Shown one piece after another: positions 1 to 64,000 of a stretch of 64,000 nucleotides of DNA; within the stretch, counting starts at the first letter, position 1, and each line of letters opens with the position of its first letter. Under the pieces are notes generated by a model. The model did no database searches, had not been told where the DNA came from, and saw nothing but the letters and a program-made list of their open reading frames with translations. The DNA is from an uncultured Candidatus Saccharibacteria bacterium (GTDB taxonomy: Bacteria > Patescibacteriota > Minisyncoccia > Phycocordibacterales > DATDWN01): NCBI GenBank assembly GCA_964468795.1, contig CAYXWL010000002.1, positions 5,459 through 69,458 on the forward strand, written 5' to 3'. Position numbers and translations under genes: made by a program.

Positions 1-107
1 ATCACAATGAACATGGCCGTGAACAAGATGGTCAGAGTGACTCCGATTGCACGTTGCATTTGAACCTCCTCACATAAAATTAATATAATTTTCAAAAACA
101 GTCAAAA

Positions 108-2186
108 CTATCTGAGTAAATCCTTATTGCCCATTTTCTTGCTTTCCTTTTTTTTCTTTAACTCTTTCTTTGCATTTTCTTCTATCATTTTTTGAAGCTC
201 TAGTATTTCGTCTCGAAGTATGGCAGCGGTTTCAAAGTCCAATATTTTTACCGCCCCTTCCATCTGCTTTTCCTTTTGCTTTATTAACTTTTGTGGATCC
301 TTTGAAAACTTTTCTTTATCAATTGCTACAAGTTCCGAAACAGCTTTTGCATGTTCTGTACGCATCTGATCCGTAATATCCTGTATCTTCTTTATGATAG
401 TTTTTGGCGTAATGTCATGCTCTTTGTTGTAAGCCATCTGAAGCTCCCTTCTTCGCGCAGTTTCTTTTATTGCATAATCCATTGAGCCTGTCATATTTTC
501 CGCATACAAAATTACTCTTCCGTCCACGTTTCTCGCAGCTCTGCCAATAATCTGTATTAGAGATGATTCGCTTCGCAAGAAGCCTTCTTTATCGGCATCA
601 AGTATTCCAATCAGAGTTACTTCTGGCAAATCCAGACCTTCTCGCAAAAGATTTACTCCCACAAGCACGTCAAACTTTCCTTTTCGAAGATTAGTTAGGA
701 TTTCAATTCTATCAATAGTTTTAATATCGCTGTGCAGATACTCAGCTTTTATTCCCCTTTCTTTCAAATACTCACTCAAGTCCTCCGCCATCTTTTTTGT
801 AAGAGTGGTAGCAATAACCCTTCCACCTTTTTCGATAGCTTTTTCCGATTCCTCTATGAGGTCCCAAACTTGTCCTCTGAAATTTCCTTTTTGAACAATA
901 GGTCTTACTTCGATAACTGGATCAACAAGACCGGTTGGTCGTATGACCTGCTCTACAACCTGCTCTGAATGTTCCCTTTCATAATCTCCAGGAGTAGCAG
1001 AGGTATAGATGGTTTGCCCAACTCTTTCTTCAAATTCAGAAAACTTGAGCGGTCTGTTATCCTTTGCACTAGGCAATCTGAATCCGAAATCAACCAAACT
1101 TTGCTTTCGAGAAGAGTCTCCGCCATACATTGCACCAATCTGAGGAACAGAAACATGGCTCTCATCTATGACAGTTAGAAAATCTGGACTGCCGTCCGCC
1201 TTGTGTGGGAAATATGATAGCAACGTATCAGGAGCCTCTCCCGGAAGCTTTCCTGAAAAATGACGAGAATAATTTTCTATACCATTGCAATATCCCATTT
1301 CCCTTATGAGTGCCAGGTCGTAGTTTGTTCGTCTCTTAAGCCTTTCCGCTTCAAGTATCTTGCCCTCTGCTTCAAGCTCTGCGAGCCTGTCCTTGAGTTC
1401 TGCTTTTATTGTTCTAAAAGCTCTCTCCACCTGATCATCTGTTGAAATGAAATGCTTAGCAGGAAACAAGAAGAACACATTTATATCTTCTAGAATTTCG
1501 CGAGTAATCGCATCTATTTTCGTAATATTGCTCACTACTCCGTCTAAAATATCTATTCTGTAAATTACTTTTTCAGAAACTGGCATAACCTCCACTGTAT
1601 TGCCCATAGCCCTGAAAAGTCCGGGCGAAAGATCCACACCCGTTCTTTCAAAATGAATGTCTACCAAGCGCCTGATAAAATCCGCGCGAGAAATTTTTTG
1701 TCCCTTTTCAACCTTCATGTTTACCCTCTCGTATTCGACAGGTGATCCCAAGCCGTAAATGCATGAAACTGAGGCTACGATAATAACATCTTTCCTGGTA
1801 AGCAGTGCTTGTGTAGAAGCATGTCGCAGTCTTTCTATCTCTTCGTTTATCATTGCCTCTTTTTCTATGTAAGTATCAGAAACCGGCATATATGCTTCTG
1901 GCTGATAGTAGTCGTAGTATGAAACAAAGTAGTGCACTGCGTTGTTAGGAAAAAATTCTTTGTACTCTTGGGCTAGCTGTGCTGCCAGAGTTTTGTTGTG
2001 AGCAATTACAAGAGTCGGCTTTTGAACTTCTTGTATTACATTTGCAACTGTGTAAGTTTTGCCGGATCCAGTCACGCCTAAAAGAGTCTGATGTCTCAGA
2101 CCTTTTTTTACACCTTCTACCAGCGCTTTGATTGCCTTTGGCTGATCGCCAGCTGGCGGAAACTCTCTATGAATTTCAAATTTCAT
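108..2186 (-). CDS. uvrB: Excinuclease ABC subunit B (UvrB). The likely start is MKFEIH at 2186; the listed ORF extends 22 codons further upstream.
   Basis: Walker A GVTGSGKT, UvrB helicase motifs and the C-terminal UvrB/UvrC interaction helix (EILELQKMIEE) are all present. Confidence 0.9.
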   Translation of the reverse strand: MKFEIHREFPPAGDQPKAIKALVEGVKKGLRHQTLLGVTGSGKTYTVANVIQEVQKPTLVIAHNKTLAAQLAQEYKEFFPNNAVHYFVSYYDYYQPEAYMPVSDTYIEKEAMINEEIERLRHASTQALLTRKDVIIVASVSCIYGLGSPVEYERVNMKVEKGQKISRADFIRRLVDIHFERTGVDLSPGLFRAMGNTVEVMPVSEKVIYRIDILDGVVSNITKIDAITREILEDINVFFLFPAKHFISTDDQVERAFRTIKAELKDRLAELEAEGKILEAERLKRRTNYDLALIREMGYCNGIENYSRHFSGKLPGEAPDTLLSYFPHKADGSPDFLTVIDESHVSVPQIGAMYGGDSSRKQSLVDFGFRLPSAKDNRPLKFSEFEERVGQTIYTSATPGDYEREHSEQVVEQVIRPTGLVDPVIEVRPIVQKGNFRGQVWDLIEESEKAIEKGGRVIATTLTKKMAEDLSEYLKERGIKAEYLHSDIKTIDRIEILTNLRKGKFDVLVGVNLLREGLDLPEVTLIGILDADKEGFLRSESSLIQIIGRAARNVDGRVILYAENMTGSMDYAIKETARRRELQMAYNKEHDITPKTIIKKIQDITDQMRTEHAKAVSELVAIDKEKFSKDPQKLIKQKEKQMEGAVKILDFETAAILRDEILELQKMIEENAKKELKKKKESKKMGNKDLLR

Positions 2187-2515
2187 AATTAGATTATAGC
2201 AGTGTGCAAAATAAAATATCGTTGAAGTATTATTTTTTAGGAGACTTCGCAAGGCGGGTAGCCGAGACTTGAGGAATTTTCCAGCAGGAAAATATCCGTG
2301 CTCCTAAAAAATAATACTGAGAAAGATATTTTATACTACAATACCTTAATTTCTCATGTACGAGAAGAGGGCGCCCAGTATACCTGAGTCGCCCCTGATT
2401 AAATCCGGTTCTTCTCGCACTTGCGTGCGCCCCTACGACCGGTAGCTTGGGGAATAAAATTACTGATATTATTATATACCCTATTTAAAATATGTCAATA
2501 GGGTCAGTTAGGTGC

Positions 2516-2547
2516 GAAAAAGGTGGTACTTTCGTACCACCTTTTTA
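2516..2547. terminator. Bidirectional rho-independent terminator.
   Basis: aggtggtac-tttc-gtaccacct is a 9-bp stem flanked by an A-run and a T-run. Confidence 0.6.
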
Positions 2548-2555
2548 AATTTGCA

Positions 2556-2927
2556 TTAGCGACGAACGAGAGGGAGGCTCTCCCACCAAAGCCGTGCAAA
2601 ATGGTAATCGAGAGCCTGCTCAGAGTTTGTGGGTATCCAGAGAAAATTCTTTCCTCTCTGGCCTGGGAGAGCAGGCACCTTTCTGCCGATTGCGTCTGTC
2701 TCCACACCCATCCTCTTGTTGAAATGCTTGCCTGTCTTGGGGTCAATCGAAATGCCGATGAGTCCCTCTTGCACAGTGGCACAATGTGCGCACTGAAGTT
2801 GAGCAGACTCGTAGTGATTTCCTCTCATCCTCCAGAGCTTGATTCCCCTTATGTTGCATGTAGAGCAGATGTACGGCACATCGGGCGATGGTTTGTAATC
2901 AGGCGTTCCCTGAGTTTGCATAATCAT
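2556..2927 (-). CDS. Questionable 123-aa ORF with CxxC...CxxC motifs inside a GC-rich island. It may be non-coding (structured RNA).
   Basis: Long ORFs occur on both strands here, as expected for GC-rich non-coding DNA. A terminator hairpin follows at 2516-2547. Confidence 0.2.
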   Translation of the reverse strand: MIMQTQGTPDYKPSPDVPYICSTCNIRGIKLWRMRGNHYESAQLQCAHCATVQEGLIGISIDPKTGKHFNKRMGVETDAIGRKVPALPGQRGKNFLWIPTNSEQALDYHFARLWWESLPLVRR

Positions 2928-2980
2928 GCACTCCCCCTTTTCCAGTAATATGTAATACCTTTTGTATGCCTTTTTGTCAA

Positions 2981-4195
2981 TTAGTAATTTAGATATGAGC
3001 TAAGAAATTCTCTTTTATATTCTTTAAAATTGCCGTGGAGAATAGATTCTCTCATTCTGTTAACCATGTTTGTCAAAAAATGAATATTGTGTATCGAAGC
3101 AAGTGTTGAGGCAAGCATCTCCTTTGCGTGGAACAGATGAGCCACATAACTTCGAGAGAAGTTCTTGCATGTGTAGCACTCGCACCCTGAATCAAGCGGA
3201 GAGAGATCGCTTCTAAACTGCTGGTTGTTCAGATTTATTTTGCCTTTCTTTGTGTATATGCCGCCATTTCTTGCCATGCGTGTCGGAGCGACGCAATCAA
3301 AAAGATCGCATCCATTCTCAACAGCTATGAACAAATCCTCTGGCTCGCCAATGCCAAGCAAATGTCGTGGTTTCTCTTTCGGTAAAATACTGTTGCACCA
3401 CTGCACAGCCTTATCCATATCTTCCTTGTCGAATGATCCGCCAATACCAAAGCCATCGAAATCGAGTGAGCCAATGTATTCTGCAGATTCTTTTCTTAAA
3501 GCTTCGTTCCTGCCTCCCTGCACGATTCCAAACAATGCCTGCCTTTCTGAATTTTCCTTAGACTTATGATAATCAAGACTTCTTTTCGCCCATCTATGAG
3601 TTCTCTCCAAAGCTTCTTTCTGATAATGAAGCGATTCGTGAGGAGATGTGCACTCATCGAAAGCAAAAATGATGTCTGCACCAAGGTTGTGCTGAATATC
3701 TATGGATTTTTCTGGTGTAAAGTAATGCGCATCGCCCTTTGTGTGATCTCGAAACATCACTCCGTTCGGATCAATGCGGGCGATCTTCGGCCTATTACCT
3801 TCGTCAGCACTTTCCGGTAATGCAAGCTCCTCGTCTTTCTTATGAGCAATCTTACTCATGCCTTTGTTGCCGTACGCTGCACCAAGTGAGAAAACTTGAA
3901 AACCTCCGGAGTCTGTCATAAGTGGGCCATTCCAATTCATCGCCCTGTGCAATCCTCCCATATTTTTTATTGATTCATCTCCGGGTTCTAAATACAAATG
4001 ATATGTATTGCAAATAATTGTCTGCACTCCAGTGTCTTTAGCTTGCTCGGGAGTGAGTGACTTTACTGTGCCTTTTGTTCCAACAGCAACAAAAGCCGGA
4101 GTCTGGATATCTCCGTGAGGTGTGTGTATCGTTCCAACTCTTCCCAATCCTTCTGAAAGTTCCTTGTGAATCTCAAACGAGAGAGGCTTTTTCAT
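2981..4195 (-). CDS. tgt: Queuine tRNA-ribosyltransferase.
   Basis: Tgt motifs are present (DSGGFQ, the zinc site CxCxxC...H region, and the LGIGEPEDL-like core). Length is 404 aa. Confidence 0.85.
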   Translation of the reverse strand: MKKPLSFEIHKELSEGLGRVGTIHTPHGDIQTPAFVAVGTKGTVKSLTPEQAKDTGVQTIICNTYHLYLEPGDESIKNMGGLHRAMNWNGPLMTDSGGFQVFSLGAAYGNKGMSKIAHKKDEELALPESADEGNRPKIARIDPNGVMFRDHTKGDAHYFTPEKSIDIQHNLGADIIFAFDECTSPHESLHYQKEALERTHRWAKRSLDYHKSKENSERQALFGIVQGGRNEALRKESAEYIGSLDFDGFGIGGSFDKEDMDKAVQWCNSILPKEKPRHLLGIGEPEDLFIAVENGCDLFDCVAPTRMARNGGIYTKKGKINLNNQQFRSDLSPLDSGCECYTCKNFSRSYVAHLFHAKEMLASTLASIHNIHFLTNMVNRMRESILHGNFKEYKREFLSSYLNY

Positions 4196-4633
4196 TACTA
4201 GAGATTAGCAAATAAATGTAATTTAAACAAAAGAAAAGCCGGTACCTACTGGTAGCGGCTGCACGTGTATGGGAGTTTGTCAGGGCTCTCACTTTCCTAC
4301 CCTCAAGCCTAAATGAATGGCTTCCCTTGTGTATTGTGTGGACATATGTCCTGTGAGTCTGCACAGTGAGAAGGTGCAAACGTTTTGTTTAAAAAGATCA
4401 AGAACTCAGGGCGGAGCTGAGAACCGCATGGCAAGCGTTCGTTGCCGCCGCCCTGAGAGAACATGAGATGTGGTAGTCGCACACGGCCCTGGTGGGGCAA
4501 GCAGCAGACAGGACATCTCACAGTTCTGTGTACATTATATCAACTGTATTTTTTCTGTCAAGTATTACAATAGTTCAATAAAAAATAGCCCTGTAACAGG
4601 CCATTTTTTCATGCGTACTTATTTTAGCTAAAA

Positions 4634-5104
4634 TTACTGCTGAGGTTTTTCGACTTTTAACAACTCGACGTCAAAAATCAAAGTAGACCCTGCTGGAATC
4701 GGTCCTACATTTTTCATTCCATATCCCAGTTCAGGAGGGATGGTGAGAGTTCTCTTGCCTCCAACTTTCATGCCAACTAGGCCTTCGTCCCATCCCTTTA
4801 TAACCATCCCTGATCCTAGAACGAACTGAAGTGGCTCCCCACGAGAAAGCGAACTGTCAAAAACATCTCCGTTGGTAAACTTGCCTGTGTAATGAACTAT
4901 CACCCTGTCGCCTGTTTGTGCAGTATCGCCAGTACCCACTACAGTATCGTTAACTATTAGACCTTGGTTTTGCATTTTTTTTGAAATGTTAGATTTGTCA
5001 CCTGTAAATAATGATATCAGAGCCTGTCCAAACACAAAGAAAAAACCTACTACAAAAACAGAAACCACAATAGCTACCCACTCGTTCTTGCTTAATGTTT
5101 TCAT
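4634..5104 (-). CDS. FKBP-type peptidyl-prolyl cis-trans isomerase, membrane-anchored.
   Basis: An N-terminal TM helix is followed by an FKBP domain ([16 protein letters not shown]...[23 protein letters not shown]). Confidence 0.85.
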
Positions 5105-5336
5105 CCCGTTAAAAATCCCATTATATTCTCCATTCAGTAGAAGATAACGGGACACAAATTATTTTAATAATACTCAATCAAATATTTAAATTTTAATCTG
5201 AACTTGGTAATACATATCTCCGTTATTTCTAACGAGATTCATAGGTTTAAGTATATTATTTTAAAAAAAGGATGCAAACCTAAAATTCACAACTTCTCTC
5301 ATTGCTTTAAGCTCTGGCAAAATATAAAATATATCC

Positions 5337-6086
5337 ATGTCTCACAAAAAGATCGTAAATATTCCAGAAAAGCATATTGATAGAAAGCCTCTTACAAAGA
5401 AAGAGCTTCACGATACGGCAGTAGAAAGAGTTTCGCTCATAGCCAAAGAATTCACAAACGGCTTTAATTTTCTCAGACGTTATCCGAAGTCTGTTACTTT
5501 TTTCGGAGGAAGCAGATTCCATGAACATGACAAGGAATATTTGAAAGCAAAATCTCTAGCCTCCAGAATTTCAAACGAAATCGGCTACGCTATTTTCACC
5601 GGCGGAGGCCCAGGAGTAATGGAGGGTGCAAATAGAGGTGCGTACGAATCTGGAGGCCAATCTGTCGGCCTTACAATCGAGCTTGCCGATCATCAGATTC
5701 AAAACCCTTATCTTACTGACAACCTCGATTTCTATTATTTTTTCAGCCGGAAGGTCAGCTTGGCATTTTCAGCAGAAGCTTATATTTTCTTCCCTGGAGG
5801 ATTCGGCACTTTTGATGAATTATTCGAAATTTTGACTTTGGTCCAGACAAAGAAAATCGAGAAAGTGCCTATTATTTTAGTTGGTTCTGATTTTTGGAAT
5901 GAGTTCGACAAATTTATCAGAAAAGAAATGCTTGGTAGCGGAACAATAGACGAACAGGATCTTTCGCTTTATACAATTACAGACGATGAAGACCATATTA
6001 TTGAAATAATCAAAAGTGTACCAATACATAATGGAATAAAGTTCCATTATAAAGATCTTGAATCTTCAGGAATTGAGATACAGTAG
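5337..6086 (+). CDS. LOG family protein (TIGR00730; cytokinin riboside 5'-monophosphate phosphoribohydrolase-like).
   Basis: GGGPGVMEGANRGA and PGGFGTFDELFE motifs. Confidence 0.8.
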   Translation: MSHKKIVNIPEKHIDRKPLTKKELHDTAVERVSLIAKEFTNGFNFLRRYPKSVTFFGGSRFHEHDKEYLKAKSLASRISNEIGYAIFTGGGPGVMEGANRGAYESGGQSVGLTIELADHQIQNPYLTDNLDFYYFFSRKVSLAFSAEAYIFFPGGFGTFDELFEILTLVQTKKIEKVPIILVGSDFWNEFDKFIRKEMLGSGTIDEQDLSLYTITDDEDHIIEIIKSVPIHNGIKFHYKDLESSGIEIQ

Positions 6087-6099
6087 AATATAAATATAT

Positions 6100-6201
6100 A
6101 AAAAAAACAAAACACTTTTATTCGCTGAAACTTTTGATAGACCAGACCCTACCCCTAACCCCTATTAAAAGTTTCAAGCTCAACAAGTGTTTTGTTTTTT
6201 T
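6100..6201. terminator. Long nested inverted repeat between the convergent LOG and xseB genes, probably a bidirectional terminator.
   Basis: A 17-bp perfect IR (6101-6117 / 6185-6201) encloses a 9-bp IR (6127-6135 / 6167-6175). The loop is C-rich (ccctacccctaacccctatt). Confidence 0.45.
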
Positions 6202-6412
6202 ATTTTTGTATTTCCTTCTTTATTTCCTTAAACTCGTTTTCAATTTCAGAAAGTCTTTCTCTTGAAGCCTTTATTAGTTCAGCACCTTCTTTTACATAAT
6301 CCAGACCCTTCTCTACATCAAGCTCAGACTGGTTTTCAAACCACGACACGATTTGTGCCAATTTCTTTAGAGTTTCATTCAGATTTATTTGGTTTCCGTT
6401 CTTTTTTGTCAT
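6200..6412 (-). CDS. xseB: Exodeoxyribonuclease VII small subunit.
   Basis: A 70-aa helical protein with the XseB signature, located immediately downstream of xseA. Confidence 0.8.
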   Translation of the reverse strand: MTKKNGNQINLNETLKKLAQIVSWFENQSELDVEKGLDYVKEGAELIKASRERLSEIENEFKEIKKEIQK

Positions 6413-6414
6413 AT

Positions 6415-7653
6415 TTATATTATTTGTGAGTTAATTATACCGTCAGACAATGTGATGTCTAGCTCATCGCCCTTTTTAACATCCATTGCACTCCTCAAAA
6501 CCTTACCTTTTGATCTTACAATGCTATATCCCCTTTTGAGCTGTCTTTCTGGGTTGTAAGAGTCTATTACTTTGCCGACTTGGGACAAATGATCGTCTAT
6601 AGAAGCATGCATGAGCGAGAATTCTCTGGAAAGCTCCTTGGAAGACTGCTCAATTTTTTCAAAAACTCTTTTTATTCCGCTTTCTATCCTATCTACAGAA
6701 CGCAAAAGCGTCTGCTCCGCTCGATGAAAAGTCTGGATAAATTCAGCGAACCTGCCCTGTATGATATTTTCGCCGGTTTCTATTGCGTACTGGCTGTCTA
6801 TTAGTGCCACCTGATAATTTACAAAAATCTTTTCTTCCGCAAGCCTTACCAAAGACAAGGCTTCCATCCAGCCCTGAGACAAAAGATTTGCCACAGCTGT
6901 AGGAGTAGATACATTTTTGTCTGAAACCATTGAAACTAATGGCTCGTCCTTGTCATGGCCGATTCCAGTAAGTACAGGCACCGGAAAATCTGCAACTGCC
7001 CTGACTAATACTTCGTTATTGAACGCCTGAAAAGATTCCAGCGAGCCTCCACCTCTCATGATAACTAAAACATCTAATTCTTCTTTTTTTAAAGTATTTA
7101 CAGCTGAAAGCAGATCCTTTATCGAATCCTGACCCTCAACTTTTGAATCAACAAACAAAATTTGAAATCCAAATTTGCCTATGTTTGTCAGAAAGTCGTT
7201 TATAACGGCTCCACTCTTTGACGTTATAACGCCTATTTTGCATGGATATTTTGGAATCTGCCTTTTTCTTAGAGGAGAAAACAAGCCTTCTAGTTCTAGC
7301 TGTTTTTTTAACTTATCATAAGCTAACTGCAAAGCTCCCTCGCCAACCATTTCGATAAGTTCAACTTGTAGGGAGAGCCCGCCATTCGGCTTATAGACTG
7401 CAGGATATGCGGTAATCACAACTTCCATGCCATCTTTTATAGGCACTCCGGAAATTTTAAAATCATTCTTCCACATAAAGCACTTAACAGTGCTGGCATC
7501 CTTGCTGTCCTTTATTGAAAAGTAAAGATAGCTTCTGCCCTCATACATCTGCACGCCGGAAATTTCTCCGATAATCCTAGCCTTTTCTGCCTTGAGAGAA
7601 GAATTGACTCTGTCCAAATATTGGCTCACAGGTATGATTTCTTTCTTATCCAT
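6415..7653 (-). CDS. xseA: Exodeoxyribonuclease VII large subunit.
   Basis: An OB-fold N-terminus is followed by the ExoVII large-subunit catalytic region. The gene is 412 aa and adjacent to xseB. Confidence 0.85.
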   Translation of the reverse strand: MDKKEIIPVSQYLDRVNSSLKAEKARIIGEISGVQMYEGRSYLYFSIKDSKDASTVKCFMWKNDFKISGVPIKDGMEVVITAYPAVYKPNGGLSLQVELIEMVGEGALQLAYDKLKKQLELEGLFSPLRKRQIPKYPCKIGVITSKSGAVINDFLTNIGKFGFQILFVDSKVEGQDSIKDLLSAVNTLKKEELDVLVIMRGGGSLESFQAFNNEVLVRAVADFPVPVLTGIGHDKDEPLVSMVSDKNVSTPTAVANLLSQGWMEALSLVRLAEEKIFVNYQVALIDSQYAIETGENIIQGRFAEFIQTFHRAEQTLLRSVDRIESGIKRVFEKIEQSSKELSREFSLMHASIDDHLSQVGKVIDSYNPERQLKRGYSIVRSKGKVLRSAMDVKKGDELDITLSDGIINSQII

Positions 7654-8278
7654 TTATTTTTTGAGTTTTATTCCTTCTGCTAGTCCAATATTCCACTATA
7701 GTAGGCAAAAGCGAAATGAAAATAATCATTACAACTATAGGTTCCAAGTACAAATGTGCCTTAGGAAAGATGGTGCCAAGATAGTAGCCAAGAGAAGTCA
7801 TGCCGACTGTCCAAAATGCACCGCCGATAATGTTGTACTTTAAAAACTTTTTATGATCCAAGTCCACAGCTCCAGCCAGAGCAGGACTGAACGACCTAAC
7901 AATAGGCACAAATCTGCCGATAATTACCGTTTTTGCTCCGTATTTTTCAAAAAACTCATGAGTATAATCCAGATGCTTTTTCTTGAACCAGTACTTGTCA
8001 TTGCTGTTTAGGATAAAAACTCTGACCCTCTCACCCACAAGATAGCTGAGGTAGTAACCGAGAGTGGCAGAAACATACAGGCCGACAATAAGAGCCCAGA
8101 ATTTGAAATCGCCTTTTGATGCCAGAAAGCCTGTGATAAAAAGCAGGCTGTCTCCCGGCAAAAAGAAAGTAAATGGAAAAGACTCAAGGAATATGATTAT
8201 AAAAACAATAACGTAGCTCCAGTTTCCGGCTTGGTGAAGAAAATTTGTTAAGTAATCCATATCCTGCAATTCTAGCAC
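7646..8278 (-). CDS. DedA/VTT-domain membrane protein.
   Basis: FLESFPF..LPGDSLLFITG motif with multiple TM segments. Confidence 0.75.
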   Translation of the reverse strand: MLELQDMDYLTNFLHQAGNWSYVIVFIIIFLESFPFTFFLPGDSLLFITGFLASKGDFKFWALIVGLYVSATLGYYLSYLVGERVRVFILNSNDKYWFKKKHLDYTHEFFEKYGAKTVIIGRFVPIVRSFSPALAGAVDLDHKKFLKYNIIGGAFWTVGMTSLGYYLGTIFPKAHLYLEPIVVMIIFISLLPTIVEYWTSRRNKTQKING

Positions 8279-8284
8279 AAAACT

Positions 8285-9010
8285 TTATCTGAAAGTAGGA
8301 TTCAAAATGTCAGAAATATCTGATTTTTTAAGGGGAAATTCGTTGATTCCCATGGCATAAGGACCGATCTGGTACTGCTGGAATATGAATACGATATTGC
8401 TAGGAGTTAAATACCAAGCTGAAAAGTTTTCTTCATTTGGAGATACGCCCGGATCAATCATGGCAGGCTGACTGTATTCTGAAAAGTTCTTATATGCGTA
8501 ATCTTTTGCAAGCTGAGATATTTTTACAAGGTAATTATCACCAAGCACGTCTGACAATTTCAACAGCTTGCCGGACTTATCATAGGTAAAGGTTGAAACT
8601 GATGTTCCTCCGTGAGCACCTCCAGTATATTCGTACACTTCTATTATGAATGAGATGCTTTTGGATGAAGTGGCAATTTTTGTGTTTGCATATAGCTGAA
8701 ATTGCACGTCTTCCCTGCCATACATTTCTTTAACCTGACTTTGGGAGATCGAACCAAAGTCTTTCTGGAAATCTGATATGACCTTGTTTATAAAAGAGTT
8801 AACCTCCGGATATTTTGTAGCGGAAGACTCCGGATAGGACATGTTTATAACGGCATAAGTAGTAGTAGCGTTGTAATTGCTGAGCTTTATCTCACTTTCC
8901 GTGCTTGTATTTTTTGGCAAATTAACAGGCTTATTCCTAACCATTGTGAAATACAGGCCAAGTATTATTAATGCAGTAAATATTGAAAATAAGATTATGC
9001 GTTTTTGCAT
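8285..9010 (-). CDS. Membrane-anchored DUF3298/DUF4163-like (RsiV C-terminal-like) protein.
   Basis: Signal anchor. The family was recognised from memory only. Confidence 0.45.
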   Translation of the reverse strand: MQKRIILFSIFTALIILGLYFTMVRNKPVNLPKNTSTESEIKLSNYNATTTYAVINMSYPESSATKYPEVNSFINKVISDFQKDFGSISQSQVKEMYGREDVQFQLYANTKIATSSKSISFIIEVYEYTGGAHGGTSVSTFTYDKSGKLLKLSDVLGDNYLVKISQLAKDYAYKNFSEYSQPAMIDPGVSPNEENFSAWYLTPSNIVFIFQQYQIGPYAMGINEFPLKKSDISDILNPTFR

Positions 9011-9050
9011 AATCTTATTTTATCACACAGTAAATGAAGAAGTTATAAGC

Positions 9051-10256
9051 TTATTCTATGAAAGTATATGCTTTTCCTTTCTTGCCAGCTCGCCCTGTTC
9101 TGCCGATTCGATGGACATAGTCTTCATACGTTGCAGGAATATCAAAGTTTATAACATGAGAAACTCCGCTAATATCTAGCCCCCTTGCGGCAACATCTGT
9201 AGCAACAAGAACCTGTGCATCATCGTTCTTAAAATTCTTCAATGCTCTTTGCCTTGCTGACTGATTTTTATCACCATGAATTGACTCGGCCCTGAGACCT
9301 CTCTCATTTAAGACTTTAGTTAGCCTCTCAACACCGTGCTTTGTTTTGCCAAAAACCAAAACTTTCACAAAATCCGGCTTCATAAGCATAGAGTGCAAAA
9401 TATCCAGCTTATTCTCTCCTTGGGAAACCCTGACCACATCCTGATCAACATTTTTAGAAGTATCAGATGTCTTTACAGAAATAGAGACAGGATTTTTTAG
9501 AAAATCATTGATGAGTAGCTTTATTTCTGGGGAAAGAGTGGCTGAGAAAAATAGCGTATGCCTATCTTTCGGCATAAGATTCATCATGAATCTCATATCA
9601 TTTATAAAACCCATATCTAGCATCCTGTCTGCCTCGTCTAAGACAACAGTTTTGAAATAAGATAGATTGAGGACTTTTCGCTCGATTAAATCTTTTATTC
9701 TTCCAGGTGTACCGATGACGAACTCATTTCGATACCTCAAATTTCTTATTTGGGCACCTATAGATGCGCCACCTACGCAAACTGTTGAATACAATTTCAT
9801 TCCTCGGATAAAACCGTTGAGCTCATCCTGAATCTGAATTGCAAGCTCTCTTGTAGGACATACGATAAGAATATTTTCTTTTGGATTTGAAAGGACTTTG
9901 TGAATTAGCGGAATTAAAAATGCAGCTGTCTTACCTGTACCCGTATTAGCAATTCCGACAATATCTTCACCTCTTAGAATGTGCGGGATTGATTTGTCCT
10001 GAATAGGAGTTGGAAGCTTGTATCCTTTGCTTAAAATATTTTCCTTTAATCTCTGATCAATGGCAAAATCCGCAAACTTGTGCTCAGGCACAAAATGCTC
10101 GACTGTTTCCGTGATTTCGGCACGATTAATAAACCTGCTTGGGTTTATATACTGGCCGGCTCCTTTTTTGGAGCCTCTTGTTGTTCTATTTCTAAAACCT
10201 GATCTTCCAAAAGACCTTGAACTCGTTCGCGAATGCGAACCTCTGCTTGTATGCAT
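9051..10256 (-). CDS. DEAD-box ATP-dependent RNA helicase with an N-terminal R/S/G-rich extension.
   Basis: Q-motif, GTGKT, DEAD (VLDEADRM), SAT and HRIGRTGR motifs are all present. Confidence 0.9.
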   Translation of the reverse strand: MHTSRGSHSRTSSRSFGRSGFRNRTTRGSKKGAGQYINPSRFINRAEITETVEHFVPEHKFADFAIDQRLKENILSKGYKLPTPIQDKSIPHILRGEDIVGIANTGTGKTAAFLIPLIHKVLSNPKENILIVCPTRELAIQIQDELNGFIRGMKLYSTVCVGGASIGAQIRNLRYRNEFVIGTPGRIKDLIERKVLNLSYFKTVVLDEADRMLDMGFINDMRFMMNLMPKDRHTLFFSATLSPEIKLLINDFLKNPVSISVKTSDTSKNVDQDVVRVSQGENKLDILHSMLMKPDFVKVLVFGKTKHGVERLTKVLNERGLRAESIHGDKNQSARQRALKNFKNDDAQVLVATDVAARGLDISGVSHVINFDIPATYEDYVHRIGRTGRAGKKGKAYTFIE

Positions 10257-10430
10257 ATTTTTATTATATTGAGATCTGTTAGCGTCTTTATTAAAACGAA
10301 AGCTCTGTCTCGTAAGTTTTCATAGCGGCAGCGCCCCTAACAGTCGAGAATGATCTCAAAACCGAAACTAGTGAGAATGACTCAATAAATATAGTATATA
10401 GTATCATTTTCCCATTGTCAATTATGTATA

Positions 10431-10460
10431 TTGACACATAGGCATAATGTATGCTATAAT
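10431..10460 (+). promoter_or_regulatory. Near-consensus sigma70 promoter (TTGACA, 18-nt spacer with TGn, TATAAT).
   Basis: TTGACA lies at 10431-10436 and TATAAT at 10455-10460. No annotated plus-strand gene lies downstream. Confidence 0.5.
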
Positions 10461-10559
10461 ATTACAAATGTCAGTACACCACAACCCGGGAAGTCTCACC
10501 CACTTTCAGAGCCCGCAGACGCATCACGCGCTTGCCGGCTTTTTATATATTGCAAAATA

Positions 10560-10600
10560 AAATATCCCAACCAGTTTATGATTGGGATATTTTATTGGAA
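10560..10600. terminator. Hairpin terminator.
   Basis: aaaatatcccaa-ccagtttatga-ttgggatatttt is a 12-bp perfect IR lying 3' of the DoxX gene stop. Confidence 0.6.
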
Positions 10601-10620
10601 CTATCGCCTTTCACAAATGC

Positions 10621-11148
10621 CTACCGAAACATTGCCCAAGAATGCTTTGCTCGGGATACATATCTGTCTAGTCCAATGTGTCCAGAAACTTTGTGCGCCA
10701 TCATAATTCCGATTGCCAAAAGCAGAAGAATTGGATTTGAACTCACTGTTCCCGAAAGCAAGTAATTTGTGTTCATTAGTGCTCCGAAAAATGCAGCTGT
10801 TACTGTAAATACTCCAAAGATAAGTCCAAGACCTACAAGCATTTCTCCATAAGTGATTGCATATGACCATGCATTAGCGTATGGAGCTACGCTGTGCTGC
10901 AAGAACCATGCATACCATGTTGTAACATCTGGATGCATACCTGTTGTTTTTGCCAACGCTCCATTAACAAATCCTGAAATCGCTACTCCGGATTTTGCAC
11001 CAACCCATACTCCTGCCGGATTTACGAGCTTCTCATATCCAGCATATAGCCACTCCCAGCCTACATAGAGCCTTACTAAAAACCAAAACCACGACATCCT
11101 AATATCTTCAAAAAAAATCCCATACAAACCACTTAAAATTTTTCGCAT
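10621..11148 (-). CDS. DoxX-family membrane protein.
   Basis: Four TM segments with a DoxX/DoxD-like N-terminus. Confidence 0.55.
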   Translation of the reverse strand: MRKILSGLYGIFFEDIRMSWFWFLVRLYVGWEWLYAGYEKLVNPAGVWVGAKSGVAISGFVNGALAKTTGMHPDVTTWYAWFLQHSVAPYANAWSYAITYGEMLVGLGLIFGVFTVTAAFFGALMNTNYLLSGTVSSNPILLLLAIGIMMAHKVSGHIGLDRYVSRAKHSWAMFR

Positions 11149-11230
11149 AAATTTTTTATTAAGCAGACTAATACAATATTAATTGTACCTCAATAAAAAT
11201 ATGCCGTAATGAGTAAAATCAGAAAACTGT

Positions 11231-12265
11231 TTATATCTTTGACTTGTCGTTCAAAATGAGATCTTGGTATATGTCTATTAGAGAAAAAAGCAGAGCCACA
11301 CTAACTGGTCCGAATATGAATCCCACTGGTCCAAAGAAAGCTATTCCGCCAAGGACCGCAAACAGCATGACAAGCTGATGTATTTCAGTGCCTTTTGAAT
11401 ACAGGTACGGAGCCAAAAAATTATCAATGCTGGATACCAGCAGCCCCCACCACGCCAGAAGGCCGATAGCCGAAGCAGTATCGCCTATGACATACATATA
11501 GGAAATTATAGGTATGAATACCAATGCTGTTCCAAAAGCAGGAACAAGCGAGGCAATAGCAGAAATAGCGCCCCACAAAGTCGGGTTTGGAACTCCAAAA
11601 ATCTTGAGACCGACCCCAGCCAAGAGTCCTTGGATAAGGGCAATAAGCAGAACGCCTTTTACTGTAGAGATAATGGACTGCTTCAGCTTTAGAATAATCA
11701 TCTCATCATACCTGTCCTTTAAAGGACTGAGATTTATTAAAATTTTCTTGAATTTTTCTCCATCTCGCAAGAAAAAGAAAAGAGAAAAGAATATGAAAAC
11801 TATGCTGGCCAATGTATCAAGCACTTGTCCCAATATTGTGGTTAAGTGATTAACAATATAGCCAGATGCCAACCTCAAGTACGAGCCGACATCAAGGTTA
11901 AAAAATGGATAATACTTTTGAATAGGCAGTTCTATCGCCGAAGTAATCCTCTGCAAGTAGTCTATCTCGCTCTGATTTGAAAACTTCCTGAACAAGTTTC
12001 CGGCTTCGTTAAATAATCCGGCCGAGAGCAGAAGGGTTGGCACTATTATCGTAAATATAAATATCATTACCACCAAAAAGGCAGCCCAGCCCTCTCTTCC
12101 TCCTAAGCGCCTTACCACATTTTTATATAATGGGTTTAGGACTACAGCTAGAATGCCTGCGAGTGCGATTACTTTCACAAAAGGCAGGAAAATAAAGAAA
12201 ATAAGCGTTGAAACAGCAAGCAGAAAACCTATGAAAAAATACCTCTGAATAGCGTCTCTTTCCAT
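11231..12265 (-). CDS. AI-2E family transporter (PerM/UPF0118).
   Basis: A 344-aa polytopic protein with the family-typical architecture. Confidence 0.75.
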   Translation of the reverse strand: MERDAIQRYFFIGFLLAVSTLIFFIFLPFVKVIALAGILAVVLNPLYKNVVRRLGGREGWAAFLVVMIFIFTIIVPTLLLSAGLFNEAGNLFRKFSNQSEIDYLQRITSAIELPIQKYYPFFNLDVGSYLRLASGYIVNHLTTILGQVLDTLASIVFIFFSLFFFLRDGEKFKKILINLSPLKDRYDEMIILKLKQSIISTVKGVLLIALIQGLLAGVGLKIFGVPNPTLWGAISAIASLVPAFGTALVFIPIISYMYVIGDTASAIGLLAWWGLLVSSIDNFLAPYLYSKGTEIHQLVMLFAVLGGIAFFGPVGFIFGPVSVALLFSLIDIYQDLILNDKSKI

Positions 12266-12277
12266 GACATAATTGTA

Positions 12278-12673
12278 CTACTTTGCTTCTTCCAAATCCA
12301 AGCAGACAGAATTCAGGCAATATCGCATTTTTGTTTCTGTCGGTCCATCATTAAACACATGACCCAAATGCGAACCGCATTTACTGCATACTACTTCTAC
12401 CCTATGCATGCCGTGAGAATAATCTCGAACTTCAACAACACTTCCGGGTATTGCCTTGTCGAAAGACGGCCATCCTGTCCCAGAATCAAACTTTGCTTCA
12501 GAAGAAAACAAATCTTGCCCGCAAACTTTGCATTTATATACGCCCGTTCTGTCATCATGCAATAGCTTGCCGGAAAAAGGCGCCTCTGTGCCTTTTTCAC
12601 GCAAAACTGAATACTCTTCGGCTGTCAGTTTTTTCTTCAGCTCATCTTCGCTATATTTTATTTTTGGTTCCAT
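12278..12673 (-). CDS. msrB: Peptide-methionine (R)-S-oxide reductase.
   Basis: Two CxxC zinc motifs and the catalytic RYCINS-like motif (MRYCLNSVCL). Confidence 0.9.
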   Translation of the reverse strand: MEPKIKYSEDELKKKLTAEEYSVLREKGTEAPFSGKLLHDDRTGVYKCKVCGQDLFSSEAKFDSGTGWPSFDKAIPGSVVEVRDYSHGMHRVEVVCSKCGSHLGHVFNDGPTETKMRYCLNSVCLDLEEAK

Positions 12674-12674
12674 A

Positions 12675-13232
12675 TTATTTTTTTGGATGATTTGCTAATA
12701 GATCTGCAAACTCTTTTTGAACTTTTTCTAGTTTAGGGTTTATGACAATTTGGCAATAAGGAGCTTCCCTGTTTCTCTCATAATATTCCTTGTGATAGTT
12801 CTCTGCAGGGTAAAACTCTTTTAAAGGCACAACCTCAGTTACTATTTTTCTACCATCGCTACTTTCATTATTCAGATCAGAGATGAATTTTTCAGAAATT
12901 TCTTTCTGCTCTGAAGTAGAATAGAAAATTATTGAACGGTACTGAGTGCCGACATCAGCTCCTTGCCTGTTTAATGTCGTAGGATCATGAGATCCAAAGA
13001 AAACCAGAAGCAAATCCCTAAAAGAGATCTGCTTTGGATCGAAATCAATTTTTATGCATTCCGCATGTCCTGTAGCTCCAGATGAAACCTCCTCATATGT
13101 TGGATTAGGAATACTTCCTCCGGAGTATCCTGGCTCTACAGAATAAACACCTCTTAGTATGTTGAAAACAGCCTCTGTGCACCAAAAGCACCCTCCTCCG
13201 AATACTACTATCTCGTGGCCGTTTTCTTCCAT
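12675..13232 (-). CDS. msrA: Peptide-methionine (S)-S-oxide reductase.
   Basis: GCFWC active-site motif. Confidence 0.9.
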   Translation of the reverse strand: MEENGHEIVVFGGGCFWCTEAVFNILRGVYSVEPGYSGGSIPNPTYEEVSSGATGHAECIKIDFDPKQISFRDLLLVFFGSHDPTTLNRQGADVGTQYRSIIFYSTSEQKEISEKFISDLNNESSDGRKIVTEVVPLKEFYPAENYHKEYYERNREAPYCQIVINPKLEKVQKEFADLLANHPKK

Positions 13233-13245
13233 AATTAACTCTTTG

Positions 13246-14370
13246 CTATTTCTTTATAACTCCAATCTTGTATGACTGTAAAATCCTGGTCGGATTGCTT
13301 TGTCCGCCATACTGATCGTTGAAAGCTGATGTTGCATCAACTCCGCACATAGACTTGATAGCTCCCTCTCCTCCAGGGTGCTTGCTTATCCACTTGGTTA
13401 AATCGTAAACTGAACCGCTTACAACTGAGTAACAGTTTGTTGTTAAATTGTGCTTTGATACTTCAGCCATTGTAAATGTCTGAGATGTAGTTGTGGCAGG
13501 CGCAACAGTAGCTGACGCTGAAGCTCCGACGGATAGCGTGGCCATTGGTGCTTCATCTCCTTCGTCTCCTTCATCATCATCATTCTCTTTCTCACCATAC
13601 GCATGATCATCCTGGCCCTCATTGTCCTTTCTTATTGTTGCAAAAGTTTTTGCCCTCGCGTTCTCACTGCCAGCAATTGCCAAGCCACCATTATCTTCCC
13701 CTTCTTCTTTATCGCCTTTTGCAAGCCTTACGACATCCAAAACGCCGATAGTAGTTGAAGATTTTGACGAATAGCCAGCTAGAATTTTTTCGTGATCATC
13801 CATCTCCTTTTTAAACTTTATCTTGACTTCGTCTGCTGTCTTGGTGTCGCCCTTGCTCTCTATTTTTGAAACTTGAGAATTGAAAGATTCTACTTCTTTA
13901 GAAAAATTAGTCTTGATTTCGCTATCTTGTTCTGCGGTGAGCTTTCCGCTTAGAGCCAAAGTCTCTGCCTCTGTCAGCCTCCTTACTGCCTGATTTAAAT
14001 CCACCATAGCGCTATCTTTCTCATTAAAAGCCAGCACTGATTGCATCTTTTCGTTTACATTCAGCTTAACTGGATAAAGTGCGTCACCTGGAAGAGACTT
14101 TTCAGCTAGGTAGCTTGTTCCTCCTCCAACAACAACCAAAAGCAAAAGTGCTGGAACTGCGATCTTGTATATAAATGATGACCATGCAAATGAGCTGGAT
14201 GTAGGAATATTGGTGCCAAAATTATTTTCCATATTATTTATTGATTTTATGCTTATTAAATTTGAAGATGCAAAATCAGCCACCCTGCCTCTGATGGCAT
14301 TTTTTTCCTCTGATGTCAGAGAAATTTTTTTTAGCTCTTCGATTGTTTTATCGCTATTATTCATATTCAT
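13246..14370 (-). CDS. Putative anti-sigma factor with one TM helix, a DUF5667-like extracytoplasmic region, an acidic linker and a C-terminal cytochrome b5-like heme-binding domain.
   Basis: The start overlaps the ECF sigma stop. There is a TM segment at about aa 65-90. The C-terminus reads TMAEVSKHN...YDLTKWISKHPGG...DATSAF, which is the cyt b5 signature. Confidence 0.65.
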   Translation of the reverse strand: MNMNNSDKTIEELKKISLTSEEKNAIRGRVADFASSNLISIKSINNMENNFGTNIPTSSSFAWSSFIYKIAVPALLLLVVVGGGTSYLAEKSLPGDALYPVKLNVNEKMQSVLAFNEKDSAMVDLNQAVRRLTEAETLALSGKLTAEQDSEIKTNFSKEVESFNSQVSKIESKGDTKTADEVKIKFKKEMDDHEKILAGYSSKSSTTIGVLDVVRLAKGDKEEGEDNGGLAIAGSENARAKTFATIRKDNEGQDDHAYGEKENDDDEGDEGDEAPMATLSVGASASATVAPATTTSQTFTMAEVSKHNLTTNCYSVVSGSVYDLTKWISKHPGGEGAIKSMCGVDATSAFNDQYGGQSNPTRILQSYKIGVIKK

Positions 14371-14857
14371 TGAATAATTCTTTTAACTTCTTAATCCCGC
14401 GATGCACGTGAACTGAAACCGTGTTTTCGCTTTCCCCAGTAATCTCGGCAATTTCAGATATATCCAGCTCATTTATATATCTCATCACCAAAGCAGATTT
14501 ATAGGGCTCGTCAATTTCATTTAAAAGAAGAATTGCCCTTTCGGCATCAAAACGCCTCTCTGCACTAGTAGGATCATCCGCTTTTGGATCAAAACCAGCT
14601 TCATGCATCTCATCGAGAGAAGTTTCCTTCTTCTTTCTGTACTCGTCGATTATTAAGTTGTTCAAAGTCCGATACAAAAAAGCCTTGAGGTTATTTATCT
14701 CATTGCCCTGAGCCATGTAGCCCCAAGTTTTTGTAAATGTATCCTGAAGAATATCCCTTGCCCTTTCCCTATCGTTTATTTTGAAATAGCAGTGCCTAAA
14801 TAAGGCATCTGCATGCTCATCGTAAGCTCTAAGAAAAGTTTGTGTCATATCCTCCAT
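14357..14857 (-). CDS. ECF-type sigma-70 family RNA polymerase sigma factor.
   Basis: Region 2 and region 4 (HTH: LDISEIAEITGESENTVSVHVHRGIKKLK) are both present. Confidence 0.85.
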   Translation of the reverse strand: MEDMTQTFLRAYDEHADALFRHCYFKINDRERARDILQDTFTKTWGYMAQGNEINNLKAFLYRTLNNLIIDEYRKKKETSLDEMHEAGFDPKADDPTSAERRFDAERAILLLNEIDEPYKSALVMRYINELDISEIAEITGESENTVSVHVHRGIKKLKELFNEYE

Positions 14858-14951
14858 ATGTAAAGACGAGTATAGATATAGCTTATTACAGTAGCCTTAT
14901 TGCATTATACAACAAAAAGTTCCATAAAATGAAACTCTAAAATCCGGCCTT

Positions 14952-16481
14952 TTAGACAAATCCAGGAAAGAAATCTATCTTAATCTGATTTCTAGGCACT
15001 CCCATCTTTTTGAGCTGATCTTCAAATGCAGTAACCATGCCGTGAGTCCCAGAAATATAGAACATTCTTTCCTTGTAATCTGGAACTTCATTCATTATCA
15101 TTTCTGAATTTATCATGCCCACCTTTGCTAATGGAAGCTGATTTTGATCAGTGGCATCATTCACTACATATACAGTTTTCATGCCAAAAGATCTTTCCGC
15201 TTCGTCAAAATATTCTTTGTAGACAACATCATGAACAGTCTTATTGGAAAAGAATAATGTGACTTCTCTTTTTTCTTGATTGTCAATCATGCTTTTTACC
15301 ATCGCTCTAAAAGGTGTGATGCCGATACCGCCCGCGATGAAAACCAATTTTTTTGAAGTATCTTGAGGAAGTGTAAAATCTCCGGCAAGTTGTGATGCGA
15401 TGATTTGGCTTCCAGGCTGAAGCGAGACTAGCTTATTTTTAAACGAGCTTGAATTTGGATAAAACTTTACGCCAAGCCTAACCCCTTCCTCTGTTGGAGA
15501 AGATGCGATAGTAAAATATCTTCTATTTCCTCTCAGATCAGGCTTGTCGTGGCCCAATGTCCACTCCAAATACTGGCCAGCTTTAAATTGAAGTCTGTTG
15601 CTATCAGAATTCAATATTTTCCAGACAAATTCGTACACATCTGCTGACAGCTTATTTTTTTCTTTTAGCTCAAGAAGGAGTCGCGCCCTAGGACTAGCTA
15701 AATAAGAGTACATATTGGCAATAAAAAGAGCCAATGCAGGAGAAGATGACAGAGGCCCTATACTAAAAACTAAGCTATAAAATAATCCTGAAAGTGAGCC
15801 GTAAATTATTTGCCGATTTCTTTGAGGCGGAGTGGTAAGAGGTTCAGTTAGTATTATTGTTCCGAAAAAGACCAGCGGGCCTGATACGAAAAGCTGATTT
15901 AAAGCTTCAATGGCAGATCCTCCGGACTTTGTTGCGGAAATAAGAGCTACAACTGTTGCAACTCCAGCAAAAATTCCAAACATCTGGAACCTTTTTACTT
16001 TCCTTAAAACTAGGAAGCCTAAAATTGAAACCGGCAGAAGCATAGCCATACTTCCCACCCACCATCCTGCCAAACCGCTCCCAAAGAGACTTAAGATTAC
16101 CAAGGTTATGGCCACAGGATTAAAAATGTGCTTCTTATTTATGGCAAAAATATATTTTGAGCCCATGGCTATGACTCCTGCCAGCAAAAAAATATTCAAA
16201 TCGTAAAATGAACTTATCGGTATCAAAGTAAAATAGAGAATGAGAGCAGTTATGAAAGAAGACTCCACGTTTGTCTGCACTTTAAATACCAGAGAAAAAA
16301 TCCAATTTGATACGTAGCACACAGATATAAGCACAAAGTAAGACAAAAGCATGGCGTAAGGAGAATAGTCCAAAATGCCTGTAAAACCTCCTATTAAAGA
16401 CAGCAAGAAAAGGATGGACAAGCCAAACAAGACAAGCTTGTACATTGTTATGCCATTCAAAAAATTATCAATATATTTCAT
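14952..16481 (-). CDS. Membrane oxidoreductase. A polytopic N-terminal domain (RnfD/NqrB-like or ferric-reductase-like) is fused to a C-terminal FNR-like FAD/NAD(P)-binding domain.
   Basis: About 8 TM segments. RRYFTIAS is the RxYS FAD motif and GGIGITP is the NAD-binding motif. Confidence 0.7.
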   Translation of the reverse strand: MKYIDNFLNGITMYKLVLFGLSILFLLSLIGGFTGILDYSPYAMLLSYFVLISVCYVSNWIFSLVFKVQTNVESSFITALILYFTLIPISSFYDLNIFLLAGVIAMGSKYIFAINKKHIFNPVAITLVILSLFGSGLAGWWVGSMAMLLPVSILGFLVLRKVKRFQMFGIFAGVATVVALISATKSGGSAIEALNQLFVSGPLVFFGTIILTEPLTTPPQRNRQIIYGSLSGLFYSLVFSIGPLSSSPALALFIANMYSYLASPRARLLLELKEKNKLSADVYEFVWKILNSDSNRLQFKAGQYLEWTLGHDKPDLRGNRRYFTIASSPTEEGVRLGVKFYPNSSSFKNKLVSLQPGSQIIASQLAGDFTLPQDTSKKLVFIAGGIGITPFRAMVKSMIDNQEKREVTLFFSNKTVHDVVYKEYFDEAERSFGMKTVYVVNDATDQNQLPLAKVGMINSEMIMNEVPDYKERMFYISGTHGMVTAFEDQLKKMGVPRNQIKIDFFPGFV

Positions 16482-16497
16482 ACAGATATAATACCAC

Positions 16498-17370
16498 CTA
16501 TCCTAAAAATAATTCAGCATTGAATCCATCAGATTTTTCTACCGAGTGATCGTCTTTCAATATAAGATACTCAAATTTAAAATAATCCTTCAATTTATCA
16601 GCGCTAACAAAATACAAACCCGTTGCCACCAAATCAGCCACAAGCGTGGTTTCTGCCAAAGTCCATACTGCAGTAATTCCTTCTGGAGATGACAATTTTT
16701 TCGGATCAATAACATGATGAAATCTCCCCCATTTTCGCCTATTTCCGGAAGATCCGCACAAACTCATATTTAGCAAAGGCACAACGCCTATCGCCTCGCT
16801 CATGTCTTCAGGATTTTCTAGCCCGACTCTAAGTGAATCCTTGGTGGCGTTTCTCTGGCGCATATCTCCGCCTGCATCAACGCAGTATGATGAGACTTGA
16901 TGAACTTCAAGTTTTTCAGAGACAATATCTACCAAGTAACCCTTTCCGCCTGCGCCAAAATCAAGCAGTGACGGCTTGATAATGCACAGAGTCGGAGCAA
17001 GCCAATTCATCGCCTCCTCCCAAGGCAAAGGAGAAACCATTTCATTTTCAACAAAAGAATATTCTGGATCATAGCCTGCCTGAACCATTACCTTGCCGAT
17101 AAGAGGAGTGACGAGACCGCCTGTTGCATCATACATTTTCTTGTAAGTCTTAAGCATCAGATCTGCATCTTCTGGCAAAGTATACCTACCCGGGGTAATT
17201 GACATTTCTGTCACCAATGAGTCTTTTCTGAATCTAGAATAAGTTTTATCAAAATCATTAATCCTAGCTCTTATCTCTTCAAGCAAAACAACCTCCTTTT
17301 CTTTTGGGAGGTTGTCTAGAATATCTATTTGCCAAAAAGTTCCTATTGCTTCGAACTCGAACTTTATCAT
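16498..17370 (-). CDS. apbE: FAD:protein FMN transferase (ApbE family).
   Basis: ApbE fold motifs (GGLVTPLIGK...DAGGD). Confidence 0.8.
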   Translation of the reverse strand: MIKFEFEAIGTFWQIDILDNLPKEKEVVLLEEIRARINDFDKTYSRFRKDSLVTEMSITPGRYTLPEDADLMLKTYKKMYDATGGLVTPLIGKVMVQAGYDPEYSFVENEMVSPLPWEEAMNWLAPTLCIIKPSLLDFGAGGKGYLVDIVSEKLEVHQVSSYCVDAGGDMRQRNATKDSLRVGLENPEDMSEAIGVVPLLNMSLCGSSGNRRKWGRFHHVIDPKKLSSPEGITAVWTLAETTLVADLVATGLYFVSADKLKDYFKFEYLILKDDHSVEKSDGFNAELFLG

Positions 17371-17374
17371 GTTT

Positions 17375-17854
17375 TTATGCCTTAGCCTCAGTCTTTATCT
17401 TTAAAAGAGCATCCATGAAGCCCTTAGGTGTAAGAGATGACCCAGAGATCTTTGTCACGGATATATCGCTTATTTTTTTACCAACAACGTAAGATTTGTA
17501 TCCTGAAATAAACTTGTTTTGATAGTTCTTTGATTCAGGCTTTATTGCCGTATTGATTACAGTTGCGTCTGCAACAACATCATTCTTTATAACGAGCTTC
17601 ACAGACAAACTTTCCACACCGCTAGGCACCTGATAAGTTCCAGATGCTTCATAAGTTCCATCCTTATAAGAAAGAGGGTTGGCAGAAGTGTTATCGCTAG
17701 GATTTTGAGTTGCAGGTACTTCCACAGGGTTTTGCGGACTAGAGATTGCTTGCTGTTTCTGTGAGTACTTGAAGTAGCCGAAATATGCAACTACAAGCAC
17801 TAGCACGATTACTGATATTTTTATCGCAGGATTGCTCTTTTTTTGTTCATCCAT
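17375..17854 (-). CDS. Membrane-anchored FMN-binding domain protein (FMN_bind; NqrC/RnfG-like).
   Basis: N-terminal TM anchor. The C-terminal FMN_bind region carries an SG[S/A][S/T] motif (TKISGSSLT) that could be an ApbE flavinylation site. Confidence 0.6.
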   Translation of the reverse strand: MDEQKKSNPAIKISVIVLVLVVAYFGYFKYSQKQQAISSPQNPVEVPATQNPSDNTSANPLSYKDGTYEASGTYQVPSGVESLSVKLVIKNDVVADATVINTAIKPESKNYQNKFISGYKSYVVGKKISDISVTKISGSSLTPKGFMDALLKIKTEAKA

Positions 17855-17921
17855 CTATTTTGCCAAATAATGTTAATTTAAAAATTATAATACACAAACC
17901 TTAAATATAAAACCTCCCAAA

Positions 17922-18314
17922 CTATGGCTCCAGATATAACTTTCCGGCGTTTTTCCACATCCTTTTGTGCATACTTTTCCTGTTTTCAAATATTCTATGC
18001 ACGTCGTTTGGAGACAAACCATTTTCCTGTAGAATCTGCTTCATTGTCTTTCCCTGCTTAAGCTCGCTCTGTACTAGCTCAGGATCAAGGCCTAGTTGCA
18101 ATGCAATGGCTCCTGCCCTGCTTTGAGTATTCCATCTCCTCATCATATGCATACCGCTATCAGCAGTAGATTGAGTATATGCCGGAGCTTTATCTGAGTA
18201 AGTTTCTGCCAGAGCAGTATTGCCGGCACTCATAATAAGCATACCCGCTACTATACCCGAACTAGCTCCTGCTAAAATGGCCTTTTTGACCCTCTTATAT
18301 CTTTTATTTTTCAT
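17922..18314 (-). CDS. Secreted hypothetical protein.
   Basis: Signal peptide. No family recognised. Confidence 0.4.
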   Translation of the reverse strand: MKNKRYKRVKKAILAGASSGIVAGMLIMSAGNTALAETYSDKAPAYTQSTADSGMHMMRRWNTQSRAGAIALQLGLDPELVQSELKQGKTMKQILQENGLSPNDVHRIFENRKSMHKRMWKNAGKLYLEP

Positions 18315-18390
18315 TATGAATATTAAGGTTTGTAAATTTTCCTATATTCATAACTACAACTGAAAATCTTTTTTATTTCATATAAAGAAA

Positions 18391-19110
18391 CTAGTAATTA
18401 TCCTCCAATCTGCCTACTCCATAAGCCCTTATTTCGCCATCTACAACTTCGCCCGCCACAAATACTTTTTCCCCAATCTGCAAAAAATCTGTAGTGCTTG
18501 CATGGCTCGGAAAGATAACTTTTATCGTCCTCCCTCCATCATCTTCTCTTAACGAGTTTAGCCTGATCTCAAATGTATTGCCGTAAAGCGAAGTTATTTG
18601 GCCCTGAAACACCCCTCCACGGCCGTTTGAGCGCCTAATGCCCTGATACATCGCGCCCATAAGAGGTAGCTTATCCTGCTCAGCTCTCTTCATCATTGAT
18701 GCATGGAAAGAATCAAAGTTAATCAATGTTGCAAGAGTTGAAATTAAAATGAGAGTGCCAAAAAACAAATAAATTACAGGACTATGATAAGCAAATTTGA
18801 ATTTCTTTAAAAGAGAATCGAATATTAAAAGAAAAAATAGGTCAATAAGCAAAATTAGCCAAGGAAAAACTATAAAGAAATGGTAAAGGCCCCTTCCACC
18901 AAAGCCCAATAGATAGTAATAGCCACCAGTTTTAACAGAAAAAAGTATATAACTGACAAGCAGAACAGATAATATGAACACAAAGAATGCGAATATTCCA
19001 AGAAGAGCTATTTGCAAGGCAAAGTAGAACTTCGGGCGCATTCTTATCTCGCCTGCCTCTATTTTGCTTAGCACTTTTTCTCTGATGTCTTGCATGGTTT
19101 CTTCTTTCAT
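18391..19110 (-). CDS. Polytopic membrane protein, putative anti-sigma factor partner.
   Basis: It lies immediately downstream of the ECF sigma gene with a 1-nt gap. Confidence 0.45.
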   Translation of the reverse strand: MKEETMQDIREKVLSKIEAGEIRMRPKFYFALQIALLGIFAFFVFILSVLLVSYILFSVKTGGYYYLLGFGGRGLYHFFIVFPWLILLIDLFFLLIFDSLLKKFKFAYHSPVIYLFFGTLILISTLATLINFDSFHASMMKRAEQDKLPLMGAMYQGIRRSNGRGGVFQGQITSLYGNTFEIRLNSLREDDGGRTIKVIFPSHASTTDFLQIGEKVFVAGEVVDGEIRAYGVGRLEDNY

Positions 19111-19111
19111 T

Positions 19112-19690
19112 TTATTTTTCTATATTCAATTTATCGTATTCCTGCTTCATCATTTCCTTGGCCCTCATTATTCTAACCCCAACAGTACCTATTGGTATCT
19201 GCAGAATTTCAGCGATTTCCTTATAGCTGAATTCCTCAATATAATATAGAACTAAAATTTCTCTGTACTTCGGATCAATTTTTGACAGAACCTTGTCTAC
19301 AACTTCTTTGACTTCTTTTTGCTCCCTCTCTCTGACGATGGGATCATCGTTTTCTGTCACCGTATGCGACAAGATAGTATCGAAATCGAACAAGTAAAGA
19401 GGGCTTAGAGCGTTCTTTTTTAGAGCATTAACATATGTGTTGTGCGCAATCCTATAAATCCAAGGAGAAAATCTTTGCGATGTGTTAAAGCTTTGTATGT
19501 TTTTGTACGTTTTTATGAAAACATCTTGCACAACATCCTCGATATTGTCCTTGTCGGAAAGAAATTTCCTGCCATATCGAAAAAGCTTTGGCTGATATCT
19601 TTCCATAAGAACGCCGAATTTTTCAGTATCCCCCTTTTGCACCATCTCTGCTAATTTTTCGTCAGAGAGATCTGACTCGCTATTGCTCAT
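19112..19690 (-). CDS. ECF-type sigma-70 family sigma factor (second copy).
   Basis: Regions 2 and 4 are present (EILVLYYIEEFSYKEIAEIL). Confidence 0.85.
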   Translation of the reverse strand: MSNSESDLSDEKLAEMVQKGDTEKFGVLMERYQPKLFRYGRKFLSDKDNIEDVVQDVFIKTYKNIQSFNTSQRFSPWIYRIAHNTYVNALKKNALSPLYLFDFDTILSHTVTENDDPIVREREQKEVKEVVDKVLSKIDPKYREILVLYYIEEFSYKEIAEILQIPIGTVGVRIMRAKEMMKQEYDKLNIEK

Positions 19691-19738
19691 CTCTCTACTA
19701 TACTACTACTACAAAAAAGCACCATTAAATATTCCAGA

Positions 19739-20206
19739 CTAGTTCATCTTTTCTACATGGAAAGTAACAACATAATCTTTCTGAGGAATCTCTCCGGCCT
19801 CTGAATGCTTTGCAGGCTTTACATCCTTGATCAAAATAGAGTATCCCTGAAATTCATAGGCAGTATAATCAGACACCATCTCCCTGTTTTCTTTAACTTT
19901 ATCTATTTCAAGCGCCACATTCAGCTTCACATTTCCTGCCTGGATGCACTCCACATCCGCAGGACACCTGCTGTCTTGACTTACCGATACAAATGCAACT
20001 TTTAAGTCTCCTGATACGGCCTTGTCTCCAACTTTCAGGACCAAATCTCTCGGCTTAGATGGAACGTATGGGCTTTCAACAACCTTGATATCTTTTATTT
20101 TTTGGAATTCTTTTCCAAAATAAAAAGCTGCTGCAAAAGTAAGTACAAATAAAATTACTGCCAAAAGCTTTGAATACCACGTTACCTTGTTCCATTCTAT
20201 AGTCAT
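19739..20206 (-). CDS. Membrane-anchored hypothetical protein.
   Basis: TM anchor. No family recognised. Confidence 0.4.
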   Translation of the reverse strand: MTIEWNKVTWYSKLLAVILFVLTFAAAFYFGKEFQKIKDIKVVESPYVPSKPRDLVLKVGDKAVSGDLKVAFVSVSQDSRCPADVECIQAGNVKLNVALEIDKVKENREMVSDYTAYEFQGYSILIKDVKPAKHSEAGEIPQKDYVVTFHVEKMN

Positions 20207-20264
20207 GATTTTAAATATAATAATAGCAAACTGTTAATGCTGGCTATTATTATATAAAATTTTT

Positions 20265-20885
20265 TTAAAATCCTAAATCTTCATTTACAAACACAATCAC
20301 GAACTCGCGACCCATCATTTTATTCTCTTTCTTTAAAATGAGAAGCTTGGAATACATGGTGCCGGGATACCCTACGCTTTTCATTCTCTGATCTTCAAGA
20401 GGTACCACGTATTCATCAATCCTCTTCATGGCCTCATCTAAATTTTTTGCAATTTTTTTAGTGCTTACTACTAGAATTATATGAGTAGAGGTGAAGGCTA
20501 GGTGCGGAAGCTGGCTACCTGTGTTTGAAGCCACTAGAACTTCGCCAGTTTCTGTAACTGCGTGTGCGGATCCTAGATAGTAATCCGAAAGCACAGATTC
20601 CTTTCTCAGCTTATTCTGCTTTTCCTTATCCTGTTCGGCTAAAATATTCGCATGGAGATTGTTCCATCCATGGTCGCCAGATTTTAAGTACTCTAAAAAA
20701 CCAATCTGATTGAGCGTGGTCGAGGCTCCGTTCATGACAGAGGAACCTTTTGGAATAAGACTCTTTATGGCTTCCATGGCTTCCTCCTTTGTCTCGACAG
20801 TCCTCACTATAAAACCGTTATCCTCTAAATTTTTAGTTGCAGTTAAGACAGAATCTGAACTGGCTAATTCAGCAAAATTTTTCAT
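20265..20885 (-). CDS. LUD domain (LutC/YkgG-like, DUF162) protein.
   Basis: GAS.T...G.L and E.G.V.V.S motifs typical of LUD domains. Confidence 0.55.
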   Translation of the reverse strand: MKNFAELASSDSVLTATKNLEDNGFIVRTVETKEEAMEAIKSLIPKGSSVMNGASTTLNQIGFLEYLKSGDHGWNNLHANILAEQDKEKQNKLRKESVLSDYYLGSAHAVTETGEVLVASNTGSQLPHLAFTSTHIILVVSTKKIAKNLDEAMKRIDEYVVPLEDQRMKSVGYPGTMYSKLLILKKENKMMGREFVIVFVNEDLGF

Positions 20886-20937
20886 GATGAATATAGATTA
20901 AAGTGAATAATTGCTATAATTTTAATTTTGAAATATA

Positions 20938-22215
20938 TTAATGCAACGCCTGAACCCCAATATCTCCTCCCGCTTTTCTACCTCTATGACCTTTTGCAAA
21001 GAGTATAAAGACTATTCCCGAAAGGATTATGATGCCTCCAGAAATAGCCAGTGGTGCATAGTATGCAATCGAAGCGGCAATATAACCTGATAAGACCGGA
21101 GGTACGGACTGAGCCAAGGCTTGGACCGATGCATTGATTCCAAGTATCTCTCCTTGGATTTCAGGCCCAACTGATCTGCTGATCAGGCTTCCGATATTAG
21201 CTTGCGACAATCCCATGCATATTGAGAAAAACGGCGTGATGAGAAGAAGCTGCCACCAGACGGTAGGCAAAAATTGGCAAAGAATAAAAATACCCGTTCC
21301 AATTAGAGAATAATCCAATATTTTTCTTTCATTCCAAATTCCGCTGATTCTCCTTACTATAACTGCCTGAGAAATGGCTATCCAAATTCCGACATAGGCA
21401 AAGTAATCCCCGATATTCCCTTGGGTAAAATGAAAACGGGTTAGAAGAAACACGGCGGAAAAAGTGGTAAAGAAGGTAAAGCCACCTTGAAACAAAAAGT
21501 TGGTTAAAAAGTATGGCACCATGCCTTTTATTCGCAAAGCTTTTCCGATATTTTGAAAAGACTTAAACAGATGAAGCTTGACTTCCTTCCCTTTTGTCTT
21601 AAGTGTTTCCGGAAGCAAAAATATTACTGAAAGAACATTTAACAAGCATAAAATTGCTGCAAACCAAAATGGCGTTGCGGCATTAAACCAAGACAGCACA
21701 CTTGGGTCAGACAACTTTCCACCCAGATAAGGGCCCAATATAAAGCCTATTCCAAATGCCGCACCCATGAGCCCGAAATTCTTTGCTCGATTTTCAGGAG
21801 TAGAAACGTCAGCAATGGCAGCTTGCGCCACTGCGATATTTCCGCCCGTAATTCCATCAAAAGCACGGGATACAAAAAGCAATAACAAGCTTTGTGAATG
21901 GACGCCAATTGCAAACATTACATATGACAGGCAAGTGCCGAAAAGTGAAATAGCCAGCACGGGTTTCCTGCCAAACCTGTCCGACAACTCTCCCAAAATA
22001 GGAGTGGCAAGAAATTGCATAAAAGGAAATATTGCTGTTAAAAAGCCTAGCAATATATAACCTTGACTCACACTGAAACCTTTTGGCAAAAGGTAAAAAG
22101 GAGAGGATGGATTGGCCAGAAGCTGTGGTATGACAGGTATAAGTATACCTATTCCCAGCAAGTCAATAAACACTGTCGCGAGTACGGAAATTAAAACTCT
22201 GTTATTTTTTGGCAT
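20938..22215 (-). CDS. MFS transporter (DHA1/TetA-like).
   Basis: Twelve TM segments. MFS motif A reads GELSDRFGRKPVL. Confidence 0.85.
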   Translation of the reverse strand: MPKNNRVLISVLATVFIDLLGIGILIPVIPQLLANPSSPFYLLPKGFSVSQGYILLGFLTAIFPFMQFLATPILGELSDRFGRKPVLAISLFGTCLSYVMFAIGVHSQSLLLLFVSRAFDGITGGNIAVAQAAIADVSTPENRAKNFGLMGAAFGIGFILGPYLGGKLSDPSVLSWFNAATPFWFAAILCLLNVLSVIFLLPETLKTKGKEVKLHLFKSFQNIGKALRIKGMVPYFLTNFLFQGGFTFFTTFSAVFLLTRFHFTQGNIGDYFAYVGIWIAISQAVIVRRISGIWNERKILDYSLIGTGIFILCQFLPTVWWQLLLITPFFSICMGLSQANIGSLISRSVGPEIQGEILGINASVQALAQSVPPVLSGYIAASIAYYAPLAISGGIIILSGIVFILFAKGHRGRKAGGDIGVQALH

Positions 22216-22260
22216 TGTGATATTATATCAGAAAGTTATGAAAAGGAGATAAACGAAAAC

Positions 22261-22890
22261 TTAAAACATGACAAGACTATTGAGCAGATTTTGGAAATCA
22301 TTGCGTATCGGTTCGTTTGGAGAATCATACTCAACTGCAAATATATAGATTTTGTAATTATTATTCAGAACCACCACTTCATTCTGGTACAGACCGCTGG
22401 CACTGTATCTTACGCCACTTACTCCGCCGAAAGAGACACTCTCAGGCCTTATTCCGCTCGGCCTGTAATTTGCAACTGCGCTGTTATTATTTATCCATTC
22501 TTGAGCAGAAAGATTCTTGGCGTTTTTGAATATTCTTATGCTGATTGACCGAGGCAGTTCCCTAGGTACAGAACTTTTTTTATATTCCTCATATTCATTT
22601 TTGTAGAACAAAGATATGGATTTTTCAATATCCTTATTCGAATCAAGCGCTGAGGGTGTCTGCTCGATGAGTGCATAACCTTCTGGATCAATCTTATATG
22701 AAAAGCTTATACCAAAATCTTCATTCCAGTATTTTTGAAATGTTGACCCATTGCTTTTATAAATCTGACTGCCTCCTGTCTCGTATTGGTTTCCGCTCAA
22801 TGCTTTGTTCTCTTTATATTTATAAAAGCTACCAATCAGGATTAGTGACAGCACGATGAGACCCAGTATGTATGCAAGATATTTTTTCAT
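22261..22890 (-). CDS. Secreted/lipoprotein-like hypothetical protein.
   Basis: Signal anchor. Confidence 0.4.
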   Translation of the reverse strand: MKKYLAYILGLIVLSLILIGSFYKYKENKALSGNQYETGGSQIYKSNGSTFQKYWNEDFGISFSYKIDPEGYALIEQTPSALDSNKDIEKSISLFYKNEYEEYKKSSVPRELPRSISIRIFKNAKNLSAQEWINNNSAVANYRPSGIRPESVSFGGVSGVRYSASGLYQNEVVVLNNNYKIYIFAVEYDSPNEPIRNDFQNLLNSLVMF

Positions 22891-22934
22891 GTTTTTTGTT
22901 TAACCTAATAATGTCTAAAAATAATGATTTATAA

Positions 22935-23378
22935 ATGAAGATATTATATAATTTTTATATGAGCAGAACAGAGCCAGTAATCAAAGATGCATTCTGGAGA
23001 TACATGACCAATCTTTGGTGCCTTATTGCATACATAGCAATTATATATGATTTTATTTACGATCACGCTCTTGGCCAGTTCCTTGCCTCTATTTTGGTAA
23101 TCTACGTATCCTTGCTTGTCATTTTCGTCGGCGTTAAGGAATTTGAAAGGTGGTATGAAATAAGAAGTGGCAGGCATCCGGGAGAAATATTCGTATTTGG
23201 ATGGACAGCTCTTATGGTTGGATTGGTAATGGCAAAATTTATTTTTCACAAGACTTCTCCCATTCCCGAAGAAGTCCTCTCGACATACATCGCAGTGCTC
23301 AGCATTATGGCCATTAGCCAAAAGTCTAAGAAACTCAAAGCCCAAAAGAAAAAGATTGGAAAGGAAAAAACTATTTGA
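22935..23378 (+). CDS. Small polytopic membrane protein (hypothetical).
   Basis: Three or four hydrophobic segments and a K-rich tail. Confidence 0.4.
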   Translation: MKILYNFYMSRTEPVIKDAFWRYMTNLWCLIAYIAIIYDFIYDHALGQFLASILVIYVSLLVIFVGVKEFERWYEIRSGRHPGEIFVFGWTALMVGLVMAKFIFHKTSPIPEEVLSTYIAVLSIMAISQKSKKLKAQKKKIGKEKTI

Positions 23379-24663
23379 TAGGAGGCTTGCTAGCAGTATT
23401 TTTCAAAGCCTCTATTATGGAAGCGCTCCTGAAATGCTTCGACAATTGGCTTTTCCAGCTTGCCTTGCTTGTGTCCACATCAGGATCAACACCTCTGCCT
23501 TCGATAGGCAGGTTGTCATCCCTCAAGGTTATGCTGTTTACCAGAAGCAAAGAATATTTTGTAGATGTAGATATTTCTGTTGTAATCGGATAAGTATTTT
23601 CTACAGTTCCCCATCCTCTTGTATGAGTTCCTATGATTTTGCCCAAATGTAGCCTTTTAAATGTAGATGATATGACTTCAGCAGTTGATTGACTCATTCC
23701 ATCTGTGATTATTGCCACATCTCCATACCTCACAAGGTCTGCATACTTTGGCTGGACTGTTCTCTGAACATCAAATTTCCCTTGATGGAACAAGTCGAAA
23801 GCGTATTGGTTCTGTCCTGTAAAGAGGCCGACAAAATTCTGCACAAAGTCCAAAGCTCCCCCGACATTTCCCCTCATATCAAGTACCAAGCTATCCAAGT
23901 TTTTTGTTGTGGAAGCATTGTCAATTGCTTTTGCAAATTCATAAAAAGTTGTGGGTGATATCTTGCTTATGTACAAATACAAAGTGTTGCCTATTTTTGA
24001 TGTAAAAATAGTTGGCTCGATTTGATTCTGATCATACAATGTCTTACTGTCAGGATTTGTTAAGACTTTTTTGGCATAGGCGATCTGATCTTTTATTGCC
24101 TCCTTGTCAGTAGATGTTGAACTGTTAATCTCCTCTTGTTTTTTCTTATATGCATTTATAACTTGATCTATATTTGCTCCTTTTTCTATGCCGAGCGTCT
24201 GATAAAGATCTTTGGATGGATTAATATTGCTTACATTCTGTCTCAGATCCTTTTCTTGCTGAGTTGAAAGTATTCCATTCCTTCCAACCGGCTGAAGGTT
24301 GTAAAGGACCACCATTATAGTGTTTAGAGCCAAGTTCTTTTTTGCTTCGGTGGTCGTGGCCAGTTTCATTTCAGAAGCTATCATCTGAGACACCGCTTCT
24401 CTTGTGGATGTCGCCAGCGTCTGAGTCCTGCCTGAAACTTTTTCGAGCGATAGTTTGAAATAATTGTTCAGGTTGTATGAATTCGGGCTGTCAAAATAAT
24501 TGTCGCTAATAAGATCGTATGCTTCCATGCTAAACCTGACATAAACATCTCTCTCTGATTCCGTCTTGTACTTTATTTGCTCTTTTCTAGAGGATGAATA
24601 TGCAAAATAGCCAGCAGTCGCAATAGCAATGATTATAAAAGCTGAAACTAATTTCTTTTGCAT
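23371..24663 (-). CDS. Carboxyl-terminal processing (S41 family) peptidase.
   Basis: LVLDMRGNVGGAL and DGMSQSTAEV...GTHTRGWG S41 motifs. Confidence 0.75.
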   Translation of the reverse strand: MQKKLVSAFIIIAIATAGYFAYSSSRKEQIKYKTESERDVYVRFSMEAYDLISDNYFDSPNSYNLNNYFKLSLEKVSGRTQTLATSTREAVSQMIASEMKLATTTEAKKNLALNTIMVVLYNLQPVGRNGILSTQQEKDLRQNVSNINPSKDLYQTLGIEKGANIDQVINAYKKKQEEINSSTSTDKEAIKDQIAYAKKVLTNPDSKTLYDQNQIEPTIFTSKIGNTLYLYISKISPTTFYEFAKAIDNASTTKNLDSLVLDMRGNVGGALDFVQNFVGLFTGQNQYAFDLFHQGKFDVQRTVQPKYADLVRYGDVAIITDGMSQSTAEVISSTFKRLHLGKIIGTHTRGWGTVENTYPITTEISTSTKYSLLLVNSITLRDDNLPIEGRGVDPDVDTSKASWKSQLSKHFRSASIIEALKNTASKPPIK

Positions 24664-24665
24664 CT

Positions 24666-25232
24666 TTACTTTCCTATTTTTCCAGTGAAAATACTAAATT
24701 TCAAATTGCATGGGCAAGTTTTCGGAGTATTTTGCGCTTTGTTAACAGCCTCAGAAACATAATTGAATATTATATAATCATCACCCTTGTAATATGCCCA
24801 CTCGGAACCGCCGGGACCATCTGCCGAAAAGCTAACTTTTTGCAACCACCCCGAATTATTAAGTTTTTCAAAATAATATTCCTGAAAAGGCTTAACGGTC
24901 TTTGATATGTCAGTAATATTCTTTATCTCTTCGGAAACAACTTGAGAGCCAATAAGTCTCTGATCTTTTAAAGTTATGGTACTACTAGATTCCTTGCCCC
25001 ATGTTATCTGTGGGTACAATGGGTAAATGACAGAGTTTAGCAAGCCTTTAAATTCCGGACATTTTGCAAAACTGCATGCAGGTGCAACTCTGCTGACATA
25101 TGAACCGTCTGGACAAATTTGAGCGTCCTGAGCGCAGAAAACTGCCTCCTGCTTAGGGTTAAAATTTTTATATGCAACTACCGCAATAAGAACTATTGAG
25201 ATGACTATTAGAGCTAAGCCTGTTTTGTTCAT
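24666..25232 (-). CDS. Secreted hypothetical protein.
   Basis: Signal peptide. Confidence 0.4.
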   Translation of the reverse strand: MNKTGLALIVISIVLIAVVAYKNFNPKQEAVFCAQDAQICPDGSYVSRVAPACSFAKCPEFKGLLNSVIYPLYPQITWGKESSSTITLKDQRLIGSQVVSEEIKNITDISKTVKPFQEYYFEKLNNSGWLQKVSFSADGPGGSEWAYYKGDDYIIFNYVSEAVNKAQNTPKTCPCNLKFSIFTGKIGK

Positions 25233-25320
25233 ATAAGCGAAGTTAATTAGTAATTTACCTCGCCTATATTATAGCACTAAGAGATGCAAGACCAAGCAAT
25301 TACGGCATTTGATAATATGA

Positions 25321-25480
25321 CTGTTCTTTGCAGTTAACTTCCTTACACGAAATCTGGCTTTGTTCCTAATCTGGCTTTGGTATTCCGGCTTGGAACAAAG
25401 CCAGATTTCTGTTCTTTGCAGTTAACTTCCTTACACGAAATCTGGCTTTGTTCCAAGCCGGAATACCAAAGCCAGATTAG
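25321..25480. repeat. Composite repeat element: a 46-nt perfect direct repeat ×2 (25321-25366, 25409-25454) interleaved with inverted repeats. The 12-mer core AATCTGGCTTTG occurs 5× in F,F,R,F,R orientation.
   Basis: Located by direct reading of the sequence. The element overlaps the 3' part of the listed ORFs 25343..25564(-) and 25377..25577(+). Confidence 0.8.
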
Positions 25481-25564
25481 GTCGAATATGATTAAAAGCA
25501 ATATGCCTCCAATTAGAGCAGATGGAATATTCTTATCTTTTGATAATTTTTCCATCATGCACAT
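25343..25564 (-). CDS. Small membrane protein ORF. The N-terminal ~35 aa look genuine, but the 3' half is encoded by the repeat element and may be an artefact or an insertion.
   Basis: MEKLSKDKNIPSALIGGILLLIIFDLIWLWY followed by repeat-encoded residues. Confidence 0.25.
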   Translation of the reverse strand: MCMMEKLSKDKNIPSALIGGILLLIIFDLIWLWYSGLEQSQISCKEVNCKEQKSGFVPSRNTKARLGTKPDFV

Positions 25565-25569
25565 GCATA

Positions 25570-25722
25570 TTATTTAATAGGATTTGTTCCTTGAATAATC
25601 CGGATCAAGAACATAATAATTGCCGCCACCAGTAGCAAATGGATAAACCATCCGATGCTATAAACGCCTACAACACCTAGAAGCCAAAGAATCAATAATA
25701 TTACAGCGATTGTTACTAACAT
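25570..25722 (-). CDS. lmo0937-family-like small membrane protein (~50 aa). It is not in the ORF track because it is under 60 aa.
   Basis: Translation MLVTIAVILLILWLLGVVGVYSIGWFIHLLLVVAAIIMFLIRIIQGTNPIK. Confidence 0.45.
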   Translation of the reverse strand: MLVTIAVILLILWLLGVVGVYSIGWFIHLLLVAAIIMFLIRIIQGTNPIK

Positions 25723-25736
25723 ATATTTTTATTTAA

Positions 25737-25907
25737 TTAATTATTTTTTCGGCGCTTTTTTGAAGCACCAGCTTCTGATAATCCGATAGCGATTGCTTGT
25801 TTGCGAGATGTGACTTTGTTGTTGCCCTTGCCGCTTTTGAGCTTTCCTTCCTTAAACTCGTGCATTACTTTTTTAACTTTCTTCTGCACATTAGTTTTTT
25901 GAGCCAT
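25737..25907 (-). CDS. Small basic hypothetical protein (~56 aa), also absent from the ORF track.
   Basis: Translation MAQKTNVQKKVKKVMHEFKEGKLKSGKGNNKVTSRKQAIAIGLSEAGASKKRRKNN. Confidence 0.4.
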   Translation of the reverse strand: MAQKTNVQKKVKKVMHEFKEGKLKSGKGNNKVTSRKQAIAIGLSEAGASKKRRKNN

Positions 25908-25912
25908 GGCTA

Positions 25913-26443
25913 TTAAGTTATATTATATGTGCTTACCTCAGATGCACCGCAATCTTCCATGACTCTAGCAACCTCCTTGTCTATATCTTCTTCAGTATCG
26001 ACCGATACGAGGATGTCTCCGGATGAGATGCGCGTAGAATAATATTCTGCCCTTTCCTTTCCTACACCCATATCAACAAGAGCTCCTATAATGCCTCCAG
26101 CGGCAGCCCCCGTCACTGCTCCTGCAGCAGTTGTGCCTACAGCTGTTGTTATGCCCAAAGCGCTAGCAAGAGGTCCCGCAACCACTAATGGTCCGACAAC
26201 GGGGATTATTCCTGCAACAGCAGCAATACCAGCCAGTGCGCCAATAGCCGCTCCAGCTTTAGCCCCAGTTTTTGCTCGTGATGCGTCCTCAGCATCTGCC
26301 GGACTCTCTACAACCTCTTCTTTGTTGTTTTTATACAAATATGAAATGCTGCCCGAATCAACATCTAAGTCGTCTTGCAATTGACTTATAGCTTCTTCGG
26401 CGTCATTTCGATCGCTGAACAAACCCATGGTTATTTTTCTCAT
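25913..26443 (-). CDS. General stress protein 17M-like (YflT-type N-terminal domain) with a Gly/Ala-rich glycine-zipper middle region.
   Basis: N-terminus MGLFSDRNDAEEAISQLQDDL, then a GxxxG-rich segment. Confidence 0.55.
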   Translation of the reverse strand: MRKITMGLFSDRNDAEEAISQLQDDLDVDSGSISYLYKNNKEEVVESPADAEDASRAKTGAKAGAAIGALAGIAAVAGIIPVVGPLVVAGPLASALGITTAVGTTAAGAVTGAAAGGIIGALVDMGVGKERAEYYSTRISSGDILVSVDTEEDIDKEVARVMEDCGASEVSTYNIT

Positions 26444-26517
26444 AATTAATTGTTATTATTATTCCTTGCTAACACAAAAATTATCCCATGTGCTGTATGT
26501 ACAATCAGTGAAGAAAG

Positions 26518-26545
26518 CAAAAAAACGCCTAAGTGGCGTTTTGTT
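26518..26545. terminator. Hairpin terminator downstream of the SWIB gene.
   Basis: aaaaaacgcc-taagt-ggcgtttt. Confidence 0.6.
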
Positions 26546-26573
26546 GCTAAAAAATATTCTTTAAATAGGGAAC

Positions 26574-26828
26574 TTAAGATAGGTGCTTTGAAACAAGCTT
26601 TGTCATCTCGAACATGCTAACTGTTGCCTTTCCGCCGAAAACTTTCTTTAGATTTGCATCAGCATTTATGTTTCTCTTGTTCTTTTCGTCCTGTAGTCCG
26701 TTCTTCTTGATATAAGCCCAGATCTTCTTTACGACTTCTGATCGAGGCATAGGACCCTTTCCAACAACTGCAGCCAAGTCTTCGCTTACATTCATTGGCT
26801 TCATAAACGCTGAATTACTTTTTGCCAT
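26574..26828 (-). CDS. SWIB/MDM2 domain protein.
   Basis: LAAVVGKGPMPRSEVVKKIWAYIKKNGLQDEKNKRNINAD...MFEMTKLVSKHL. Confidence 0.8.
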   Translation of the reverse strand: MAKSNSAFMKPMNVSEDLAAVVGKGPMPRSEVVKKIWAYIKKNGLQDEKNKRNINADANLKKVFGGKATVSMFEMTKLVSKHLS

Positions 26829-26939
26829 AATTAATTTTTATTATTTATAAATACGTCGGCTATAAACTGACTTTTCTATTATACAATATAGTCTTTTATA
26901 AAGCTAGTGTTTCTAGAGGGAAAAAGATATAATTGTCCT

Positions 26940-27515
26940 ATGACATGGTATGAAAAATTATCTTGGAAGCATTATTTATTAATTGGTATTGGAATTATTA
27001 TTCTTCAAATCGGGGTACTTTCTTGGCAGGGACATATACCTATTTGCTCCTGCGGGCATGTGAGACTGTGGTACGGCGCATTGAACAGCCCCGAGGATTC
27101 TCAGCAGATATCAGATTGGTATACTTTTTCCCATATTATCCATGGCTTTTTATTTTTCTGGCTCCTTGGTCTTGCAACAAAGAAAAAATGGCCGTGGGAG
27201 TTATATCTTGTTTTAGCAATAGCAATAGAAGTCGGATGGGAAATTCTAGAAAATAGCCCTCTGATAATAAACAGGTACAGAGAAACTGCCTCCCTTATGT
27301 ACTATGGAGACAGCATTTTGAATTCTGTATCGGACGTCGTGGCTATGATTCTAGGATTTATTCTTGCAAGCAGACTTAGGGTTTGGATTTCAGTGGCACT
27401 TGTGATAAGCATGGAGCTTTTTACCTTAGACATGATCCGCGATAATCTGACTTTGAACATCCTCATGCTCATTCAGCCATTTGAAGTTATAAAAAACTGG
27501 CAATTAGGCATTTAA
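26940..27515 (+). CDS. DUF2585/UPF0314-like membrane protein.
   Basis: Four TM segments with family-like W/H-rich motifs. The ORF is listed from 26907; the start was chosen at MTWYEKL. Confidence 0.5.
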   Translation: MTWYEKLSWKHYLLIGIGIIILQIGVLSWQGHIPICSCGHVRLWYGALNSPEDSQQISDWYTFSHIIHGFLFFWLLGLATKKKWPWELYLVLAIAIEVGWEILENSPLIINRYRETASLMYYGDSILNSVSDVVAMILGFILASRLRVWISVALVISMELFTLDMIRDNLTLNILMLIQPFEVIKNWQLGI

Positions 27516-28012
27516 AAGTTCGGTTCATCAGCTGATGGGCCATAAATTGAAGGGACTGGAATATTGTTTAGCCTCATATAAACTGTAAGTTGGCCTCGAT
27601 GATGAACCCAGTGGTTTATCATAGACGAGATGTTGTCCCAATTAGGCAGAGACATCAGCACTTGGTCGTTGTTTTTTAACGAAAAGATTTTTTCCATGTC
27701 CTCATCCTTTGCATTCTCTAAGGCTTTCTTAGCCCTTGAAATGTTTTCATCATAGAATTTAAGCAGATCTTCTGTCGTATCCCATTTAAATCTCGGCCAT
27801 GTTACAAAATCAATATCGCCAACTTCCAAACTATGAGCAATCCATAGCGGCATTTCCGACACTACCTGCACAAGAGATCCCATCTTCATAGATCTGTCGT
27901 GAGGCTTGTATTCCTTTAATGTTGCATCAAACTTTTCAATGCATCTCCTAGTTGCCTTCTCCTCCATCTCCATTTCTTTCAAGAATAATTTTCCAAGTGT
28001 AGTTTTTTCCAT
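27512..28012 (-). CDS. DinB/YfiT-like (DinB_2) damage-inducible family protein.
   Basis: HWVHHRGQ motif. Confidence 0.6.
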   Translation of the reverse strand: MEKTTLGKLFLKEMEMEEKATRRCIEKFDATLKEYKPHDRSMKMGSLVQVVSEMPLWIAHSLEVGDIDFVTWPRFKWDTTEDLLKFYDENISRAKKALENAKDEDMEKIFSLKNNDQVLMSLPNWDNISSMINHWVHHRGQLTVYMRLNNIPVPSIYGPSADEPNF

Positions 28013-28031
28013 TTTTTTATATTAAGAATAA

Positions 28032-29774
28032 TTATGCAGTGGCGCTTTGCTCTCTCCACAGAGCTGAATAAAGCCCCGGCATTTTAAGCAGTTCTTCGTT
28101 TGTCCCCTGCTCTGACAATTTTCCTCGCTCAAGCACAAATATTTTATCAGAGTGAATGACTGTTGAAAGCCTGTGCGCAATCATAATAGTCATGAGTTCA
28201 GGGCGATTTGCATTAATTTCTTTTATTGTCTGAGTAATCTCCCTCTCTGTCATAGTATCTAGACTTGAAGTTGCCTCGTCAAAGATAATTATTTCTGGGT
28301 CCCTTAGAAGAGCCCTGGCGATGGCAAGCCTCTGTCTTTCACCTCCAGAAAGCTTGAGGCCTCCCTCGCCGATTTTCGTATCCAGACCGTTTCCACCTCT
28401 TTCGATTATATTTTGTGCCGCTGAATGTTTTAGCGCAAGCTCACACTCCTCGTCAGTTGCACTAGGCTTTACGAACAGCAGATTGTCTCTAATCGTGCCA
28501 GCAAAGAGCTGTGTGTCCTGAGAAACATACCCGATCTTCTGATGCAGATTGTCGTAATCCACCTCGGAAGATTCTATGCCGTTAATAAGTATCTTGCCTT
28601 TTACAGGCTTATAAAGTCCGAGAATAAGCTTGATTACTGTTGTCTTTCCTGCACCAGAAGGACCGACAAACGCAACTGTTTCCCCTTTATCTATCTTGAA
28701 AGAAAGATCGTTTACAGAATTCTCGCCATTGTCTTTGTAGGAGAAGAGAACATTTTTAAATTCAATTGAATCAACAGTATCAACAATTTTTGGATTTTCC
28801 GGCTTTTTCTCCGGCTCCATATTCAATATATCCTGTAGCTTTTCCATGCTAGCCTTTGTCTCCTGATAAGAATTTGAAAGAACGCCAAGCTGGTAAAGTG
28901 GTTGGAATATAAAGAACTGGTAAATATACAGCGTAAAGTACTGACCGAACGTAATAGTTCTCTTGAATATGAGCCACATTAAAAGTAGCGATAGAGTTGC
29001 AGCAACTGCGTTTATTAGTGTGCCTTGAATAAAGCTTAGAGCTCTAATCAATTTAATTTTCTTGAGTTCCAGAGCAAGAATATCATCGTTTACTTTGTTC
29101 AATCTCTTCGTTTCCTGCAATTCAAGGCCAAGGCTTTTTACAAGCTCAACGTTCCTAAGCGTTTCTGTTGTAGATCCGGCAAGCGATGCTGTTTCTGTCA
29201 CAATCTGTCTCTGTGCGGTTTTAATCTTGTTGGAAAGGAAGAATTGGATAAATCCCATTGTCGGCAAAAGCAGAGCATAAAACAAACCGACAGCCCAAAA
29301 AACGTGGAAGGCATAACCTAGGACAAATATGATAGACACTGACGACAGAAACACTATCTGAACAAAATTAGTTATAAGGCCCTGCACATCCGTTCTGGCT
29401 TTTTGAAGCTTCAAAAGCAATTCGCCGGACCTTTGATCTTCAAAAGCGGAATACGGCAAAGAAAAAGAGTGCTCGATGCTTGCTGAATACAAATTTGCTC
29501 CCACTCGCTGAGTGATTATGCTTACATAGTAATCCTGAAAATTCTTTGCCACTCTGGAAATAAAGGCTACCAGCATAGACAAAAGCAAAAGCGATATTAC
29601 GCCTTTAAAAAATTCCTGCGATGGAATAGACAGAGCTTTTGAAGCATATTTATCAACGATTATTCTGAATATCTGAGGATCAAGCAGTGAAAAAACTTGG
29701 TTTATGGTTGCCAGAACCAGAGCCCCAGACAAAATTTTCTTATGTTTCTTAATATATTGCCAAAGTAAGTTCAT
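28032..29774 (-). CDS. ABC exporter, fused permease and ATPase (MsbA-like).
   Basis: Six TM segments. Walker A GPSGAGKTT, signature LSGGERQR, Walker B IIFDEATSSLD. Confidence 0.9.
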   Translation of the reverse strand: MNLLWQYIKKHKKILSGALVLATINQVFSLLDPQIFRIIVDKYASKALSIPSQEFFKGVISLLLLSMLVAFISRVAKNFQDYYVSIITQRVGANLYSASIEHSFSLPYSAFEDQRSGELLLKLQKARTDVQGLITNFVQIVFLSSVSIIFVLGYAFHVFWAVGLFYALLLPTMGFIQFFLSNKIKTAQRQIVTETASLAGSTTETLRNVELVKSLGLELQETKRLNKVNDDILALELKKIKLIRALSFIQGTLINAVAATLSLLLMWLIFKRTITFGQYFTLYIYQFFIFQPLYQLGVLSNSYQETKASMEKLQDILNMEPEKKPENPKIVDTVDSIEFKNVLFSYKDNGENSVNDLSFKIDKGETVAFVGPSGAGKTTVIKLILGLYKPVKGKILINGIESSEVDYDNLHQKIGYVSQDTQLFAGTIRDNLLFVKPSATDEECELALKHSAAQNIIERGGNGLDTKIGEGGLKLSGGERQRLAIARALLRDPEIIIFDEATSSLDTMTEREITQTIKEINANRPELMTIMIAHRLSTVIHSDKIFVLERGKLSEQGTNEELLKMPGLYSALWREQSATA

Positions 29775-29891
29775 CCCGTTAGAAATCGAAAACTAAAGTT
29801 TTCTTAAATTAATTCTGATAATCATTGAAAAAAATTTCACCCAATTCCACATGCATTAAATCATTAAACGATAGTAGCAGATTAGACAAAG

Positions 29892-30542
29892 TTATGAAAG
29901 CTGGAACTCTTTTGATTCATCATCTCTCATCGAAACAAACTCTATGCCATTTTGCGATAGTACAGCCTCAGGCATTTTATGGAAAATGGCCACTTTATCG
30001 GACTGTATCATTCCGTCATGCACAGGAAATGCAAATTTAGGCTTTAACTTCAATGCATATCTGATTGAGTCGCCTATTTTGCACCATGGCCCTGCCACAG
30101 GGAGTGCCAGCACTGAAATCTCTTTCATTGGATCGCAAAAGGCGTCGCCCGGGTAAAATAATTCTCCTGCAATTAAATAGCCGGTATTCTGAACCTGTCC
30201 AATCTCTTCAAATATTTCTTCATGCTTATGATCAAATGCCTCTATGGAAAGCCCATCAATACTTTTGCTATCGTTCCCCTCCAAAACAGTATAGGCAATA
30301 TGGGCTTCATCCAGCTTTTTACCAACAGCGCTGTTTGTAAATATTTCCACTTGAGGATTATTTATTATAATTTTCTTTACAGAATCGGTATGCAAATGAT
30401 CTGCATGCTCGTGAGTAATAAGCACTATATCTATTCCAGAAATATTGTTTTGCTTATCTGTAAAAGCACCAGGATCTGTCAGTATCCTTTTGTATTTTGT
30501 TTCTATGAGAAGGCAACAATGTCCAATCTTTGTTATTTTCAT
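29892..30542 (-). CDS. MBL-fold metallo-hydrolase.
   Basis: ITHEHADH (HxHxDH) motif. Confidence 0.8.
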   Translation of the reverse strand: MKITKIGHCCLLIETKYKRILTDPGAFTDKQNNISGIDIVLITHEHADHLHTDSVKKIIINNPQVEIFTNSAVGKKLDEAHIAYTVLEGNDSKSIDGLSIEAFDHKHEEIFEEIGQVQNTGYLIAGELFYPGDAFCDPMKEISVLALPVAGPWCKIGDSIRYALKLKPKFAFPVHDGMIQSDKVAIFHKMPEAVLSQNGIEFVSMRDDESKEFQLS

Positions 30543-30704
30543 TCGGGTAGAAAATTAAATTTTTTAGTAAACTGACAGCCGGGTAATTTAAGTCATATAC
30601 TTTCAAATTATACCAAATCGAACAGTATTAGTTACAAGAAAACCCGGCTAGGCCGGATCTTCGTGCATGAAAACCGTTTTATATTCAAATAAACTTAAAT
30701 ATCA

Positions 30705-30956
30705 TTACCTGTTTCCTCCTCTATTTCCTCCGTCTTCACTTCCTTCTTCACCACCTTCTCCGCCTCCGAGAGCAGAAGCTACATCGGCACTATTTGTAAA
30801 CTGCCTGTTAGGCAAACCGTTTAGAGCATCAATTATCTCCTTTGGCGCCTTGTTGTTTTTTGCGTAACTTATGAGTTCCTGTTTTGTTGCAGGATAATCG
30901 GCGCCACCCAAACTCTTCTGAACATCTGCAGGATTCATAGTTTTTGTATCCGCCAT
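30705..30956 (-). CDS. DUF2795 domain protein.
   Basis: VQKSLGGADYPATKQELISYAKNN...EIIDALNGLP, with a Gly/Glu-rich tail. Confidence 0.65.
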   Translation of the reverse strand: MADTKTMNPADVQKSLGGADYPATKQELISYAKNNKAPKEIIDALNGLPNRQFTNSADVASALGGGEGGEEGSEDGGNRGGNR

Positions 30957-31072
30957 ATATTTATTTTTATTTGGTTAATTTTAATTTCTGCACTATTAAA
31001 CCTAAACTGTCTTGTGCAGTACGTACACCATATCAGATACGCAATTAAAACCATGTGAAGCAATATAACATA

Positions 31073-31101
31073 AACAAAATACCCCCAATTGGGGGCATTT
31101 T
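31073..31101. terminator. Hairpin terminator 3' of tyrS.
   Basis: cccccaattggggg is a perfect palindrome followed by a T-run on the minus strand. Confidence 0.6.
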
Positions 31102-31120
31102 GCTCCAATTATTACTACAA

Positions 31121-32323
31121 TTAAGGAATAAGTTTTATTACCTTGAGCTTTCCTCTTTCTAGAACAACTCCGGAAGATGAGATGGATAAATTTGAATCCT
31201 CTCTCATCGTTTCGCCATTTACTCGGATACCTCCTTGTTCCATGAGCTTTTTTGCCTCAGTTTTGCTTGAAACAAAGCCTACTTTTATAAGGGCATCCAC
31301 TAGAGAAATTTCTTCTGCACCCAGATTAAACTCTACAGCATTGTCTTTGTTCTTGTTTTGAAATCTCTCAATGAAATCATTCTGTGCTTCACTGGCACCA
31401 TCCTCCCCATGAAAAAGCTTAACGAGTTCGTGTGCCAGCTTCATTTTTGCATCCCGAGGAGGAAGTGAAAGTATTTCCTTAATTTCGTCTTTCGAAAGCA
31501 GTGTGCAATTTAGGAAAAGTATCTCCATCATTTCATCAGGCTGAGACATAATCTGTCCGTACATGTCTGAAGCCCCCGTATCCAGAAATACGCCAGTACC
31601 TTTGCTCTTTGACATTAGTTCCCCAGTCTTTGGGTTTTCCATCAAAGTCACTGCTACGACAAATTTTTCCTTGTTATTAATTCTCTTCTGCAAAGTTCTG
31701 CCGGCTAGCGCGTTAAAAGTCTGATCTGTTCCGCAAATTTCGACATCTACATCCATCATCGCCGAATCATAGCCTTGCATAAGCGGATAAAGGAATTCAT
31801 GCAAGAATATAGGTTTTCCTTCAGTCATCCTCTTTTGAAACATATCTCTCTCAAGCATTTGCTGTACAGTAAAGTTTGCAGAAAGCCCGATCAAGTCTTC
31901 CATCGAAAGTTTTGAAAGCCAGTCGTGATTGTACTTTATAATAGGAGGATTTTTCTCATCATCGAAATTCATCAGCGGGCGAATCAGGCTCTTCCACTTC
32001 TCCACATTCGCCATAACCTCTTCGCGAGTAAGCTGTTTTCGGGTTGAAGATTCTCCGGTCGGATCTCCTATCCTTGCTGTAAAATCCCCGAACAAGACTA
32101 TAGCCTCATGTCCCAGCTTTCGGAATTTTTCCAAAAGCATAATATTTTTTGCATGACTTAAATGCAAAGTCGGCGCTGTAGCATCAAACCCAATATAAAA
32201 CCTCATTCTCTCTCCCGAAGAAAGCTTCTCTATGAACTCTTTTTTAGTAGGAAGGACCTCAACAATTGTTCCTCTGTCCATTATTTCCTCAATTGCCTTC
32301 TTGTCCGTGATTACTTCTGACAT
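31121..32323 (-). CDS. tyrS: Tyrosine--tRNA ligase.
   Basis: HIGH region (APTLHLSH), KMSKS-like (LMSKSKG) and a C-terminal S4 domain. Confidence 0.85.
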   Translation of the reverse strand: MSEVITDKKAIEEIMDRGTIVEVLPTKKEFIEKLSSGERMRFYIGFDATAPTLHLSHAKNIMLLEKFRKLGHEAIVLFGDFTARIGDPTGESSTRKQLTREEVMANVEKWKSLIRPLMNFDDEKNPPIIKYNHDWLSKLSMEDLIGLSANFTVQQMLERDMFQKRMTEGKPIFLHEFLYPLMQGYDSAMMDVDVEICGTDQTFNALAGRTLQKRINNKEKFVVAVTLMENPKTGELMSKSKGTGVFLDTGASDMYGQIMSQPDEMMEILFLNCTLLSKDEIKEILSLPPRDAKMKLAHELVKLFHGEDGASEAQNDFIERFQNKNKDNAVEFNLGAEEISLVDALIKVGFVSSKTEAKKLMEQGGIRVNGETMREDSNLSISSSGVVLERGKLKVIKLIP

Positions 32324-32370
32324 GAAAATAATATACCAAAAATATGACCCGTTAGCCAGGTTGGCTGTTT

Positions 32371-32967
32371 TTAATGCAGGTTAAGTATGTTTTGAGCGAG
32401 CTCAGGAAACTCCGACTGGTTAAAATGCATCTTATCTTCAAATACTTTCATCTCTGCATTACGCAACGCCTTTGCGTATTTCTCGGCGTCTTCAAAAGGC
32501 ACCACAGGATCATCTTTGCTGTGATATATGAATATTTTTTCTACTTGCGAAGATACGTATTCTAAATTTTCTAAATCAAAACCTGCAAGATGATTTTCTT
32601 CCCTTGTACAATAAGGAGCAGCTAAAAGAATCAGGGCCTTAATCTTTTTTTGAGAATTATTTTCTGACAAGTACTTTGCCAGGAAAATCCCACCCAGAGA
32701 GTGTCCGACGAGTATGATGCCTTCATCCACCAAGCTCATAATTTTCTCAAACCAAATCTTCCACTCCGTATATTGCGCATTTTGCGAATTTGGCATCTGT
32801 GCCACAAACACATCGTAATCCTCACCTAATGCCGTTTGGAAATTTCCTTTCCACCCACCAGGCCTAAGCCTTTCCAACTTTGGTGTTTTACTTTTTAAGT
32901 CATTCAAATAAAGCTCATATGTATCGAACGCGTCTCCTCCGTTTATTATAAGTACTTGCTGTTTCAT
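32371..32967 (-). CDS. Alpha/beta hydrolase (YdeN/RBBP9-like serine hydrolase).
   Basis: GHSLGG nucleophile elbow. Confidence 0.65.
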   Translation of the reverse strand: MKQQVLIINGGDAFDTYELYLNDLKSKTPKLERLRPGGWKGNFQTALGEDYDVFVAQMPNSQNAQYTEWKIWFEKIMSLVDEGIILVGHSLGGIFLAKYLSENNSQKKIKALILLAAPYCTREENHLAGFDLENLEYVSSQVEKIFIYHSKDDPVVPFEDAEKYAKALRNAEMKVFEDKMHFNQSEFPELAQNILNLH

Positions 32968-33315
32968 TTATTTAAATTCAAATAATACTTTATTAAAATC
33001 AACTATTCTACCCTTTTCATCTACTTTTATCTTTTCCTTTTTATATAATTTTAATCTTTCTGATTTATGCTTTTCATCTGTCCAAACTTTTCCGTCTGCA
33101 TACACAATCCTGTGCCAAGGAATTTTCTTGTTGCCAGAAAGCCAAGCTTTATAAAGTATGGAGGTAATGCTCTGTGAAGCCATGGGACCCGCTCCCGCTG
33201 CTTTTGCTATCCTGCCGTATGTAGAAACTCTGCCTTTTGGAATTGATAAGGCTAGTTTTAAAACTCTGTCAGAAAATGTTTGCATTTTATTTGAATACAA
33301 CTGATCCGCTGTCAT
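32968..33315 (-). CDS. Alkyltransferase-like (ATL) protein: an MGMT/Ogt DNA-binding domain with Trp replacing the active-site Cys.
   Basis: The motif is PWHRIV where PCHRV would be expected. The start may instead be at MQTFSD (33285). Confidence 0.65.
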   Translation of the reverse strand: MTADQLYSNKMQTFSDRVLKLALSIPKGRVSTYGRIAKAAGAGPMASQSITSILYKAWLSGNKKIPWHRIVYADGKVWTDEKHKSERLKLYKKEKIKVDEKGRIVDFNKVLFEFK

Positions 33316-34183
33316 ACATTAAATCAATAACCAATTCTCCTTTTCCTGTGAAATGGTAAATCTGAAATTGACTAAGTAATTTTGTGAAATCTGATTCCTT
33401 TGAACCCTCGCAATACATAAGTGTTGTATAAGTATCGCTTATTTTTATTTTTCCTTTGCTTGCCGTGTATTTACCCCCAACATGGTTGCAGTCCGTAGTC
33501 GCAGTAAAAGTTCCATCTTTTTTAAACGAAATTGAAAACTTTTTGCTATCAAGGACTATTTTCTTGCCATCATTATATGTACCGCTCTGAAAGAACCATT
33601 GCTTCATGCTGAGCGTCATTTTGCTTGCATCAGCTTCTCCCTCAAAATTCTGGACAACTTCGCCCCATTCTAAATTTTTAGGATCCAAAAGAAGATACAA
33701 GCTCTTGCCCAAAGACGGCTGTGCTGTCATCGGTTCACCAGGCTTTCTGTCGGCATAATTGACAATCACTATTCTGTTGTCGCCGGAATTCGTAGTCTGC
33801 GGAGCAATCCTATCGCCTATAAAAACCGCATTTGTTCCGACATATCCATTTTCCTTATTTAGCGCTCCTACTAAATAATAAAACGTTCCGCTTCCTCCGG
33901 TTGTCTGGGTTATAAGGAAAGCAACATCTTCACGACCATCTCCATCAAGATCTTTCTTAATCTCATTTCCAAAGTATCTGGTTGTGATTTTTTCTGCTGA
34001 TCCAGGAGCGGATGGCTTTTCTGACACACCATTTACCAGCCTTATCTTCTCTCCAGAAATAATGTATTCGATATTTTTATAATCAGATTTTAAATATATT
34101 TCTTTTTCCCTCTTAATTAATAAATAGTATGCTCCGCCAAGCAAAATAATAAGTAATGATAAGTAAATGGCATATTTTTTCAT
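33287..34183 (-). CDS. Secreted protein with a C-terminal META (HslJ-like) domain.
   Basis: Signal anchor. META-like KQWFFQSG...LMYCEGS. Confidence 0.5.
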   Translation of the reverse strand: MKKYAIYLSLLIILLGGAYYLLIKREKEIYLKSDYKNIEYIISGEKIRLVNGVSEKPSAPGSAEKITTRYFGNEIKKDLDGDGREDVAFLITQTTGGSGTFYYLVGALNKENGYVGTNAVFIGDRIAPQTTNSGDNRIVIVNYADRKPGEPMTAQPSLGKSLYLLLDPKNLEWGEVVQNFEGEADASKMTLSMKQWFFQSGTYNDGKKIVLDSKKFSISFKKDGTFTATTDCNHVGGKYTASKGKIKISDTYTTLMYCEGSKESDFTKLLSQFQIYHFTGKGELVIDLMYDSGSVVFK

Positions 34184-34219
34184 AGCTTAATTATACCACC
34201 ATGGGCACAACGTCAAACA

Positions 34220-34248
34220 AAAAGCCCGGCTAGCCGGGCTTTTTGTCT
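34220..34248. terminator. Hairpin terminator.
   Basis: aaaaagcccggc-tagc-cgggcttttt. Confidence 0.65.
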
Positions 34249-34252
34249 TTGT

Positions 34253-34615
34253 TTAGATTGTCTGTCGTCTTCGAATTCCCTCCTTGTCTTCGAGCATGTG
34301 GAAACCTGTGTTTACCAGAGCTAGTACGATTCCAAAGAAGAATGCTGACCAGAATCCTGATACATCAAACCCTGGAACTACTCTAGCCGCTAGCATTATA
34401 AGCAAGGCGTTTATCACGAGCGAGAACAGACCGAGCGTAAGGACATTTATAGGCATTGCTATAATGTTTACTACTGGCCTTATTAGAATGTTAATCAAAG
34501 CTATGACTATCGCCGCTATGATCGCTCCAGTAATCGTAACTGTTGCACCTGGAATAATGTAAGCGGTAATAATTATTGCTAAAGCCGATACCAATAAATG
34601 AATTACTGTTTTCAT
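34253..34615 (-). CDS. Phage holin family 4-like (DUF360) membrane protein.
   Basis: A 120-aa protein with 4 TM segments and a DUF360-like pattern. Confidence 0.55.
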   Translation of the reverse strand: MKTVIHLLVSALAIIITAYIIPGATVTITGAIIAAIVIALINILIRPVVNIIAMPINVLTLGLFSLVINALLIMLAARVVPGFDVSGFWSAFFFGIVLALVNTGFHMLEDKEGIRRRQTI

Positions 34616-34694
34616 AATTATTATTTATTTAAATAATAATACTTTCCAATTATATATATTTGACCTTAAATTAGGATGAACTGATTTTTGAAGC

Positions 34695-35144
34695 CTAGCT
34701 TATCAAGTTTTTAATTACATTAAGAGGAAATGAAACCAAGATTGTTCCGAGCAGGATCAAGGCTAGGCCAATTCCTGTCTGAACAGTGAAGCCTTCTCCT
34801 AAAATTATTACAGCAAGAATTGCAGTGAAAATAATCGAGAGCTTGTCTATAACCGTAACGGCAATGGTCGGCCCCCCAGAAAGTGCGTGATAAAAGAATA
34901 TCCACGACAAAGCTCCGCCTAGGCCGGACAGCACGACAAACAACCACTGCTTTGAGGACAAAGAGCTTAGTGACAAGTAAGATATCTTCCCCAAAGAGAC
35001 GGCTGCGACAAAAACAATTAAAGCCATGACAATGCCCCTTATCGCAGTAAGCAGATTTGGATCTACGCCTTTCAGCCCCATCTTTGCAAAAATAGTGCCC
35101 ATGCTTGCCATAACTGCTCCCAAAATTGCGTAAAGAATATACAT
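34695..35144 (-). CDS. EamA-like small DMT-family transporter.
   Basis: Four or five TM segments with an EamA-like G-rich motif. Confidence 0.55.
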   Translation of the reverse strand: MYILYAILGAVMASMGTIFAKMGLKGVDPNLLTAIRGIVMALIVFVAAVSLGKISYLSLSSLSSKQWLFVVLSGLGGALSWIFFYHALSGGPTIAVTVIDKLSIIFTAILAVIILGEGFTVQTGIGLALILLGTILVSFPLNVIKNLIS

Positions 35145-35148
35145 ATAA

Positions 35149-35562
35149 TTATCTCCAGATAGCCAAGATTATACCCATAACAGCAGAGCATATTGCGAAC
35201 GAAACATTATCAAACAACCATAGCTTCCAGGACTTGCCCATCCATATAACATCTATTGAGGTAGTGGTAAGAACATTACCTAACCAGAGCCAAAGTCCGA
35301 TTATCATGCCCTTGTACCAAGTCATTTCCCCTATTACAGCAGAGTACGACGATATCCAAATTGCTCCGCTAAGCACAAAAGCTTGCACAACATTTGAAAA
35401 ATAATTCCAAAACATCTGGGCTTTCATTTCGGACAATTTCTCATTGCCTGTTGGAGTAATTTTCGCCAGTCTCATCCAGACTTTTCCAAATAAAGGACCG
35501 TGAAAAAGAAAACCTATAACAAAACAAACTGCAGCAGAAATAAGTATTGGAAATATGCCCAT
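35149..35562 (-). CDS. DUF1761-like membrane protein.
   Basis: Four TM segments. Assigned by pattern memory only. Confidence 0.4.
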   Translation of the reverse strand: MGIFPILISAAVCFVIGFLFHGPLFGKVWMRLAKITPTGNEKLSEMKAQMFWNYFSNVVQAFVLSGAIWISSYSAVIGEMTWYKGMIIGLWLWLGNVLTTTSIDVIWMGKSWKLWLFDNVSFAICSAVMGIILAIWR

Positions 35563-35579
35563 AAAATTATATTTTGAAC

Positions 35580-36221
35580 CTAATTACACCTTCTATTATT
35601 AGCATTTCGTATAAGGAGCAGATCATCCATTGTAACCTGGCCATCAAAATCAACGTCTGTGTTAAATAAGCAAATTGCAGAAGTAGATCCTAGGCACAGC
35701 TGAGCATAACGTGCGTCTGCTGTATTAACAGATCTGTCATTATTTACATCATAAAGAAGAATATTGCCAGGGTCATTTGCCATAACAGTGACCCTATTAG
35801 AGTATTCAAGCTTCGTTTTTAGCAAATAAGACTGGCCATCTGGACATGTCTTGTACATATACATTCGCCAATTAGCAGGATCATTTGAAGGGTCCTTTGG
35901 CAAGGCTGATATATACCTACCAGAGACTAATCTATTCAAGCTTATGCCAGTGGCCCAGTTGCTAGAGCTTGGGAGATCTGTACATTTGACTGTTCCTCCG
36001 CTAGTAAAGCATTCATTTGAGGCAGTAACTGGATAAGAATTGTGATCAGAATAATATAGTTCAAGTGCCTGCTGGAAAGACTTTAGATCAAGTTTTCGTG
36101 AGGCATCTCTCTGCCTGACTCTGGCAAGCGACAAGCTGTTGTAGACGATTGATGATAATAGGCTAATTATAGAAATAACGACCAGTAGCTCTATTAACGT
36201 AAATCCTTTTGAATTTTTCAC
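35580..36221 (-). CDS. Type IV pilin/pseudopilin (prepilin N-terminal methylation motif) with a C-terminal dockerin-like tandem repeat.
   Basis: KGFTLIELLVVISIISLL at the N-terminus. The C-terminus carries DVNNDRSVNTADARYAQL and DVDFDGQVTMDDLLLI, which are dockerin type I-like Ca-binding repeats. Confidence 0.75.
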   Translation of the reverse strand: MKNSKGFTLIELLVVISIISLLSSIVYNSLSLARVRQRDASRKLDLKSFQQALELYYSDHNSYPVTASNECFTSGGTVKCTDLPSSSNWATGISLNRLVSGRYISALPKDPSNDPANWRMYMYKTCPDGQSYLLKTKLEYSNRVTVMANDPGNILLYDVNNDRSVNTADARYAQLCLGSTSAICLFNTDVDFDGQVTMDDLLLIRNANNRRCN

Positions 36222-36366
36222 GGTAAGTGTAGATAATGAATATGCTTTTATATTAACAAATTAAAATATACGTGCCTAGTAAACTTATCCTTGTTTATCA
36301 TGTTTCTTTTTATTCAAAATCAATACATAGCAAAAAGTCTAAAAAAGTGTAATATTATGAGCACAT

Positions 36367-36440
36367 TGGGGGATCGTCTAACGGTAGGACATCAGGTTTT
36401 GGTCCTGAGTATCGGGGTTCGAGTCCCTGTCCCCCAGCCA
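36367..36440 (+). tRNA. tRNA-Gln (anticodon UUG), CCA-encoded.
   Basis: The cloverleaf was folded by hand: acceptor TGGGGGA/TCCCCCA, D stem GTCT/GGAC, anticodon stem TCAGG/CCTGA with loop TTTTGGT, T arm CGGGG-TTCGAGT-CCCTG. Confidence 0.85.
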
Positions 36441-36532
36441 GCTTGAGATAGTTTCGGACTCCGAGGAGGGTCGCGAAATGGCTCAAGTACCTATTCTGAC
36501 ATCGCATACCTGCTGAGCGCAGTATTCAAGAA

Positions 36533-36566
36533 AGAAAAAGCACCAAATTAGGTGCTTTTTCTTTCT
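36533..36566 (+). terminator. Rho-independent terminator after the tRNA.
   Basis: aaaaagcacc-aaatta-ggtgctttttc. Confidence 0.6.
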
Positions 36567-36609
36567 CTTCAAAAATCAAGCTAAAACTGGTATAGTTTAG
36601 ATATTATTT

Positions 36610-37104
36610 ATGAAAATAAAATCTCAGTTCGCTGATAAGGAAGGAAAATTAGCAGAAGTTACATATGAAGATGCTAATTCATTTGATCATCTTTTAGACA
36701 AGAAAGTGACGCAAACATATGGTGTCTGTTTTGTCGAAAATAAAATAGTTATTGTTTACAGTATAAAAGGTGGTGGTCACTGGATTCTCCCAGGCGGAAG
36801 TATTGAAAAAGGAGAAACTTTTGAAGAATGTCTAAAAAGAGAAATTCGAGAAGAATCAAACATGGAGGTTATTTCTTTTGCTCCAATTGGGTATCAGGAA
36901 GTTCGCTTTGATGGAAAGATATTTAATCAATTACGCTATATTTGTATAGTGAAGCCTTATGGAGATTTTATTTCTGATCCGGACGGAAGTATTACTGAAA
37001 TAAAACTAATTGATCCAAAGGAATACAAACAATATTTTGATTGGGGTGAGATCGGAGAAAGAATTATAGAAAGAGCGATAGAACTTAAGAATAAATTAGT
37101 ATAA
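36610..37104 (+). CDS. NUDIX hydrolase.
   Basis: Nudix box GGSIEKGETFEECLKREIREESNM. Confidence 0.8.
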   Translation: MKIKSQFADKEGKLAEVTYEDANSFDHLLDKKVTQTYGVCFVENKIVIVYSIKGGGHWILPGGSIEKGETFEECLKREIREESNMEVISFAPIGYQEVRFDGKIFNQLRYICIVKPYGDFISDPDGSITEIKLIDPKEYKQYFDWGEIGERIIERAIELKNKLV

Positions 37105-37111
37105 TAAAATC

Positions 37112-37615
37112 ATGGAAATAAAATCTCAATTCAAAAGTCGTAATGGAGAAATGATTGATTATGTATACAGAGAAGGCTCTGATCCAATAGAAGGATTAGA
37201 AGGAAAAATTCTACAGGCCGTTCATGGCTTTTGTTTTTATGGAGATAAGTTAGTTGTGGTATATGCAGGCGACAAAGGTTACTGGACATTTCCTGGTGGA
37301 GGCATAGAACCAGGAGAAACATGGCAAGAAGCCACAGTTAGAGAAGTAAAAGAAGAATCAAATATGAAAGTGCTACATCAAGAATTGATTGGTTATATAG
37401 ATGTATATGAAAAAGATAGAATCATACGACAAACCAGATCACTCTGCATTGTCGAACCATATGGAGATTTTGTTTCTGACCCAGATGTAGATATCACAGA
37501 GATCAAGCTGGTTGACCCTAAAGATTATGGACAGTATGTAAAATGGGGTGAAATTGGAGATCATATTGTTAAACGAGCTTTAGAAATACGGAGCAAGTAT
37601 AATGGATTAATATAA
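37112..37615 (+). CDS. NUDIX hydrolase, a tandem paralog of the previous gene.
   Basis: Nudix box GGGIEPGETWQEATVREVKEESNM. The two proteins are collinear and about 45% identical. Confidence 0.8.
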   Translation: MEIKSQFKSRNGEMIDYVYREGSDPIEGLEGKILQAVHGFCFYGDKLVVVYAGDKGYWTFPGGGIEPGETWQEATVREVKEESNMKVLHQELIGYIDVYEKDRIIRQTRSLCIVEPYGDFVSDPDVDITEIKLVDPKDYGQYVKWGEIGDHIVKRALEIRSKYNGLI

Positions 37616-37619
37616 TCAT

Positions 37620-38903
37620 ATGAAAAAACATATTATAATAGCAACATATGATGGAATAGGTACTCATTATTCAGGTGTTGGTACAATTGCAAAAAATATC
37701 ATATCTTCTCTAACTGATATATCAAATAGTTTAGATATGAAAGTTAGTATTGCTTATATTAATATTGATAAAACATCAAAAGTATTTAATAAAGACTGTT
37801 TTGAGGCAGCAAATAATCTTGTAAATAAAACTGGCGGGCAGATGATACCTTTGTGTAATTCTACTAAAGGTCAGAGTGAATGGGATATGTGGAGAAGTTT
37901 TAATGAATGGAATTTTTCTTGTGTATCTCTCGTTACAACCTTGAATTTGCTTCTAAAAGAGGATGAGGATAATGTCATTATTTTAAATGACACACCTTTT
38001 TTATTTTTTGCTAAGTATAGAGATTTAGTTACAGTTAAGAATTTGAAATGTTTTTATTTTCCACTCAGTACTGGTAAAAACCATGCTTTTGGTGATGAAG
38101 ATTGGAGAAATAATAGAATAAGAGTTGAAAAAAAATGTTTCGAACTAATTGAGTTAGAAAAGGATTCGAAAGTAATATCTCTTGGTAAAAAATTTGCAGA
38201 ACGCATGCACGAAGATTACGGACTTAATTTTAATGAAAAAGATTATTTACAAAATGGTTTATGTTTTGAAAAGTACAGGGATTTTCTTGATGAAAAATTT
38301 AATAACAAGGATCTTCTAAAATTTGGAATAGATATTAGTGAGGACAAAAAAATAATCTTTGCATGGGGGCGATGTTCTACTGCTAAAGGTTTTAAAGAAT
38401 TGGCACAGGCTTGGGTTCTTGCACACATAAGCCTACCAGATCATTTTTTAGTTTTGCAAATACCGAATAATTCTGGAGAGAATGAATATTTTCAAGAAGT
38501 AAAAAATATCTTAAGTGATATACCTAGAGTCATAATTATTGATGATTTTAATCCAAGTATTTGGAAAACAATCTTGAGAAATAAAAATACAGATGTTGTG
38601 TGTATACCTTCACTAATGGATCCATTCCCTCACACCTCAATTGAAGCAAAACTTTTTTCAAAGGATATGAATTATATAACATTGATTAGTGATGTTGATG
38701 GAGCAGTAGACGCCTTTGAAAAGGATGAGTGCTTTTATGTTGATCCCAGAAACAGTGATCAATTTTCTAAAAAGATAATTGAAGCAGTAAATCTAAATTA
38801 CTCTGAGAGGAGAAAACTAATTGAAAGAAGTGACAAAACTAGGGAAAAATTTAATTTTCATAAAATAATGTCCTCTTTCATCAAAGATAATCTTAATTGG
38901 TGA
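37620..38903 (+). CDS. Glycosyltransferase, GT-B fold (family 4/1-like).
   Basis: The C-terminal IPSLMDPFPHTSIEA matches the GT4 PS..E.FG...EA signature. Confidence 0.55.
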   Translation: MKKHIIIATYDGIGTHYSGVGTIAKNIISSLTDISNSLDMKVSIAYINIDKTSKVFNKDCFEAANNLVNKTGGQMIPLCNSTKGQSEWDMWRSFNEWNFSCVSLVTTLNLLLKEDEDNVIILNDTPFLFFAKYRDLVTVKNLKCFYFPLSTGKNHAFGDEDWRNNRIRVEKKCFELIELEKDSKVISLGKKFAERMHEDYGLNFNEKDYLQNGLCFEKYRDFLDEKFNNKDLLKFGIDISEDKKIIFAWGRCSTAKGFKELAQAWVLAHISLPDHFLVLQIPNNSGENEYFQEVKNILSDIPRVIIIDDFNPSIWKTILRNKNTDVVCIPSLMDPFPHTSIEAKLFSKDMNYITLISDVDGAVDAFEKDECFYVDPRNSDQFSKKIIEAVNLNYSERRKLIERSDKTREKFNFHKIMSSFIKDNLNW

Positions 38904-39643
38904 TGAAAATTAGACTTAATAATGTAACATTGCTGGGGATAGATTGTGTTAACCCAAAACAACTGTTAACTGCAATTAATATTTCTACAAGTAAGATAGA
39001 TTTTGAGTCTGTTAAGATTTTATCATCAGAGAATATTAATGATAGTAGACTAGTGAAAATTCCAAAGATATCCTCCATGCAAGAGTATTCGTTGTTTTGT
39101 TTAAAAGATTTGTATAAATATGTCGAAACAGATTTTGTTCTACTTATTCAATGGGACGGATTCATCCTAAATCCAGAAAGTTGGACTGATGAGTTTCTAA
39201 ATTACGACTACATTGGCGCACCCTGGGTCGTAAAAGATTGGTCTATAAATGATTTTGGATTTCCAGAAAAATTGAGGGGCACACGCGTTGTTGGTAATGG
39301 AGGTTTTTGTATTAGGAGTAGAAAATTTCTTGAAGTTTCGTCTAGGTTATATAAGTATAAAATATTCAAAACTTATCATCCAGAAGATATAGCGGTGAGT
39401 GTTTGGTATAGAGATTTATTTATTAAAGAAGGGATCAAGTTTGCTCCTGTAGAATTGGCTAGAAAGTTCGCTATTGAAGGAGGTGATGATGTGTACCACA
39501 ATCAATTTGGTTTTCATGGGTTTTACACAGATTTGGACAAATGGATGAATGAAAATAAGCAATATATGAATGTTGTTCAGTCTTATTATGATTTTAAAAA
39601 GAATATAAAAAAATATTGGAAGCCTGATGAAATAGTAATTTAA
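38897..39643 (+). CDS. DUF5672-like protein, commonly found in glycan-synthesis clusters.
   Basis: VVGNGGFCIRSRKFL motif. Assigned from memory. Confidence 0.4.
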   Translation: MVMKIRLNNVTLLGIDCVNPKQLLTAINISTSKIDFESVKILSSENINDSRLVKIPKISSMQEYSLFCLKDLYKYVETDFVLLIQWDGFILNPESWTDEFLNYDYIGAPWVVKDWSINDFGFPEKLRGTRVVGNGGFCIRSRKFLEVSSRLYKYKIFKTYHPEDIAVSVWYRDLFIKEGIKFAPVELARKFAIEGGDDVYHNQFGFHGFYTDLDKWMNENKQYMNVVQSYYDFKKNIKKYWKPDEIVI

Positions 39644-39712
39644 TCCAGTAAAACATTATTAGATAGAAAATCAAGAAATCTAAAAACATTTTTACTGTGT
39701 TATAATACTAAA

Positions 39713-40459
39713 ATGATTTTTCGGTGGTCCATTTGGGGTGATCATATTTCAAAAAATATAGAGCTACTGCAGTACAGCATAGCTTCTTTTCAGAAGTATT
39801 TTGGAAACAATAACCAATACATTATTTATACAGATAATATAGAGTTTGTTACAAAGTATTTTGATTCAAGTATAATTGTAAAACTCTTTTTACAAGACTC
39901 CGTATTTTTTTTAAAATCAAAAGCTACGTGGATGAAATGGTGTCCAAGTGTAAGGTTAGATTTAAGGGAAACGGAGGTATATGTAGATTCAGATGTTTTC
40001 CTTTTAAAATATCCGAAAGAAATTGATGGTTTTATAAATGATCCACAGTTGAAATTTGCAATAATGGATGAATTTAATGGGCAGTCCTGGCAACATGGTG
40101 CAATGGCACGTAAATCAACAAATCAAACTCCTTTTGTTAATGCTGGTTTTTTTATTCAGAAATCAGGTTGCGACATAACACAAGATTTACTAAGTGAATT
40201 TGAGTGGTGGAAGCAAAATGTGCCAACAAATGAACAAACTCATCATGATGAGCAAGGTGCATTAGCAGTAGCACTTACAGACCATTTAATTAATGGTGAA
40301 TTGTGTATTTTACCAAAAGATAAGTATGTGCTAATTGGTCCAAATGAAAATCAGGAAATAAAAAACCTCGAAAATATTACTATGTTTCATGCTGTATATC
40401 CGGATCATCCAGCCTTCTACAAATTCAAGAATTATCTTGATGATTTACTAAAAGAGTAA
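39713..40459 (+). CDS. Putative nucleotide-diphospho-sugar transferase with a DxD motif.
   Basis: YVDSDVFLL. Confidence 0.35.
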   Translation: MIFRWSIWGDHISKNIELLQYSIASFQKYFGNNNQYIIYTDNIEFVTKYFDSSIIVKLFLQDSVFFLKSKATWMKWCPSVRLDLRETEVYVDSDVFLLKYPKEIDGFINDPQLKFAIMDEFNGQSWQHGAMARKSTNQTPFVNAGFFIQKSGCDITQDLLSEFEWWKQNVPTNEQTHHDEQGALAVALTDHLINGELCILPKDKYVLIGPNENQEIKNLENITMFHAVYPDHPAFYKFKNYLDDLLKE

Positions 40460-40479
40460 GTTCAAAATTTTCGTTATAA

Positions 40480-42189
40480 ATGTTACAATCGAACAATATG
40501 GATCGTAGTAAAATTGCTATTCTCATGTCGGTGAGAAATGAGGAATCATATATTGATCTAAATATTTCCTATCATCTGGATTTAGGTTTTGATTACATAT
40601 TTATTGCTGATCATTGTTCAACTGATAAAACTCAAGAAATACTTAATTCATATAAAGATAATTCGAGAGTAGTTGTGATCCAGGAAACAAACCCAATTTT
40701 TGATCACGCAAGAATTGCAAATAATCTCTTGAGCTACGCAAAGTCAAAATATAGAATAGATTGGTTCATTTTTTTAGATGTTGATGAGTTTCTTTCAATA
40801 AAGGAAAAAGATGTGCATGACTTTGTTGATAGATTAGAAAAAAACAATATTCCATATGCAACTATTGGTTGGGCGAATGCTCTTTTTGATTATACTTTCA
40901 AAGATTATACTTGTTCTCCAACTCACCCTGTGGATACAACAAAATATTTTTATCCTTGGCCAGAAAAAACTTGGCAAGAGTATGGACATTTTAGAAAAGC
41001 AATTGTTAAAAATCACGACAAAATGGAAATAGTTGTTGGTGGTCATTATGTTCGTACGGAAAATAATCCAGATTTTTTTGGAGTATACAATTGGAACCCT
41101 TTCATTGTTCCTCCACATGAAGCTAAATTATTACATTTCGAATTTCGCGGGAAGGCTGATGAAATATATGGGAAATGGAAAAAACTTGCAGAATTTGAGA
41201 ATGACTCAACCTCAAGCCAGAATGCACCTTGGATGGAGAGGATCGAGACGATTAGAGGCTATGTTAAGGAATTTGAGGGTCATCTTGAGAAGATAAATAA
41301 AAGATGGTTTTCAGAGCACAGGACTTTTTGGGGGACAATCATTACTGACGATAAAATTAGTTACGATACTACCTTAGTTAAGTGGTATGGGAAATATTTG
41401 AAAAGAAAGATAGAGAATGGAGAAATTAGATCAATGTGTTTAGTGAGGAGGGGTCATTTGGGAGATGTTATTATGACTGAACCTGTTGCACGATTTTTAT
41501 CTAGCTATGCTAATGATATATCATTGGTAACTGAAATAAAGGAAGCTAGTAAAATATTTAATACTTACAGCAAGGTATACCCTTTTGATGATCTTGTTAC
41601 TGGTAAAATTCGTGCAGATGCTGTCATTAGACTTGTGCATGAAAGAAGTGACAATAAAAAAACATATATACAAGGATATATGGAGTCTATTGGTTTTTCT
41701 GATACAAAGATTAATGATATCCCGCTCATTTCCGATTCGTGGAAAAAAATTGTTGATGAAGAATACATTCTTATTGCACCTCATACAAGTTTGTGGGAAG
41801 AAAAAAAGAGGAATTGGGGTTATGATAAGTTTGTTGAGCTTAAACGTTTGATTGAAAAGGAATTTAACATTAAGTGTGTAATTCTAGAGAAAGACTATTC
41901 TTTTTCAGATATGATGTCACTCATTAAACATTGCAAATTTATTGTAGGAAATGATTCTGGACCAACGGTTATTGCACAGAGTTTTAATAAGAAATCATTT
42001 ATAATTTTCGGTGCAACTCACCCAAAGTATTTACATTTATCAGAAAATGTGGTATCAATATACGATAAAGATCGTCATAAACTTTGTTCTCATGTAAGTA
42101 GAGAAGAAGAAATGAGATGTTGTGAAGAGTTTTGTATGGATAGAATTAGGGTTCCTGATGTTTTGGATACAATCAAAATAAATATATGA
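40480..42189 (+). CDS. Bifunctional glycosyltransferase: an N-terminal GT-A (GT2/GT92-like) domain fused to a C-terminal GT9 heptosyltransferase-like domain.
   Basis: The N-terminus reads MSVRNEESYI...IADHCSTD. The C-terminal half carries MCLVRRGHLGDVIMTEPVARFL, the GT9 signature. Confidence 0.55.
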   Translation: MLQSNNMDRSKIAILMSVRNEESYIDLNISYHLDLGFDYIFIADHCSTDKTQEILNSYKDNSRVVVIQETNPIFDHARIANNLLSYAKSKYRIDWFIFLDVDEFLSIKEKDVHDFVDRLEKNNIPYATIGWANALFDYTFKDYTCSPTHPVDTTKYFYPWPEKTWQEYGHFRKAIVKNHDKMEIVVGGHYVRTENNPDFFGVYNWNPFIVPPHEAKLLHFEFRGKADEIYGKWKKLAEFENDSTSSQNAPWMERIETIRGYVKEFEGHLEKINKRWFSEHRTFWGTIITDDKISYDTTLVKWYGKYLKRKIENGEIRSMCLVRRGHLGDVIMTEPVARFLSSYANDISLVTEIKEASKIFNTYSKVYPFDDLVTGKIRADAVIRLVHERSDNKKTYIQGYMESIGFSDTKINDIPLISDSWKKIVDEEYILIAPHTSLWEEKKRNWGYDKFVELKRLIEKEFNIKCVILEKDYSFSDMMSLIKHCKFIVGNDSGPTVIAQSFNKKSFIIFGATHPKYLHLSENVVSIYDKDRHKLCSHVSREEEMRCCEEFCMDRIRVPDVLDTIKINI

Positions 42190-43205
42190 CTGACTCAGAA
42201 ATGAAAATAAAATTATCCTATATAACAGGTTTGAAGCCTGTGGTTTTAGATGAATTAAAAAAAATTAATTTTGAAATAATTAGTGAAGATACCGATTCAT
42301 TTTTTATCGAATTTTCAGAAAAGGTCATACAACAAGTAAAAAAGCTAAGGAGTGTAGCTCGTGTGTATCTAGTTATGCAAGGCGATACATATCACCCGAC
42401 ATATATTTCAAACCATAAGTCCGTTTTAGCTGGTCTTATTAATATGGTTATTGAGTACTATGACTTCAAGACATTCAAAATTAGCTGTGCCGGGTCTGAT
42501 TCGCCTGAAGTTAGAAGTATTGCAAGATATATACGAGATACCTATATACTGGAGGAAAATGACGAGGCAGACTTAAAGATACATATTATAAAACTAGATA
42601 GTGGTTGGGAGATGGGTGTACAAATAACCCCACGTCCTCTTTCAGTGAGAGATTATAGAGTTGTTAATATGAGTGGAGCAATGGATCCAACAATAGCATA
42701 TGCAGTAAATTCTTTTTGCAATCTTGATTCAGCACATTCGTATTTGAATATATTTTCGGGCAGTGCAACTTTATTAATTGAGGCGGGACAATGTTATCCA
42801 AACTTGAACAAATTACTTGGTTTTGATAATGAAAAGAAACATCTGTCCTTGTCTGTTCAAAACATTAAAAAGGCAGGTCTTATAGAAAGAGTTCAAGTGA
42901 AGGAATTGGATATTTTTGATAAGCCAGACCTAGGTAAATTTGATGCTATTGCCTCTGATTTACCTTTCGGTATGTCAATTTTAAAAGGTGAAGATCTAGA
43001 AAAACTATACGAAACTTTTATTCAATATTGTGAGGATGTGTTAAATACTACTGGTAGATTGGTTGTCTATACTAGCGAATATGAAATCATTGAACCTATT
43101 CTACTTAAGTCTAAATTCAAAATAATTCAGTCATTACAGTTAAAATTTATAACTAATGTAGATGCGTATTTAAGACCCAAGATAATTGTTTGTGAATTCA
43201 AATAA
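42186..43205 (+). CDS. THUMP-like / UPF0020 family SAM-dependent methyltransferase (N2-G/N6-A RNA methylase-like).
   Basis: FSGSATLLIEAG is the SAM motif I-like region; ASDLPFG is the D/NPPY-type catalytic motif. Confidence 0.55.
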   Translation: MTDSEMKIKLSYITGLKPVVLDELKKINFEIISEDTDSFFIEFSEKVIQQVKKLRSVARVYLVMQGDTYHPTYISNHKSVLAGLINMVIEYYDFKTFKISCAGSDSPEVRSIARYIRDTYILEENDEADLKIHIIKLDSGWEMGVQITPRPLSVRDYRVVNMSGAMDPTIAYAVNSFCNLDSAHSYLNIFSGSATLLIEAGQCYPNLNKLLGFDNEKKHLSLSVQNIKKAGLIERVQVKELDIFDKPDLGKFDAIASDLPFGMSILKGEDLEKLYETFIQYCEDVLNTTGRLVVYTSEYEIIEPILLKSKFKIIQSLQLKFITNVDAYLRPKIIVCEFK

Positions 43206-43207
43206 AT

Positions 43208-43960
43208 ATGGAAGAGGTTGATCTAAGAAAATTTTTAGAAAAATACAGAGATAGTAGGGTTGATTTTTACCGTTTCCCGGGAAATTATGGAGATTCACTA
43301 ATCTGGCATGGTACAAAAATACTACTAAATAAACTTAATATCATTGAAGATTACGTTGAAATATCTTCTCAAAAAAAGAATAACGTACTATTTATAGACG
43401 GTGGAGGTAATTTTGTTGATTATTATTCAGATGTAAAAAATTTCTTAATTGAGAAAAAAGATTTGTACAAGGAAATAGTCATCTTACCTCATACTATTTT
43501 TGGTAATAAGCAGATTGATATTCTAAATAGTTTGTCTGGTGATATTACAGTGTTTTGTCGTGAAAAAACTTCTTTCAAATTTGTAAAGGAAAATTTTACC
43601 AAAGGGAATATTTTTTTATGGCATGATTGTGCTTTCTATAATTCTTTTCCAAAATCAACATCTGGAACTGGGGCGCTTAATGCTTTTCGATCAGATATGG
43701 AATCTACTCTTAATGAATTACCCCATACAAATGAAGACATATCATATAATGGATATGCTACAAAACCTCTTGATGAGTTCATTAATATATTAAATAAATA
43801 CGAGCAAGTTAATACAGACAGGTTGCATGTAGCCATATGCGCTACACTTCTTGGAAAGCAGGTAAAATTATTTCCAAATTCGTATTATAAAAACAAGGCA
43901 GTTTTTGATTATTCTTTAAAAAAATTCCCTAATATAATTTTTGTTGATAAAATATCCTAA
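43208..43960 (+). CDS. Polysaccharide pyruvyl transferase family protein.
   Basis: An N-terminal GNYGD motif and a C-terminal DRLH motif. Confidence 0.55.
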   Translation: MEEVDLRKFLEKYRDSRVDFYRFPGNYGDSLIWHGTKILLNKLNIIEDYVEISSQKKNNVLFIDGGGNFVDYYSDVKNFLIEKKDLYKEIVILPHTIFGNKQIDILNSLSGDITVFCREKTSFKFVKENFTKGNIFLWHDCAFYNSFPKSTSGTGALNAFRSDMESTLNELPHTNEDISYNGYATKPLDEFINILNKYEQVNTDRLHVAICATLLGKQVKLFPNSYYKNKAVFDYSLKKFPNIIFVDKIS

Positions 43961-45276
43961 ATACTTACTATTTTATTAGCTAAGGTGATCTTACTCCTTA
44001 TGCATGAAAGTAATTCTCTCTTCTCAATATTAGAAGCTTCTTTGAGTACATACTTTGCATAATTTCTGATATCTATATCTTTAACCTCGATTTTTTCTTT
44101 AGTTCCAAGAATGACTCTCTGGAATTTTTTCACTCTTTCTACTTCAGCTTTAATTTTTTCTTTTATACCTATCTCATTAAGATCAATTTTATCCATAAGT
44201 AATACAAATTGTTCAATCAAATCTTCCTCATTTATGTACCCAGACTTACAATGCTTATCTTTAAATTTTGTGCATCCATAATAAACATAACGATGTACAT
44301 TTCCATTCTTCTGTTTCTTAAACTTCTCGTCAGCAGTAATACCAGACCCACATAAACCACAAGTCATAAGTTTGGTAAAAGCAAACTCTTTATCTTCAAC
44401 TCGAATAACTTGTCCGTTTATCTGAGTTTGAACTTGATCAAATAATTCTTTGGTTATCAGAGGTTCGTGTATGCCTTTGTACCAAAGACCGCTTTTCTTC
44501 GGAAACTCAAAAGTTCCGTAATAAAAATCACTTTTTAAAATTAAATATATATTACTCAGTGTTAAGCCTTTATTTCCATTTGGAGTTTTAAAATTGAGTT
44601 CAAATTTCAGCCAATGGTATAGTTTCTTTCCTGTCCATTTCTCGTAAGCAACTTTCTCAAACATTTTTCTAATGATGTGGCCTCGTTCTGGATCAATGTA
44701 CACATGACCTTTACGATCAGCCCTCATTTCATTTAAATAGCCCATAGGGGCTGGTGCAGGCCATAGACCCATCTCACATCTAGTTCTCAGTCCACGCTTA
44801 ACATTGATACTTTTATTGTCGTTCTCAAGTTTTGCATGAGATCACAAAATCATGAGTAGAAACTTTTCGTTTGGTGAATTCTGGAATGACTGACCATAAG
44901 TTCTAATTTGATGTAGTTTCTTTTCGTCCATTAAATCCACAAGAGTTCCAAGGTCACCAGCATTTCTACTTAAACGGTCTGGTGCCCATGTCAAAATACC
45001 TGTGTATCTTCCAGAATTGAGATCACGGATAAGTTCATTAAACACAGGTCTTTGTCCTGATGCTTTGGCAGAATAAGATTCACGTCTAATATCAATTATT
45101 TCAAGATTTTCTCTTTCAGCGATTTGTAGCATTTCTTTTACTTGAGAATCAATTGAGAGCGCTTGTTTCTCGTCAGATTCAGTTGATTTTCTAGCATAAA
45201 GACAATATCTGACTTTATCTACTGGAACTGCATCTGGTGCCCATATTTGAGCCCCTCTGTTTATTACTGCTTCCAT
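43957..45276 (-). pseudogene. Large serine recombinase interrupted by one in-frame TGA at about 44842-44844, the position where the intact paralog has a conserved Cys. The ORF track shows it as 43957..44772 plus 44842..45276.
   Basis: The N-terminal resolvase domain carries YARKSTE (catalytic Ser). The C-terminal recombinase and zinc-ribbon domains are also present. The sequence is collinear with 57072..58394 across the stop. Confidence 0.75.
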
Positions 45277-45318
45277 ACCTATATTGATGACGCAATGGTT
45301 CTGGGAGTCAAGGAGATA

Positions 45319-45894
45319 TTAAGTATCTTTGTCCACATCTGGATCCATCATTTTATCAACCTCTCCCTCTTTCTCGGTATCGATTTTCCACTCTATATAT
45401 GAGGCATTAAATATATCTATTAGATTTTGTTCATCATTACAGAACACCTTAATAAATGGTTCAAATATTTGGTAAGCAATATCTGCCTCAAAGTTTTTCT
45501 CTAAATCGTAAATAATTGAAAACATAGTTTCAAAGTTGTGACCTTTCTTAACTGGTTTACTCACTATGTCAGAATCTCTAGTTAATAGAGAACTATAATG
45601 TTTACCTTTTTCTTTCTGCATATATCTAGAATCATTATGAGACAACCAAAAGGTTGCAGACTTATGTTCTCCTCTTTGAACTCCTTTTATAATTACAGTT
45701 TCAGCAGATCCATTAATTGCTTCTCGTCCAACAAATAAAGCCATGACAACTTTTTTGTTAAATGTTGGGTGTCGCATAATCCATCTATAGAATGTGCTGT
45801 GGTCTATTCCAACTTTATTACAGACATACCGAACATTAGGAATTACTTCCAATTCCTTAACAATTCTTTTGGTTATGTCATCTCCATATCGCAT
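45319..45894 (-). CDS. HTH protein, phage terminase small subunit-like.
   Basis: The N-terminal HTH (GIDHSTFYRWIMRHPTFNKK) is homologous to 61088..61537. Confidence 0.45.
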   Translation of the reverse strand: MRYGDDITKRIVKELEVIPNVRYVCNKVGIDHSTFYRWIMRHPTFNKKVVMALFVGREAINGSAETVIIKGVQRGEHKSATFWLSHNDSRYMQKEKGKHYSSLLTRDSDIVSKPVKKGHNFETMFSIIYDLEKNFEADIAYQIFEPFIKVFCNDEQNLIDIFNASYIEWKIDTEKEGEVDKMMDPDVDKDT

Positions 45895-45896
45895 GG

Positions 45897-46601
45897 TTAG
45901 TTTATCTTACGAGCTTTGTCGCCAGTAAACATTTCGTACCTTTTAATTATTAGATCTACAAAGACAGGATCGATTTCGACCATAAAACATTTTCTTTTTA
46001 GCTGGTGAGATGCAATTAGTTCTCCACCACTACCACCAAAAAGTGAGAGGATATTATCTCCAATTTTTGTACACCGTTTGATTGGCTTATCATGAAGAGT
46101 GATAGGTTTCTCTGTTGGGTGTTCGTATAGATTTCCGGATAATCTTCGAATAGCCCAAACATCAAACATTTCCATGTAGTTTTCAATCATCTCATTGCCT
46201 GTCCCAATATCTTTATTTAATACTTCATCATAATTTCTATGATGTGGAGAAAGATAAGGTTTTCCTTTTGTCCCATAAACACAGGGTTCATAGACTTTTG
46301 AAAATGCTACCTGTGGTGTGGGATTTGCTATTCCTTTTAACCAAATACAGATTCTCTTAAAATCAATACCGATTTCTTTATATATGGAAGCAATCAGTGG
46401 TGTATATGTTTGGTCGCAGTAATAGAAGAAGTGGGCACTGGTATTTGTAACCGAGAAGGCATTACTGATTGTTTTCTTCAGAAACTCCTCATAGTCTTTA
46501 TCGTTTTTATTATCAGTACTAGAACCACCATAGTTTTTAGTGCCACCAATACCGTTTTTGTAGGAAAGGTTAATATTGTAAATTGGGTCACAGTAAACCA
46601 T
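45897..46601 (-). CDS. Orphan DNA methyltransferase (beta-class N6A/N4C). It is an N-terminally truncated paralog of 61485..62768 and lacks the ParB-like domain.
   Basis: DPIYNI is motif IV (DPPY-like) and FGGSGG is the SAM motif. About 60% identity to its paralog. Confidence 0.7.
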   Translation of the reverse strand: MVYCDPIYNINLSYKNGIGGTKNYGGSSTDNKNDKDYEEFLKKTISNAFSVTNTSAHFFYYCDQTYTPLIASIYKEIGIDFKRICIWLKGIANPTPQVAFSKVYEPCVYGTKGKPYLSPHHRNYDEVLNKDIGTGNEMIENYMEMFDVWAIRRLSGNLYEHPTEKPITLHDKPIKRCTKIGDNILSLFGGSGGELIASHQLKRKCFMVEIDPVFVDLIIKRYEMFTGDKARKIN

Positions 46602-46603
46602 AT

Positions 46604-47880
46604 CAATTTTCTCCTTACCAACAACTTTCTCAAAGATAGTATCACTTGTAGAACAAGCACAAAAAGCTAAAGCTCCAACTCAAGAATTTATCGATAGTTT
46701 CGCAAAATATTACACACCATCAGTTGTTGTTATTGCTGCAATTATTGGTATAGGAATACCACTCCTTACTGGAGATGTATTCACTCTTTGGCTTGAGCGT
46801 GCAATAACACTTCTTGTTATTGCGTGTCCTTGTGCACTTGTTATCTCTACACCTGTAGCGATTACTTCAGCAATAGGTGGAGCATCAAAAAAAGGAATTC
46901 TAATGAAAGGAGGTAAGCATCTTGAAGAACTTAAAAATGTTCGGGTAATTGCTTTCGATAAAACTGGAACTTTAACTCTTGGAGAACCTTACATTTCTGA
47001 TGTTATTGCTTTTAATGGCTTTACTGAAAAGGATGTTCTTGAGGATGCTGCAGGTGTTGAACAATTTTCTTCTCACCCTCTATCTAAAAGTATATTAGCT
47101 TTTGCAAAAGAAAAAGGTATTAGTCCTCACACAATGCAAAATTATCAAAATATTTCTGGTAAAGGAGGAAAGGCGACCTGTATGGTATGTGACGATCTCG
47201 AACATTGTGTAGGTAATTTAAAACTTATGGATGCTCATGATATTTCAACTGAAGAAATACTTGAGAAAACAGAAAAATTTGAACGAGAAGGAAAAACGGT
47301 GGTTTTGGTAAGTGAAGACAAAAAAATAATGGGCGCATTGGCAATTTCAGATAGAATTCGCAATGAAGCCAAAGATACTATCAGTAAACTTAACTCTCTT
47401 GGGGTACAAACAGTAATGCTTACTGGAGATAACCAACATGCCGCTTCGTTTGTTGCAGAAAGTTTGGGAATTAAAGAAGTTTACGGATCACTTCTTCCAG
47501 ATGAAAAGGTTCAAAAAATTCAATTGCTTAAAGATAAGCATAATTCAGTGGCAATGGTTGGAGATGGTGTAAATGATGCTCCATCTTTGGCTCTATCAAA
47601 TGTTGGTATTGCCATGGGTGCAAGAGGATCAGATGTTGCGATTGAAACTGCGGATGTTGCTCTAATGAATGACAATATTTTGAACATTCCAGCAATGGTG
47701 GAGTTAAGCAAAAAGACAATAAAAACTGTTAAGCAGAATGTAACGGCAGCTCTTGTGGTAAAAGTTGCTTTTGTTGTCCTTGCAGTGTTCGGTATCTCCA
47801 ATCTTGGTATCGCAATTGCTGCCGACACCGGAGTGGCGATACTCGTTATCTTAAATGGATTAAGGCTATTTAAGGCCTAA
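46604..47880 (+). pseudogene. 5'-truncated heavy-metal P-type ATPase (ZntA/CadA-like), C-terminal two-thirds only.
   Basis: The in-frame translation from about 46604 contains CPC (IACPCAL), DKTGTLT, GDGVNDAP and a C-terminal ILNGLRL. The N-terminal HMA and TM1-4 are absent. The fragment abuts the truncated methyltransferase start. Confidence 0.7.
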
Positions 47881-47941
47881 AAATAAGGCTAAATAATGGG
47901 TTGAAATTAGGGGTCTTTTTGGGTACAATTGGGGCTCCCTC

Positions 47942-49135
47942 ATGAAATCAATCATAATGGTTGGCCTGACAGGAATTCTTACATTTACCGGACTGGGAGT
48001 AGGCCTTATACAAGACAAAAATCAATCAACAACGCCAGAAAAAGTATCAGTAAAATCAGTCAGTGACTTACCGGAAGGCGTAGTAAAAGAATACAAAGTA
48101 GAGAAGGGCGATACATTCGCTGAGGTTATGCTTGCACAAGGCGTATCTTATAATGACATTAATGCTATTCTCGATTCTGCAAAAAACGTATTTGATTTTA
48201 CTACTGTTGGTGCTGGTAAAGTTCTAAAATTTGTTTTTGTGAACAAAGCTTTTGCTGCAATGGAATACCCACTTAACAGTGATACTGTGGTTCACGTAAA
48301 AAAAGAAGGAGATGGATTTAAGGTGGCTGAAGAGGATATTCAGTACGACATAACTCAAGTTACTGCTCAGGGTACTATTACTGACTCACTATTTATGTCC
48401 GCAAAAGATGCGGGTGTGGATGATAAGGTTATTTTAAAAATGGCAGAAGCCTTTTCGTGGGATATAGACTTTGCAACTGATATTCAGTCCGGTGATAGCT
48501 TTAAGGTTGTTTATGAAAAACGGTCATTTGACGGTAAGCCAGCTGGAGCTGGAAAACTTCTAGCAGCTGAGTTTACGAATAAAGGGAAAACTCAGACTCT
48601 GTATCGTTACGAAGATGCTTTTTATGATGAGAGTGGTAAGTCTGTGATGAGACAGTTCTTACGTTCTCCACTTAGTTATTCATATATTAGTTCGGGGTAT
48701 GAGGGTTCTAGAGTTAACCCTGTTACTAGAAAAGTTGAGGCTCACTTTGCTATAGATTATGCAGCTCCGTTAGGAACACCAATCGTTGCTTCTGCTAAGG
48801 GTACTGTTTCTTATGCTACTTCAAAAGGTGGACTTGGTATTACAGTCGAAATTAAACATGGAGGTTCTTATCTTACTCAATACGCACATATGTCTAGAAT
48901 TGCTAAGGGTATAAAAAATGGTGTTGAAGTTAATCAGGGTGACATAATCGGATACGTAGGATCAACTGGTGTTTCTAGCGGTCCTCATCTTCAATATGCG
49001 ATGTATAAGGGAAATACAAAAGTAAATCCGCTCAATGAAGAGTCTTCTAGAGAAATATCTATCGAGGAAAAAGATCGAGCTGACTTTGAGGGTACAACAA
49101 ATAAACTTAAGTTGGTGCTGGGCGCTAAAAATTAA
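47942..49135 (+). CDS. M23 family metallopeptidase with an N-terminal secretion anchor.
   Basis: HFAIDYAAPLGTP...GSTGVSSGPHLQY are the M23 HxxxD / HxH motifs. Confidence 0.8.
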   Translation: MKSIIMVGLTGILTFTGLGVGLIQDKNQSTTPEKVSVKSVSDLPEGVVKEYKVEKGDTFAEVMLAQGVSYNDINAILDSAKNVFDFTTVGAGKVLKFVFVNKAFAAMEYPLNSDTVVHVKKEGDGFKVAEEDIQYDITQVTAQGTITDSLFMSAKDAGVDDKVILKMAEAFSWDIDFATDIQSGDSFKVVYEKRSFDGKPAGAGKLLAAEFTNKGKTQTLYRYEDAFYDESGKSVMRQFLRSPLSYSYISSGYEGSRVNPVTRKVEAHFAIDYAAPLGTPIVASAKGTVSYATSKGGLGITVEIKHGGSYLTQYAHMSRIAKGIKNGVEVNQGDIIGYVGSTGVSSGPHLQYAMYKGNTKVNPLNEESSREISIEEKDRADFEGTTNKLKLVLGAKN

Positions 49136-49695
49136 TTAGGGCTACTTTTTGCAGGTGCTGGGTTGTCTGACTGATTTATCTGCTTGTCTACTTCACAGAT
49201 GCAAATGAATATAAACAGAATAAGAAAATTTCTACACGATGGCAAAGTGTGTTGCTCAAAATGCGATCAAAATTGAGTCAGTTCTCGACTATTTAAAAAA
49301 TCATCTATATCTCATCTCCTTCTTTTCGAGATCAATATCTGGATATTTGATCCACTACCTTCGAGTGTTGGTGTCGTATTAAATCATGGCTCTACAAAGT
49401 GGAAATTGTGTTTCCGGGTTCACGTTGGAATGCTCTTAAGGATATACTTTATGCAGATGTTATTACAAACAACAGTCTAACTTGATGCTACAACCAGTTA
49501 GACCAATCCTTTGGAACTATGTGAGGAAATCTCTCTAAAGGGGGTGTTTAGCCAAACAAATAATGATATATAAAAATAGAAAAGACAGTTAAAAAGATGA
49601 AGAGAAAGCCAATAAAATATATTTTGGCTGGGCTAGGTGTGTAACTTTCCTCATTCATAAATAAATCTTATCATTTATATGTTAAAATGTCTTAA

Positions 49696-50790
49696 ATGAA
49701 ATCTATCAAATTAGACATCCCTTTTCTTGTTTCAACAATTCTTCTATTTATAGTCGGTCTTCTTATCTTTTTCTCGGCTTCATTTGGTTTGCTTGCAAAA
49801 CAAAAGTTAAGTTACGGTGATATTGTTTTGAAACAACTAGTTATCGGAGGATGTATAGGAATGCTTGCTCTTCTTTTTACATCTCATTTTGATTATAGAA
49901 AATGGAGGAAATATGCTTTTTATCTCTTCCTTTTCGGGATTTTCTTAAACCTTATAGTTTTCATTCCTCAAATTGGCTATACCCACGGAGGAGCAACACG
50001 ATGGATATCTTTAGGGTCATTCACCTTTCAACCATCAGAGTTTTTAAGACTAGCTACTGTACTCTATTTTTCAGTCTGGCTAACTTCCGTAAAAAATAAA
50101 GTTAATACTTTTAATTACGGTTTTGTTCCTCTTTGTATAATCCTTGCAATTACAGAGGGGGTACTTCTTCTACAACACGATACTGATTTAGTTATTGCAG
50201 TTGCACTTATGGGAATGTTTATCGTTGCGGGAGGAAAAATTAAACATCTTTTACTTTTATTTTTCATACTTGCCATCAGTTTAACTGCTTTGGTTTATAC
50301 TCGCCCATATGTGAAAGACCGCCTGAATACATTTTTACATCCTGCAAGTAATCCTTTAGGTTCTGGTTACCAAATCCAACAATCATTGATTGCTATAGGT
50401 TCGGGAGGTTTTTCTGGGAGAGGTTTTGGTCAAAGTATCCAAAAGTTCAATGTATTACCTGAACCAATTGGAGACTCAATTTTTGCAGTAGCAGGAGAAG
50501 AGTTCGGGTTTATTGGAACTGTGAGTTTAATTTTACTATTTCTTGTTTTTGCAATGAGAGGACTAAAGATTGCTTCAAATAGCAAAGACTCGTTCGGTAC
50601 ACTACTTGGAACGGGAATTATCTTAATAATAATTGGGCAAGTCTTTACGAATATAGGAGCAATGGTAGGCATATTGCCTCTTACAGGAGTGCCACTTTTG
50701 TTCATAAGCCAAGGTGGAACTTCTCTCATTTTTGCTCTTGGAGCTACAGGAATTGTACTGAATATATCTAAACAACAGAAAATCAAATAG
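49696..50790 (+). CDS. SEDS family protein (FtsW/RodA).
   Basis: Ten TM segments with FtsW/RodA conserved motifs (GDSIFAV..EEFGFIG). Confidence 0.8.
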   Translation: MKSIKLDIPFLVSTILLFIVGLLIFFSASFGLLAKQKLSYGDIVLKQLVIGGCIGMLALLFTSHFDYRKWRKYAFYLFLFGIFLNLIVFIPQIGYTHGGATRWISLGSFTFQPSEFLRLATVLYFSVWLTSVKNKVNTFNYGFVPLCIILAITEGVLLLQHDTDLVIAVALMGMFIVAGGKIKHLLLLFFILAISLTALVYTRPYVKDRLNTFLHPASNPLGSGYQIQQSLIAIGSGGFSGRGFGQSIQKFNVLPEPIGDSIFAVAGEEFGFIGTVSLILLFLVFAMRGLKIASNSKDSFGTLLGTGIILIIIGQVFTNIGAMVGILPLTGVPLLFISQGGTSLIFALGATGIVLNISKQQKIK

Positions 50791-50795
50791 TACTA

Positions 50796-51284
50796 AAATC
50801 AATCACCAAACAAGTAACTCCTCATCATGCCATTGACTACACCACAAGTGCAGGAACTCCTGTTATTGCTACAGCAGATGGAAAAGTTACGCTGGCTGGA
50901 TCAAAAGGTGGACTTGGAATAACTGTAGAGTTAAAGCATGGAAGTTATCTCACTCAATATGCTCATCTTTCAAAAATTGCAAAGGATGTAAAGAATGGAG
51001 CCAGTATCTTGCAAGGAGACGTCATCGGATATGTGGGATCGACCGGCATCTCAACAGGACCTCATTTGCAGTATGTAATGTTTGAAAATGGAAATCCGAT
51101 AAATCCTCTTACCGCTGATTTTCCACGTGAGAATTCATTGTCTGATTCAGAAATCGACAATTTCACTACGACAAAAAAACAAACTCCAGGATATCTTGAA
51201 GTAAACAAAGTTTTACACATATCAAATTTGACTATATACCCCCCTAGGGGTATATTTGCTGTATATGAAATATATGGATATTAA
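50796..51284 (+). pseudogene. 5'-truncated M23 peptidase fragment, a paralog of 47942..49135.
   Basis: The translation in the frame of ORF 51009..51284, from 50796, gives HHAIDYTTSAGTPVIA...GSTGISTGPHLQY. About 70% identity to the M23 catalytic domain above. It begins 6 nt after the rodA stop. Confidence 0.5.
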
Positions 51285-51540
51285 AAATAAGGCAAAAGTT
51301 CTCCATCGACTCAAGTTGATTGAGGGACAAATAAGAGGTCTGCAAAAGATGGTCGAGAACGATACCTACTGTATTGATGTCATCACACAAACATCAGCAG
51401 TAAAGCAAGGGCTTTCTAATGTGGAAGATTTGCTTCTTGAAAACCATCTTGATCATTGTGTGCATCACCAAATGCATTCTGGTCAGACCAAAAAAGCTAA
51501 GGATGAGATTATAAAGGTTTATAAGTTGAAGCGAAAATAA
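51274..51540 (+). CDS. csoR: CsoR/RcnR family metal-sensing repressor.
   Basis: RLKLIEGQIRGLQKMVE...C..V..Q..A...GL. The Cys/His ligand positions are present. Confidence 0.8.
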   Translation: MDIKNKAKVLHRLKLIEGQIRGLQKMVENDTYCIDVITQTSAVKQGLSNVEDLLLENHLDHCVHHQMHSGQTKKAKDEIIKVYKLKRK

Positions 51541-51547
51541 TTTATAT

Positions 51548-53872
51548 ATGACTACAACAAATATATACAAAGTGAAAGGAATGCATTGTGCCTCATGTGC
51601 CAGTATTATTGAAAAGACGTTTAAGAAGACAGAAGGGGTGCATTCTGCAGAAGTAAACTATGGGACTGAGACAGCCAAGGTTGCCTTCGATGAATCTAAG
51701 ACAACTCCACATCATCTCTCTAAAAAAATAGAACCTCTGGGATATTCATTAGCTCTAAATCAAAAATCAGGTCATTCTCATAGTGCTCAATCTGCTGAAG
51801 AAATGGGAATGTCAGCAGATGAACATGCGGCACATTTAGGTCTAAACCAATCAAAAGAAGAGAAACTTGCTGAGGTTGCAGATATGAGGGTAAAAGTTCT
51901 TTCCGCTATTCCACTCTCAATTTTTGCAGCTTTCGTTATGGGTTGGGATATTTTGGCTCAATATAAAGCTGTGCCTGTAATGAGTTACACGCTTAAAGAA
52001 TTTTTTCATCACCTATTGCCGATTTTTGCCACATACACTCTTTTTGTTGTAGGTAAACCTTATCTAATGGGATTTTATAGATTTTTAAGATACGGAAAAG
52101 CCAATATGGATACATTGATAGGCATTGGAACAGTTGCTGCATTTTTATATAGTTTTGCAGTTACAGCTTTTGAGGAGGTACTTCGACCTTTTATTAATGT
52201 TGATTATCAATACTACGATGTAACGATTGTGGTTGTTACATTTATTGCACTTGGTAAATACCTTGAAGCTAGATCAAAAATAAAAACTGGTGATGCTATT
52301 GAAAAGCTTCTAAATCTTCAAGCAAAGACGGCTCTTGTTGTTCGCGATGGAAAAGAAGTAGAAATTGGAGTTGGCGAAGTCGAACATGGAGATTTAATAA
52401 TTGTAAAACCTGGTGCGAGAATTCCGGTAGATGGTGTGATAACCGAAGGATCCTCCTTTGTCGATGAGTCCATGGTTACAGGTGAGCCGATGCCAGCGCA
52501 GAAAAAGATTGGCGATAATGTTGTTTCAGGAACAATTAATACAAGTGGCTCATTTACATTCAAGGCGACCAAAGTTGGTTCAGAAACTCTATTGGCTCAA
52601 ATAATCAAGATGGTTGAAGATGCTCAAGGTAGTAGAGCACCAATCCAAGCTCTAGCAGATAAGATTTCGGCCATTTTTGTTCCGATTACTCTCGTCATTG
52701 CCTTTCTCACGCTCGGAGTATGGTTACTTATCGGCACTAACTCACTAGGTTTTTCACAAGCACTATCTTTCGGTCTAGTTTCTTTTGTGGGAGTTCTCGT
52801 CATCGCGTGTCCGTGTGCTTTAGGACTCGCTACACCTACAGCGATTATTGTTGGAGTTGGCAAGGGGGCAAAAGAAGGAATTTTAATAAAAGATGCAGCA
52901 ACACTAGAGAAGTTACATAAAGTAGATACTGTCATTGTAGACAAAACAGGGACAATAACTATTGGCAAACCAACTCTTGTAGATATTGAAAATATGTCCG
53001 ATCTTAATAATGAGCAGTTTGTATCAATTATTGCTTCACTTGAGAAAAAATCTGAACATCCTATTGCTCATGCGGTAGTGAATTATGCTCATGAAAAGAA
53101 TCTAAATATTGAGGATGTTTCAGACTTTGAAGGTATTCAAGGTAAGGGGTTAAAAGGAAGAATTAAAGAAACAGAATACTTTGTTGGAAATGTAAAACTT
53201 ATTTCTGATTTAGGGATATCATTTGATACATCAAAAATTGAGCAGTTTACTCTACAAGGTAAAACTCCTGTTATTCTTTCTACCAGTGAAAAGATTTTGG
53301 GATTTGTGATGGTTGCTGATGAAATTAAGAACGAATCAAAACAAGCTGTAGCCGATCTTCATAAGCTTGGAATTAAAGTCGTAATGCTTACTGGTGATGA
53401 TGAAAAAGCCGCAAAATATATTGCTTCACTAGTCGGAATTGATGAGGTGATCGCACATGTATTGCCACAAGATAAATTAGCAAAAATACAAGAGTTACAG
53501 ACTCGAGGGAAAATTGTAGCTATGGCTGGAGATGGTGTGAATGATGCTCCAGCATTAGCACAAGCAGATGTGGGTATTGCTATGGGTACAGGTACTGATG
53601 TTGCAATAGAATCTGCAGGAATTACCCTTCTTGGTGGAGATATCTCTAAGTTGGTAAAGGCCATTAAGTTATCGAAAATAACAATGAGAGGTATTAAGCA
53701 GAACCTATTTTGGGCATTTATCTACAACGTTATTGGTATTCCACTTGCTACTGGTATTTTTTATCCAGTTTTTGGTTGGCTTCTTAATCCTGTGTTTGCT
53801 GGTTTTGCTATGGCAATGTCATCTGTATCAGTAGTATCAAATTCTCTTCGAATCAAAGCGAAAAAAATATGA
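51548..53872 (+). CDS. copA: Copper-translocating P1B-type ATPase.
   Basis: N-terminal HMA (GMHCASCA), then CPC, DKTGT, GDGVNDAP and MSSVSVVSNSLR. Length is 774 aa. Confidence 0.9.
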   Translation: MTTTNIYKVKGMHCASCASIIEKTFKKTEGVHSAEVNYGTETAKVAFDESKTTPHHLSKKIEPLGYSLALNQKSGHSHSAQSAEEMGMSADEHAAHLGLNQSKEEKLAEVADMRVKVLSAIPLSIFAAFVMGWDILAQYKAVPVMSYTLKEFFHHLLPIFATYTLFVVGKPYLMGFYRFLRYGKANMDTLIGIGTVAAFLYSFAVTAFEEVLRPFINVDYQYYDVTIVVVTFIALGKYLEARSKIKTGDAIEKLLNLQAKTALVVRDGKEVEIGVGEVEHGDLIIVKPGARIPVDGVITEGSSFVDESMVTGEPMPAQKKIGDNVVSGTINTSGSFTFKATKVGSETLLAQIIKMVEDAQGSRAPIQALADKISAIFVPITLVIAFLTLGVWLLIGTNSLGFSQALSFGLVSFVGVLVIACPCALGLATPTAIIVGVGKGAKEGILIKDAATLEKLHKVDTVIVDKTGTITIGKPTLVDIENMSDLNNEQFVSIIASLEKKSEHPIAHAVVNYAHEKNLNIEDVSDFEGIQGKGLKGRIKETEYFVGNVKLISDLGISFDTSKIEQFTLQGKTPVILSTSEKILGFVMVADEIKNESKQAVADLHKLGIKVVMLTGDDEKAAKYIASLVGIDEVIAHVLPQDKLAKIQELQTRGKIVAMAGDGVNDAPALAQADVGIAMGTGTDVAIESAGITLLGGDISKLVKAIKLSKITMRGIKQNLFWAFIYNVIGIPLATGIFYPVFGWLLNPVFAGFAMAMSSVSVVSNSLRIKAKKI

Positions 53873-54305
53873 TAAAAAAATTATTTACAATTTTTGTTCT
53901 ACTTAGCTTCTTATCAATAGGGATTTTCAGTCTTAATTCTATTGGTCATGGAGTCGAACATACTTCAGGATGTATATTTTCTGTAGCAGATAGTACTCCA
54001 TGTCCAGAAAATATAATTGCTATGGCAATGTACCACTTACAAGCATATGTGTCATTTATGAATGTATTACCGCCAACTCAATTCTTATCAATAATGTTGC
54101 TTTTGTGTATTGCGGTATTAAGCACGTTATTTTATTTGAATAAATTAATAAAACTAATTTTAGTAAGTCGGGGTTTGAGGGTAAGAAGTCTGAATCCTGA
54201 GCTTGCTTTAATTCATCCCCAAAAAATTACTAAGTGGCTTTCTTTATTTGAGAATTCTCCGTCGTTGCACAAGATTTCTATTATTACTTCTAATTATATA
54301 AATCT
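53869..54305 (+). CDS. Membrane-anchored hypothetical protein with an N-terminal His/Cys cluster. The listed ORF runs to 54489 and overlaps the YHS ORF in another frame, so a frameshifted fusion is possible.
   Basis: GHGVEHTSGC...TPCPEN after a signal anchor. Confidence 0.3.
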
Positions 54306-54506
54306 ATGCAAATACAAAATCTTAAGAAAAATACAAAATATAAGTATCTTGATCCAAGAGTCGTTATCGATCTTGTTTGTGGAATGGAACTCAATTCAGA
54401 CAAAATTAAAGCAAGTAAAGAATATAAAGGTAAAACATACTACTTTTGTGCTACTCACTGTAAGAAACACTTTACAGCTGACCCCGTGAAGTATGTTGGA
54501 GAATAA
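54306..54506 (+). CDS. YHS (TRASH-like) metal-binding domain protein.
   Basis: DLVCGMEL...GKTYYFCATHCKKHF. Confidence 0.6.
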   Translation: MQIQNLKKNTKYKYLDPRVVIDLVCGMELNSDKIKASKEYKGKTYYFCATHCKKHFTADPVKYVGE

Positions 54507-54528
54507 TTAATAAACTAACTACACAAAT

Positions 54529-55173
54529 ATGAACAATAACCAGAACAACAAAATATTGTTTGGAATAGGAGGGATCGTTATAGGCATCATTCTTGCGGGA
54601 GTGTTTTATCCGATGATGCGTTACGGTGGTTATGGAATGATGAATTGGAGAAACAATTCAATCTCAGACCAAAGAGTAAATGGGAATACCCAGATTAGTA
54701 CTACTATCGACAAACATTTCATTGAGCAAATGATTCCTCATCATGAAGGAGCAATTGCTATGGCAAACTTAGCGTTTCAAAAAGCTAAGCGTCCAGAGAT
54801 TAAAACTTTGGCAACAGCAATTATTTCAGCTCAGACAACAGAGATTCAAAGTATGAATGTCTGGTATAAGGACTGGTTTGGAGTTACTGCTCCGAAAGTA
54901 AGTACGGGAATGATGAGTGGAGGCATGATGTCGCAAGGCGGGATGCATATGGGAGGACAAGAGGATATGACTGCATTAGAAAATGCATCTGATTTCGACA
55001 AGGCATTTATAGAAGAAATGATTCCACATCATCAATTAGCAATTATGATGGCGAATATGCTTCAATCAGGAACAAATCGTCCTGAAATGCAACAGCTTGC
55101 AAAGAACATTATTTCCTCACAATCAAAGGAGATACAACAAATGCAAGCTTGGTATGTGCAGTGGTATAAGTAA
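54529..55173 (+). CDS. DUF305 domain protein, a family often encoded next to copper-resistance genes.
   Basis: Two repeats, FIEQMIPHHEGAI and FIEEMIPHHQLAI. Confidence 0.75.
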   Translation: MNNNQNNKILFGIGGIVIGIILAGVFYPMMRYGGYGMMNWRNNSISDQRVNGNTQISTTIDKHFIEQMIPHHEGAIAMANLAFQKAKRPEIKTLATAIISAQTTEIQSMNVWYKDWFGVTAPKVSTGMMSGGMMSQGGMHMGGQEDMTALENASDFDKAFIEEMIPHHQLAIMMANMLQSGTNRPEMQQLAKNIISSQSKEIQQMQAWYVQWYK

Positions 55174-55200
55174 ATTTATTAAAATAATAATATAAATAAT

Positions 55201-55422
55201 ATGAAAAAATCATCATTTATACATGCAGTTTCAATTGTAACAGCTATATGGGGAGCATTAGCTCTTATTGGTGCGTGGCTTGCGGGAGTTGATGGAACTA
55301 TATGGGGTTTTACCTATCAGCATTGCATCAATGACGCAATTATTCTAATGCTCATTTCAATTTCAGCTGGTATATGTGCAATGTACCGTTATCAGTTAGA
55401 GAAAGATAATATCTCAAAATAA
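55201..55422 (+). CDS. Small membrane protein.
   Basis: Two TM segments. Confidence 0.35.
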   Translation: MKKSSFIHAVSIVTAIWGALALIGAWLAGVDGTIWGFTYQHCINDAIILMLISISAGICAMYRYQLEKDNISK

Positions 55423-55423
55423 A

Positions 55424-55615
55424 ATGGAAGAAAATTCACAAAATACTTTCTCAAAAAGGACGTGGACTATAATTTTGGTCATAGGACTTATAGGATTAGT
55501 CCTACTTTTGAGAAATCACACATCACATTTACTCATAGCTTTGCCTTACATTGTTTTATTGGCATGTCCACTTATGCATATTTTTATGCATGGAGGACAT
55601 GAACATGGTAAGTAA
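55424..55615 (+). CDS. Small membrane protein with a His-rich C-terminus (DUF2933-like).
   Basis: MHIFMHGGHEHGK tail. Confidence 0.4.
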   Translation: MEENSQNTFSKRTWTIILVIGLIGLVLLLRNHTSHLLIALPYIVLLACPLMHIFMHGGHEHGK

Positions 55616-55633
55616 AATAATCTCGTAAATATT

Positions 55634-56653
55634 ATGACAACTCAAACACAGAAGTATACCTTTCATGTGTCTGGCACTCACTGTCCATCATGTAAAATCT
55701 TCATCGAGGATACTCTAAATGAACAGATTGGTATCCAGCAAACATATGTTGACTTAAAACATGAGACTGTTTCAGTTGAGACTATTCTTGATGAGAACAA
55801 GCACAGACTCGCAGAAATATTAACTGAGAAAATAAGACATAATGGCTATTTTCTATCTGTCGACAAGAGAACTAAAGAGAAAAAAGATAATGGGATTATC
55901 TGGCAGGCATTACCCATTGGACTTGTATTTCTTGCTCTGTTCTTTATTATCCAAAAATCAGGAATACTGAATTTTGGATTAGGTGGGACGGTAACTCCAG
56001 TAACCAGTTTCATTATTGGTTTAATCGCATCAGTTTCTAGCTGTCTTGCAGTAGTTGGAGGACTTGTTCTTTCTCTCTCTGCAACAGTATCTCAAGATAA
56101 AATTAGTGATGTAAAACCGATGATGCTTTTCCATGGGGGGCGTCTTATCAGTTTTGCTGTGCTTGGGGGTGTGCTTGGTTCGATTGGCAGTGCAATAGGT
56201 ATAAGTTTTACAGTCACGGCAATACTTGGGATCATAGCATCAGTTGTGATGATAGTGCTAGGGCTTAATTTGGTGGGAGTATTTGATAAAAATATGATCT
56301 CTCTACCCTCAGGAGTTTTCAACTTCTTCCGCAGAGTAGAGCATAAGACGATAGCTCCATTCTTAGTGGGTGTCGGTACATTTTTCTTGCCTTGTGGTTT
56401 CACTCAAGCAATGCAAGTAGCGTCACTTTCAAGCGGTTCGTTTATTTCTGGACTCTTGATCATGGGAGCATTTGCCCTTGGAACGTTTCCAATGCTTGCA
56501 TTGTTATCATTTGGTTCAGCATCCTTCTCACAATCAAGACATGCTCCACTCTTCTTCAAATCAGCAGGTATTTTGGTGATTGGCCTCGGAGTCTTCGCAC
56601 TTCTGGCAGGACTTGCTGGTCTGGGTATTATTGAACCATTATTTAATATATAA
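55634..56653 (+). CDS. HMA domain fused to a TauE/SafE-type (sulfite exporter family) membrane protein.
   Basis: The N-terminus carries GTHCPSC (CxxC HMA). The C-terminal part is polytopic with Gly-rich TM helices. Confidence 0.6.
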   Translation: MTTQTQKYTFHVSGTHCPSCKIFIEDTLNEQIGIQQTYVDLKHETVSVETILDENKHRLAEILTEKIRHNGYFLSVDKRTKEKKDNGIIWQALPIGLVFLALFFIIQKSGILNFGLGGTVTPVTSFIIGLIASVSSCLAVVGGLVLSLSATVSQDKISDVKPMMLFHGGRLISFAVLGGVLGSIGSAIGISFTVTAILGIIASVVMIVLGLNLVGVFDKNMISLPSGVFNFFRRVEHKTIAPFLVGVGTFFLPCGFTQAMQVASLSSGSFISGLLIMGAFALGTFPMLALLSFGSASFSQSRHAPLFFKSAGILVIGLGVFALLAGLAGLGIIEPLFNI

Positions 56654-56669
56654 TTTTACAAATCAATCT

Positions 56670-57071
56670 ATGCAAAAAAATACAATCATATCTATTATCA
56701 TCAGCATTTCTCTCATCGGGGCCACACTTTATTTCATTTCTGACAAATCTGCTCCGACAGACACAAACGAATTTGCACAGTCACAAAATGTTGAAATAAG
56801 AGACGGCGTGCAGTATGTGACTGTAACTGCAAAGGGTGGTTACTCTCCTCGCATTACGCAAATAAAGGGTGGTATTCCGACAAAACTAGTAGTGAAGACT
56901 GATGGTACATATGATTGTACAGCTTCTCTCACTATTCGATCAGTTGGATTTCAAAAGGTATTACAGCCAACAGGAGAGGAAACCATTGATTTAGGCACTC
57001 CAAAATCAGGCGAAAAAGTACAAGGGGTATGCGGTATGGGGATGTATAATTTTCAGATTAAAGTAAGTTAG
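56670..57071 (+). CDS. Secreted cupredoxin-like domain protein. The ORF is listed from 56580; the start was chosen at MQKNTII.
   Basis: Signal anchor plus a beta-rich ~100 aa region with a C-terminal GVCGMGMYNFQIKV. Confidence 0.4.
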   Translation: MQKNTIISIIISISLIGATLYFISDKSAPTDTNEFAQSQNVEIRDGVQYVTVTAKGGYSPRITQIKGGIPTKLVVKTDGTYDCTASLTIRSVGFQKVLQPTGEETIDLGTPKSGEKVQGVCGMGMYNFQIKVS

Positions 57072-58394
57072 TTATTCGAGCGTTATCTTTTTATCCTTTA
57101 ATGTAATCTTATTCCTCAAACACCCCAACAACTCTCTCTTCTCTCCATCAGTTCCATTTCTTAGGATGTATTTACAATAGTTACGGATATCAATATCACC
57201 AACTTCAATCTTGTCTTTTGAATTGAGTACTATCTGATTAAACTTTTTAAATCTCTGTACTTCGTTTTTGATTTTCTCCTTTATTCCTATCTCATCTATA
57301 TTGATTGTCTCCATCAATTCTTCAAATTGTTTAATCAAATCTATTTCGTTAATATATCCACCTTTGCAATTCCTATCTTTGGATCCATTACAGCCATAAT
57401 ATACATGTCTATTAATACTCCCATCTTTTAATTTTTTGAATTTCTCATCTGGAGTAATACCAGAAGAACATAGTCCACAAATCATCAACTTAGTAAAAGC
57501 AAATTCTTTGTTCTCAGTCCGTATTACAGATCTCTTCATCTGTTCCTGTACTTGATCAAATAATTCTTTAGTAATAAGTGCTTCATGTTTCCCTCTATAC
57601 CAATTACCCGAATCTTTAGGATATTCAAAAGTTCCATAGTAGAAGTGATTTTGTAGGATCATATACACATTACTCAAAGTTAAGTTTTTGTTTCCACTTG
57701 CTGTCTTAAGATTTAAATCAAATTTAAGCCAGTTGTATAGTTTTCTCCCACTCCACTTTTCATATGCTACTTTTTCAAACATTTTCCTAATAATAGGTGC
57801 TCTCTGTTTGTCGGTATATATCACTCCTTTCTCTCCAACATTTTTACTGTTCAAGTACCCAGTCGGAGCGACAGACGGCCATAATCCCATCTCAACTCTA
57901 GTTTTCAATCCACGTTTTACGTTTATACTTTTGTTGTCATTTTCTAACTTGGCTTGGCTACAAAGTATCATTAGTAAAAACTTCTCGTTAGGTGAATTAT
58001 GAAAATGTTGTCCGTATGTACGAATTTCAAGTAATTGTTTCTCATCCATCAAGTCTACTAGTGATCCTAAGTCTCCCGCATTCCTGCTCAATCTATCAGG
58101 AGCCCACGTCAGTATTCCATTAAATCTTTTTCTTCTAATATCTTCCAGTAGTTCCTTAAACACAGGTCTTTGACCTGAATCCTTAGCGGAGTGAGATTCT
58201 CGACGAATATCAATTATTTCTAAATTTTCTCTTTCAGCGATATTAAGCATTTCCTTTACCTGGCTATCAATACTTAGTGCTTGCTTCTCATCTGATTCAG
58301 TTGATTTTCTAGCATACAAACAATATTTAATTTTAATTGTTGGTAAGATTATTTCTTTTCCTATTAGTCCTGTCGATTGTATATGTATTTCCAT
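57072..58394 (-). CDS. Large serine recombinase (intact).
   Basis: Resolvase domain (YARKSTE), recombinase domain and a C-terminal zinc ribbon (CGLCSS...YYGC). Length is 440 aa. Confidence 0.85.
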   Translation of the reverse strand: MEIHIQSTGLIGKEIILPTIKIKYCLYARKSTESDEKQALSIDSQVKEMLNIAERENLEIIDIRRESHSAKDSGQRPVFKELLEDIRRKRFNGILTWAPDRLSRNAGDLGSLVDLMDEKQLLEIRTYGQHFHNSPNEKFLLMILCSQAKLENDNKSINVKRGLKTRVEMGLWPSVAPTGYLNSKNVGEKGVIYTDKQRAPIIRKMFEKVAYEKWSGRKLYNWLKFDLNLKTASGNKNLTLSNVYMILQNHFYYGTFEYPKDSGNWYRGKHEALITKELFDQVQEQMKRSVIRTENKEFAFTKLMICGLCSSGITPDEKFKKLKDGSINRHVYYGCNGSKDRNCKGGYINEIDLIKQFEELMETINIDEIGIKEKIKNEVQRFKKFNQIVLNSKDKIEVGDIDIRNYCKYILRNGTDGEKRELLGCLRNKITLKDKKITLE

Positions 58395-58424
58395 ATATAT
58401 ATTAATGACAGAACCAACAACTCT

Positions 58425-58436
58425 GCATAGCTATGC
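58425..58436. other. 12-bp perfect palindrome gcatagctatgc, 30 nt upstream of the recombinase start. It is a candidate operator or att core.
   Basis: Direct reading of the sequence. Confidence 0.3.
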
Positions 58437-58587
58437 AAAACTACCGATTCGTCGCATACTCGCATTAGGTCTTAGCAAAATAACTAACCTGCGATACGAT
58501 TGGAATTAGAGAACAAAATAGAGTATCATGTTCTTAACAATTTAATAGATAGCCTAACCCCTTGTATTCCAAGGATATGGCTAAAAT

Positions 58588-58629
58588 CCGTTCAAAGTAG
58601 AAAGCTCTTCGTCAGAGCACTTTGAACGG
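58588..58629. repeat. Nested inverted repeat ccgttcaaagt...gctct-tcgtc-agagc...actttgaacgg. Further direct copies of ccgttcaaag lie at 58588 and 58707.
   Basis: Direct reading of the sequence. Confidence 0.6.
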
Positions 58630-58719
58630 TCCCTCTGGGAAACTGGAGGTGGGTGTCGCAAGACATCGCTGGCGGAGAGCTTTGTGCTATCTGCTAATTA
58701 ACAAAACCGTTCAAAGATT

Positions 58720-59568
58720 ATGGAAAATATAAACCAGTCTTCTGAGGTGAAGACTAAAAACATCACCTTATCATCTGTTTTAAAATGGATTTTTGGAGTT
58801 ATCTTTACTATGGTAGGAGTAACTTCAATTTTTTCAGACTTTCTTCCAGGGATATCATTTCTAGTTATTGGGCTCATTTTTCTTCCGCCATTTAATAAGT
58901 TCCTGAAAAATAAATTTAATTTTGTTTTGAGTCGTAACGTAAAAATAGGAATTGTCAGTATTTTAGTTGTCCTAGCTGGGGCGACAATGGATACCAAACC
59001 AAAAGATGTATCGGAAACGACTCCAAATGTTACAAATTCTCAAAAAGAATCAAACACGGTAACATCTCCAGTAGTGGCTGAAGTAAAACCAAAAACTCTT
59101 GAAGAGAGAATAAGCGGGATCATAAATTCTTCACTCGGGGCACAAACAAATACAAGTAAACCACGTCTAATAAGTGTTGAAGTAAGTAAATACACACCAT
59201 CAATGCTTTCGGATTATGGATATAAGTCCTCTGATGATGTTTCAAGTATTTTTATCATAATAAATGCCGACGAAAATATAACAACCAATCTTCAGAAGAG
59301 TACCCTGAACAAAGAAGCGTTTGAATTGGCAAAAGCAGTATTTCCGATCGATCACACTATCGCGGACTTGATTATTTGGGAACAACTTCCAGTACAGGAT
59401 AAGTATGGAAATATAAAAGATGGCACAGCAATAGTTTATGGAATTTCTCGTCCATTGTTTTCTAAAATCAATCTAGATAATTTCTTCTATAACGACCTGC
59501 CTAATCTTCTGAGATCGGAGATTAGGAATGATGATCGAAATAGTTACTTTGAGAAAATCACGTTTTAA
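58720..59568 (+). CDS. Membrane hypothetical protein (phage-region cargo).
   Basis: Two N-terminal TM segments and an S/T-rich extracellular region. Confidence 0.45.
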   Translation: MENINQSSEVKTKNITLSSVLKWIFGVIFTMVGVTSIFSDFLPGISFLVIGLIFLPPFNKFLKNKFNFVLSRNVKIGIVSILVVLAGATMDTKPKDVSETTPNVTNSQKESNTVTSPVVAEVKPKTLEERISGIINSSLGAQTNTSKPRLISVEVSKYTPSMLSDYGYKSSDDVSSIFIIINADENITTNLQKSTLNKEAFELAKAVFPIDHTIADLIIWEQLPVQDKYGNIKDGTAIVYGISRPLFSKINLDNFFYNDLPNLLRSEIRNDDRNSYFEKITF

Positions 59569-59575
59569 TTATTCA

Positions 59576-61095
59576 CTATTTATTACTAGGCATAGTTTTC
59601 TCAACATCCACATAATCTGAATGATAAATAGTGTCATCATCGTTATCATTTCCTCCCAACCAAAACATTATGATAGTACCTTCATTTGAGTGCTTATTAA
59701 GTGTTGAATTAATAAGTAATGAAAAAGCGTCTGCGAGGTCGTCGTGTTTCTCCACTCCAAAACCAACGAGTTGCTCAATGAGTTGTTCACATCCATGTCT
59801 GGGAAACTTTATCATCCCAGATTTTATTGACTCGATGTTAGAGATAATCTTGTCCGTTTATCACCCTTAGGTTTTACAGCTTCCGCTTCAATACCGTTGA
59901 ATTCTAACATCTGTGGTAAAGCTTCTTGATAAGCGACACTTTCTACAAATAATGTATCGCTACTAAGTGGCATTTGAGTATTTTTAAAGTTCTTCATTAA
60001 TTCCACTTGAGCCGGAAAGTTTAATTTTTGAACAATCGGATTTGGTAGAATGTAGATTCGCATTTTTTCGCATCGGCTGTAGACGTGAGCTGAGACAATT
60101 GCTGTAAAGTCTGCGGAGTCTTTTTCTGATATAGCCAAGTCAGCTCCGGCATAGGTTCCACGATACGCTTTGTGATTTATTCCTGGTAGTTCGTCATAGA
60201 ACTGAATCCACTCAGGATATATTACCTGATCATCACTTGGAATGATTCTAAGTAAGTACTCTCTTTGCCATGACACCTCACTGGCAACTTTCAACTTTTC
60301 TTCCTCTACATCTTTTTCCGTTGGATATTTTCCGCGCCATAAACAAACATTTTCGTTATCAAGTAGCGGATATTGTTTAAATACTCCTTTTGATCGATCA
60401 TTTTCTATATCTTCTTTAATTCTCATGAGAAGAGAATCTTCATGCAAAAGGTTTCCAACAATAATGAGTCTAGTCTTACGATCTCCAGCAGGTATAACTT
60501 CACCATAGAGCCATTGGTATGTTTTATTTCGTCCTTCACGAGTTTTTGTTGATTGCACATCTTCAATATCGTCACAAATAATTAAATCTGGACGGTGTTC
60601 GTTGTGTCTGATACCACGAATACTCTGTTCGGTTGAAGCGACTGTGATTCTTGCCCCACTTTTATTAAACACAAGAGAATAAGACCCCCACTCGTCGCTT
60701 TGCTCCTGAAATGGCCCGAGGTCTTTTTTCAGAAGTTCATTATTTTCAAGTTCTGTACGGATATTCATCATGTGTTGTTTTGCTTGTGTCCGTGTCTGAC
60801 AGAAAATCACACAAAATTTCTTTTGTTGTTTTCCTAAAATTGCCCAGATTGGATATGCAGTGGTAACCATTGTTGATTTTCCGGAACCACGAAAGGCTAC
60901 CACGTACATATTTTCAGTTGAACTTTTTTCTAGATTATGAATAATCTCTTTTTGGAAATCAGCGGTTTCATATTTCACATAATGGGCATAATAGAAATGA
61001 AAGAAATATAAGAAACTATCTTTTGTAATTGATGTTCTAACCAACTTGTCTTTCATCATTCTATTCACCAACTTGCCATCAATAATTTTAGTCAT
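59576..61095 (-). pseudogene. Phage terminase large subunit, split by a frameshift near 59816-59840 into 59824..61095 (ATPase and nuclease N-terminal part) and 59576..59815 (C-terminal HDD nuclease motif).
   Basis: Walker A VAFRGSGKST and Walker B-like LIICDDIED. The downstream ORF carries the terminal EKHDDLADAF motif in another frame. In its own frame, upstream of its Met, that ORF continues ...ISNIESIKSG into the first ORF. Confidence 0.65.
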
Positions 61096-61537
61096 GTTTT
61101 TTATTTATGTTTCTTATGGATTTTGATTTGGTCAGAGATGCAAGTTTGAGAGCTTGTTTTACAATTTTGGCTTGACCAGGTGTCAGTTCTTCAGATTCTT
61201 CTTTTGTGGTGATTTCAATTTTGTCTTTGTAGTTGGCGTTTCTATGACGAAGCCAGAAGCTGATTGCTGGCCAGTTTTTCTCCTTAATCATCGTAAGTAG
61301 TTGGCTTTCACTCATATCATTTACTAAAGCTACACCATTAGCAAAAGCCTCATCCATTTTCTTTGAAAAGATAGGATCCTCTTTCTTCCAACGGTATACA
61401 CTATTTCTGGAAAGTCCTGTTTTTTCACAAGCCACCTGGACTATGGGTACTTTCGCAAGCTCTGCCAGAAATTGATCCTGAAATTTATTCTTTTTCATAG
61501 TGTTCAATGAATGCTTTGTTACCTGTAAAAGCTTCAT
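61088..61537 (-). CDS. Terminase small subunit-like HTH protein.
   Basis: HTH (GLSRNSVYRWKKEDPIFSKK). It lies immediately upstream of, and overlaps, the large terminase subunit. Confidence 0.5.
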   Translation of the reverse strand: MKLLQVTKHSLNTMKKNKFQDQFLAELAKVPIVQVACEKTGLSRNSVYRWKKEDPIFSKKMDEAFANGVALVNDMSESQLLTMIKEKNWPAISFWLRHRNANYKDKIEITTKEESEELTPGQAKIVKQALKLASLTKSKSIRNINKKHD

Positions 61538-62768
61538 ATCTTTTTATAATGAGATCACAAAATCTCGGTTCTAATTCGCACCCATATATACGTCGACCTA
61601 GCTGTTCGCCTGCGAGTAAGGTACTACCTGATCCAAGGAAACTGTCCAGAATTATGTCGTTCGGCTTAGTACATCGTTTTATCGCTTTTTCGTGTAAGGT
61701 TATCGGTTTAGAAGTAGCATGTTCGTAGTCTTTGGCTGAGAGGCGTTTTGCTGTCCATATTTCTATAAATTCATCAACTTGTGAGACAAGATCATTACCC
61801 GTGCCAAATTCTTTATTCATCACTTCATTGAGATCCATAATTGATTCGGCAAGATATGGTTTTCCGCGGACACCATATACCGCAGGCTCATATGCTTTAT
61901 TGCAGTACACTTTCGGCACAGGATTTTGTGAATTTTTTAACCACAGACACACTCGCTTGTTGCTTATACCCAGCGCTCTGTATACATCCTGAATTAATCC
62001 GATATAAATTTGATCACAGTAGTAGAAGATGTGAGTATCTACATGTGATACAGCTAGTGCTGAAATGAGACTATTCTTAATGAAAAGTTTATATTCTTCA
62101 AAAGTGCGTGAGTCATTTACATTTCCTCCATAATTTTTGTTTCCACCAATACCACCGTCATAATCTATCTTGATGTTATACACTGGATCTGAATAGATCA
62201 TGGACACCTTTTCATTTCCAAGTAGTCGTTTCAAATTTTCCTCACTGGTCGAGTCTCCACAAATAATTTTGTGATTACCGAGATGGATAATATCACCGAG
62301 CTTAGTTTTTGGTTCAGTAATTTTTTTGAGTTCCTTCTCAATATCAAAGGAATCATTTTTTGTCTCATTGTCCTCATCCCAAAACTTTGCAAGCTCAATA
62401 CTGTCGAACCCAGCAAAAGACAGAGTCTCCATATCAAACGATTTCAGTAAATCATAATCCCAGTCACCACCGAGCTTGTTTGATCCAATGAGATATTCTC
62501 TGGATTCTTTTTCTGTAAGTTTTCTATTTGGTACTCTAATATCAATCAATTCATTACCTCGACCAAGTAACTGCAGAGCTTTTATTCTTTGGTGACCCGC
62601 AAGAATTTTTCCATCATGATCTATCGCTGGTATCTCCACAAGATTAAACTTCCTCAAACTTCTCGTTAAATTAGACATTTGTTTGTCACTGATTTTGCGA
62701 GGATTGACCTCTTGGGGGATAAGGTCATCTACACGTTTTTGGACCGTCGTCCATGAAAGCTTTTTCAT
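61485..62768 (-). CDS. ParB-like nuclease domain fused to a DNA methyltransferase (phage orphan MTase).
   Basis: The N-terminus has a ParB/Srx-like region (AGHQRIKAL). The C-terminus carries DPVYNI and FLGSGS methyltransferase motifs. Confidence 0.75.
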   Translation of the reverse strand: MKKLSWTTVQKRVDDLIPQEVNPRKISDKQMSNLTRSLRKFNLVEIPAIDHDGKILAGHQRIKALQLLGRGNELIDIRVPNRKLTEKESREYLIGSNKLGGDWDYDLLKSFDMETLSFAGFDSIELAKFWDEDNETKNDSFDIEKELKKITEPKTKLGDIIHLGNHKIICGDSTSEENLKRLLGNEKVSMIYSDPVYNIKIDYDGGIGGNKNYGGNVNDSRTFEEYKLFIKNSLISALAVSHVDTHIFYYCDQIYIGLIQDVYRALGISNKRVCLWLKNSQNPVPKVYCNKAYEPAVYGVRGKPYLAESIMDLNEVMNKEFGTGNDLVSQVDEFIEIWTAKRLSAKDYEHATSKPITLHEKAIKRCTKPNDIILDSFLGSGSTLLAGEQLGRRIYGCELEPRFCDLIIKRYEAFTGNKAFIEHYEKE

Positions 62769-62933
62769 ACTATTTTATTAATTTATTTTTAATAAAATGT
62801 ATGGATATAGAAAAAACCTATTCCACACACGAAATAGTCAAAGTCCGATAAACTTCAATCTATTTCTTGCGCGGAATAGGCATGGCTTGGAGGCGATACG
62901 CTATTCTACTTTTTACAACGCAGAAACTTATAC

Positions 62934-63347
62934 TTATATTTTATTACTATCTATATTTTTTGCAAGTTTCCGAAGGATTCTCTTGCCATTTTTGCTTTTT
63001 ATAAACTCAACAGTGTCTTTTCCAGGAAAAACAGGTATACCATCTCGTGGTAAGGCAAGTAATATCTTGTATCCTTTCAATTCTTCTTCCCGTACCATTT
63101 TTATAAAATCAGGATCTTGTCTAAGAAACTCTACAATAAAGTTTTTACCGTCGGCCATCTCTGATTTATGTATGGGTGCATATACTCTCCCGGGTTTATC
63201 AGATTCAAATGCTTTTTTGAACTTTTCTCCAATAGATACAGTCAGTGTCTTTTTACTCGTGTGAAATGCAACATCAGTTATTTGCATGATTTTATATTTA
63301 AAGTCATCTCTTCGTTCAAATGGTTTGAGTTGTAGTTGGTATTCCAT
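62934..63347 (-). CDS. Hypothetical protein.
   Basis: A charged, K/E-rich 137-aa protein with no recognised family. Confidence 0.35.
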   Translation of the reverse strand: MEYQLQLKPFERRDDFKYKIMQITDVAFHTSKKTLTVSIGEKFKKAFESDKPGRVYAPIHKSEMADGKNFIVEFLRQDPDFIKMVREEELKGYKILLALPRDGIPVFPGKDTVEFIKSKNGKRILRKLAKNIDSNKI

Positions 63348-63406
63348 ATAGAAGAGTATAACAAGGACTTGCTTTTTTGTATAGGGTTCTGTATACTATT
63401 TATACC

Positions 63407-64000
63407 ATGACAAATAACCTTAGTGACAAAGACAAAAAAGCTTTTGCCCTTATCCGCAACAAGATTATCAATTATGGTAAAAACCCTTCTCTTCGTGAGA
63501 TAAACGAAGTAACAGGGGGCAAATCTCCAAGATCTGCGAGTCTTGTGGTAGGCAGACTGATTGAAGCTGGATTGATTAAAAAGAATGGAAGAAATATCAT
63601 TCTTGCAAATACACAGCCAGTATCTTCTGTCAGTACTATCGATATCCCCCTATTAGGAGCTGTTCCTTGTGGAGCACCAATGTTTGCAGAAGAAAATATA
63701 GAAGCCTATATTCCAGTTTCAACAGCACTGGCAAAAAAAGGTTCTATATATTTTCTATTGCGTGCAGTCGGTGATTCTATGAATCAAGCTGGTATCAATA
63801 GTGGTGATTTACTTCTTGTTCGCCAACAGGAAACAGCTGAGAATGGTGAAAAAGTTGTTGCTCTTATCAATGATGAGGCAACAGTGAAAATTTTTGAAAA
63901 AGCTGATGGCGTTGTTATCCTTAGACCAAAATCTAGCAATAATGCACACAAGCCGATTATATTAACAGATAACTGTATGATCCAAGGAGTAGTTGTTGCG
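63407..64000 (+). CDS. lexA: LexA-like repressor, partial (continues past the window end).
   Basis: N-terminal winged HTH. The S24 peptidase region reads LLRAVGDSM (catalytic Ser) and ends ...KP near the Lys. An imperfect CTGT-rich palindrome lies at about 63373-63392. Confidence 0.7.
   Translation, partial: MTNNLSDKDKKAFALIRNKIINYGKNPSLREINEVTGGKSPRSASLVVGRLIEAGLIKKNGRNIILANTQPVSSVSTIDIPLLGAVPCGAPMFAEENIEAYIPVSTALAKKGSIYFLLRAVGDSMNQAGINSGDLLLVRQQETAENGEKVVALINDEATVKIFEKADGVVILRPKSSNNAHKPIILTDNCMIQGVVVA

Follow-up and report, generated by a model that had tools for sequence, protein, structure and literature searches.

The DNA that we analyzed (64 kb, referred to here as the window) came from a Paceibacteria (CPR/Patescibacteria) genome, and every gene at the tgt-uvrB locus was located on the minus strand. 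The uvrB gene occupied positions 108 to 2186, and an exact-protein look-up identified its product as a 692-amino-acid protein with UvrB Pfam domains. The genuine start of this gene (MKFEIH) was at position 2186; a TTG-start ORF that extended uvrB to position 2252 was judged to be spurious. The tgt gene (tRNA-guanine transglycosylase; PF01702) occupied positions 2981 to 4195. A sequence-only reading of the window had flagged positions 2253 to 2950 as a GC-rich, self-complementary island that might encode structured noncoding RNA. This stretch was correctly placed between uvrB and tgt, and it carried long ORFs on both strands (141 amino acids on the plus strand; 123 and 92 amino acids on the minus strand). 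The proposed GC richness held for positions 2500 to 2900 (50 to 51.5% GC) but not for positions 2200 to 2500, which had a GC content of 38.5 to 39% relative to a window mean of 37%. Similarly, strong self-complementarity was found in the intergenic third (positions 2187 to 2555; fold z = -6.9 on the plus strand and -8.35 on the minus strand) but not in the ORF segment (positions 2548 to 2980), which folded no better than shuffled sequences (z = -1.3 and -1.75). The strong fold of the intergenic third was due to a hairpin at positions 2226 to 2320 (z = -6.4). The individual stems that had been pointed out were all present: ttttttaggag/ctcctaaaaaa at positions 2233 to 2243 and 2301 to 2311, gggcg/cgccc at positions 2369 to 2373 and 2390 to 2394, and cgagaaga/tcttctcg, which was located at positions 2361 to 2368 and 2410 to 2417 rather than at 2380 to 2436.

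The 123-amino-acid ORF (ORF123; positions 2556 to 2927, minus strand) was the only truly GC-rich part of the flagged stretch (about 51% versus 37%). A putative Shine-Dalgarno sequence, GGGGGAG (positions 2931 to 2937, minus strand), was located 3 nt ahead of the ORF123 ATG and 9 nt ahead of a second in-frame ATG. A promoter-like site, recognized as a consensus match, was found at positions 2952 to 2980 on the minus strand, where TTGACA (2980 to 2975) and TATTAC (2957 to 2952) were separated by 17 nt; this site started directly past the tgt stop codon. On the other side of ORF123, the terminator that had been claimed was confirmed as a hairpin and T-run at positions 2517 to 2546. It had a 13-bp stem and a GAAA loop on the minus strand and conformed to the definition of an intrinsic terminator (a GC-rich stem followed by a U-tract), and A/T runs on both sides made it bidirectional in form. 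Positions 2517 to 2980 have the layout of an ordinary small gene: a promoter-like site and a Shine-Dalgarno sequence ahead of ORF123 and an intrinsic terminator behind it. The high GC content of ORF123 accounted for the GC island and for the spurious ORFs opposite it. Small protein genes that are rich in GC can pass for noncoding DNA because stop codons are rare in all frames.

An exhaustive HMMER search with ORF123 identified 160 homologue clusters at E ≤ 1e-3 and 3 at E ≤ 1e-10, and most of the proteins were 95 to 130 amino acids in length. The family was visible only in this type of search, as a word-index protein search yielded nothing beyond ORF123 itself. Twelve columns were invariant in the family (Y19, C21, C24, K30-L31-W32, C46, C49, G66, P85, and W114-W115), including the four cysteines of the C21xxC24 and C46xxC49 motifs and parts of the KLW and WW..LP motifs, and the AlphaFold model of ORF123 had a pLDDT of 90.4 and a pTM of 0.82. 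ORF123 itself had no significant match in Pfam, PHROG, or PDB; the best Pfam match, Zn_ribbon_IS1595, scored 13.8 bits, which was under the 25.4 cut-off. Pfam DUF7573 was weakly matched by 10 of 30 family members, a group that did not include ORF123, and the family profile weakly matched GATA fingers in PDB (E = 1.6e-4). ORF123 resembled zinc-ribbon and GATA-like zinc-finger proteins in its four-cysteine CxxC-(21)-CxxC spacing but differed from them in its conserved C-terminal half (TDQIG..VPAIP … WW..LPT), which had no known counterpart. These results indicated that ORF123 is a protein-coding gene of a conserved, uncharacterized four-cysteine zinc-ribbon family, as the sequence-only reading had allowed in a fallback suggestion of a zinc-ribbon gene at these positions. 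That suggestion also included a foreign origin for the gene. The GC richness and strong divergence of ORF123 agreed with this idea, but diverged homologues were present directly downstream of tgt, the equivalent position, in two other Paceibacteria (L169 and L174). The L169 locus was 86% identical to this one in tgt and 88% identical in uvrB, whereas its ORF123 homologue was only 40% identical. At this level of identity, the highest found for any homologue, synonymous sites were saturated; all contigs of this species itself were 100% identical.

Between ORF123 and uvrB, we found a σ70 consensus promoter at positions 2471 to 2498 on the minus strand. It matched the consensus at 12 of 12 positions, with TTGACA (2498 to 2493) and TATAAT (2476 to 2471) separated by 16 nt, and its predicted transcription start was near position 2464. 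The window contained three such perfect sites versus 0.05 expected. An 8-bp perfect inverted repeat (ACCCTATT-N11-AATAGGGT; positions 2478 to 2504) overlapped the -35 box and spacer and may be an operator. Downstream of the promoter was a GC-rich structured segment that we designated candidate small RNA sRNA-A (positions 2345 to 2464, minus strand). It contained an 8-bp stem, GAGAAGA(G)/…UCUUCUC, a GCAA-capped hairpin, and a possible CCGGU/ACCGG loop pairing, and GNRA loops were found only on the minus strand of this region. Its fold was modest (z = -2.4 on the minus strand and -1.4 on the plus strand). Neither the window nor 1.5 Mb of DNA from relatives contained a homologue when searched by nhmmer with sRNA-A alone. 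Closer strains were sought for a covariation analysis of sRNA-A, and none with more than 86% tgt identity were found in genome and metagenome scans with tgt or in a search of 5.8 billion proteins. sRNA-A shared several features with independent sRNA genes: the -35/-10 promoter was perfect, the sequence behind it was GC rich and untranslated, and the hairpins of the strand that would be transcribed had GNRA caps. It differed from them in its modest fold, in having no homologue, and in lacking its own U-tract terminator. The other two perfect promoters in the window also preceded GC-rich untranslated sequences, and these sister units ended in canonical intrinsic terminators. Based on these features, sRNA-A is most likely transcribed from the promoter at positions 2471 to 2498. 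The promoter would fire toward uvrB, and the product of this second unit (about 2345 to 2498) is most likely a lineage-specific, GC-rich, untranslated RNA.

The hairpin closest to uvrB was a palindromic element (positions 2226 to 2318, minus strand; fold z = -6.4) that folded into a three-way junction. In this structure, an 18-bp outer stem, P1 (positions 2301 to 2318 with 2226 to 2243), was followed by the CAC of J1/2 (2298 to 2300), by P2 (2273 to 2297; 3 bp, a bulged U, 7 bp, and a UGCU loop), and by P3 (2250 to 2271; CAAG/CUUG, an internal loop, and CGG-CUAC-CCG). The element did not conform to the definition of an intrinsic terminator because its 3' arm ran into CUUCAACGAU. Covariance-model scores for the element were 46.1 bits (R1) and 72.7 bits (R2). 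A covariance-model search revealed no second copy in about 82 kb of this genome, and its 14-mer did not recur in the window or in the roughly 18 kb that flank it on both sides. A long hairpin located after the LOG gene (positions 6101 to 6201) was considered as a family member and rejected; it had no CAC/P2 core and no covariance-model match.

The element belonged to a family that is absent from Rfam. Copies were first detected with nhmmer, and covariance models identified 12 strong copies of about 80 to 120 nt in 10 contigs from 1.5 Mb of Paceibacteria DNA. Every copy folded independently into the same three-way junction. MAFFT misregistered the outer stem of the element; the seed of the first covariance model was an alignment made by hand with N padding. 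Compensatory double-sided changes were observed in 27 of 27 modeled pairs, and 94.1% of the cells were paired versus 60% in shuffled alignments and about 52% when partners were slid, in an alignment that was fitted to the model and that included related copies (three came from a single array, and four formed two orthologous pairs). Only 4 of the 306 cells in alignment A9 were G·U, and 6 were A·C. Since G·U was no commoner than A·C, neither strand was favored, as expected for a DNA palindrome. The outer arms differed completely between genomes and were conserved only as pairing, whereas the inner three-way-junction core was conserved.

Some copies of the element were located inside genes. L075 and L125 had a copy in the sense orientation at one site in the tgt ORF, and L167 had an antisense copy at another site in tgt; all three kept the reading frame and added 27 to 40 residues. 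The existence, fold, and covariation of the family were directly observed, as were these copies within ORFs. Copy number looked low (about 1 per 100 kb sampled), and within-genome multiplicity was demonstrated only for one tandem array, that of L044. No Y1 or DDE transposase adjoined any copy, and no empty site was identified. The only Y1 transposase found nearby was that of an IS200-like element in L170, which we rejected as a partner; its hairpins were unrelated, and the covariance model had no match there. When viral contigs were searched with a DNA pattern of the P2 core, a single chance match was obtained, and it had no P1 or P3.

Rickettsia palindromic elements (RPEs) are imperfect palindromes of about 100 nt that are found in a reduced genome, both between genes and in frame within genes, in either orientation, and that are predicted to form stable hairpins. 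Their description is reportedly that of Ogata et al. in 2000. The element was similar to RPEs in being an imperfect palindrome of about 100 nt that folds into a long stable hairpin, with all copies folding alike, and in occurring between genes and in frame within genes, in either orientation, where it added about 27 to 40 residues to a surface loop. It differed from RPEs in lineage, in having no sequence similarity to them, in its low-looking copy number, and in the conservation of an inner core across very distant genomes, with the outer arms conserved only as pairing. MITE/REP-type repeats (Correia, ERIC, BOX, and REPIN-RAYT) are usually high-copy and conserved in their arms, and they are often located after stop codons and cotranscribed as 3' hairpins. 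As a short, nonautonomous, hairpin-forming repeat that often lies right after stop codons, the element resembled this group, but it had no conserved terminal inverted repeats, and no partner transposase was seen. With the palindromic fold and the in-frame insertion into genes both observed, the element had features of RPE-like selfish palindromic elements.

In our view, the explanation that best accounts for the whole locus, and one that we regard as reasonably probable, is that the flagged 700 nt form a mosaic of three independent units, all on the minus strand, within a tgt-uvrB gap that is hypervariable: the ORF123 gene, the sRNA-A unit, and one copy of an RPE-type selfish element. In the third unit (positions 2226 to 2318), the DNA or its transcript would fold into a three-way junction in which the long outer stem encloses two hairpins: one is AU rich and carries the bulged U and the UGCU loop, and the other is GC rich and consists of two parts. 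As a family, these elements seem to behave as selfish, formerly mobile palindromic DNA of the Rickettsia palindromic element type. At this locus, the element would probably provide the sRNA-A transcript with a stable 3' hairpin and would separate this transcript from uvrB, which appears to have its own leaderless promoter. The sequence-only idea of noncoding RNA survived in part, as the left third of the stretch (positions 2226 to 2498) has structured noncoding elements on the minus strand, namely, the palindromic element and the candidate sRNA.

Several findings argued against the selfish-DNA part of this explanation: about 82 kb of this genome yielded a single copy, neither a transposase beside the copies nor an empty site was identified, and a conserved core with nonconserved arms is the reverse of what is seen in typical MITEs. 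The element might instead be a functional structured RNA whose fold is maintained because selection acts on the transcript. It could work in cis, as a module for the 3' end or for processing, or it could be a small RNA gene; a hairpin that is bound by a protein or processed by RNase III would be one example. Consistent with this alternative, the unpaired nucleotides (the CAC, UGCU, and CGUC loops and the CUC/UCC internal loop) were conserved while the stems covaried. The element began right past a co-oriented stop codon in L129, L056, and L048, and the triple array of L044 was followed by a canonical terminator, like a transcription unit. Moreover, the copies in L056 and L048 occupied an orthologous site after the LOG gene even though the flanking proteins were only 51% identical, and P2 was compensated between L075 and L125 despite lying inside an ORF. 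That copies persisted at orthologous sites while acquiring compensatory changes argues for selection on the fold itself and thus for a possible function in the host. On the other hand, the three in-frame copies in tgt occupied two sites and both orientations, the copy in L055 was antisense to both neighboring genes, the near absence of G·U pairs came with no strand asymmetry, and the element was tied to no single gene family. We therefore considered a functional RNA to be rather unlikely, albeit worth keeping in mind.

It is also conceivable, but in our judgment improbable, that the promoter at positions 2471 to 2498 is the main, regulated promoter of uvrB. In that case, positions 2226 to 2464 would not be a separate sRNA but a long structured 5' leader that serves as an attenuator or riboregulator. 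This promoter and uvrB share a strand, the inverted repeat across the -35 box could serve as an operator, and no canonical hairpin and U-tract terminator was found between the two, so transcription may read through into uvrB. However, uvrB had an extended -10 element of its own (TGcTATAAT; positions 2193 to 2201, minus strand). Because this -10 box ended 6 nt ahead of the ATG, the uvrB mRNA would be leaderless. The same arrangement of a -10 box, 6 nt, and an ATG was found in five relatives (L005, L007, L008, L009, and L169), with a terminator just upstream of the -10 box in each. In L169, the closest relative, only the terminator and the -10 box were present upstream of uvrB; every cassette in the relatives ended with a terminator ahead of the uvrB promoter; and the putative leader sequence was conserved nowhere in the window or in the 1.5 Mb of DNA from relatives.

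The mosaic explanation fit the variability of the gap among relatives. The tgt-uvrB synteny was kept at 96 loci with gaps that ranged from about 0 to >5,000 nt, and the gaps of the closest relatives contained nonhomologous small ORFs and promoter-RNA-terminator cassettes. A more far-reaching proposal, which we advance as speculative and doubtful, is that the three-way-junction palindrome is a conserved Paceibacteria nucleic-acid module (RNA or folded single-stranded DNA) that is recognized by a host or mobile-element protein. The gap would then be a cassette-exchange islet in which independently promoted, GC-rich small RNAs are swapped among closely related species, along with tiny proteins of the zinc-ribbon or HTH type; it might be a regulatory or defense/counterdefense locus.

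A related idea is that the element is a folded recombination site (integron attC-like or an inversion site) in a cassette-exchange locus. Logan k=31 contigs from four samples all stopped at positions 2251 and 2264, with a 14-nt shared core in P3, and these breaks might be alternative junctions at a common core. The cassette-like turnover in the gap, the conservation of structure but not of stem sequence, and the presence of a serine recombinase and an IS1595 transposase elsewhere in this genome were in line with this idea. In contrast, the gap had a single element instead of one per cassette, most of the cassettes in relatives had no element, P1 was fully paired and had no extrahelical bases of the type typical of attC, and no integrase gene adjoined the element. 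Furthermore, a second near-identical copy elsewhere explained the contig pattern equally well. An exact 46-nt repeat (positions 2235 to 2280) with other contexts would break Logan contigs at 2251 and 2264, since 2 × 30 - 46 gives a 14-nt overlap. The breaks fit such a repeat, and a further copy may exist elsewhere in the genome, as judged from the breaks themselves. An inversion switch and a coverage drop-out were set aside as causes because the putative 46-nt exact repeat fit the numbers better. For these reasons, we considered a recombination site to be very improbable.

Two further proposals were the least probable of all. TIGR systems are defined by box C/D motifs that flank two short spacers and by an adjacent Tas (Nop-domain) gene, and in some TIGR arrays the units occur in tandem with variable palindromes on their flanks (PMC12045711). 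Although such stem-loop guide-RNA units are known from CPR bacteria and phages, including Parcubacteria, and L044 had a three-unit tandem array, alignment A9 had no conserved pair of box C (RUGAUGA) and box D (CUGA), the element units were about 85 to 120 nt rather than about 36 nt plus a stem, the majority of copies were solitary, and no Nop-domain gene was called beside any copy, making it extremely unlikely that the copies are TIGR units.

The second proposal, the main one of the sequence-only reading, was that all of positions 2253 to 2950 encoded one or more large GC-rich structured noncoding RNAs (GOLLD/ROOL-like, RNase P, tmRNA, SRP, or 6S), with ORF123 being a chance ORF. No match to these RNAs was found at the gathering threshold; at that threshold, a scan of the whole 64-kb window against these and 4,200 other Rfam families yielded only LOOT (positions 58551 to 58667) and one tRNA. 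At E ≤ 10, positions 2100 to 3100 produced only chance terminator-like and miRNA-like matches of ≤20 bits, and scans of positions 4150 to 4700 and of the loci of six relatives yielded nothing relevant. ORFs open on both strands, 51% GC inside a 37% genome, and an ORF123 with no Pfam family had spoken for a large RNA. Against it were the Rfam results, the shuffle-like folding of positions 2548 to 2980, the invariant cysteines and tryptophans of the ORF123 family, the confident AlphaFold model, and the Shine-Dalgarno site and terminator of the gene. A conserved protein-coding gene takes up more than half of the region, and the combination that the sequence-only reading had itself named as grounds for abandoning the RNA (Rfam-negative results and a conserved protein family for the 123-amino-acid ORF) is what was found. 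Hence, the proposal of a single 700-nt noncoding RNA was refuted.

Most of what had been flagged at this locus proved to be ordinary, and the palindromic element is the more interesting part. ORF123 defines an unannotated protein family that is predicted to fold confidently and that often adjoins tgt. The turnover of unrelated GC-rich small RNAs with strong promoters and of small zinc-ribbon or HTH genes at one locus suggests where regulatory or conflict-related novelty arises in minimal genomes, and if the gap is indeed an exchange islet, it would be a possible regulatory or defense locus in genomes that have almost no classical regulators. With regard to the palindromic family, we found that the literature open to searching contained no report of such in-frame elements from the Candidate Phyla Radiation. 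These elements can break assemblies and inflate loop insertions in the proteins of CPR bins, and, if the findings are confirmed, the covariance model could be used to mask or annotate them in CPR metagenome bins. Confirmation would also mean that the phenomenon of selfish DNA inside genes, known from Rickettsia, extends to a second ultra-small, host-dependent bacterial lineage.

Every gene around the flagged stretch (2253-2950) lay on the minus strand: tgt at 2981-4195, a 123-aa ORF (ORF123) at 2556-2927, a 369-nt intergenic region at 2187-2555, and uvrB at 108-2186, with its true start at MKFEIH. The host belonged to the Paceibacteria (Patescibacteria/CPR) and had Zambryskibacteria-like relatives; the best 80 tgt matches in GTDB genomes all came from such MAGs. 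The sequence-only reading had proposed one or more structured noncoding RNAs in a GC-rich, self-complementary stretch of about 700 nt. The stems that it named were present, as were its terminator (2517-2546) and its ORFs on the two strands, and the opposite-strand ORFs are an expected by-product of GC-rich coding sequence. The claim of high GC content held for 2500-2900 (50 to 51.5%), which corresponded to ORF123 (51.1%; GC3, 56.5%), but not for 2200-2500 (38.5 to 39%; window, 37.4%). Self-complementarity was limited to the intergenic third: 2187-2555 folded much better than shuffled sequences (z = -6.9 and -8.35), whereas the GC-rich 2548-2980 segment did not (z = -1.3 and -1.75). Rfam yielded zero matches over the flagged region at gathering thresholds and only terminator- or miRNA-like noise at E <= 10. 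This noncoding RNA reading of the 700 nt was refuted; the stretch held a small protein gene and two noncoding features, most likely arranged as three independent transcription units.

The fallback reading, a zinc-ribbon protein gene at 2556-2927, proved to be right. A word-indexed protein search with ORF123 matched ORF123 alone; HMMER, run exhaustively over 1.84 billion representatives, returned 160 proteins at E <= 1e-3, mostly 95 to 130 aa long and aligned end to end. In a 30-protein alignment, Y19, C21, C24, K30-L31-W32, C46, C49, G66, P85, and W114-W115 were invariant, and R33, I80-G81, A86, P88, and L118-P119 were nearly so. These residues describe a zinc ribbon with four cysteines and, after it, a conserved half reading TDQIG..VPAIP … WW..LPT; AlphaFold modeled the protein confidently with the family alignment (pLDDT, 90.4; pTM, 0.82). 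ORF123 had no significant match in Pfam, PHROG, PDB sequences, or Foldseek; its family gave a weak GATA-finger-like profile match, and 10 of the 30 relatives weakly matched DUF7573. The minus strand also carried a promoter-like TTGACA-17-TATTAC directly 3' of the tgt stop codon (2952-2980), a Shine-Dalgarno site, GGGGGAG (2931-2937), and the 2517-2546 terminator, which has a 13-bp stem and a GAAA loop. ORF123 is an ordinary, previously unannotated small protein gene.

ORF123 was absent from 160 of 160 relatives' loci in an earlier comparison set. L169 carried a 113-aa homologue (40% identical) between tgt and uvrB, which were 86% and 88% identical to those of the window, and this homologue was again GC rich (57% versus 43 to 45%). 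A 105-aa homologue lay downstream of tgt in L174, with two RNA-like cassettes between them. The suggested foreign origin is therefore better worded as a fast-diverging resident of the tgt-uvrB locus. In L175 (1-117), a 118-aa homologue lay directly 3' of a gene ending in the tyrosine-recombinase C-terminal motif LGHKNISTTQIYTH.

The first noncoding feature was a candidate small RNA (sRNA-A; 2464-2345, minus strand) behind a perfect TTGACA-16-TATAAT promoter at 2498-2471. Perfect promoter sites numbered three in the 64 kb, against 0.05 expected, and all were intergenic and ahead of GC-rich untranslated sequence. sRNA-A contained an 8-bp GAGAAGA(G)/…UCUUCUC stem, a GGGCG/CGCCC stem, and a GCAA-capped hairpin, with GNRA loops on the minus strand only. 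Because the fold z-score was just -2.4, neither the window nor 1.5 Mb of relatives' sequence contained a homologue, and no closer strain was found, we only infer that sRNA-A is transcribed and functional. An 8-bp inverted repeat (2478-2485/2497-2504) overlapping the -35 box is a possible operator.

The second perfect promoter, again TTGACA-16-TATAAT (4561-4534, minus strand), led into untranslated, GC-rich sequence of about 300 nt. This unit (4235-4561) ended just upstream of tgt in a terminator, …GCCGCUACCAGUAGGUACCGGCUUUUCUUUUG (about 4235-4265), was negative against Rfam at E <= 1, and included a GGGUAGGAAAGUGAGAGCC stretch faintly resembling the RNase P CR-I region. At the third (10431-10548, plus strand), TTGACA-18-TATAAT was followed by an RNA-like GC-rich segment of about 75 nt and the terminator GCCGGCTTTTT; its -35 box lay within a 7-bp inverted repeat, TGTCAAT…ATTGACA.

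The second noncoding feature was a palindromic element at 2226-2318. Run with the intergenic region, nhmmer weakly matched 2226-2325 in three loci, at unrelated positions; a covariance model built on a hand alignment, and its refined successor, found 12 strong copies (36 to 87 bits) in 10 contigs and 2 weak copies. One architecture was common to all copies: a long outer stem of 12 to 24 bp without sequence conservation (P1), a CAC junction, P2 (3 bp, a bulged U, 7 to 8 AU-rich bp, and a UGCU/UGGU/UACU loop), and P3 (a 2- to 6-bp stem, a CUC/UCC internal loop, a 3- to 6-bp GC stem, and a CGUC-like loop). In the 12-sequence alignment, 94.1% of cells were paired, compared to 60.4% after shuffling and about 52% with slid partners, and both-sided changes occurred in 27 of 27 modeled pairs; these figures are generous, as the alignment was model fitted and included related copies. 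Compensation was complete throughout the GC-rich copy in L055. G·U pairs filled 4 of 306 cells and were not commoner than A·C (6 cells), which indicates that neither strand is privileged. The family is a modestly novel, well-supported by-product of this follow-up. An imperfect hairpin of about 100 nt at 6101-6201, between a convergent LOG-family gene (5337-6086) and a gene at 6415-7653, was not a member.

The key observation was that copies occurred in frame within tgt. L075 and L125 carried the element at the same site in sense orientation, L145 had a degenerate palindrome there, and L167 carried an antisense copy at a different site; each insertion added 27 to 40 residues and kept the frame. 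Other copies directly followed co-oriented stop codons (mreC in L129; an orthologous LOG-family gene in L056 and L048), lay antisense between rpoC and dnaG (L055), or stood three in tandem ahead of a terminator (L044). Rickettsia palindromic elements behave in the same way, including in-frame copies within genes in either orientation. For CPR bacteria, no description of elements like these was found in the searchable literature. TIGR stem-loop arrays do occur in Parcubacteria, but they require a Tas gene as well as box C/D motifs (PMC12045711), neither of which was seen with the element. The main rival reading makes the element an RNA module that serves the host, as its retention at orthologous sites and conserved loop nucleotides would suggest; copies inside ORFs in both orientations and the lack of strand bias speak against this. 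The element is more likely a relic or low-copy selfish insertion.

In Logan assemblies, the tgt-side contig ended at exactly 2251 in four unrelated assemblies, and the uvrB-side contig started at exactly 2264 in two of those samples; larger-k SPAdes contigs (L085 and L178-L180) crossed 2251-2264 uninterrupted. With k = 31, this 14-nt overlap is what would arise if 46 nt of the P3 core (2235-2280) were repeated exactly elsewhere between different flanks, which suggests a further near-identical copy in the genome or community. None was found within about 82 kb of this genome's sequence. Separately, Logan assemblies of SRR1027651, SRR6837569, SRR13612670, and SRR14932508, four unrelated SRA runs, contained stretches of 1.3 to 3.1 kb that matched the window's DNA at 100% identity, and three ENA assemblies held identical ORF123 and uvrB proteins. 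These matches (loci L001-L004, L085-L087, and L176-L180) point to a single clonal population met across many studies.

Further features of this genome were also noted. A full-length LOOT RNA (RF03000; 79.6 bits) lay at 58551-58667 on the plus strand, and at 25321-25481 two perfect repeats were interleaved, one inverted (45 nt; 25365-25409/25437-25481) and one direct (46 nt; 25321-25366/25409-25454). Elsewhere in the genome, a serine recombinase gene (Resolvase/Recombinase/Zn_ribbon_recom; L176:14375-15697 and L178:18221-19087) adjoined a copper/heavy-metal cluster, to which the two P-type-ATPase-like repeats in the window (44123-45217 and 57241-58335) may be related, and an IS1595-family transposase lay about 6 kb beyond uvrB.

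The tgt-uvrB synteny was kept in 96 fetched loci, with gaps of about 0 to >5,000 nt. In the nearest relatives, the gaps held small units without mutual homology: a pilin-like ORF (L005, L006, and L088), HTH/excisionase-like ORFs (L008 and L089), and several promoter/GC-rich RNA/terminator cassettes. Some cassettes were shared, with compensated hairpins, by the pairs L005/L006, L007/L090, L008/L090, and L171/L172, and the cassettes had 0 matches in Rfam. Three further conserved RNA-like motifs, absent from Rfam, were shared by L008 (5660-5715) and L090 (4900-4950), by L007 and L090 (the gap's first 145 nt), and by L005, L006, and L088 (its last 200 nt); their stem changes were compensatory, as in GGGGUGGCG…CGCCACC versus GGGCGGUG…CACCGCCC, around UCUUGAAGGUC…CUGUGGGG. 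The L009 gap (7227-7580) held a promoter-driven RNA-like cassette with seven tandem copies of GCAAAACC inside its closing stem. L170 (1-600 and 1973-2862) carried, upstream of tgt, an IS200-like Y1 transposase gene with GGAAACCCCG… hairpins on its flanks; its gap contained a Cys-rich ORF of 86 aa along with two RNA-like cassettes.

Every relative kept the uvrB promoter, whose TG-extended -10 box stops 6 nt short of the start codon ATG; the window's version was TGCTATAAT (2193-2201, minus strand). The 6-nt spacing occurred in the window (2187-2201), L005, L007, L008, L009, and L169, with no Shine-Dalgarno site. From this spacing, the uvrB mRNA appears to be leaderless throughout this clade and expressed independently of the upstream content.

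In the proposed working of the locus, the ORF123 unit would yield a small zinc-binding protein of unassigned role that is recurrently linked to tgt, and the consensus promoter of the sRNA-A unit would drive an untranslated lineage-specific RNA. The palindromic element would supply a very stable hairpin (-35 kcal/mol) closing the sRNA-A unit, where relatives have ordinary terminators, and uvrB would start from its own promoter 40 nt beyond the element.

Follow-up and report, generated by a model that had tools for sequence, protein, structure and literature searches.

A compact NQR/RNF-like gene module, proposed to move electrons outward across the membrane, with a flavin transferase that lacks an export signal

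Within the window, as we call the whole 64,000-nt stretch of DNA analysed here, three genes on the minus strand encode a membrane-anchored FMN-binding-fold protein (FMN-bind), an ApbE-family flavin transferase, and a fusion of an RnfD-type membrane domain to an FNR-type reductase domain (Table 1). All three ORFs were recovered, with intergenic gaps of 4 nt between the FMN-bind and ApbE genes and 16 nt between the ApbE and fusion genes. The first-pass annotation had described a co-directional, tightly spaced module with these protein identities, and we agree with that description; the motifs it quoted were also located.

Table 1. Features of the module and of the genes around it.
Feature	Coordinates	Strand	Remarks
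Three-gene module (FMN-bind, ApbE, fusion)	17854-14952	minus	tightly spaced; ORFs confirmed
FMN-binding-fold subunit, NqrC/RnfG-like, 159 aa	17375..17854	minus	
Flavinylation motif S137-G138-S139-S140 (SGSS)	17435..17446	minus	inside invariant block G-S-S-L-T-P-K-G-F
Codon of S140 (predicted FMN site)	17435-17437	minus	coordinates verified
ApbE-family FAD:protein FMN transferase, 290 aa	16498..17370	minus	PF02424, E=4.4e-32
Fusion protein, 509 aa	14952..16481	minus	
RnfD/NqrB-like membrane domain, residues 1-265	15687..16481	minus	10 TM helices, both termini inside
ISAT, residues 181-184	15930..15941	minus	not a functional motif
FNR-type FAD/NAD(P)H-binding reductase domain, residues 268-509 plus stop codon	14952..15680	minus	cytoplasmic
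RRYFTIAS motif	15501-15524	minus	
GGIGITP motif	15312-15332	minus	
ECF sigma factor, 192 aa	19112..19690	minus	Sigma70_r2 and r4_2 domains; upstream of module
Polytopic membrane protein, 239 aa	18391..19110	minus	1 nt after sigma gene; C-terminal domain DUF5666-like
Small secreted protein, 130 aa	17922..18314	minus	conserved GMHMMH/RWN Met/His motif
Downstream ECF sigma factor	14357-14857	minus	Pfam
Anti-sigma-like protein, DUF5667 and Cyt-b5 domains	13246-14370	minus	Pfam
msrA	12675-13232	minus	Pfam
msrB	12278-12673	minus	Pfam

The 159-aa protein consists of a membrane anchor (residues ~10-31), a low-complexity linker (32-61) and a domain (62-159) with the FMN-binding-domain fold; its one N-terminal hydrophobic segment may serve as anchor or signal. 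Near its C-terminus lies a motif of the [S/T]-G-[A/S]-[S/T] type, as had been claimed, and the proposed check of Ser/Thr conservation showed G138, S139, S140, L141, P143, G145 and F146 to be invariant across 48 homologues, with a variable first motif position (S/G/A/N). The GSSLTPKGF block aligns with the SGAT motif of a sister subtype, the SGAT Thr corresponding to S140, which is the FMN phosphoester site predicted from the alignment. Of the profile searches proposed earlier, that for ApbE succeeded, but PF04205 (FMN_bind) scored only 13.8 bits in the 159-aa protein against a cut-off of 22 bits, yet it matched 15 of the 48 close homologues (best E=2.3e-7). A profile comparison of the FMN-bind protein with E. 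coli RsxG gave no significant match. Among 105 FMN-bind sequences, the flanks of the N-terminal anchor showed an excess of K/R on the N-terminal side in 56 and on the C-terminal side in 16, and lipoboxes occur in homologues from Actinobacteria (L075, L078-L085) and in L023, suggesting that the FMN-bind partner lies on the outer side of the membrane.

The closest solved structure to the 290-aa ApbE is that of E. coli ApbE (4xgw, E=2.3e-15), in an alignment that begins at residue 5 and keeps the GKGY, HHVIDP and AD..AT (A-D-x-x-x-T) motifs of the catalytic/FAD/Mg-site type, in line with its earlier identification. No signal peptide, lipobox, transmembrane segment or hydrophobic segment was found in this protein, its ORF cannot be extended upstream, and it starts four residues ahead of the first conserved strand. 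In every locus the ApbE ORF starts 3-10 residues ahead of this strand, and no ApbE signal peptide was found across ~80 related loci, where the two marginal hydrophobic windows fall within the conserved first strand itself. The module had been named one of extracytosolic flavinylation; the module is real, but the word extracytosolic is placed in question by an ApbE without an export signal, here and in the relatives. A leaderless ApbE beside an exported substrate, which in Actinobacteria is a lipoprotein, presents a paradox.

In the fusion protein, NQR2_RnfD_RnfE (PF03116) scored 29.9 bits, above its cut-off of 27.7 bits, and FAD_binding_6 (PF00970, E=1.5e-5) and NAD_binding_1 (PF00175, E=3.1e-15) were both detected; NAD_binding_6 remained below its cut-off (20.3 against 22.2 bits), and the ferric-reductase transmembrane family PF01794 gave no Pfam match. 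The choice between an RnfD-type and a ferric-reductase-type membrane domain, which had been left to such searches, thus falls to the former. The AF2 model of the fusion had a pLDDT of 91.2 and a pTM of 0.83. Counts of K and R in 11 loops across 94 homologues alternated cleanly, a pattern in which loop 133-144 faces outward and the two termini, with the FNR domain, lie on the inner side; the positive-inside rule and the structure model thus both support the claimed cytoplasmic position of the FNR domain. In the fusion, nothing between W140 and W141 corresponds to the ~70-residue flavinylated insert of RsxD (loop ~141-212, which includes SQAT187), and the position of the missing insert is exactly the outward loop 133-144; judged by this alignment, the covalent-FMN loop of RnfD is deleted in the fusion together with its Thr. 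The conserved acidic position of the 'TDP' motif in RnfD is retained here, within an invariant T212-E213-P214. ISAT, put forward previously as a second flavinylation motif, lies in the least conserved stretch of the alignment, lacks the Gly of [ST]GA[ST], and is not homologous to the RnfD flavinylation loop; we regard it as an unconserved chance match.

The three genes co-occur in relatives across five phyla. Of 74 complete loci, drawn from Patescibacteria, Chloroflexota, Alphaproteobacteria, Actinobacteria and Spirochaetota, 72 keep the order FMN-bind, ApbE, fusion on one strand. Seven loci, each with at least 5 kb of upstream sequence, had a fusion gene with neither FMN-bind nor ApbE nearby. 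The FMN-bind motif and the ApbE subtype co-vary (35 A-A pairs, 25 B-B pairs and one apparent mismatch). The window holds a 'type B' pair, with the GSSLTPKGF motif (predicted Ser site) and an ApbE of ~290 aa that starts FEAIGTxW; the Ktedonobacteria-type pair combines SGAT with an ApbE of ~248 aa. A single scan recovered the family from at least 459 species, and separately 315 clusters at 50% identity scored E<=1e-30. Across the family loci, no acceptor gene proved to be conserved.

Examination of the gene neighborhood revealed that the upstream ECF sigma factor, the 239-aa membrane protein and the small Met/His-rich protein are more faithful neighbors of the module than the downstream genes. 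The sigma gene is the first of a six-gene array (sigma factor, membrane protein, small protein, FMN-bind, ApbE, fusion) that accompanies the module in a Parcubacteria clade and recurs in contigs P0012, P0007, P0013, P0016 and P0022; in L058 the upstream sigma array is arranged divergently. The 192-aa sigma factor is likely the regulator of the module. The 239-aa protein, which has at least three hydrophobic segments and is conserved alongside the sigma gene, had no match in a direct Pfam search, and an iterated profile recruited DUF5666 (PF18914) proteins adjoining the module in L026, L040 and L068; it is a candidate anti-sigma factor. The 130-aa protein, a candidate partner or acceptor, has a signal-peptide-like N-terminus and received no assignment in a Pfam family search; seven homologues of it were aligned, and its gene lies directly upstream of the FMN-bind gene, a position kept in L004, L087, L088, L090 and L091. 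The downstream genes (12278..14857) are context, outside the conserved core.

We consider it likely that the locus encodes a two-subunit 'NQR/RNF-like' transmembrane electron conduit with its own dedicated flavin transferase. In this scheme, NAD(P)H would pass its electrons to FAD in the FNR domain, on the cytoplasmic side of the 509-aa protein. The electrons would then cross the membrane through the fused RnfD/NqrB-fold domain, probably by way of a flavin held non-covalently where NqrB/RnfD bind riboflavin/FMN. They would reach an FMN phosphoester-bound to Ser140 of the membrane-anchored 159-aa protein at the outer face, where the flavin would reduce an extracytoplasmic acceptor; ApbE would place the FMN on Ser140, with FAD as the source. 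We infer the flavinylated residue and the place where ApbE works, and, by homology, the cofactor content, the electron flow with its direction, and the acceptor. Because the RnfD-like domain has lost its covalent-FMN loop, the tethered flavin of the partner presumably docks in the vacated outer-face pocket. A search of the window in all frames with E. coli RsxA, B, C, E and G (phmmer, E<=10) returned no homologues, and Pfam annotation of the module neighbors revealed no other NQR/Rnf membrane or Fe-S subunits. The earlier wording, an Nqr/Rnf-derived single conduit from NAD(P)H to the outside, is the published reading of such an architecture (PMC8238504, PMC11334425); our literature search found no experimentally characterised member of the NQR/RNF-like system. 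Weighing against this explanation are the leaderless ApbEs, which do not fit easily with an exported domain being flavinylated outside the cell, the sub-threshold Pfam score and non-significant RsxG comparison of the FMN-bind protein, the lack of a family-wide acceptor gene, and the seven fusion loci without FMN-bind or ApbE nearby.

A variant with otherwise the same architecture, in which the leaderless ApbE modifies Ser140 in the cytoplasm before or during export of FMN-bind, is a real possibility that in our estimation falls somewhat short of an even chance. Export would proceed by Tat in some Actinobacteria and, in CPR, by Sec/YidC handling of a chain whose adduct is tolerated, and FAD could then stay inside throughout. 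In flavin-tag work ApbE modifies short peptide tags, and this is consistent with modification of an unexported chain, as are the leaderless, unextendable ApbE ORFs of every locus beside exported and, in part, lipoprotein partners, and the twin arginines in three actinobacterial signal peptides (L079 TRRRTLG, L084 PRRFPF, L085 HRRALT). However, the FMN-bind N-termini of CPR and most other groups have no RR motif, we know of no precedent for Sec export of a flavinylated chain, and ApbE might still be targeted unconventionally. Also in favor of the variant, cytosolic ApbEs are known: that of Klebsiella pneumoniae likewise has no signal peptide, but its target is a soluble cytoplasmic fumarate reductase, whereas the target here is membrane-anchored and predicted to face outward. 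Against it, in Salmonella a cytosolically expressed ApbE failed to substitute for the periplasmic one (PMC12052999). It is quite improbable, in our view, that the RnfD-like domain is a channel, a transporter or a redox-driven Na+/H+ pump whose transport the flavins gate or energise. NqrB and RnfD are parts of ion-translocating complexes, and the retained acidic residue of T212-E213-P214 fits such a role, but the window has none of the NqrD/E or RnfA/E subunits in which the intramembrane Fe-S centre resides, a terminal electron acceptor would still be required, no conserved transport-related gene lies nearby, and systems that deliver electrons outward typically tether FMN covalently to an outward-facing domain (PMC8238504). 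A bolder form, which we rate as very improbable, makes the RnfD/NqrB-like core and the tethered FMN a minimal two-protein redox-driven cation pump. The passage of electrons from NADH to an external acceptor would be coupled to Na+/H+ export via the NqrB-like domain with its conserved acidic T-(D/E)-P site, and the universally leaderless ApbE would belong to this adaptation too. Were this true, Patescibacteria, which have no respiratory chains, would gain a way to build a membrane potential, and the flavin would be attached inside the cell with no need for FAD export.

Returning to the proposed conduit, its acceptor could conceivably be a metal, with the outward FMN reducing Fe(III) or Cu(II) in an assimilatory or detoxifying role and the upstream secreted Met/His-rich protein possibly presenting the metal. 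VIT1 ferrous-iron transporters occur in 6 of 127 NQR/RNF-like clusters, and several flavinylated systems were linked to iron reduction in the same study (Méheust et al. 2021, PMC8238504); the gene for the secreted GMHMMH/RWN protein immediately precedes the FMN-bind gene in L058 and in six Parcubacteria contigs, and in alphaproteobacterial loci, among others, the module has PepSY-like small proteins and two-component systems at its flanks. We nevertheless hold this to be unlikely, given that no metal transporter adjoins the module in the window, and that the Met/His motif is short and belongs to a small protein without family assignment that is specific to a clade rather than family-wide. The first-pass annotation had also suggested an envelope redox or oxidative-repair circuit; in concert with MsrA/MsrB and the downstream pair of ECF sigma factor and cytochrome-b5 anti-sigma protein, the module would feed or sense an oxidative-repair pathway in the envelope. 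The genes from the module through msrB are co-directional with gaps of at most 94 nt, the b5 domain is predicted to be extracytoplasmic (C-terminal to a single TM segment), and the FNR domain resembles cytochrome-b5 reductases. msrA-msrB directly follow the fusion gene in P0013, P0016 and P0074 (the sigma/b5 pair intervenes in the window) and lie within 7 kb of the module in P0022 and P0052; in L017, L027 and L066, which are more distant relatives, they are no more than 8 kb away. However, MsrA and MsrB have no signal peptide and so cannot take electrons from an outside flavin, and their adjacency may be inherited gene order, since the DEAD helicase, PdaC, VTT and exonuclease VII genes downstream, like the rest of that region, are syntenic in the same relatives. 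Only 3 of 80 species-level loci (L006-L085) have msrAB within 8 kb, barely above chance for genomes of ~1 Mb. The pair recurs mainly within one syntenic Parcubacteria clade, and a family-wide partnership is not supported. The circuit with the sigma/b5 pair fares no better: a Cyt-b5 plus DUF5667 protein was found near the module only in L090, a close relative, and in the window itself, whose b5 domain carries Tyr in place of the expected second haem-ligand His. Apparent matches in L032 and L041 proved to share DUF5667 alone. We give the repair circuit little likelihood.

The system class is widespread. It is found particularly often in Patescibacteria, a group whose energy and redox metabolism is still little understood. 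Among the transmembrane electron conduits proposed for bacteria, a two-protein flavin wire from NAD(P)H to the outside would be close to the simplest, and it would offer a tractable model for electron movement by NqrB/RnfD-type domains. Our analysis sharpens the targets to the predicted site Ser140, the deleted RnfD loop as a likely docking pocket, the two co-evolving ApbE/motif pairs and a candidate secreted partner. Solving the leaderless-ApbE paradox would reveal whether exported proteins can be covalently flavinylated in the cytoplasm.

The locus is not new as a kind. The 'NQR/RNF-like' flavinylation system was defined by Méheust et al. (2021, eLife; PMC8238504), who proposed the same architecture and mechanism, and the first-pass annotation overrated its novelty because the class had already been described in 2021. 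Their operational definition (Supplementary file 2) is an N-terminal PF03116 and a C-terminal PF00175 in one protein, at most five genes from an ApbE and/or FMN-binding-domain gene; the window has such a fusion, with the ApbE gene 16 nt upstream and the FMN-bind gene 4 nt beyond. The locus therefore belongs to this published class, sharing with it the fusion adjoining apbE and an NqrC/RnfG-like gene, the lost membrane Thr, and occurrence in CPR/Actinobacteria. A membrane subunit without the flavinylated Thr of NqrB/RnfD, as in the fusion, is also the criterion of Huang et al. (2024, mSystems), whose AlphaFold-multimer model of the Ktedonobacter racemifer complex lacks the Thr site (PMC10979944 / PMC11334425). 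Huang et al. also describe the NqrC/RnfG-like subunit as docking on the membrane subunit so that its flavin site meets the vacant pocket. The Ktedonobacteria type differs from the window in its motif and ApbE length, as described above. The family recovered here is larger than the 127 published clusters, and the window cluster may have escaped the published screen because PF04205 misses its FMN-bind protein and its ApbE has no signal peptide, one such call being required.

Compared with Na+-NQR (Vibrio cholerae, NqrA-F), the small subunit of the window resembles NqrC, and ApbE is likewise the maturation enzyme, but the window system lacks NqrA, NqrD and NqrE as well as the quinone site and the NqrF 2Fe-2S domain, the covalent-FMN loop of NqrB is deleted, and an NqrF-like domain is fused straight to the NqrB-like domain; electron flow in Na+-NQR is semicircular, whereas here it is proposed to be one-way outward. 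The fusion agrees with Rnf (RnfD/RnfG; E. coli RsxD/RsxG; 7ZC6, 8AHX) in helix order and in its FNP and T(D/E)P motifs, but the window system is without RnfA, B, C and E and without the RsxD ~141-212 loop bearing T187, and its proposed donor is NAD(P)H via the fused FNR domain rather than ferredoxin via RnfB/C. Listeria EET (Ndh2, EetA/B, DmkA/B, FmnA/FmnB, PplA) also moves electrons from cytoplasmic NADH to extracellular acceptors, with FmnB flavinylating surface PplA; there, however, Ndh2 and a quinone take the place of an RnfD-FNR fusion at the membrane step, a dedicated ECF transporter exports the FAD, and both FmnB and PplA are lipoproteins (PMC9973259); none of the Listeria EET genes is present in the window system. 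The same logic is seen in MsrQ-/PepSY-like proteins with a C-terminal PF00175 and in NOX/FRE ferric reductases, which in bacteria often adjoin apbE and FMN_bind genes and likewise send electrons outward from a cytoplasmic FNR-type domain through a polytopic one; their PF01794- or PepSY-type domain carries two b haems, whereas the membrane domain of the window, with its RnfD fold, is of the flavin type.

The three genes form a genuine, cleanly delimited unit, with 4 nt between the FMN-bind and ApbE genes and 16 nt between the ApbE and fusion genes, embedded in a long co-directional array spanning about 20206 to 11231, in which no gap exceeds 94 nt. All three open reading frames, together with the sequence motifs quoted in the first-pass annotation, were confirmed at verified coordinates. 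A promoter and terminator scan of 12000–20500 gave counts equal to the shuffled expectation and was uninformative for operon boundaries, and an Rfam scan detected no FMN riboswitch or other element near the module. The 290-aa protein is an ApbE (PF02424, E=4.4e-32); among solved structures it is closest to that of E. coli ApbE (E=2.3e-15), and it retains the GKGY, H-V-I-D-P and A-D-x-x-x-T motifs. The 509-aa protein matched PF03116 (NQR2_RnfD_RnfE) at 29.9 bits against a curated cut-off of 27.7, as well as FAD_binding_6 and NAD_binding_1. A ferric-reductase reading of its membrane domain was ruled out by the lack of a PF01794 match. As to a preference for NADH or NADPH, the SNKT..D segment of the fusion resembles that of NADH-specific b5 reductases. 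For the FMN-bind family, a PDB profile search against solved structures returned only noise, and hhalign against RsxG, the E. coli RnfG, gave 1.3% probability; it took a fold search, beyond these sequence-only comparisons, to recognise the FMN-binding fold.

Features of the module and its surroundings (window positions; the three FMN-bind precursors are numbered within their own loci)
Feature	Coordinates	Strand	Remarks
ECF sigma factor	19690..19112	-	upstream of module
239-aa membrane protein	18391-19110	-	begins 1 nt after ECF sigma gene
Small secreted protein	17922-18314	-	130 aa; conserved GMHMMH/RWN Met/His-rich motif
FMN-bind	17854..17375	-	159 aa
ApbE	17370..16498	-	290 aa
RnfD-FNR fusion	16481..14952	-	509 aa
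Anti-sigma-like protein	13246-14370	-	DUF5667 plus C-terminal Cyt-b5 domain, predicted extracytoplasmic
tRNA-Gln(ttg)	36367-36440	+	composition and strand boundary
FMN-bind precursor, L079	6591-7094		n-region TRRRTLG
FMN-bind precursor, L084	5175-5702		n-region PRRFPF
FMN-bind precursor, L085	6403-7050		n-region HRRALT

Homologues of the fusion protein number in the thousands, mostly named from Patescibacteria, and one scan of species-representative genomes confirmed the fusion in at least 459 species. When the loop-less membrane domain was the sole query, 315 clusters (50% identity) were recovered at E<=1e-30, most of them fusions of 480–520 aa. ORF calling and iterated profiles were applied to 87 non-redundant loci, and the same-strand order FMN-bind, ApbE, fusion was found in 72 of the 74 that possess all three genes, which come from Patescibacteria, Chloroflexota (including Ktedonobacteria), Mesorhizobium/Kaistia, Microbacteriaceae/Arthrobacter and Spirochaetota. 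Two subtypes were apparent: in type A an SGAT motif goes with an ApbE of about 248 aa beginning MKxTRILMGMPITVE, and in type B, to which the window belongs, a GSSLT motif goes with an ApbE of about 290 aa beginning FEAIGTxWxID. The sequence types co-vary (35 A-A, 25 B-B and one apparent mismatch), which argues that each ApbE co-evolved with its FMN-bind substrate. In seven loci (L007, L025, L047, L054, L061, L066 and L069) the fusion gene stands alone: neither FMN-bind nor ApbE is nearby, although at least 5 kb of sequence is available upstream. These loci may represent orphan systems or ones with a different organisation. In L090 (5431-6720), from a relative labelled P0022, a transposase (Transposase_20, weak) lies between the ApbE and fusion genes and splits the module.

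AlphaFold2, given 94 homologues, modelled the 509-aa protein with confidence (pLDDT 91.2, pTM 0.83), and the helix boundaries of the model define 11 loops. Counts of K+R per loop over the 94 homologues alternate (1.30, 0.04, 0.64, 0.09, 2.16, 0.01, 3.72, 0.19, 1.79, 0.06, 2.11), indicating ten helices in the membrane domain with both termini inside; the FNR domain is therefore cytoplasmic, and loop 133-144 faces outward. A MAFFT alignment of this domain with RsxD, the E. coli RnfD, was colinear over the full length, with the landmarks N-x-S, F-N-P, W, (R/Q)-K, L-T-(D/E)-P and P-R in common; an hhalign comparison of the membrane-domain profile with RsxD covered no more than the C-terminal half. 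The loop of about 70 residues that carries the flavinylated DGISQAT187PLD in RsxD is missing from the fusion between W140 and W141, a deletion point that falls in the outward loop, so the membrane domain lacks a covalent-FMN site of its own. The first-pass annotation had offered ISAT (residues 181-184) as a second flavinylation site, but this motif sits where the membrane domain is least conserved, and we ruled it out as both unconserved and without homology to the RnfD site.

The 159-aa protein has a single N-terminal hydrophobic segment followed by a linker rich in Ser, Thr, Pro and Asn. Among 105 homologues, K/R residues are more numerous on the N-terminal side of this anchor in 56 and on its C-terminal side in 16, and lipoboxes (e.g. 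..LAGC, ..VTGC) occur in the actinobacterial homologues L075 and L078-L085, and in L023; together these place the flavin-binding domain outside the cytoplasm. The block G138-S139-S140-L141-(T)-P143-(K)-G145-F146 shows no variation within the family, and GSSLTPKGF aligns with the classical V-S-G-A-T motif of the sister subtype, on which basis S140 is the predicted FMN acceptor.

The export of this substrate stands in contrast to its ApbE. In the window and all of about 80 related loci (L004-L092), the ApbE reading frame starts a few residues ahead of the first conserved β-strand and cannot be extended upstream, and no signal peptide, lipobox, transmembrane segment or hydrophobic leader was found. 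Canonical ApbEs are secreted lipoproteins, and cytosolic ApbEs have been recorded only for cytoplasmic substrates (PMC12052999); the mismatch is not discussed in Méheust et al. 2021 (PMC8238504) or Huang et al. 2024 (PMC11334425). It is possible that FMN is attached in the cytoplasm ahead of FMN-bind export, which would alter a single step of the main account. Twin-arginine-like n-regions in three actinobacterial FMN-bind lipoprotein precursors (L079, L084 and L085) would fit Tat export of the loaded protein, but the RR is missing from all CPR homologues and from other Actinobacteria. Alternatively, ApbE may be targeted in an unconventional way, or the genome may encode a second ApbE elsewhere.

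The genes downstream, which the first-pass annotation had stressed as partners, are not family-wide companions. The ECF sigma and DUF5667+Cyt-b5 pair adjoins the module only in near-identical contigs, and a Cyt-b5 protein without a sigma partner was found in one further relative, L090. Cyt-b5 proteins as recurring neighbours were ruled out by alignment: the iterated "Cyt-b5" profile had picked up the DUF5667 part of full-length ORFs, which is all that the L032 and L041 proteins have in common, and L090 alone truly has a b5 domain. The b5 domain of the window keeps HPGG but has Tyr in place of the second axial His (QYGG); the L090 homologue has His there (QHGG). The msrA-msrB genes follow the fusion gene immediately in three relatives of one Parcubacteria clade and are no more than 7 kb away in another two, and genes further downstream (DEAD helicase, PdaC, VTT, exonuclease VII) are likewise syntenic in this clade. 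Among 80 species-level loci (L006-L085), msrAB occurs within 8 kb only in L017, L027 and L066. The sigma/b5 pair of the window looks like an insertion separating the module from msrAB.

The genes that accompany the module more faithfully are upstream of it and encode an ECF sigma factor, the 239-aa membrane protein and the small secreted protein. With the module they form a six-gene array that recurs in contigs of the relatives P0012, P0007, P0013, P0016 and P0022 and is rearranged in L058, and in the Parcubacteria clade the secreted protein is always immediately 5' of the FMN-bind gene. This protein also carries an LGLD..ELKSGKT.KQILQENG segment and has no family assignment. In an iterated profile search, the C-terminal domain of the 239-aa protein recruited DUF5666 (PF18914) proteins, and in three CPR loci that are only distantly related (L026 9589-10047, L040 6180-6626 and L068 6330-6737) a small DUF5666 protein directly adjoins the module. 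Loci of other phyla are instead flanked by two-component systems, ABC ATPases or PepSY-like proteins. A histidine kinase flanks the module in 21 alphaproteobacterial, actinobacterial and spirochaetal loci (L031-L052 and others) and an OmpR-type response regulator in 17, and small PepSY-like proteins flank the module in 7 Mesorhizobium loci.

Elsewhere in the window, 58551-58667 (+) matches LOOT RNA (Rfam RF03000) over the full model length, at 79.6 bits against a gathering score of 46.4. At tRNA-Gln(ttg) the GC content drops from about 0.39 to 0.30–0.34, the GC skew flips sign and the coding strand becomes plus. The region of about 36300–44000 contains two tandem NUDIX-like paralogues (36610-37104 and 37112-37615) and several glycosyltransferase-like ORFs, and may be a surface-glycan island; no dnaA was seen. 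The N-terminus encoded by the ORF at 35580-36221 (-) resembles that of type IV pilins (GFTLIELLVVISIISLL).

With respect to mechanism, NAD(P)H would reduce the FAD of the cytoplasmic FNR domain. A presumed flavin, bound non-covalently in the RnfD-like domain, would then take up the electrons and hand them on to the covalent FMN at S140 of the outward FMN-bind protein, docked where the RnfD flavin loop formerly lay, from which they would leave for an acceptor. Clustering of flanking ORFs, carried out to find a family-wide conserved acceptor, brought up nothing beyond two-component systems, ABC ATPases and antisense artefacts. A rival reading makes the module a metal reductase, and the 130-aa secreted protein may bind metal. 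The circuit with Msr and b5 proteins favoured in the first-pass annotation would draw on the proximity of those genes in the window, and neither MsrA nor MsrB has an export signal. The NqrB-like domain could alternatively act as a channel or ion pump; no other Nqr/Rnf subunits were found anywhere in the 64 kb window. We consider electron transfer to the outward flavin, as in the published account sharpened here, to be the best-supported mechanism. Of its elements, the analysis demonstrates the folds, the topology, the deleted loop, the invariant motif and the synteny, and infers the cofactors, the direction in which electrons move, the acceptor and the place where ApbE works.

This kind of module is already published and is recognisable at once to a flavinylation specialist. 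It has the architecture that Méheust et al. 2021 described as the NQR/RNF-like system, for which the operational definition is a PF03116+PF00175 fusion within a flavinylation gene cluster (PMC8238504), and the window module falls within that definition. A literature search found no experimental work on this system. Huang et al. 2024 modelled the Ktedonobacter complex (PMC10979944, published as PMC11334425), noted a lack of conservation at the NqrB/RnfD flavinylation site, and suggested that the tethered flavin of the partner samples a non-covalent site of the membrane subunit (PMC11334425). To these descriptions our analysis adds the explicit loop deletion, two co-evolving ApbE/substrate subtypes, a larger family size, clade-specific sigma, candidate anti-sigma and secreted-protein companions, and the paradox of the leaderless ApbE.

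Follow-up and report, generated by a model that had tools for sequence, protein, structure and literature searches.

Organization of the locus

Within the 64 000-nt stretch of DNA analysed here (the window), a tRNA-Gln(UUG) gene marks a change of coding strand (Table 1). To its left, all genes of at least 100 aa across 27.5–36.2 kb lie on the − strand; to its right, + strand ORFs are tightly packed at 36610–43960, with intergenic gaps of −4 to +69 nt. The first-pass annotation had recognized this flip but counted nine genes; there are eight, as in its own list of products, and Pfam domains and structure models agree with the product proposed for each of them.

An 85-nt trailer and a terminator lie between tRNA-Gln and the first of these genes. 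The trailer is ∼ 92% identical to that of the related genome L009 and is also found in L023, where a repeated att-like unit takes in its first ∼ 35 nt. It has an invariant 5′ hairpin (fold z = −1.3), matched no Rfam family and showed no covariation when this was looked for. The terminator-like hairpin carries compensatory changes in L009.

Table 1. Features at and around tRNA-Gln(UUG), in window coordinates.
Feature	Position	Strand	Evidence or remark
tRNA-Gln(UUG)	36367..36440	+	Left edge of low-GC3 tract; ARAGORN, Rfam tRNA 57.5 bits, GC3 step
Conserved ∼ 85-nt trailer	36441..36528	+	Directly 3′ of tRNA-Gln
Terminator-like hairpin closing the tRNA unit	36529..36566	+	19-nt arms, 95% complementary
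NUDIX hydrolase 1, accessory	36610..37104	+	PF00293, E 4.8e-12
NUDIX hydrolase 2, tandem paralog	37112..37615	+	PF00293, E 1.1e-11; paralog repeat D1/D5/D15
GT4 (GT-B) glycosyltransferase, first core gene	37620..38903	+	Glycos_transf_1, PF00534, E 1.9e-10
DUF5672 protein, accessory	38897..39643	+	PF18922, E 6.7e-21
GT8-like GT-A glycosyltransferase, core, 248 aa	39713..40459	+	Fold, invariant DSD motif
GT2-like GT-A :: GT9-like GT-B fusion, core, 569 aa	40480..42189	+	Glyco_tranf_2_4, PF13704, E 2.1e-15; Glyco_transf_9, PF01075, E 3.2e-10
NFLD-THUMP-Rossmann methyltransferase, Trm14/TrmN/RlmL type	42186..43205	+	UPF0020, E 2.3e-24
WbbZ-type pyruvyltransferase-family protein, last cassette gene	43208..43960	+	PS_pyruv_trans, PF04230, E 9.3e-17
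Large serine recombinase 1	43957..45276	−	Resolvase, Recombinase and Zn_ribbon_recom domains
HTH protein, small-terminase-like, decayed prophage-like module	45319..45894	−	Weak Sf6_terminase and HTH matches
N6/N4 DNA methylase lacking N-terminal ∼ 189 residues	45897..46601	−	PF01555, E 3.4e-25
Deletion scar, truncated DNA methylase / truncated P-type ATPase	46602..46620	.	Both genes lack their 5′ parts here
P1B-type ATPase gene, 3′ fragment (residues ∼ 347–769)	46621..47880	+	Hydrolase domain only; tblastn with CopA

The cassette and its proteins

The eight genes make up one copy of a gene cassette that is widespread among Parcubacteria and exchanged horizontally. Its core comprises the GT4, the GT8-like GT-A, the GT2::GT9 fusion and a THUMP methyltransferase of Trm14/TrmN type, in most cases with a pyruvyltransferase of WbbZ type; the NUDIX and DUF5672 genes are accessory. 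It recurs in 10 sampled contexts, nine of them intact and one (L023) with a clean in-frame deletion that removes all transferases; these and three further contexts sampled through the methyltransferase are biased to long contigs. The cassette is lost or decayed in some other genomes.

NUDIX 1 is 84–87% identical to the copies in L009 and L023, and the best solved relative of NUDIX 2 is of RppH type (4jzu, E 2e-8). The DUF5672 gene, which other gene callers start at 38903 (246 aa), occurs in two of the 10 cassettes, those of the window and L009, while the GT4 gene is found in all nine intact ones. The GT8-like protein gave no match in Pfam or PDB sequence searches, but its AF2 model (pLDDT 83.8) matches LARGE1, UGGT, XXYLT1 and LgtC (Foldseek, TMq 0.5–0.63); its earlier description as a 'DxD transferase' is thus borne out by the fold. 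In P0106/P0107 this gene is fused to the following one, giving natural GT8-like::GT2::GT9 triple fusions, which argues that the transferases act together. The GT2::GT9 fusion has > 120 homologs at 62–85% identity, nearly all from Patescibacteria where labelled. Its GT9 match is partial (profile positions 155–225 of 247) and the sole solved relative of this domain in a PDB profile search, WaaF, is weak (E 0.02). A C-terminal Cys/His cluster (C536, H538, C547, C548, C552) is invariant. The last protein matches WbbZ (6x1l) over its full length (E 7.7e-40); WbbZ has been shown to act as terminal pyruvyltransferase on a glycan whose assembly takes place at the cytoplasmic face (PMC10629545). Membrane segments were found in none of the eight proteins (maximum KD19 ≤ 1.31), and all are predicted to be soluble.

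A THUMP domain could not be detected by sequence in any of the seven methyltransferase orthologs searched. The structure model (AF2, pLDDT 87.4) nevertheless confirms this component of the first-pass annotation, superposing on TrmN along its whole length (TM 0.75/0.76); the protein also matches Trm14 (3tlj, E 6.8e-13) and its DLPFG motif is invariant. The gene overlaps that of the fusion by 4 nt in 10 of 10 cassettes, is kept in L023 and has orphan copies among trmD/truB/rpsP (L025) and among rlmH/efp (L027), at loci of nearly host-like GC3. Because these orphans sit among translation genes and nest within the cassette-linked clade, we regard the methyltransferase as separable from the cassette.

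The accessory genes of relatives include a carbamoyltransferase (4/10 cassettes), APH-type kinases, a sulfotransferase and DUF4254, as well as the nucleotide-flavoured HD_4, SAM_HAT, NTP_transf_2 and His_Phos_1. Defence genes are often near. In L024 the cassette is surrounded by WecG, GT4, UDP-glucose dehydrogenase and epimerase genes; the window holds no genes for sugar-nucleotide synthesis. Conserved neighbours in the 10 contexts include no initiating phosphoglycosyl transferase, lipid-carrier enzyme, flippase, ABC exporter or ligase; a MatE gene lies near the cassette in one context and small EamA genes in two.

Composition and the adjoining remnant

GC content is 0.28–0.34 across 37–44 kb versus 0.36–0.44 across 1–36 kb. 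The cassette is indeed richer in AT than its left flank, as had been noted: GC3 is 0.232 ± 0.026 in its eight genes versus 0.379 ± 0.036 in 40 genes to the left (Mann–Whitney p = 5e-9), and the step in synonymous-site GC coincides exactly with the tRNA-Gln unit. In the GC3 control, L024 also has a step, and L009 and L023 have none, which favours a foreign origin in the window. Low GC3 does not end with the cassette at 43 960; it continues through the recombinase module, the truncated ATPase (GC3 0.21), M23, FtsW and CopA genes to at least 54.5 kb. The cassette would then be the opening module of a stretch of at least 18 kb with foreign composition that starts at the tRNA-Gln unit and in which a decayed prophage-like remnant bearing the serine recombinase comes next. 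The pilin gene to the left has a host-like GC3 (0.34) and the cassette does not; they therefore did not arrive as one unit.

The recombinase had been taken as the decayed end of the island. It does follow the cassette, its stop overlapping that of the WbbZ-like gene, but it is one gene with a single in-frame TGA (44842–44844); the codon is TGT in L001–L003, three further assemblies from this strain at 99.98% identity, all with an intact recombinase (439 aa). It is 65–76% identical to an intact paralog at 57072–58394. The neighbouring HTH protein is homologous to that of a second element (E 2e-14), and the DNA methylase aligns only to residues 190–419 of a 427-aa paralog (61485–62768, 50% identity). 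The ATPase fragment is 37% identical to CopA, and the 5′ half of its gene was found nowhere in the window. We assign the recombinase to a separate prophage-like remnant, decayed and bounded at its end by a deletion scar, and no evidence was found for it as the carrier of the cassette.

Proposed function

The enzyme repertoire and the lack of a flippase or polymerase match assembly of the LPS-core type, from which we infer that the product is most likely an envelope glycoconjugate of this LPS-less bacterium, anchored to lipid or linked to the wall. In the Pseudomonas core cluster, GT9 and GT4 enzymes occur together with heptose kinases and the carbamoyltransferase WapO, and relatives of the cassette carry a carbamoyltransferase, APH-type kinases, a sulfotransferase and DUF4254; WbbZ pyruvylates the end of a glycan made at the cytoplasmic face, and the last gene of the cassette is of this type. 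The soluble GT4, GT8-like GT-A and GT2-like::GT9-like enzymes, here with DUF5672, would add four or five sugars sequentially to an acceptor facing the cytoplasm, and the WbbZ-type enzyme would cap the chain with a pyruvate ketal. Carbamoyl-, sulfo- and phosphotransferases may decorate it further in other genomes, and a nucleotide-linked donor or by-product is the probable substrate for hydrolysis by the two NUDIX enzymes. The methyltransferase, with the full architecture of a tRNA/rRNA guanine-N2 methyltransferase and persisting after transferase loss, most likely retains an RNA-methylating role separable from the glycan. To the account as a whole (an exchanged Parcubacteria operon encoding an envelope glycan assembly line and a separable RNA methyltransferase, in a foreign tract at tRNA-Gln) we give an even chance of being correct. 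Gene content, folds, conservation, linkage, composition, synteny and decay scars are observed directly; the chemistry, the acceptor and the way in which the cassette was acquired are deduced from them. The envelope model does not account for an RNA-type methyltransferase being so strictly tied to the operon. Also against it count the lack of conserved initiation, lipid-carrier, export and ligation genes beside the cassette, the partial GT9 match, the RppH-type relatives of the NUDIX proteins and the absence of sugar-nucleotide synthesis genes from the window.

Alternatively, the soluble transferases could attach sugars to a protein that is still in the cytoplasm, ahead of its export or assembly, such as the dockerin-bearing type IV pilin (N_methyl and Dockerin domains) encoded immediately left of tRNA-Gln, another pilin or an adhesin. 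Besides that position, the solubility of every enzyme, a PilM operon 0.7 kb from the L026 cassette and the invariant Cys/His cluster of the GT9 domain, which may be reminiscent of the metal site of autotransporter heptosyltransferases, are in keeping with this. However, pilus genes lie near only two of the 10 cassettes, these genomes have many pilin genes, the cassette has no PglL/PilO/TfpW-type oligosaccharyltransferase and no membrane protein, the profile search returned no protein heptosyltransferase, and the pilin differs from the cassette in GC3. Pilin glycosylation, one of the two roles first suggested, is therefore poorly supported, the cassette showing nothing that ties it specifically to the neighbouring pilin, and we consider protein glycosylation in general unlikely.

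Resistance methyltransferases protect rRNA/tRNA in producers of oligosaccharide antibiotics. By analogy, a soluble decorated oligosaccharide or glycosylated nucleoside could strike the translation machinery while the THUMP enzyme shields the cell's own rRNA/tRNA, a possibility we rate just as low. It would explain why the methyltransferase is present in every cassette and kept where transferases are deleted (L023) or absent (L025, L027), and orphans nested in the cassette-linked clade are the pattern expected of immunity genes. The cassette is moreover accessory, exchanged and often close to defence genes, relatives carry tailoring enzymes of natural-product type (carbamoyltransferase, APH, sulfotransferase, SAM_HAT), and the methyltransferase weakly matches the resistance methyltransferases EmtA and AviRa. 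Yet Trm14/TrmN are far closer than EmtA (8e-20 versus 3e-7), there is no conserved exporter and no gene for sugar tailoring or an aglycone, and the orphans, in ordinary translation-gene neighbourhoods and with nearly host-like GC3, equally fit a housekeeping RNA methyltransferase.

Less probable again is a system in which THUMP recruits tRNA/rRNA, the transferases extend a modified nucleoside with a sugar chain and NUDIX acts on RNA ends or nucleotide intermediates. The full Trm14/TrmN architecture, the obligatory translational coupling to the fusion transferase, the RppH-type RNA pyrophosphohydrolases as nearest solved NUDIX relatives, the cytoplasmic location of all enzymes and the nucleotide-flavoured genes of relatives point this way. 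We know of no precedent, however, for RNA as the target of four or five transferase domains and of pyruvylation and carbamoylation as well; WbbZ-type and LPS-core-type enzymes act on glycans, the orphan loci indicate that the methyltransferase works without transferases, and tRNA-Gln is adjacent in only three of 10 cassettes, all from related lineages. The nucleotide or RNA modification system first envisaged keeps a low probability through the THUMP methyltransferase, which is part of the operon in all 10 cassettes, but nothing else positively favours it, and the transferases look like glycan assembly.

Origin of the cassette

On whether relatives have a different downstream neighbour of tRNA-Gln, as had been asked, L009 does: CsoR-CopA-DUF305 comes directly after the tRNA unit there, and the cassette is found inverted on the other side of the tRNA. 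In L023 the tRNA 3′ end recurs in two additional partial copies that flank a 3.5-kb Mrr/DUF2726 islet at the tRNA-Gln site, forming nested repeats. Together these arrangements make an integration hotspot at the tRNA-Gln unit in this clade the best explanation. The window itself holds no tRNA-derived (att) repeat, so the direct repeat of the tRNA-Gln 3′ end expected near 43.9–45.3 kb is missing. Cassette DNA is 84–85% identical between the window and L023, versus 68% for an ABC transporter gene, the only core gene that could be aligned as nucleotide sequence. Among species-representative genomes the closest TyrRS is only 55% identical, whereas the fusion protein reaches 79–85% in other Patescibacteria. 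These two contrasts and the transferase deletion in L023 argue that the cassette is accessory and exchanged. The idea of an acquired island at tRNA-Gln is thus favoured by the GC3 step, L009 synteny and L023 repeats and identity, and weakened by the missing att repeat, by a tract that runs past 43 960 and by a recombinase module that is a decayed remnant of its own; the evidence supports a foreign-looking cassette in a variable zone after tRNA-Gln.

That the cassette is instead a native, vertically inherited operon, AT-rich only through protein composition, is very improbable. Total GC is 1–13 points (median ∼ 6) below the flanks in nine of nine hosts, partly at codon positions 1 and 2, and this offset is in part an amino-acid-composition property of the cassette in every host. 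L009 cassette proteins also diverge like core proteins (57–70% versus 43–75%) with host-matching GC3. Against this stand the step at synonymous sites in the window (0.23 versus 0.38), the nucleotide identity shared with L023, and a position relative to the tRNA that varies among related genomes, with loss or decay in others. An assembly chimera of two Parcubacteria populations, joined at the conserved tRNA-Gln and trailer to give an artificial compositional step, is barely credible: the step does coincide with a ∼ 190-nt stretch 84–92% identical between lineages, but this stretch is not identical and is shorter than a read pair, and the same junction recurs at 99.98% identity in contigs of three further ENA assembly records, of which L001 and L002 reach several kb beyond it in both directions and L003, starting at 36383, enters it from the right.

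A compact transferase cassette follows tRNA-Gln

ARAGORN and Rfam place a single tRNA, tRNA-Gln(UUG). To its left, from 27.5 to 36.2 kb, all genes of at least 100 aa lie on the minus strand; after it come eight closely packed plus-strand ORFs, which we refer to as the cassette (table below). The first-pass annotation had counted nine genes here; we find eight, which is also the number of products it names, and Pfam bears out the domain content it described. No hydrophobic stretch compatible with a membrane helix is present in any of the eight cassette proteins.

Gene orientation and GC skew change sign together at ~ 36 kb (left, negative skew and mostly minus-strand genes; right, positive skew and plus-strand genes). 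Since skew tracks gene orientation again at 57-63 kb, the switch at ~ 36 kb may be a coding-strand bias and not necessarily a replication origin. The type IV pilin to the left of the tRNA combines an N_methyl motif and a T2SSG-like region with a C-terminal type I dockerin, an unusual pairing that suggests a pilus able to dock partners with a cohesin. Further left, an intergenic, perfect 46-nt direct repeat contains nested inverted repeats (aatctggctttgttcc / ggaacaaagccagatt) and has no Rfam match at the gathering threshold.

Features of the tRNA-Gln region and the tract to its right (window positions)
Feature	Position	Strand	Content or basis
46-nt direct repeat	25321-25366 and 25409-25454		intergenic
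Genes left of tRNA-Gln		-	ABC transporter, TyrRS, EamA protein, DUF1761 protein, type IV pilin with C-terminal dockerin
Type IV pilin	35580-36221	-	
tRNA-Gln(UUG)	36367-36440	+	ARAGORN, Rfam
Trailer of tRNA-Gln	36441-36528		terminator at its end
Cassette	36610-43960	+	eight ORFs
NUDIX paralogs, tandem pair	start of cassette	+	Pfam
GT4 enzyme	cassette	+	Pfam Glycos_transf_1 (PF00534)
DUF5672 protein	cassette	+	Pfam
GT8-like protein, 248 aa	cassette	+	no Pfam match
GT2::GT9 fusion, 569 aa	cassette	+	Pfam Glyco_tranf_2_4 and Glyco_transf_9 (PF01075)
Methyltransferase	cassette	+	Pfam UPF0020
Pyruvyltransferase	last cassette gene	+	Pfam PS_pyruv_trans (PF04230)
First large serine recombinase	43957-45276		ORFs 43957-44772 and 44842-45276
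Deletion scar	46602-46620		
Copper-resistance module	51225-57071		CsoR, CopA, 206-aa protein, DUF305, HMA-DsbD_2, cupredoxin
CsoR palindromic operator	~ 51236-51255		
Second element	57072-62768		intact large serine recombinase, LOOT RNA, 282-aa protein, terminase-large-like ATPase, HTH protein, 427-aa DNA methylase
Second large serine recombinase	57072-58394		
LOOT RNA (RF03000)	58551-58667		Rfam, 79.6 bits

Fold and sequence relatives of the transferases

The 248-aa protein has no relative detectable by sequence in Pfam or the PDB. Its AlphaFold model (pLDDT 83.8) adopts a GT-A fold, and structure comparison places it nearest to GT8-type retaining transferases: the xylosyltransferase domain of LARGE1, the catalytic domain of UGGT, XXYLT1 and LgtC. 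A DSD motif in this protein is invariant in 31 homologues. WaaF, at a weak match, is the only solved sequence relative of the fusion protein. The C-terminus of its GT9-like domain carries a C-x-H...CC-x3-C cluster (residues 536-552, 42085-42140) that is invariant in 24 homologues and is probably a metal-binding site; no solved relative bearing this cluster was retrieved. The NUDIX proteins have RppH-type RNA pyrophosphohydrolases as their nearest solved relatives, also at a weak match. The last cassette protein scores 62.3 bits against PF04230 (cut-off 25.3) and is matched over its full length by WbbZ (PDB 6x1l; E 7.7e-40, residues 8-247).

The cassette recurs in Patescibacteria

The fusion protein has > 120 homologues with 62-85% identity; those with a source name are nearly all from Patescibacteria or Parcubacteria. 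We compared the cassette in ten independent genomic contexts, in which the core gene order is GT4, GT8-like, GT2::GT9 and THUMP methyltransferase. The fusion gene and the methyltransferase gene overlap by 4 nt in all ten. The pyruvyltransferase is next after the methyltransferase part in eight, and in four a carbamoyltransferase lies between the two. Accessory genes vary: NUDIX genes are present in seven cassettes, DUF4254 in five, SAM_HAT ahead of GT4 in three, DUF5672 in two, and APH-type kinases and a sulfotransferase in one each. Two homologues, P0106 and P0107, are natural fusions of the GT8-like protein with the GT2::GT9 protein, and these triple fusions are direct evidence that the transferases act together.

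One related locus (L023) has lost all transferases by a clean deletion, and both NUDIX genes and the methyltransferase remain. A 78-aa ORF marks the event: in it, the opening 8 residues of GT4 run on in frame into the final ~ 70 of the GT9 domain. The transferase block is thus dispensable.

We found no description of the cassette in the literature searched on DUF5672, DUF4254 and Patescibacteria glycan clusters. PHROGs gave no system-level match and only generic NUDIX and methylase matches for the cassette proteins, and scans of IMG/VR, one of them run with a fusion-protein alignment, returned no viral contig with the fusion protein; we rejected a phage origin of the cassette on these grounds. 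A known anti-phage defence system was likewise rejected, the PADLOC matches being generic only (NUDIX to PDC-S07, the methyltransferase domain to mad2).

The coupled methyltransferase is a probable RNA-modifying enzyme

The Pfam THUMP profile has no match in seven orthologues of the cassette methyltransferase, even at an E-value of 10. The AF2 model of the enzyme (pLDDT 87.4), superposed over its full length on TrmN (TM 0.75/0.76), Trm14 (0.70) and RlmL (0.72), shows by this fit the complete NFLD-THUMP-Rossmann architecture of RNA guanine-N2 methyltransferases in its predicted structure. Besides the architecture, it shares with Trm14, TrmN (tRNA m2G6) and RlmL a similar length and a motif IV of the type (D/N)(L/P)P(Y/H/F)G, here an invariant DLPFG; it differs from them in the missing Pfam THUMP match, in its ~ 19% identity and in being embedded in a glycosyltransferase operon. 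UPF0020 is matched above its cut-off (86.6 versus 22.3 bits), whereas the Trm14_Arch score of 71.3 bits lies far under the curated cut-off of 280. We therefore regard the enzyme as a distant member of this architecture and not as an identified Trm14.

Three contexts were reached via the methyltransferase and not via the fusion protein, and the transferase block is absent from all three. One is the decayed cassette of L023. In the second (L025) the methyltransferase gene is solitary amid RNase III, RNase R, rpsP, khpA, trmD and truB, and in the third (L027) it stands back-to-back with rlmH, with efp and an aminoacyl-tRNA synthetase nearby. In a neighbour-joining tree the orphans of L025 and L027 nest inside the cassette-linked methyltransferases, so all belong to one orthologous group in which the linkage was gained or lost repeatedly. 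The methyltransferase most likely has an RNA-methylating function independent of the transferases. For guanine N2 in tRNA or rRNA as the methylated position, the invariant DLPFG motif and the siting of the orphans among translation genes are indirect evidence. Downstream of the L027 orphan (10025-15156 of that locus) lies a cluster for an APH-type kinase, an aminotransferase, a 295-aa protein, a NUDIX protein and an ATP-grasp-like protein, which has the APH and NUDIX themes in common with the accessory genes of the cassette.

The product may be an envelope glycoconjugate

Few Patescibacteria (CPR) have been cultured, little of the chemistry of their envelope has been described, and they are believed to lack LPS. 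What is new here is that a phylum without LPS has a transferase set like that of the LPS core, and that an RNA-type methyltransferase is coupled to it without exception. The cassette is conserved, mobile and found in many lineages; it resembles LPS core assembly and encodes soluble enzymes only. With waa/wap LPS-core clusters it has in common a GT9 heptosyltransferase-type domain, a GT4 enzyme (WaaG/WapG-type) and a GT8-type retaining GT-A enzyme, the family to which E. coli WaaO, WaaJ and WaaR belong; its relatives add APH/WaaP-type kinases and a NodU-type carbamoyltransferase (WapO/PA5005). In Pseudomonas, the core cluster unites WaaC/WaaF and WapG with heptose kinases (WaaP/WapP/WapQ) and a carbamoyltransferase, WapO (PMC8005017). 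Such clusters work with soluble or peripheral enzymes in sequence at the cytoplasmic face and have no flippase or polymerase, and the cassette contains no flippase, polymerase or initiating transferase. It differs from the waa clusters in its Patescibacteria host, the GT2::GT9 fusion, the coupled THUMP methyltransferase and the pyruvyltransferase. No Kdo transferase, ligase or lipid A genes were seen in the window, and no WaaA or lipid A synthesis genes in the window or the related loci; Patescibacteria are not known to have LPS.

The last gene offers a second parallel, to O-antigens that are finished in the cytoplasm. Experiments have shown that WbbZ attaches the pyruvate at the end of the Klebsiella pneumoniae O1b antigen (PMC10629545). 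Beyond the full-length match, the two proteins are similar in size (250 versus 272 aa) and each adjoins glycosyltransferases of cytoplasmic glycan assembly. However, the cassette has no ABC exporter partner, and pyruvylation by its protein is predicted only.

Because the transferase set mirrors LPS core clusters and the WbbZ-type capping has this parallel, we favour an envelope glycan. Our tentative assignment, held with close to even confidence and drawn by analogy, is that the product would be a short, decorated envelope glycoconjugate on a cytoplasm-facing acceptor. The GT9-type, GT4, GT8-like and GT2-like transferases would act in sequence at the cytoplasmic face, the soluble enzymes would build the decorated chain on the acceptor, and WbbZ-type capping would add a terminal pyruvate. 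One further cassette (L024) stands amid genes for WecG, a GT4 enzyme, a UDP-glucose dehydrogenase and an epimerase. As a defined gene set, the cassette is a candidate source of a CPR surface glycoconjugate that is open to heterologous expression.

An envelope glycan does not account for the THUMP methyltransferase, which is built into the operon of every cassette. It is unusual for a glycan operon to be coupled invariably to a Trm14/TrmN-type RNA methyltransferase; if the coupling is functional, it would point to new biology, either RNA glycosylation or a pair of glycoside and immunity. We consider it unlikely that the transferases act on or against RNA, but each of two versions of this idea fits the operon fusion of methyltransferase and glycosyltransferases in ten of ten contexts, the retention of the methyltransferase after transferase loss and the RppH-like pair of NUDIX proteins. 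In a glyco-RNA pathway, a sugar chain would be built on a tRNA or rRNA nucleoside recognized via the coupled THUMP methyltransferase. Alternatively, the product would be a glycoside that targets translation, with the methyltransferase conferring immunity, a version with which the pattern of orphan methyltransferases and a weak similarity to EmtA/AviRa agree.

Cytoplasmic glycosylation of proteins, pilins included, is a further, unlikely alternative. As in the pilin O-glycosylation islands of Pseudomonas (PilO/TfpW) and Neisseria (pgl), glycosyltransferase genes lie beside a pilin gene, and the cassette had first been read either as a glycosylation island, possibly for that pilin, or as a nucleotide or RNA modification system. 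Unlike those islands, it has no oligosaccharyltransferase, flippase or lipid-carrier enzymes: no Pfam or NCBIfam match to a PglL/PilO/TfpW-type oligosaccharyltransferase or to lipid-linked glycan machinery was found in the cassette. Nor is pilus adjacency conserved. Pilus genes are near only two of the ten cassettes (the window and L026), which speaks against a specific tie.

Synonymous sites point to a foreign origin

Total GC drops from ~ 0.39 to ~ 0.31 at the cassette, as the first-pass annotation had noticed. In each of the nine hosts examined, the cassette lies 1-13 GC points under the DNA on either side, so total GC by itself is a weak indicator, and the argument that low GC proves recent arrival holds only at synonymous sites, after GC3 controls. 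In the window, GC at first and second codon positions is lower in the cassette (0.36 against 0.40), an effect of amino-acid composition that explains the total-GC offset in hosts without a step in GC3 (GC at third codon positions), such as L009 (Parcubacteria bacterium C7867-006, a related genome).

In the window, GC3 is 0.379 ± 0.036 for 40 genes left of the tRNA versus 0.232 ± 0.026 for the eight cassette genes (p = 5e-9), and the step is located exactly at the tRNA-Gln unit, so the AT-richness extends to synonymous sites. As a control, a step is also found in L024 and none in L009 or L023, whose core genes have GC3 values of 0.17-0.30. The step in the window, together with its absence from these low-GC3 hosts, is genuine evidence that the cassette is foreign and came from a donor resembling L009 or L023.

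Low GC3 does not stop at 43,960, where the right edge had been drawn: it continues through the recombinase module (0.26-0.30), an ATPase fragment (0.21), M23 (0.26), FtsW (0.24) and CopA (0.24). The low-GC3 tract reaches at least 54.5 kb, and GC3 is 0.29-0.35 from there to the window end.

tRNA-Gln is a variable site

The junction is not an assembly chimera, which is excluded by other ENA assembly records that have it at 99.98% identity. Between the tRNA and the first cassette gene (start 36610) lie a conserved trailer of 85 nt and a terminator. L009 is a relative at moderate distance: its core proteins share 43-75% identity with those of the window, and the block from sigma-70 to the S41 peptidase is collinear with window 19-24.6 kb. 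In L009, CsoR-CopA-DUF305 comes straight after tRNA-Gln, trailer and terminator, and the cassette lies on the other side of the tRNA, inverted; in this relative the neighbour after tRNA-Gln is a different one, a point that the first-pass annotation had suggested checking. Nucleotide homology between the two ends after the terminator and restarts at 51,225, at the CsoR operator, so the window has ~ 14.7 kb between the tRNA unit and CsoR that L009 lacks. This synteny comparison rests on loci found via cassette proteins. No closer relative than L009 was found among species-representative genomes by TyrRS (best match 55% identity, without the tRNA or common gene order) or among metagenome contigs by the M23 peptidase (one match, irrelevant).

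At the L023 site tRNA-Gln itself is intact. Its 3' end recurs with ~ 35 nt of trailer and, beyond a 3.5-kb Mrr/DUF2726 islet, is found a third time as a degenerate copy, followed by full trailer, terminator and the NUDIX genes. These nested repeats argue that integrative elements use the tRNA-Gln site in this clade. They flank the islet; the cassette is outside them, past the distal one, and was already the neighbour of the tRNA. Trailer, NUDIX genes and methyltransferase are 84-85% identical in nucleotides between window and L023, and the single core gene that can be aligned at this level is 68% identical. The window methyltransferase is 87% identical to that of L023 and 58% to that of L009.

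The trailer (L009, ~ 3040-3128 on the minus strand; L023, 5049-5084 and 8588-8680) keeps ~ 92% identity between genomes with different anticodon stems in the tRNA, and its first ~ 35 nt belong to the att-like repeat of L023. No Rfam family matches it, its 5' hairpin is invariant and shows no covariation, and its folding energy is unexceptional; it accompanies tRNA-Gln, not the cassette; we therefore rejected it as a structured RNA or as an RNA target of the cassette.

With tRNA-linked genomic islands the tract shares a start right after the tRNA unit, deviant composition and absence from that place in a relative. Repeats of the tRNA 3' end occur at the same site in relatives, but not in the window: repeat finding and blastn-short over the whole window gave nothing above chance, also near the right end of the cassette, where a partial att repeat had been anticipated. 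No tyrosine integrase is present among the genes scanned at 28-63 kb, where the only recombinases are the two of serine type. The tract differs further in the intervening trailer and terminator and in being a mosaic of several modules, at least 18 kb long in all. The original idea of an island at tRNA-Gln therefore stands as to foreign composition and a variable hotspot site, and falls as to the att repeat and the right boundary. As genome plasticity goes, this architecture of a tRNA hotspot with decayed prophage-like remnants and deletion scars is ordinary.

Recombinase modules and the right-hand tract

The two ORFs that follow the cassette make up one gene for a large serine recombinase with Resolvase, Recombinase and zinc-ribbon domains, interrupted by a single in-frame TGA. 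A Cys codon occupies this position in the paralogue of the second element and in three further assemblies of the strain. The window differs from these assemblies by three mismatches, two of them within 7 nt in the recombinase (44842-44850; TGT to TGA, and Gln to His), which could reflect either true inactivation of the gene or a local error in sequencing or assembly. The ORF is intact in the other three assemblies.

Judged by its genes, the second element appears prophage- or satellite-like and is fuller than the module beside the cassette. The latter resembles such elements in its large serine recombinase, a small-terminase-like HTH protein (E 2e-14 to that of the second element) and a homologous DNA methylase; it differs in having no terminase-large gene, the nonsense codon in the window and a methylase of 234 aa that corresponds only to residues 190-419 of its 427-aa paralogue. 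A P1B-type ATPase gene, which starts at about residue 347, abuts the methylase truncation. Both genes are cut at the same point, which identifies 46,602-46,620 as a deletion scar that costs the methylase ~ 189 N-terminal residues and the ATPase ~ 346. No attL/attR with both target halves was found; the right end is the scar, and the window holds no 5' half of the ATPase gene.

In both elements the recombinase stop is flush with that of a convergent gene. The first overlaps the last stop codon of the cassette, the second is flush with the stop of the cupredoxin gene at 57071. This suggests that the element boundary lies there, from which we infer that the cassette adjoins the element and is not its cargo. 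Carriage of the cassette by the recombinase is unsupported, given the overlapping stops and a module that is a truncated copy of the 57-63 kb element.

CopA of the copper-resistance module is 84% identical to its L009 counterpart, above the core proteins, and the module has probably also been horizontally exchanged. Just upstream of CsoR, a fragment of an M23 peptidase domain (50901-51109) is 70% identical in nucleotides to 48821-49032, the C-terminal part of a full M23 gene, and is another rearrangement remnant in this variable zone.
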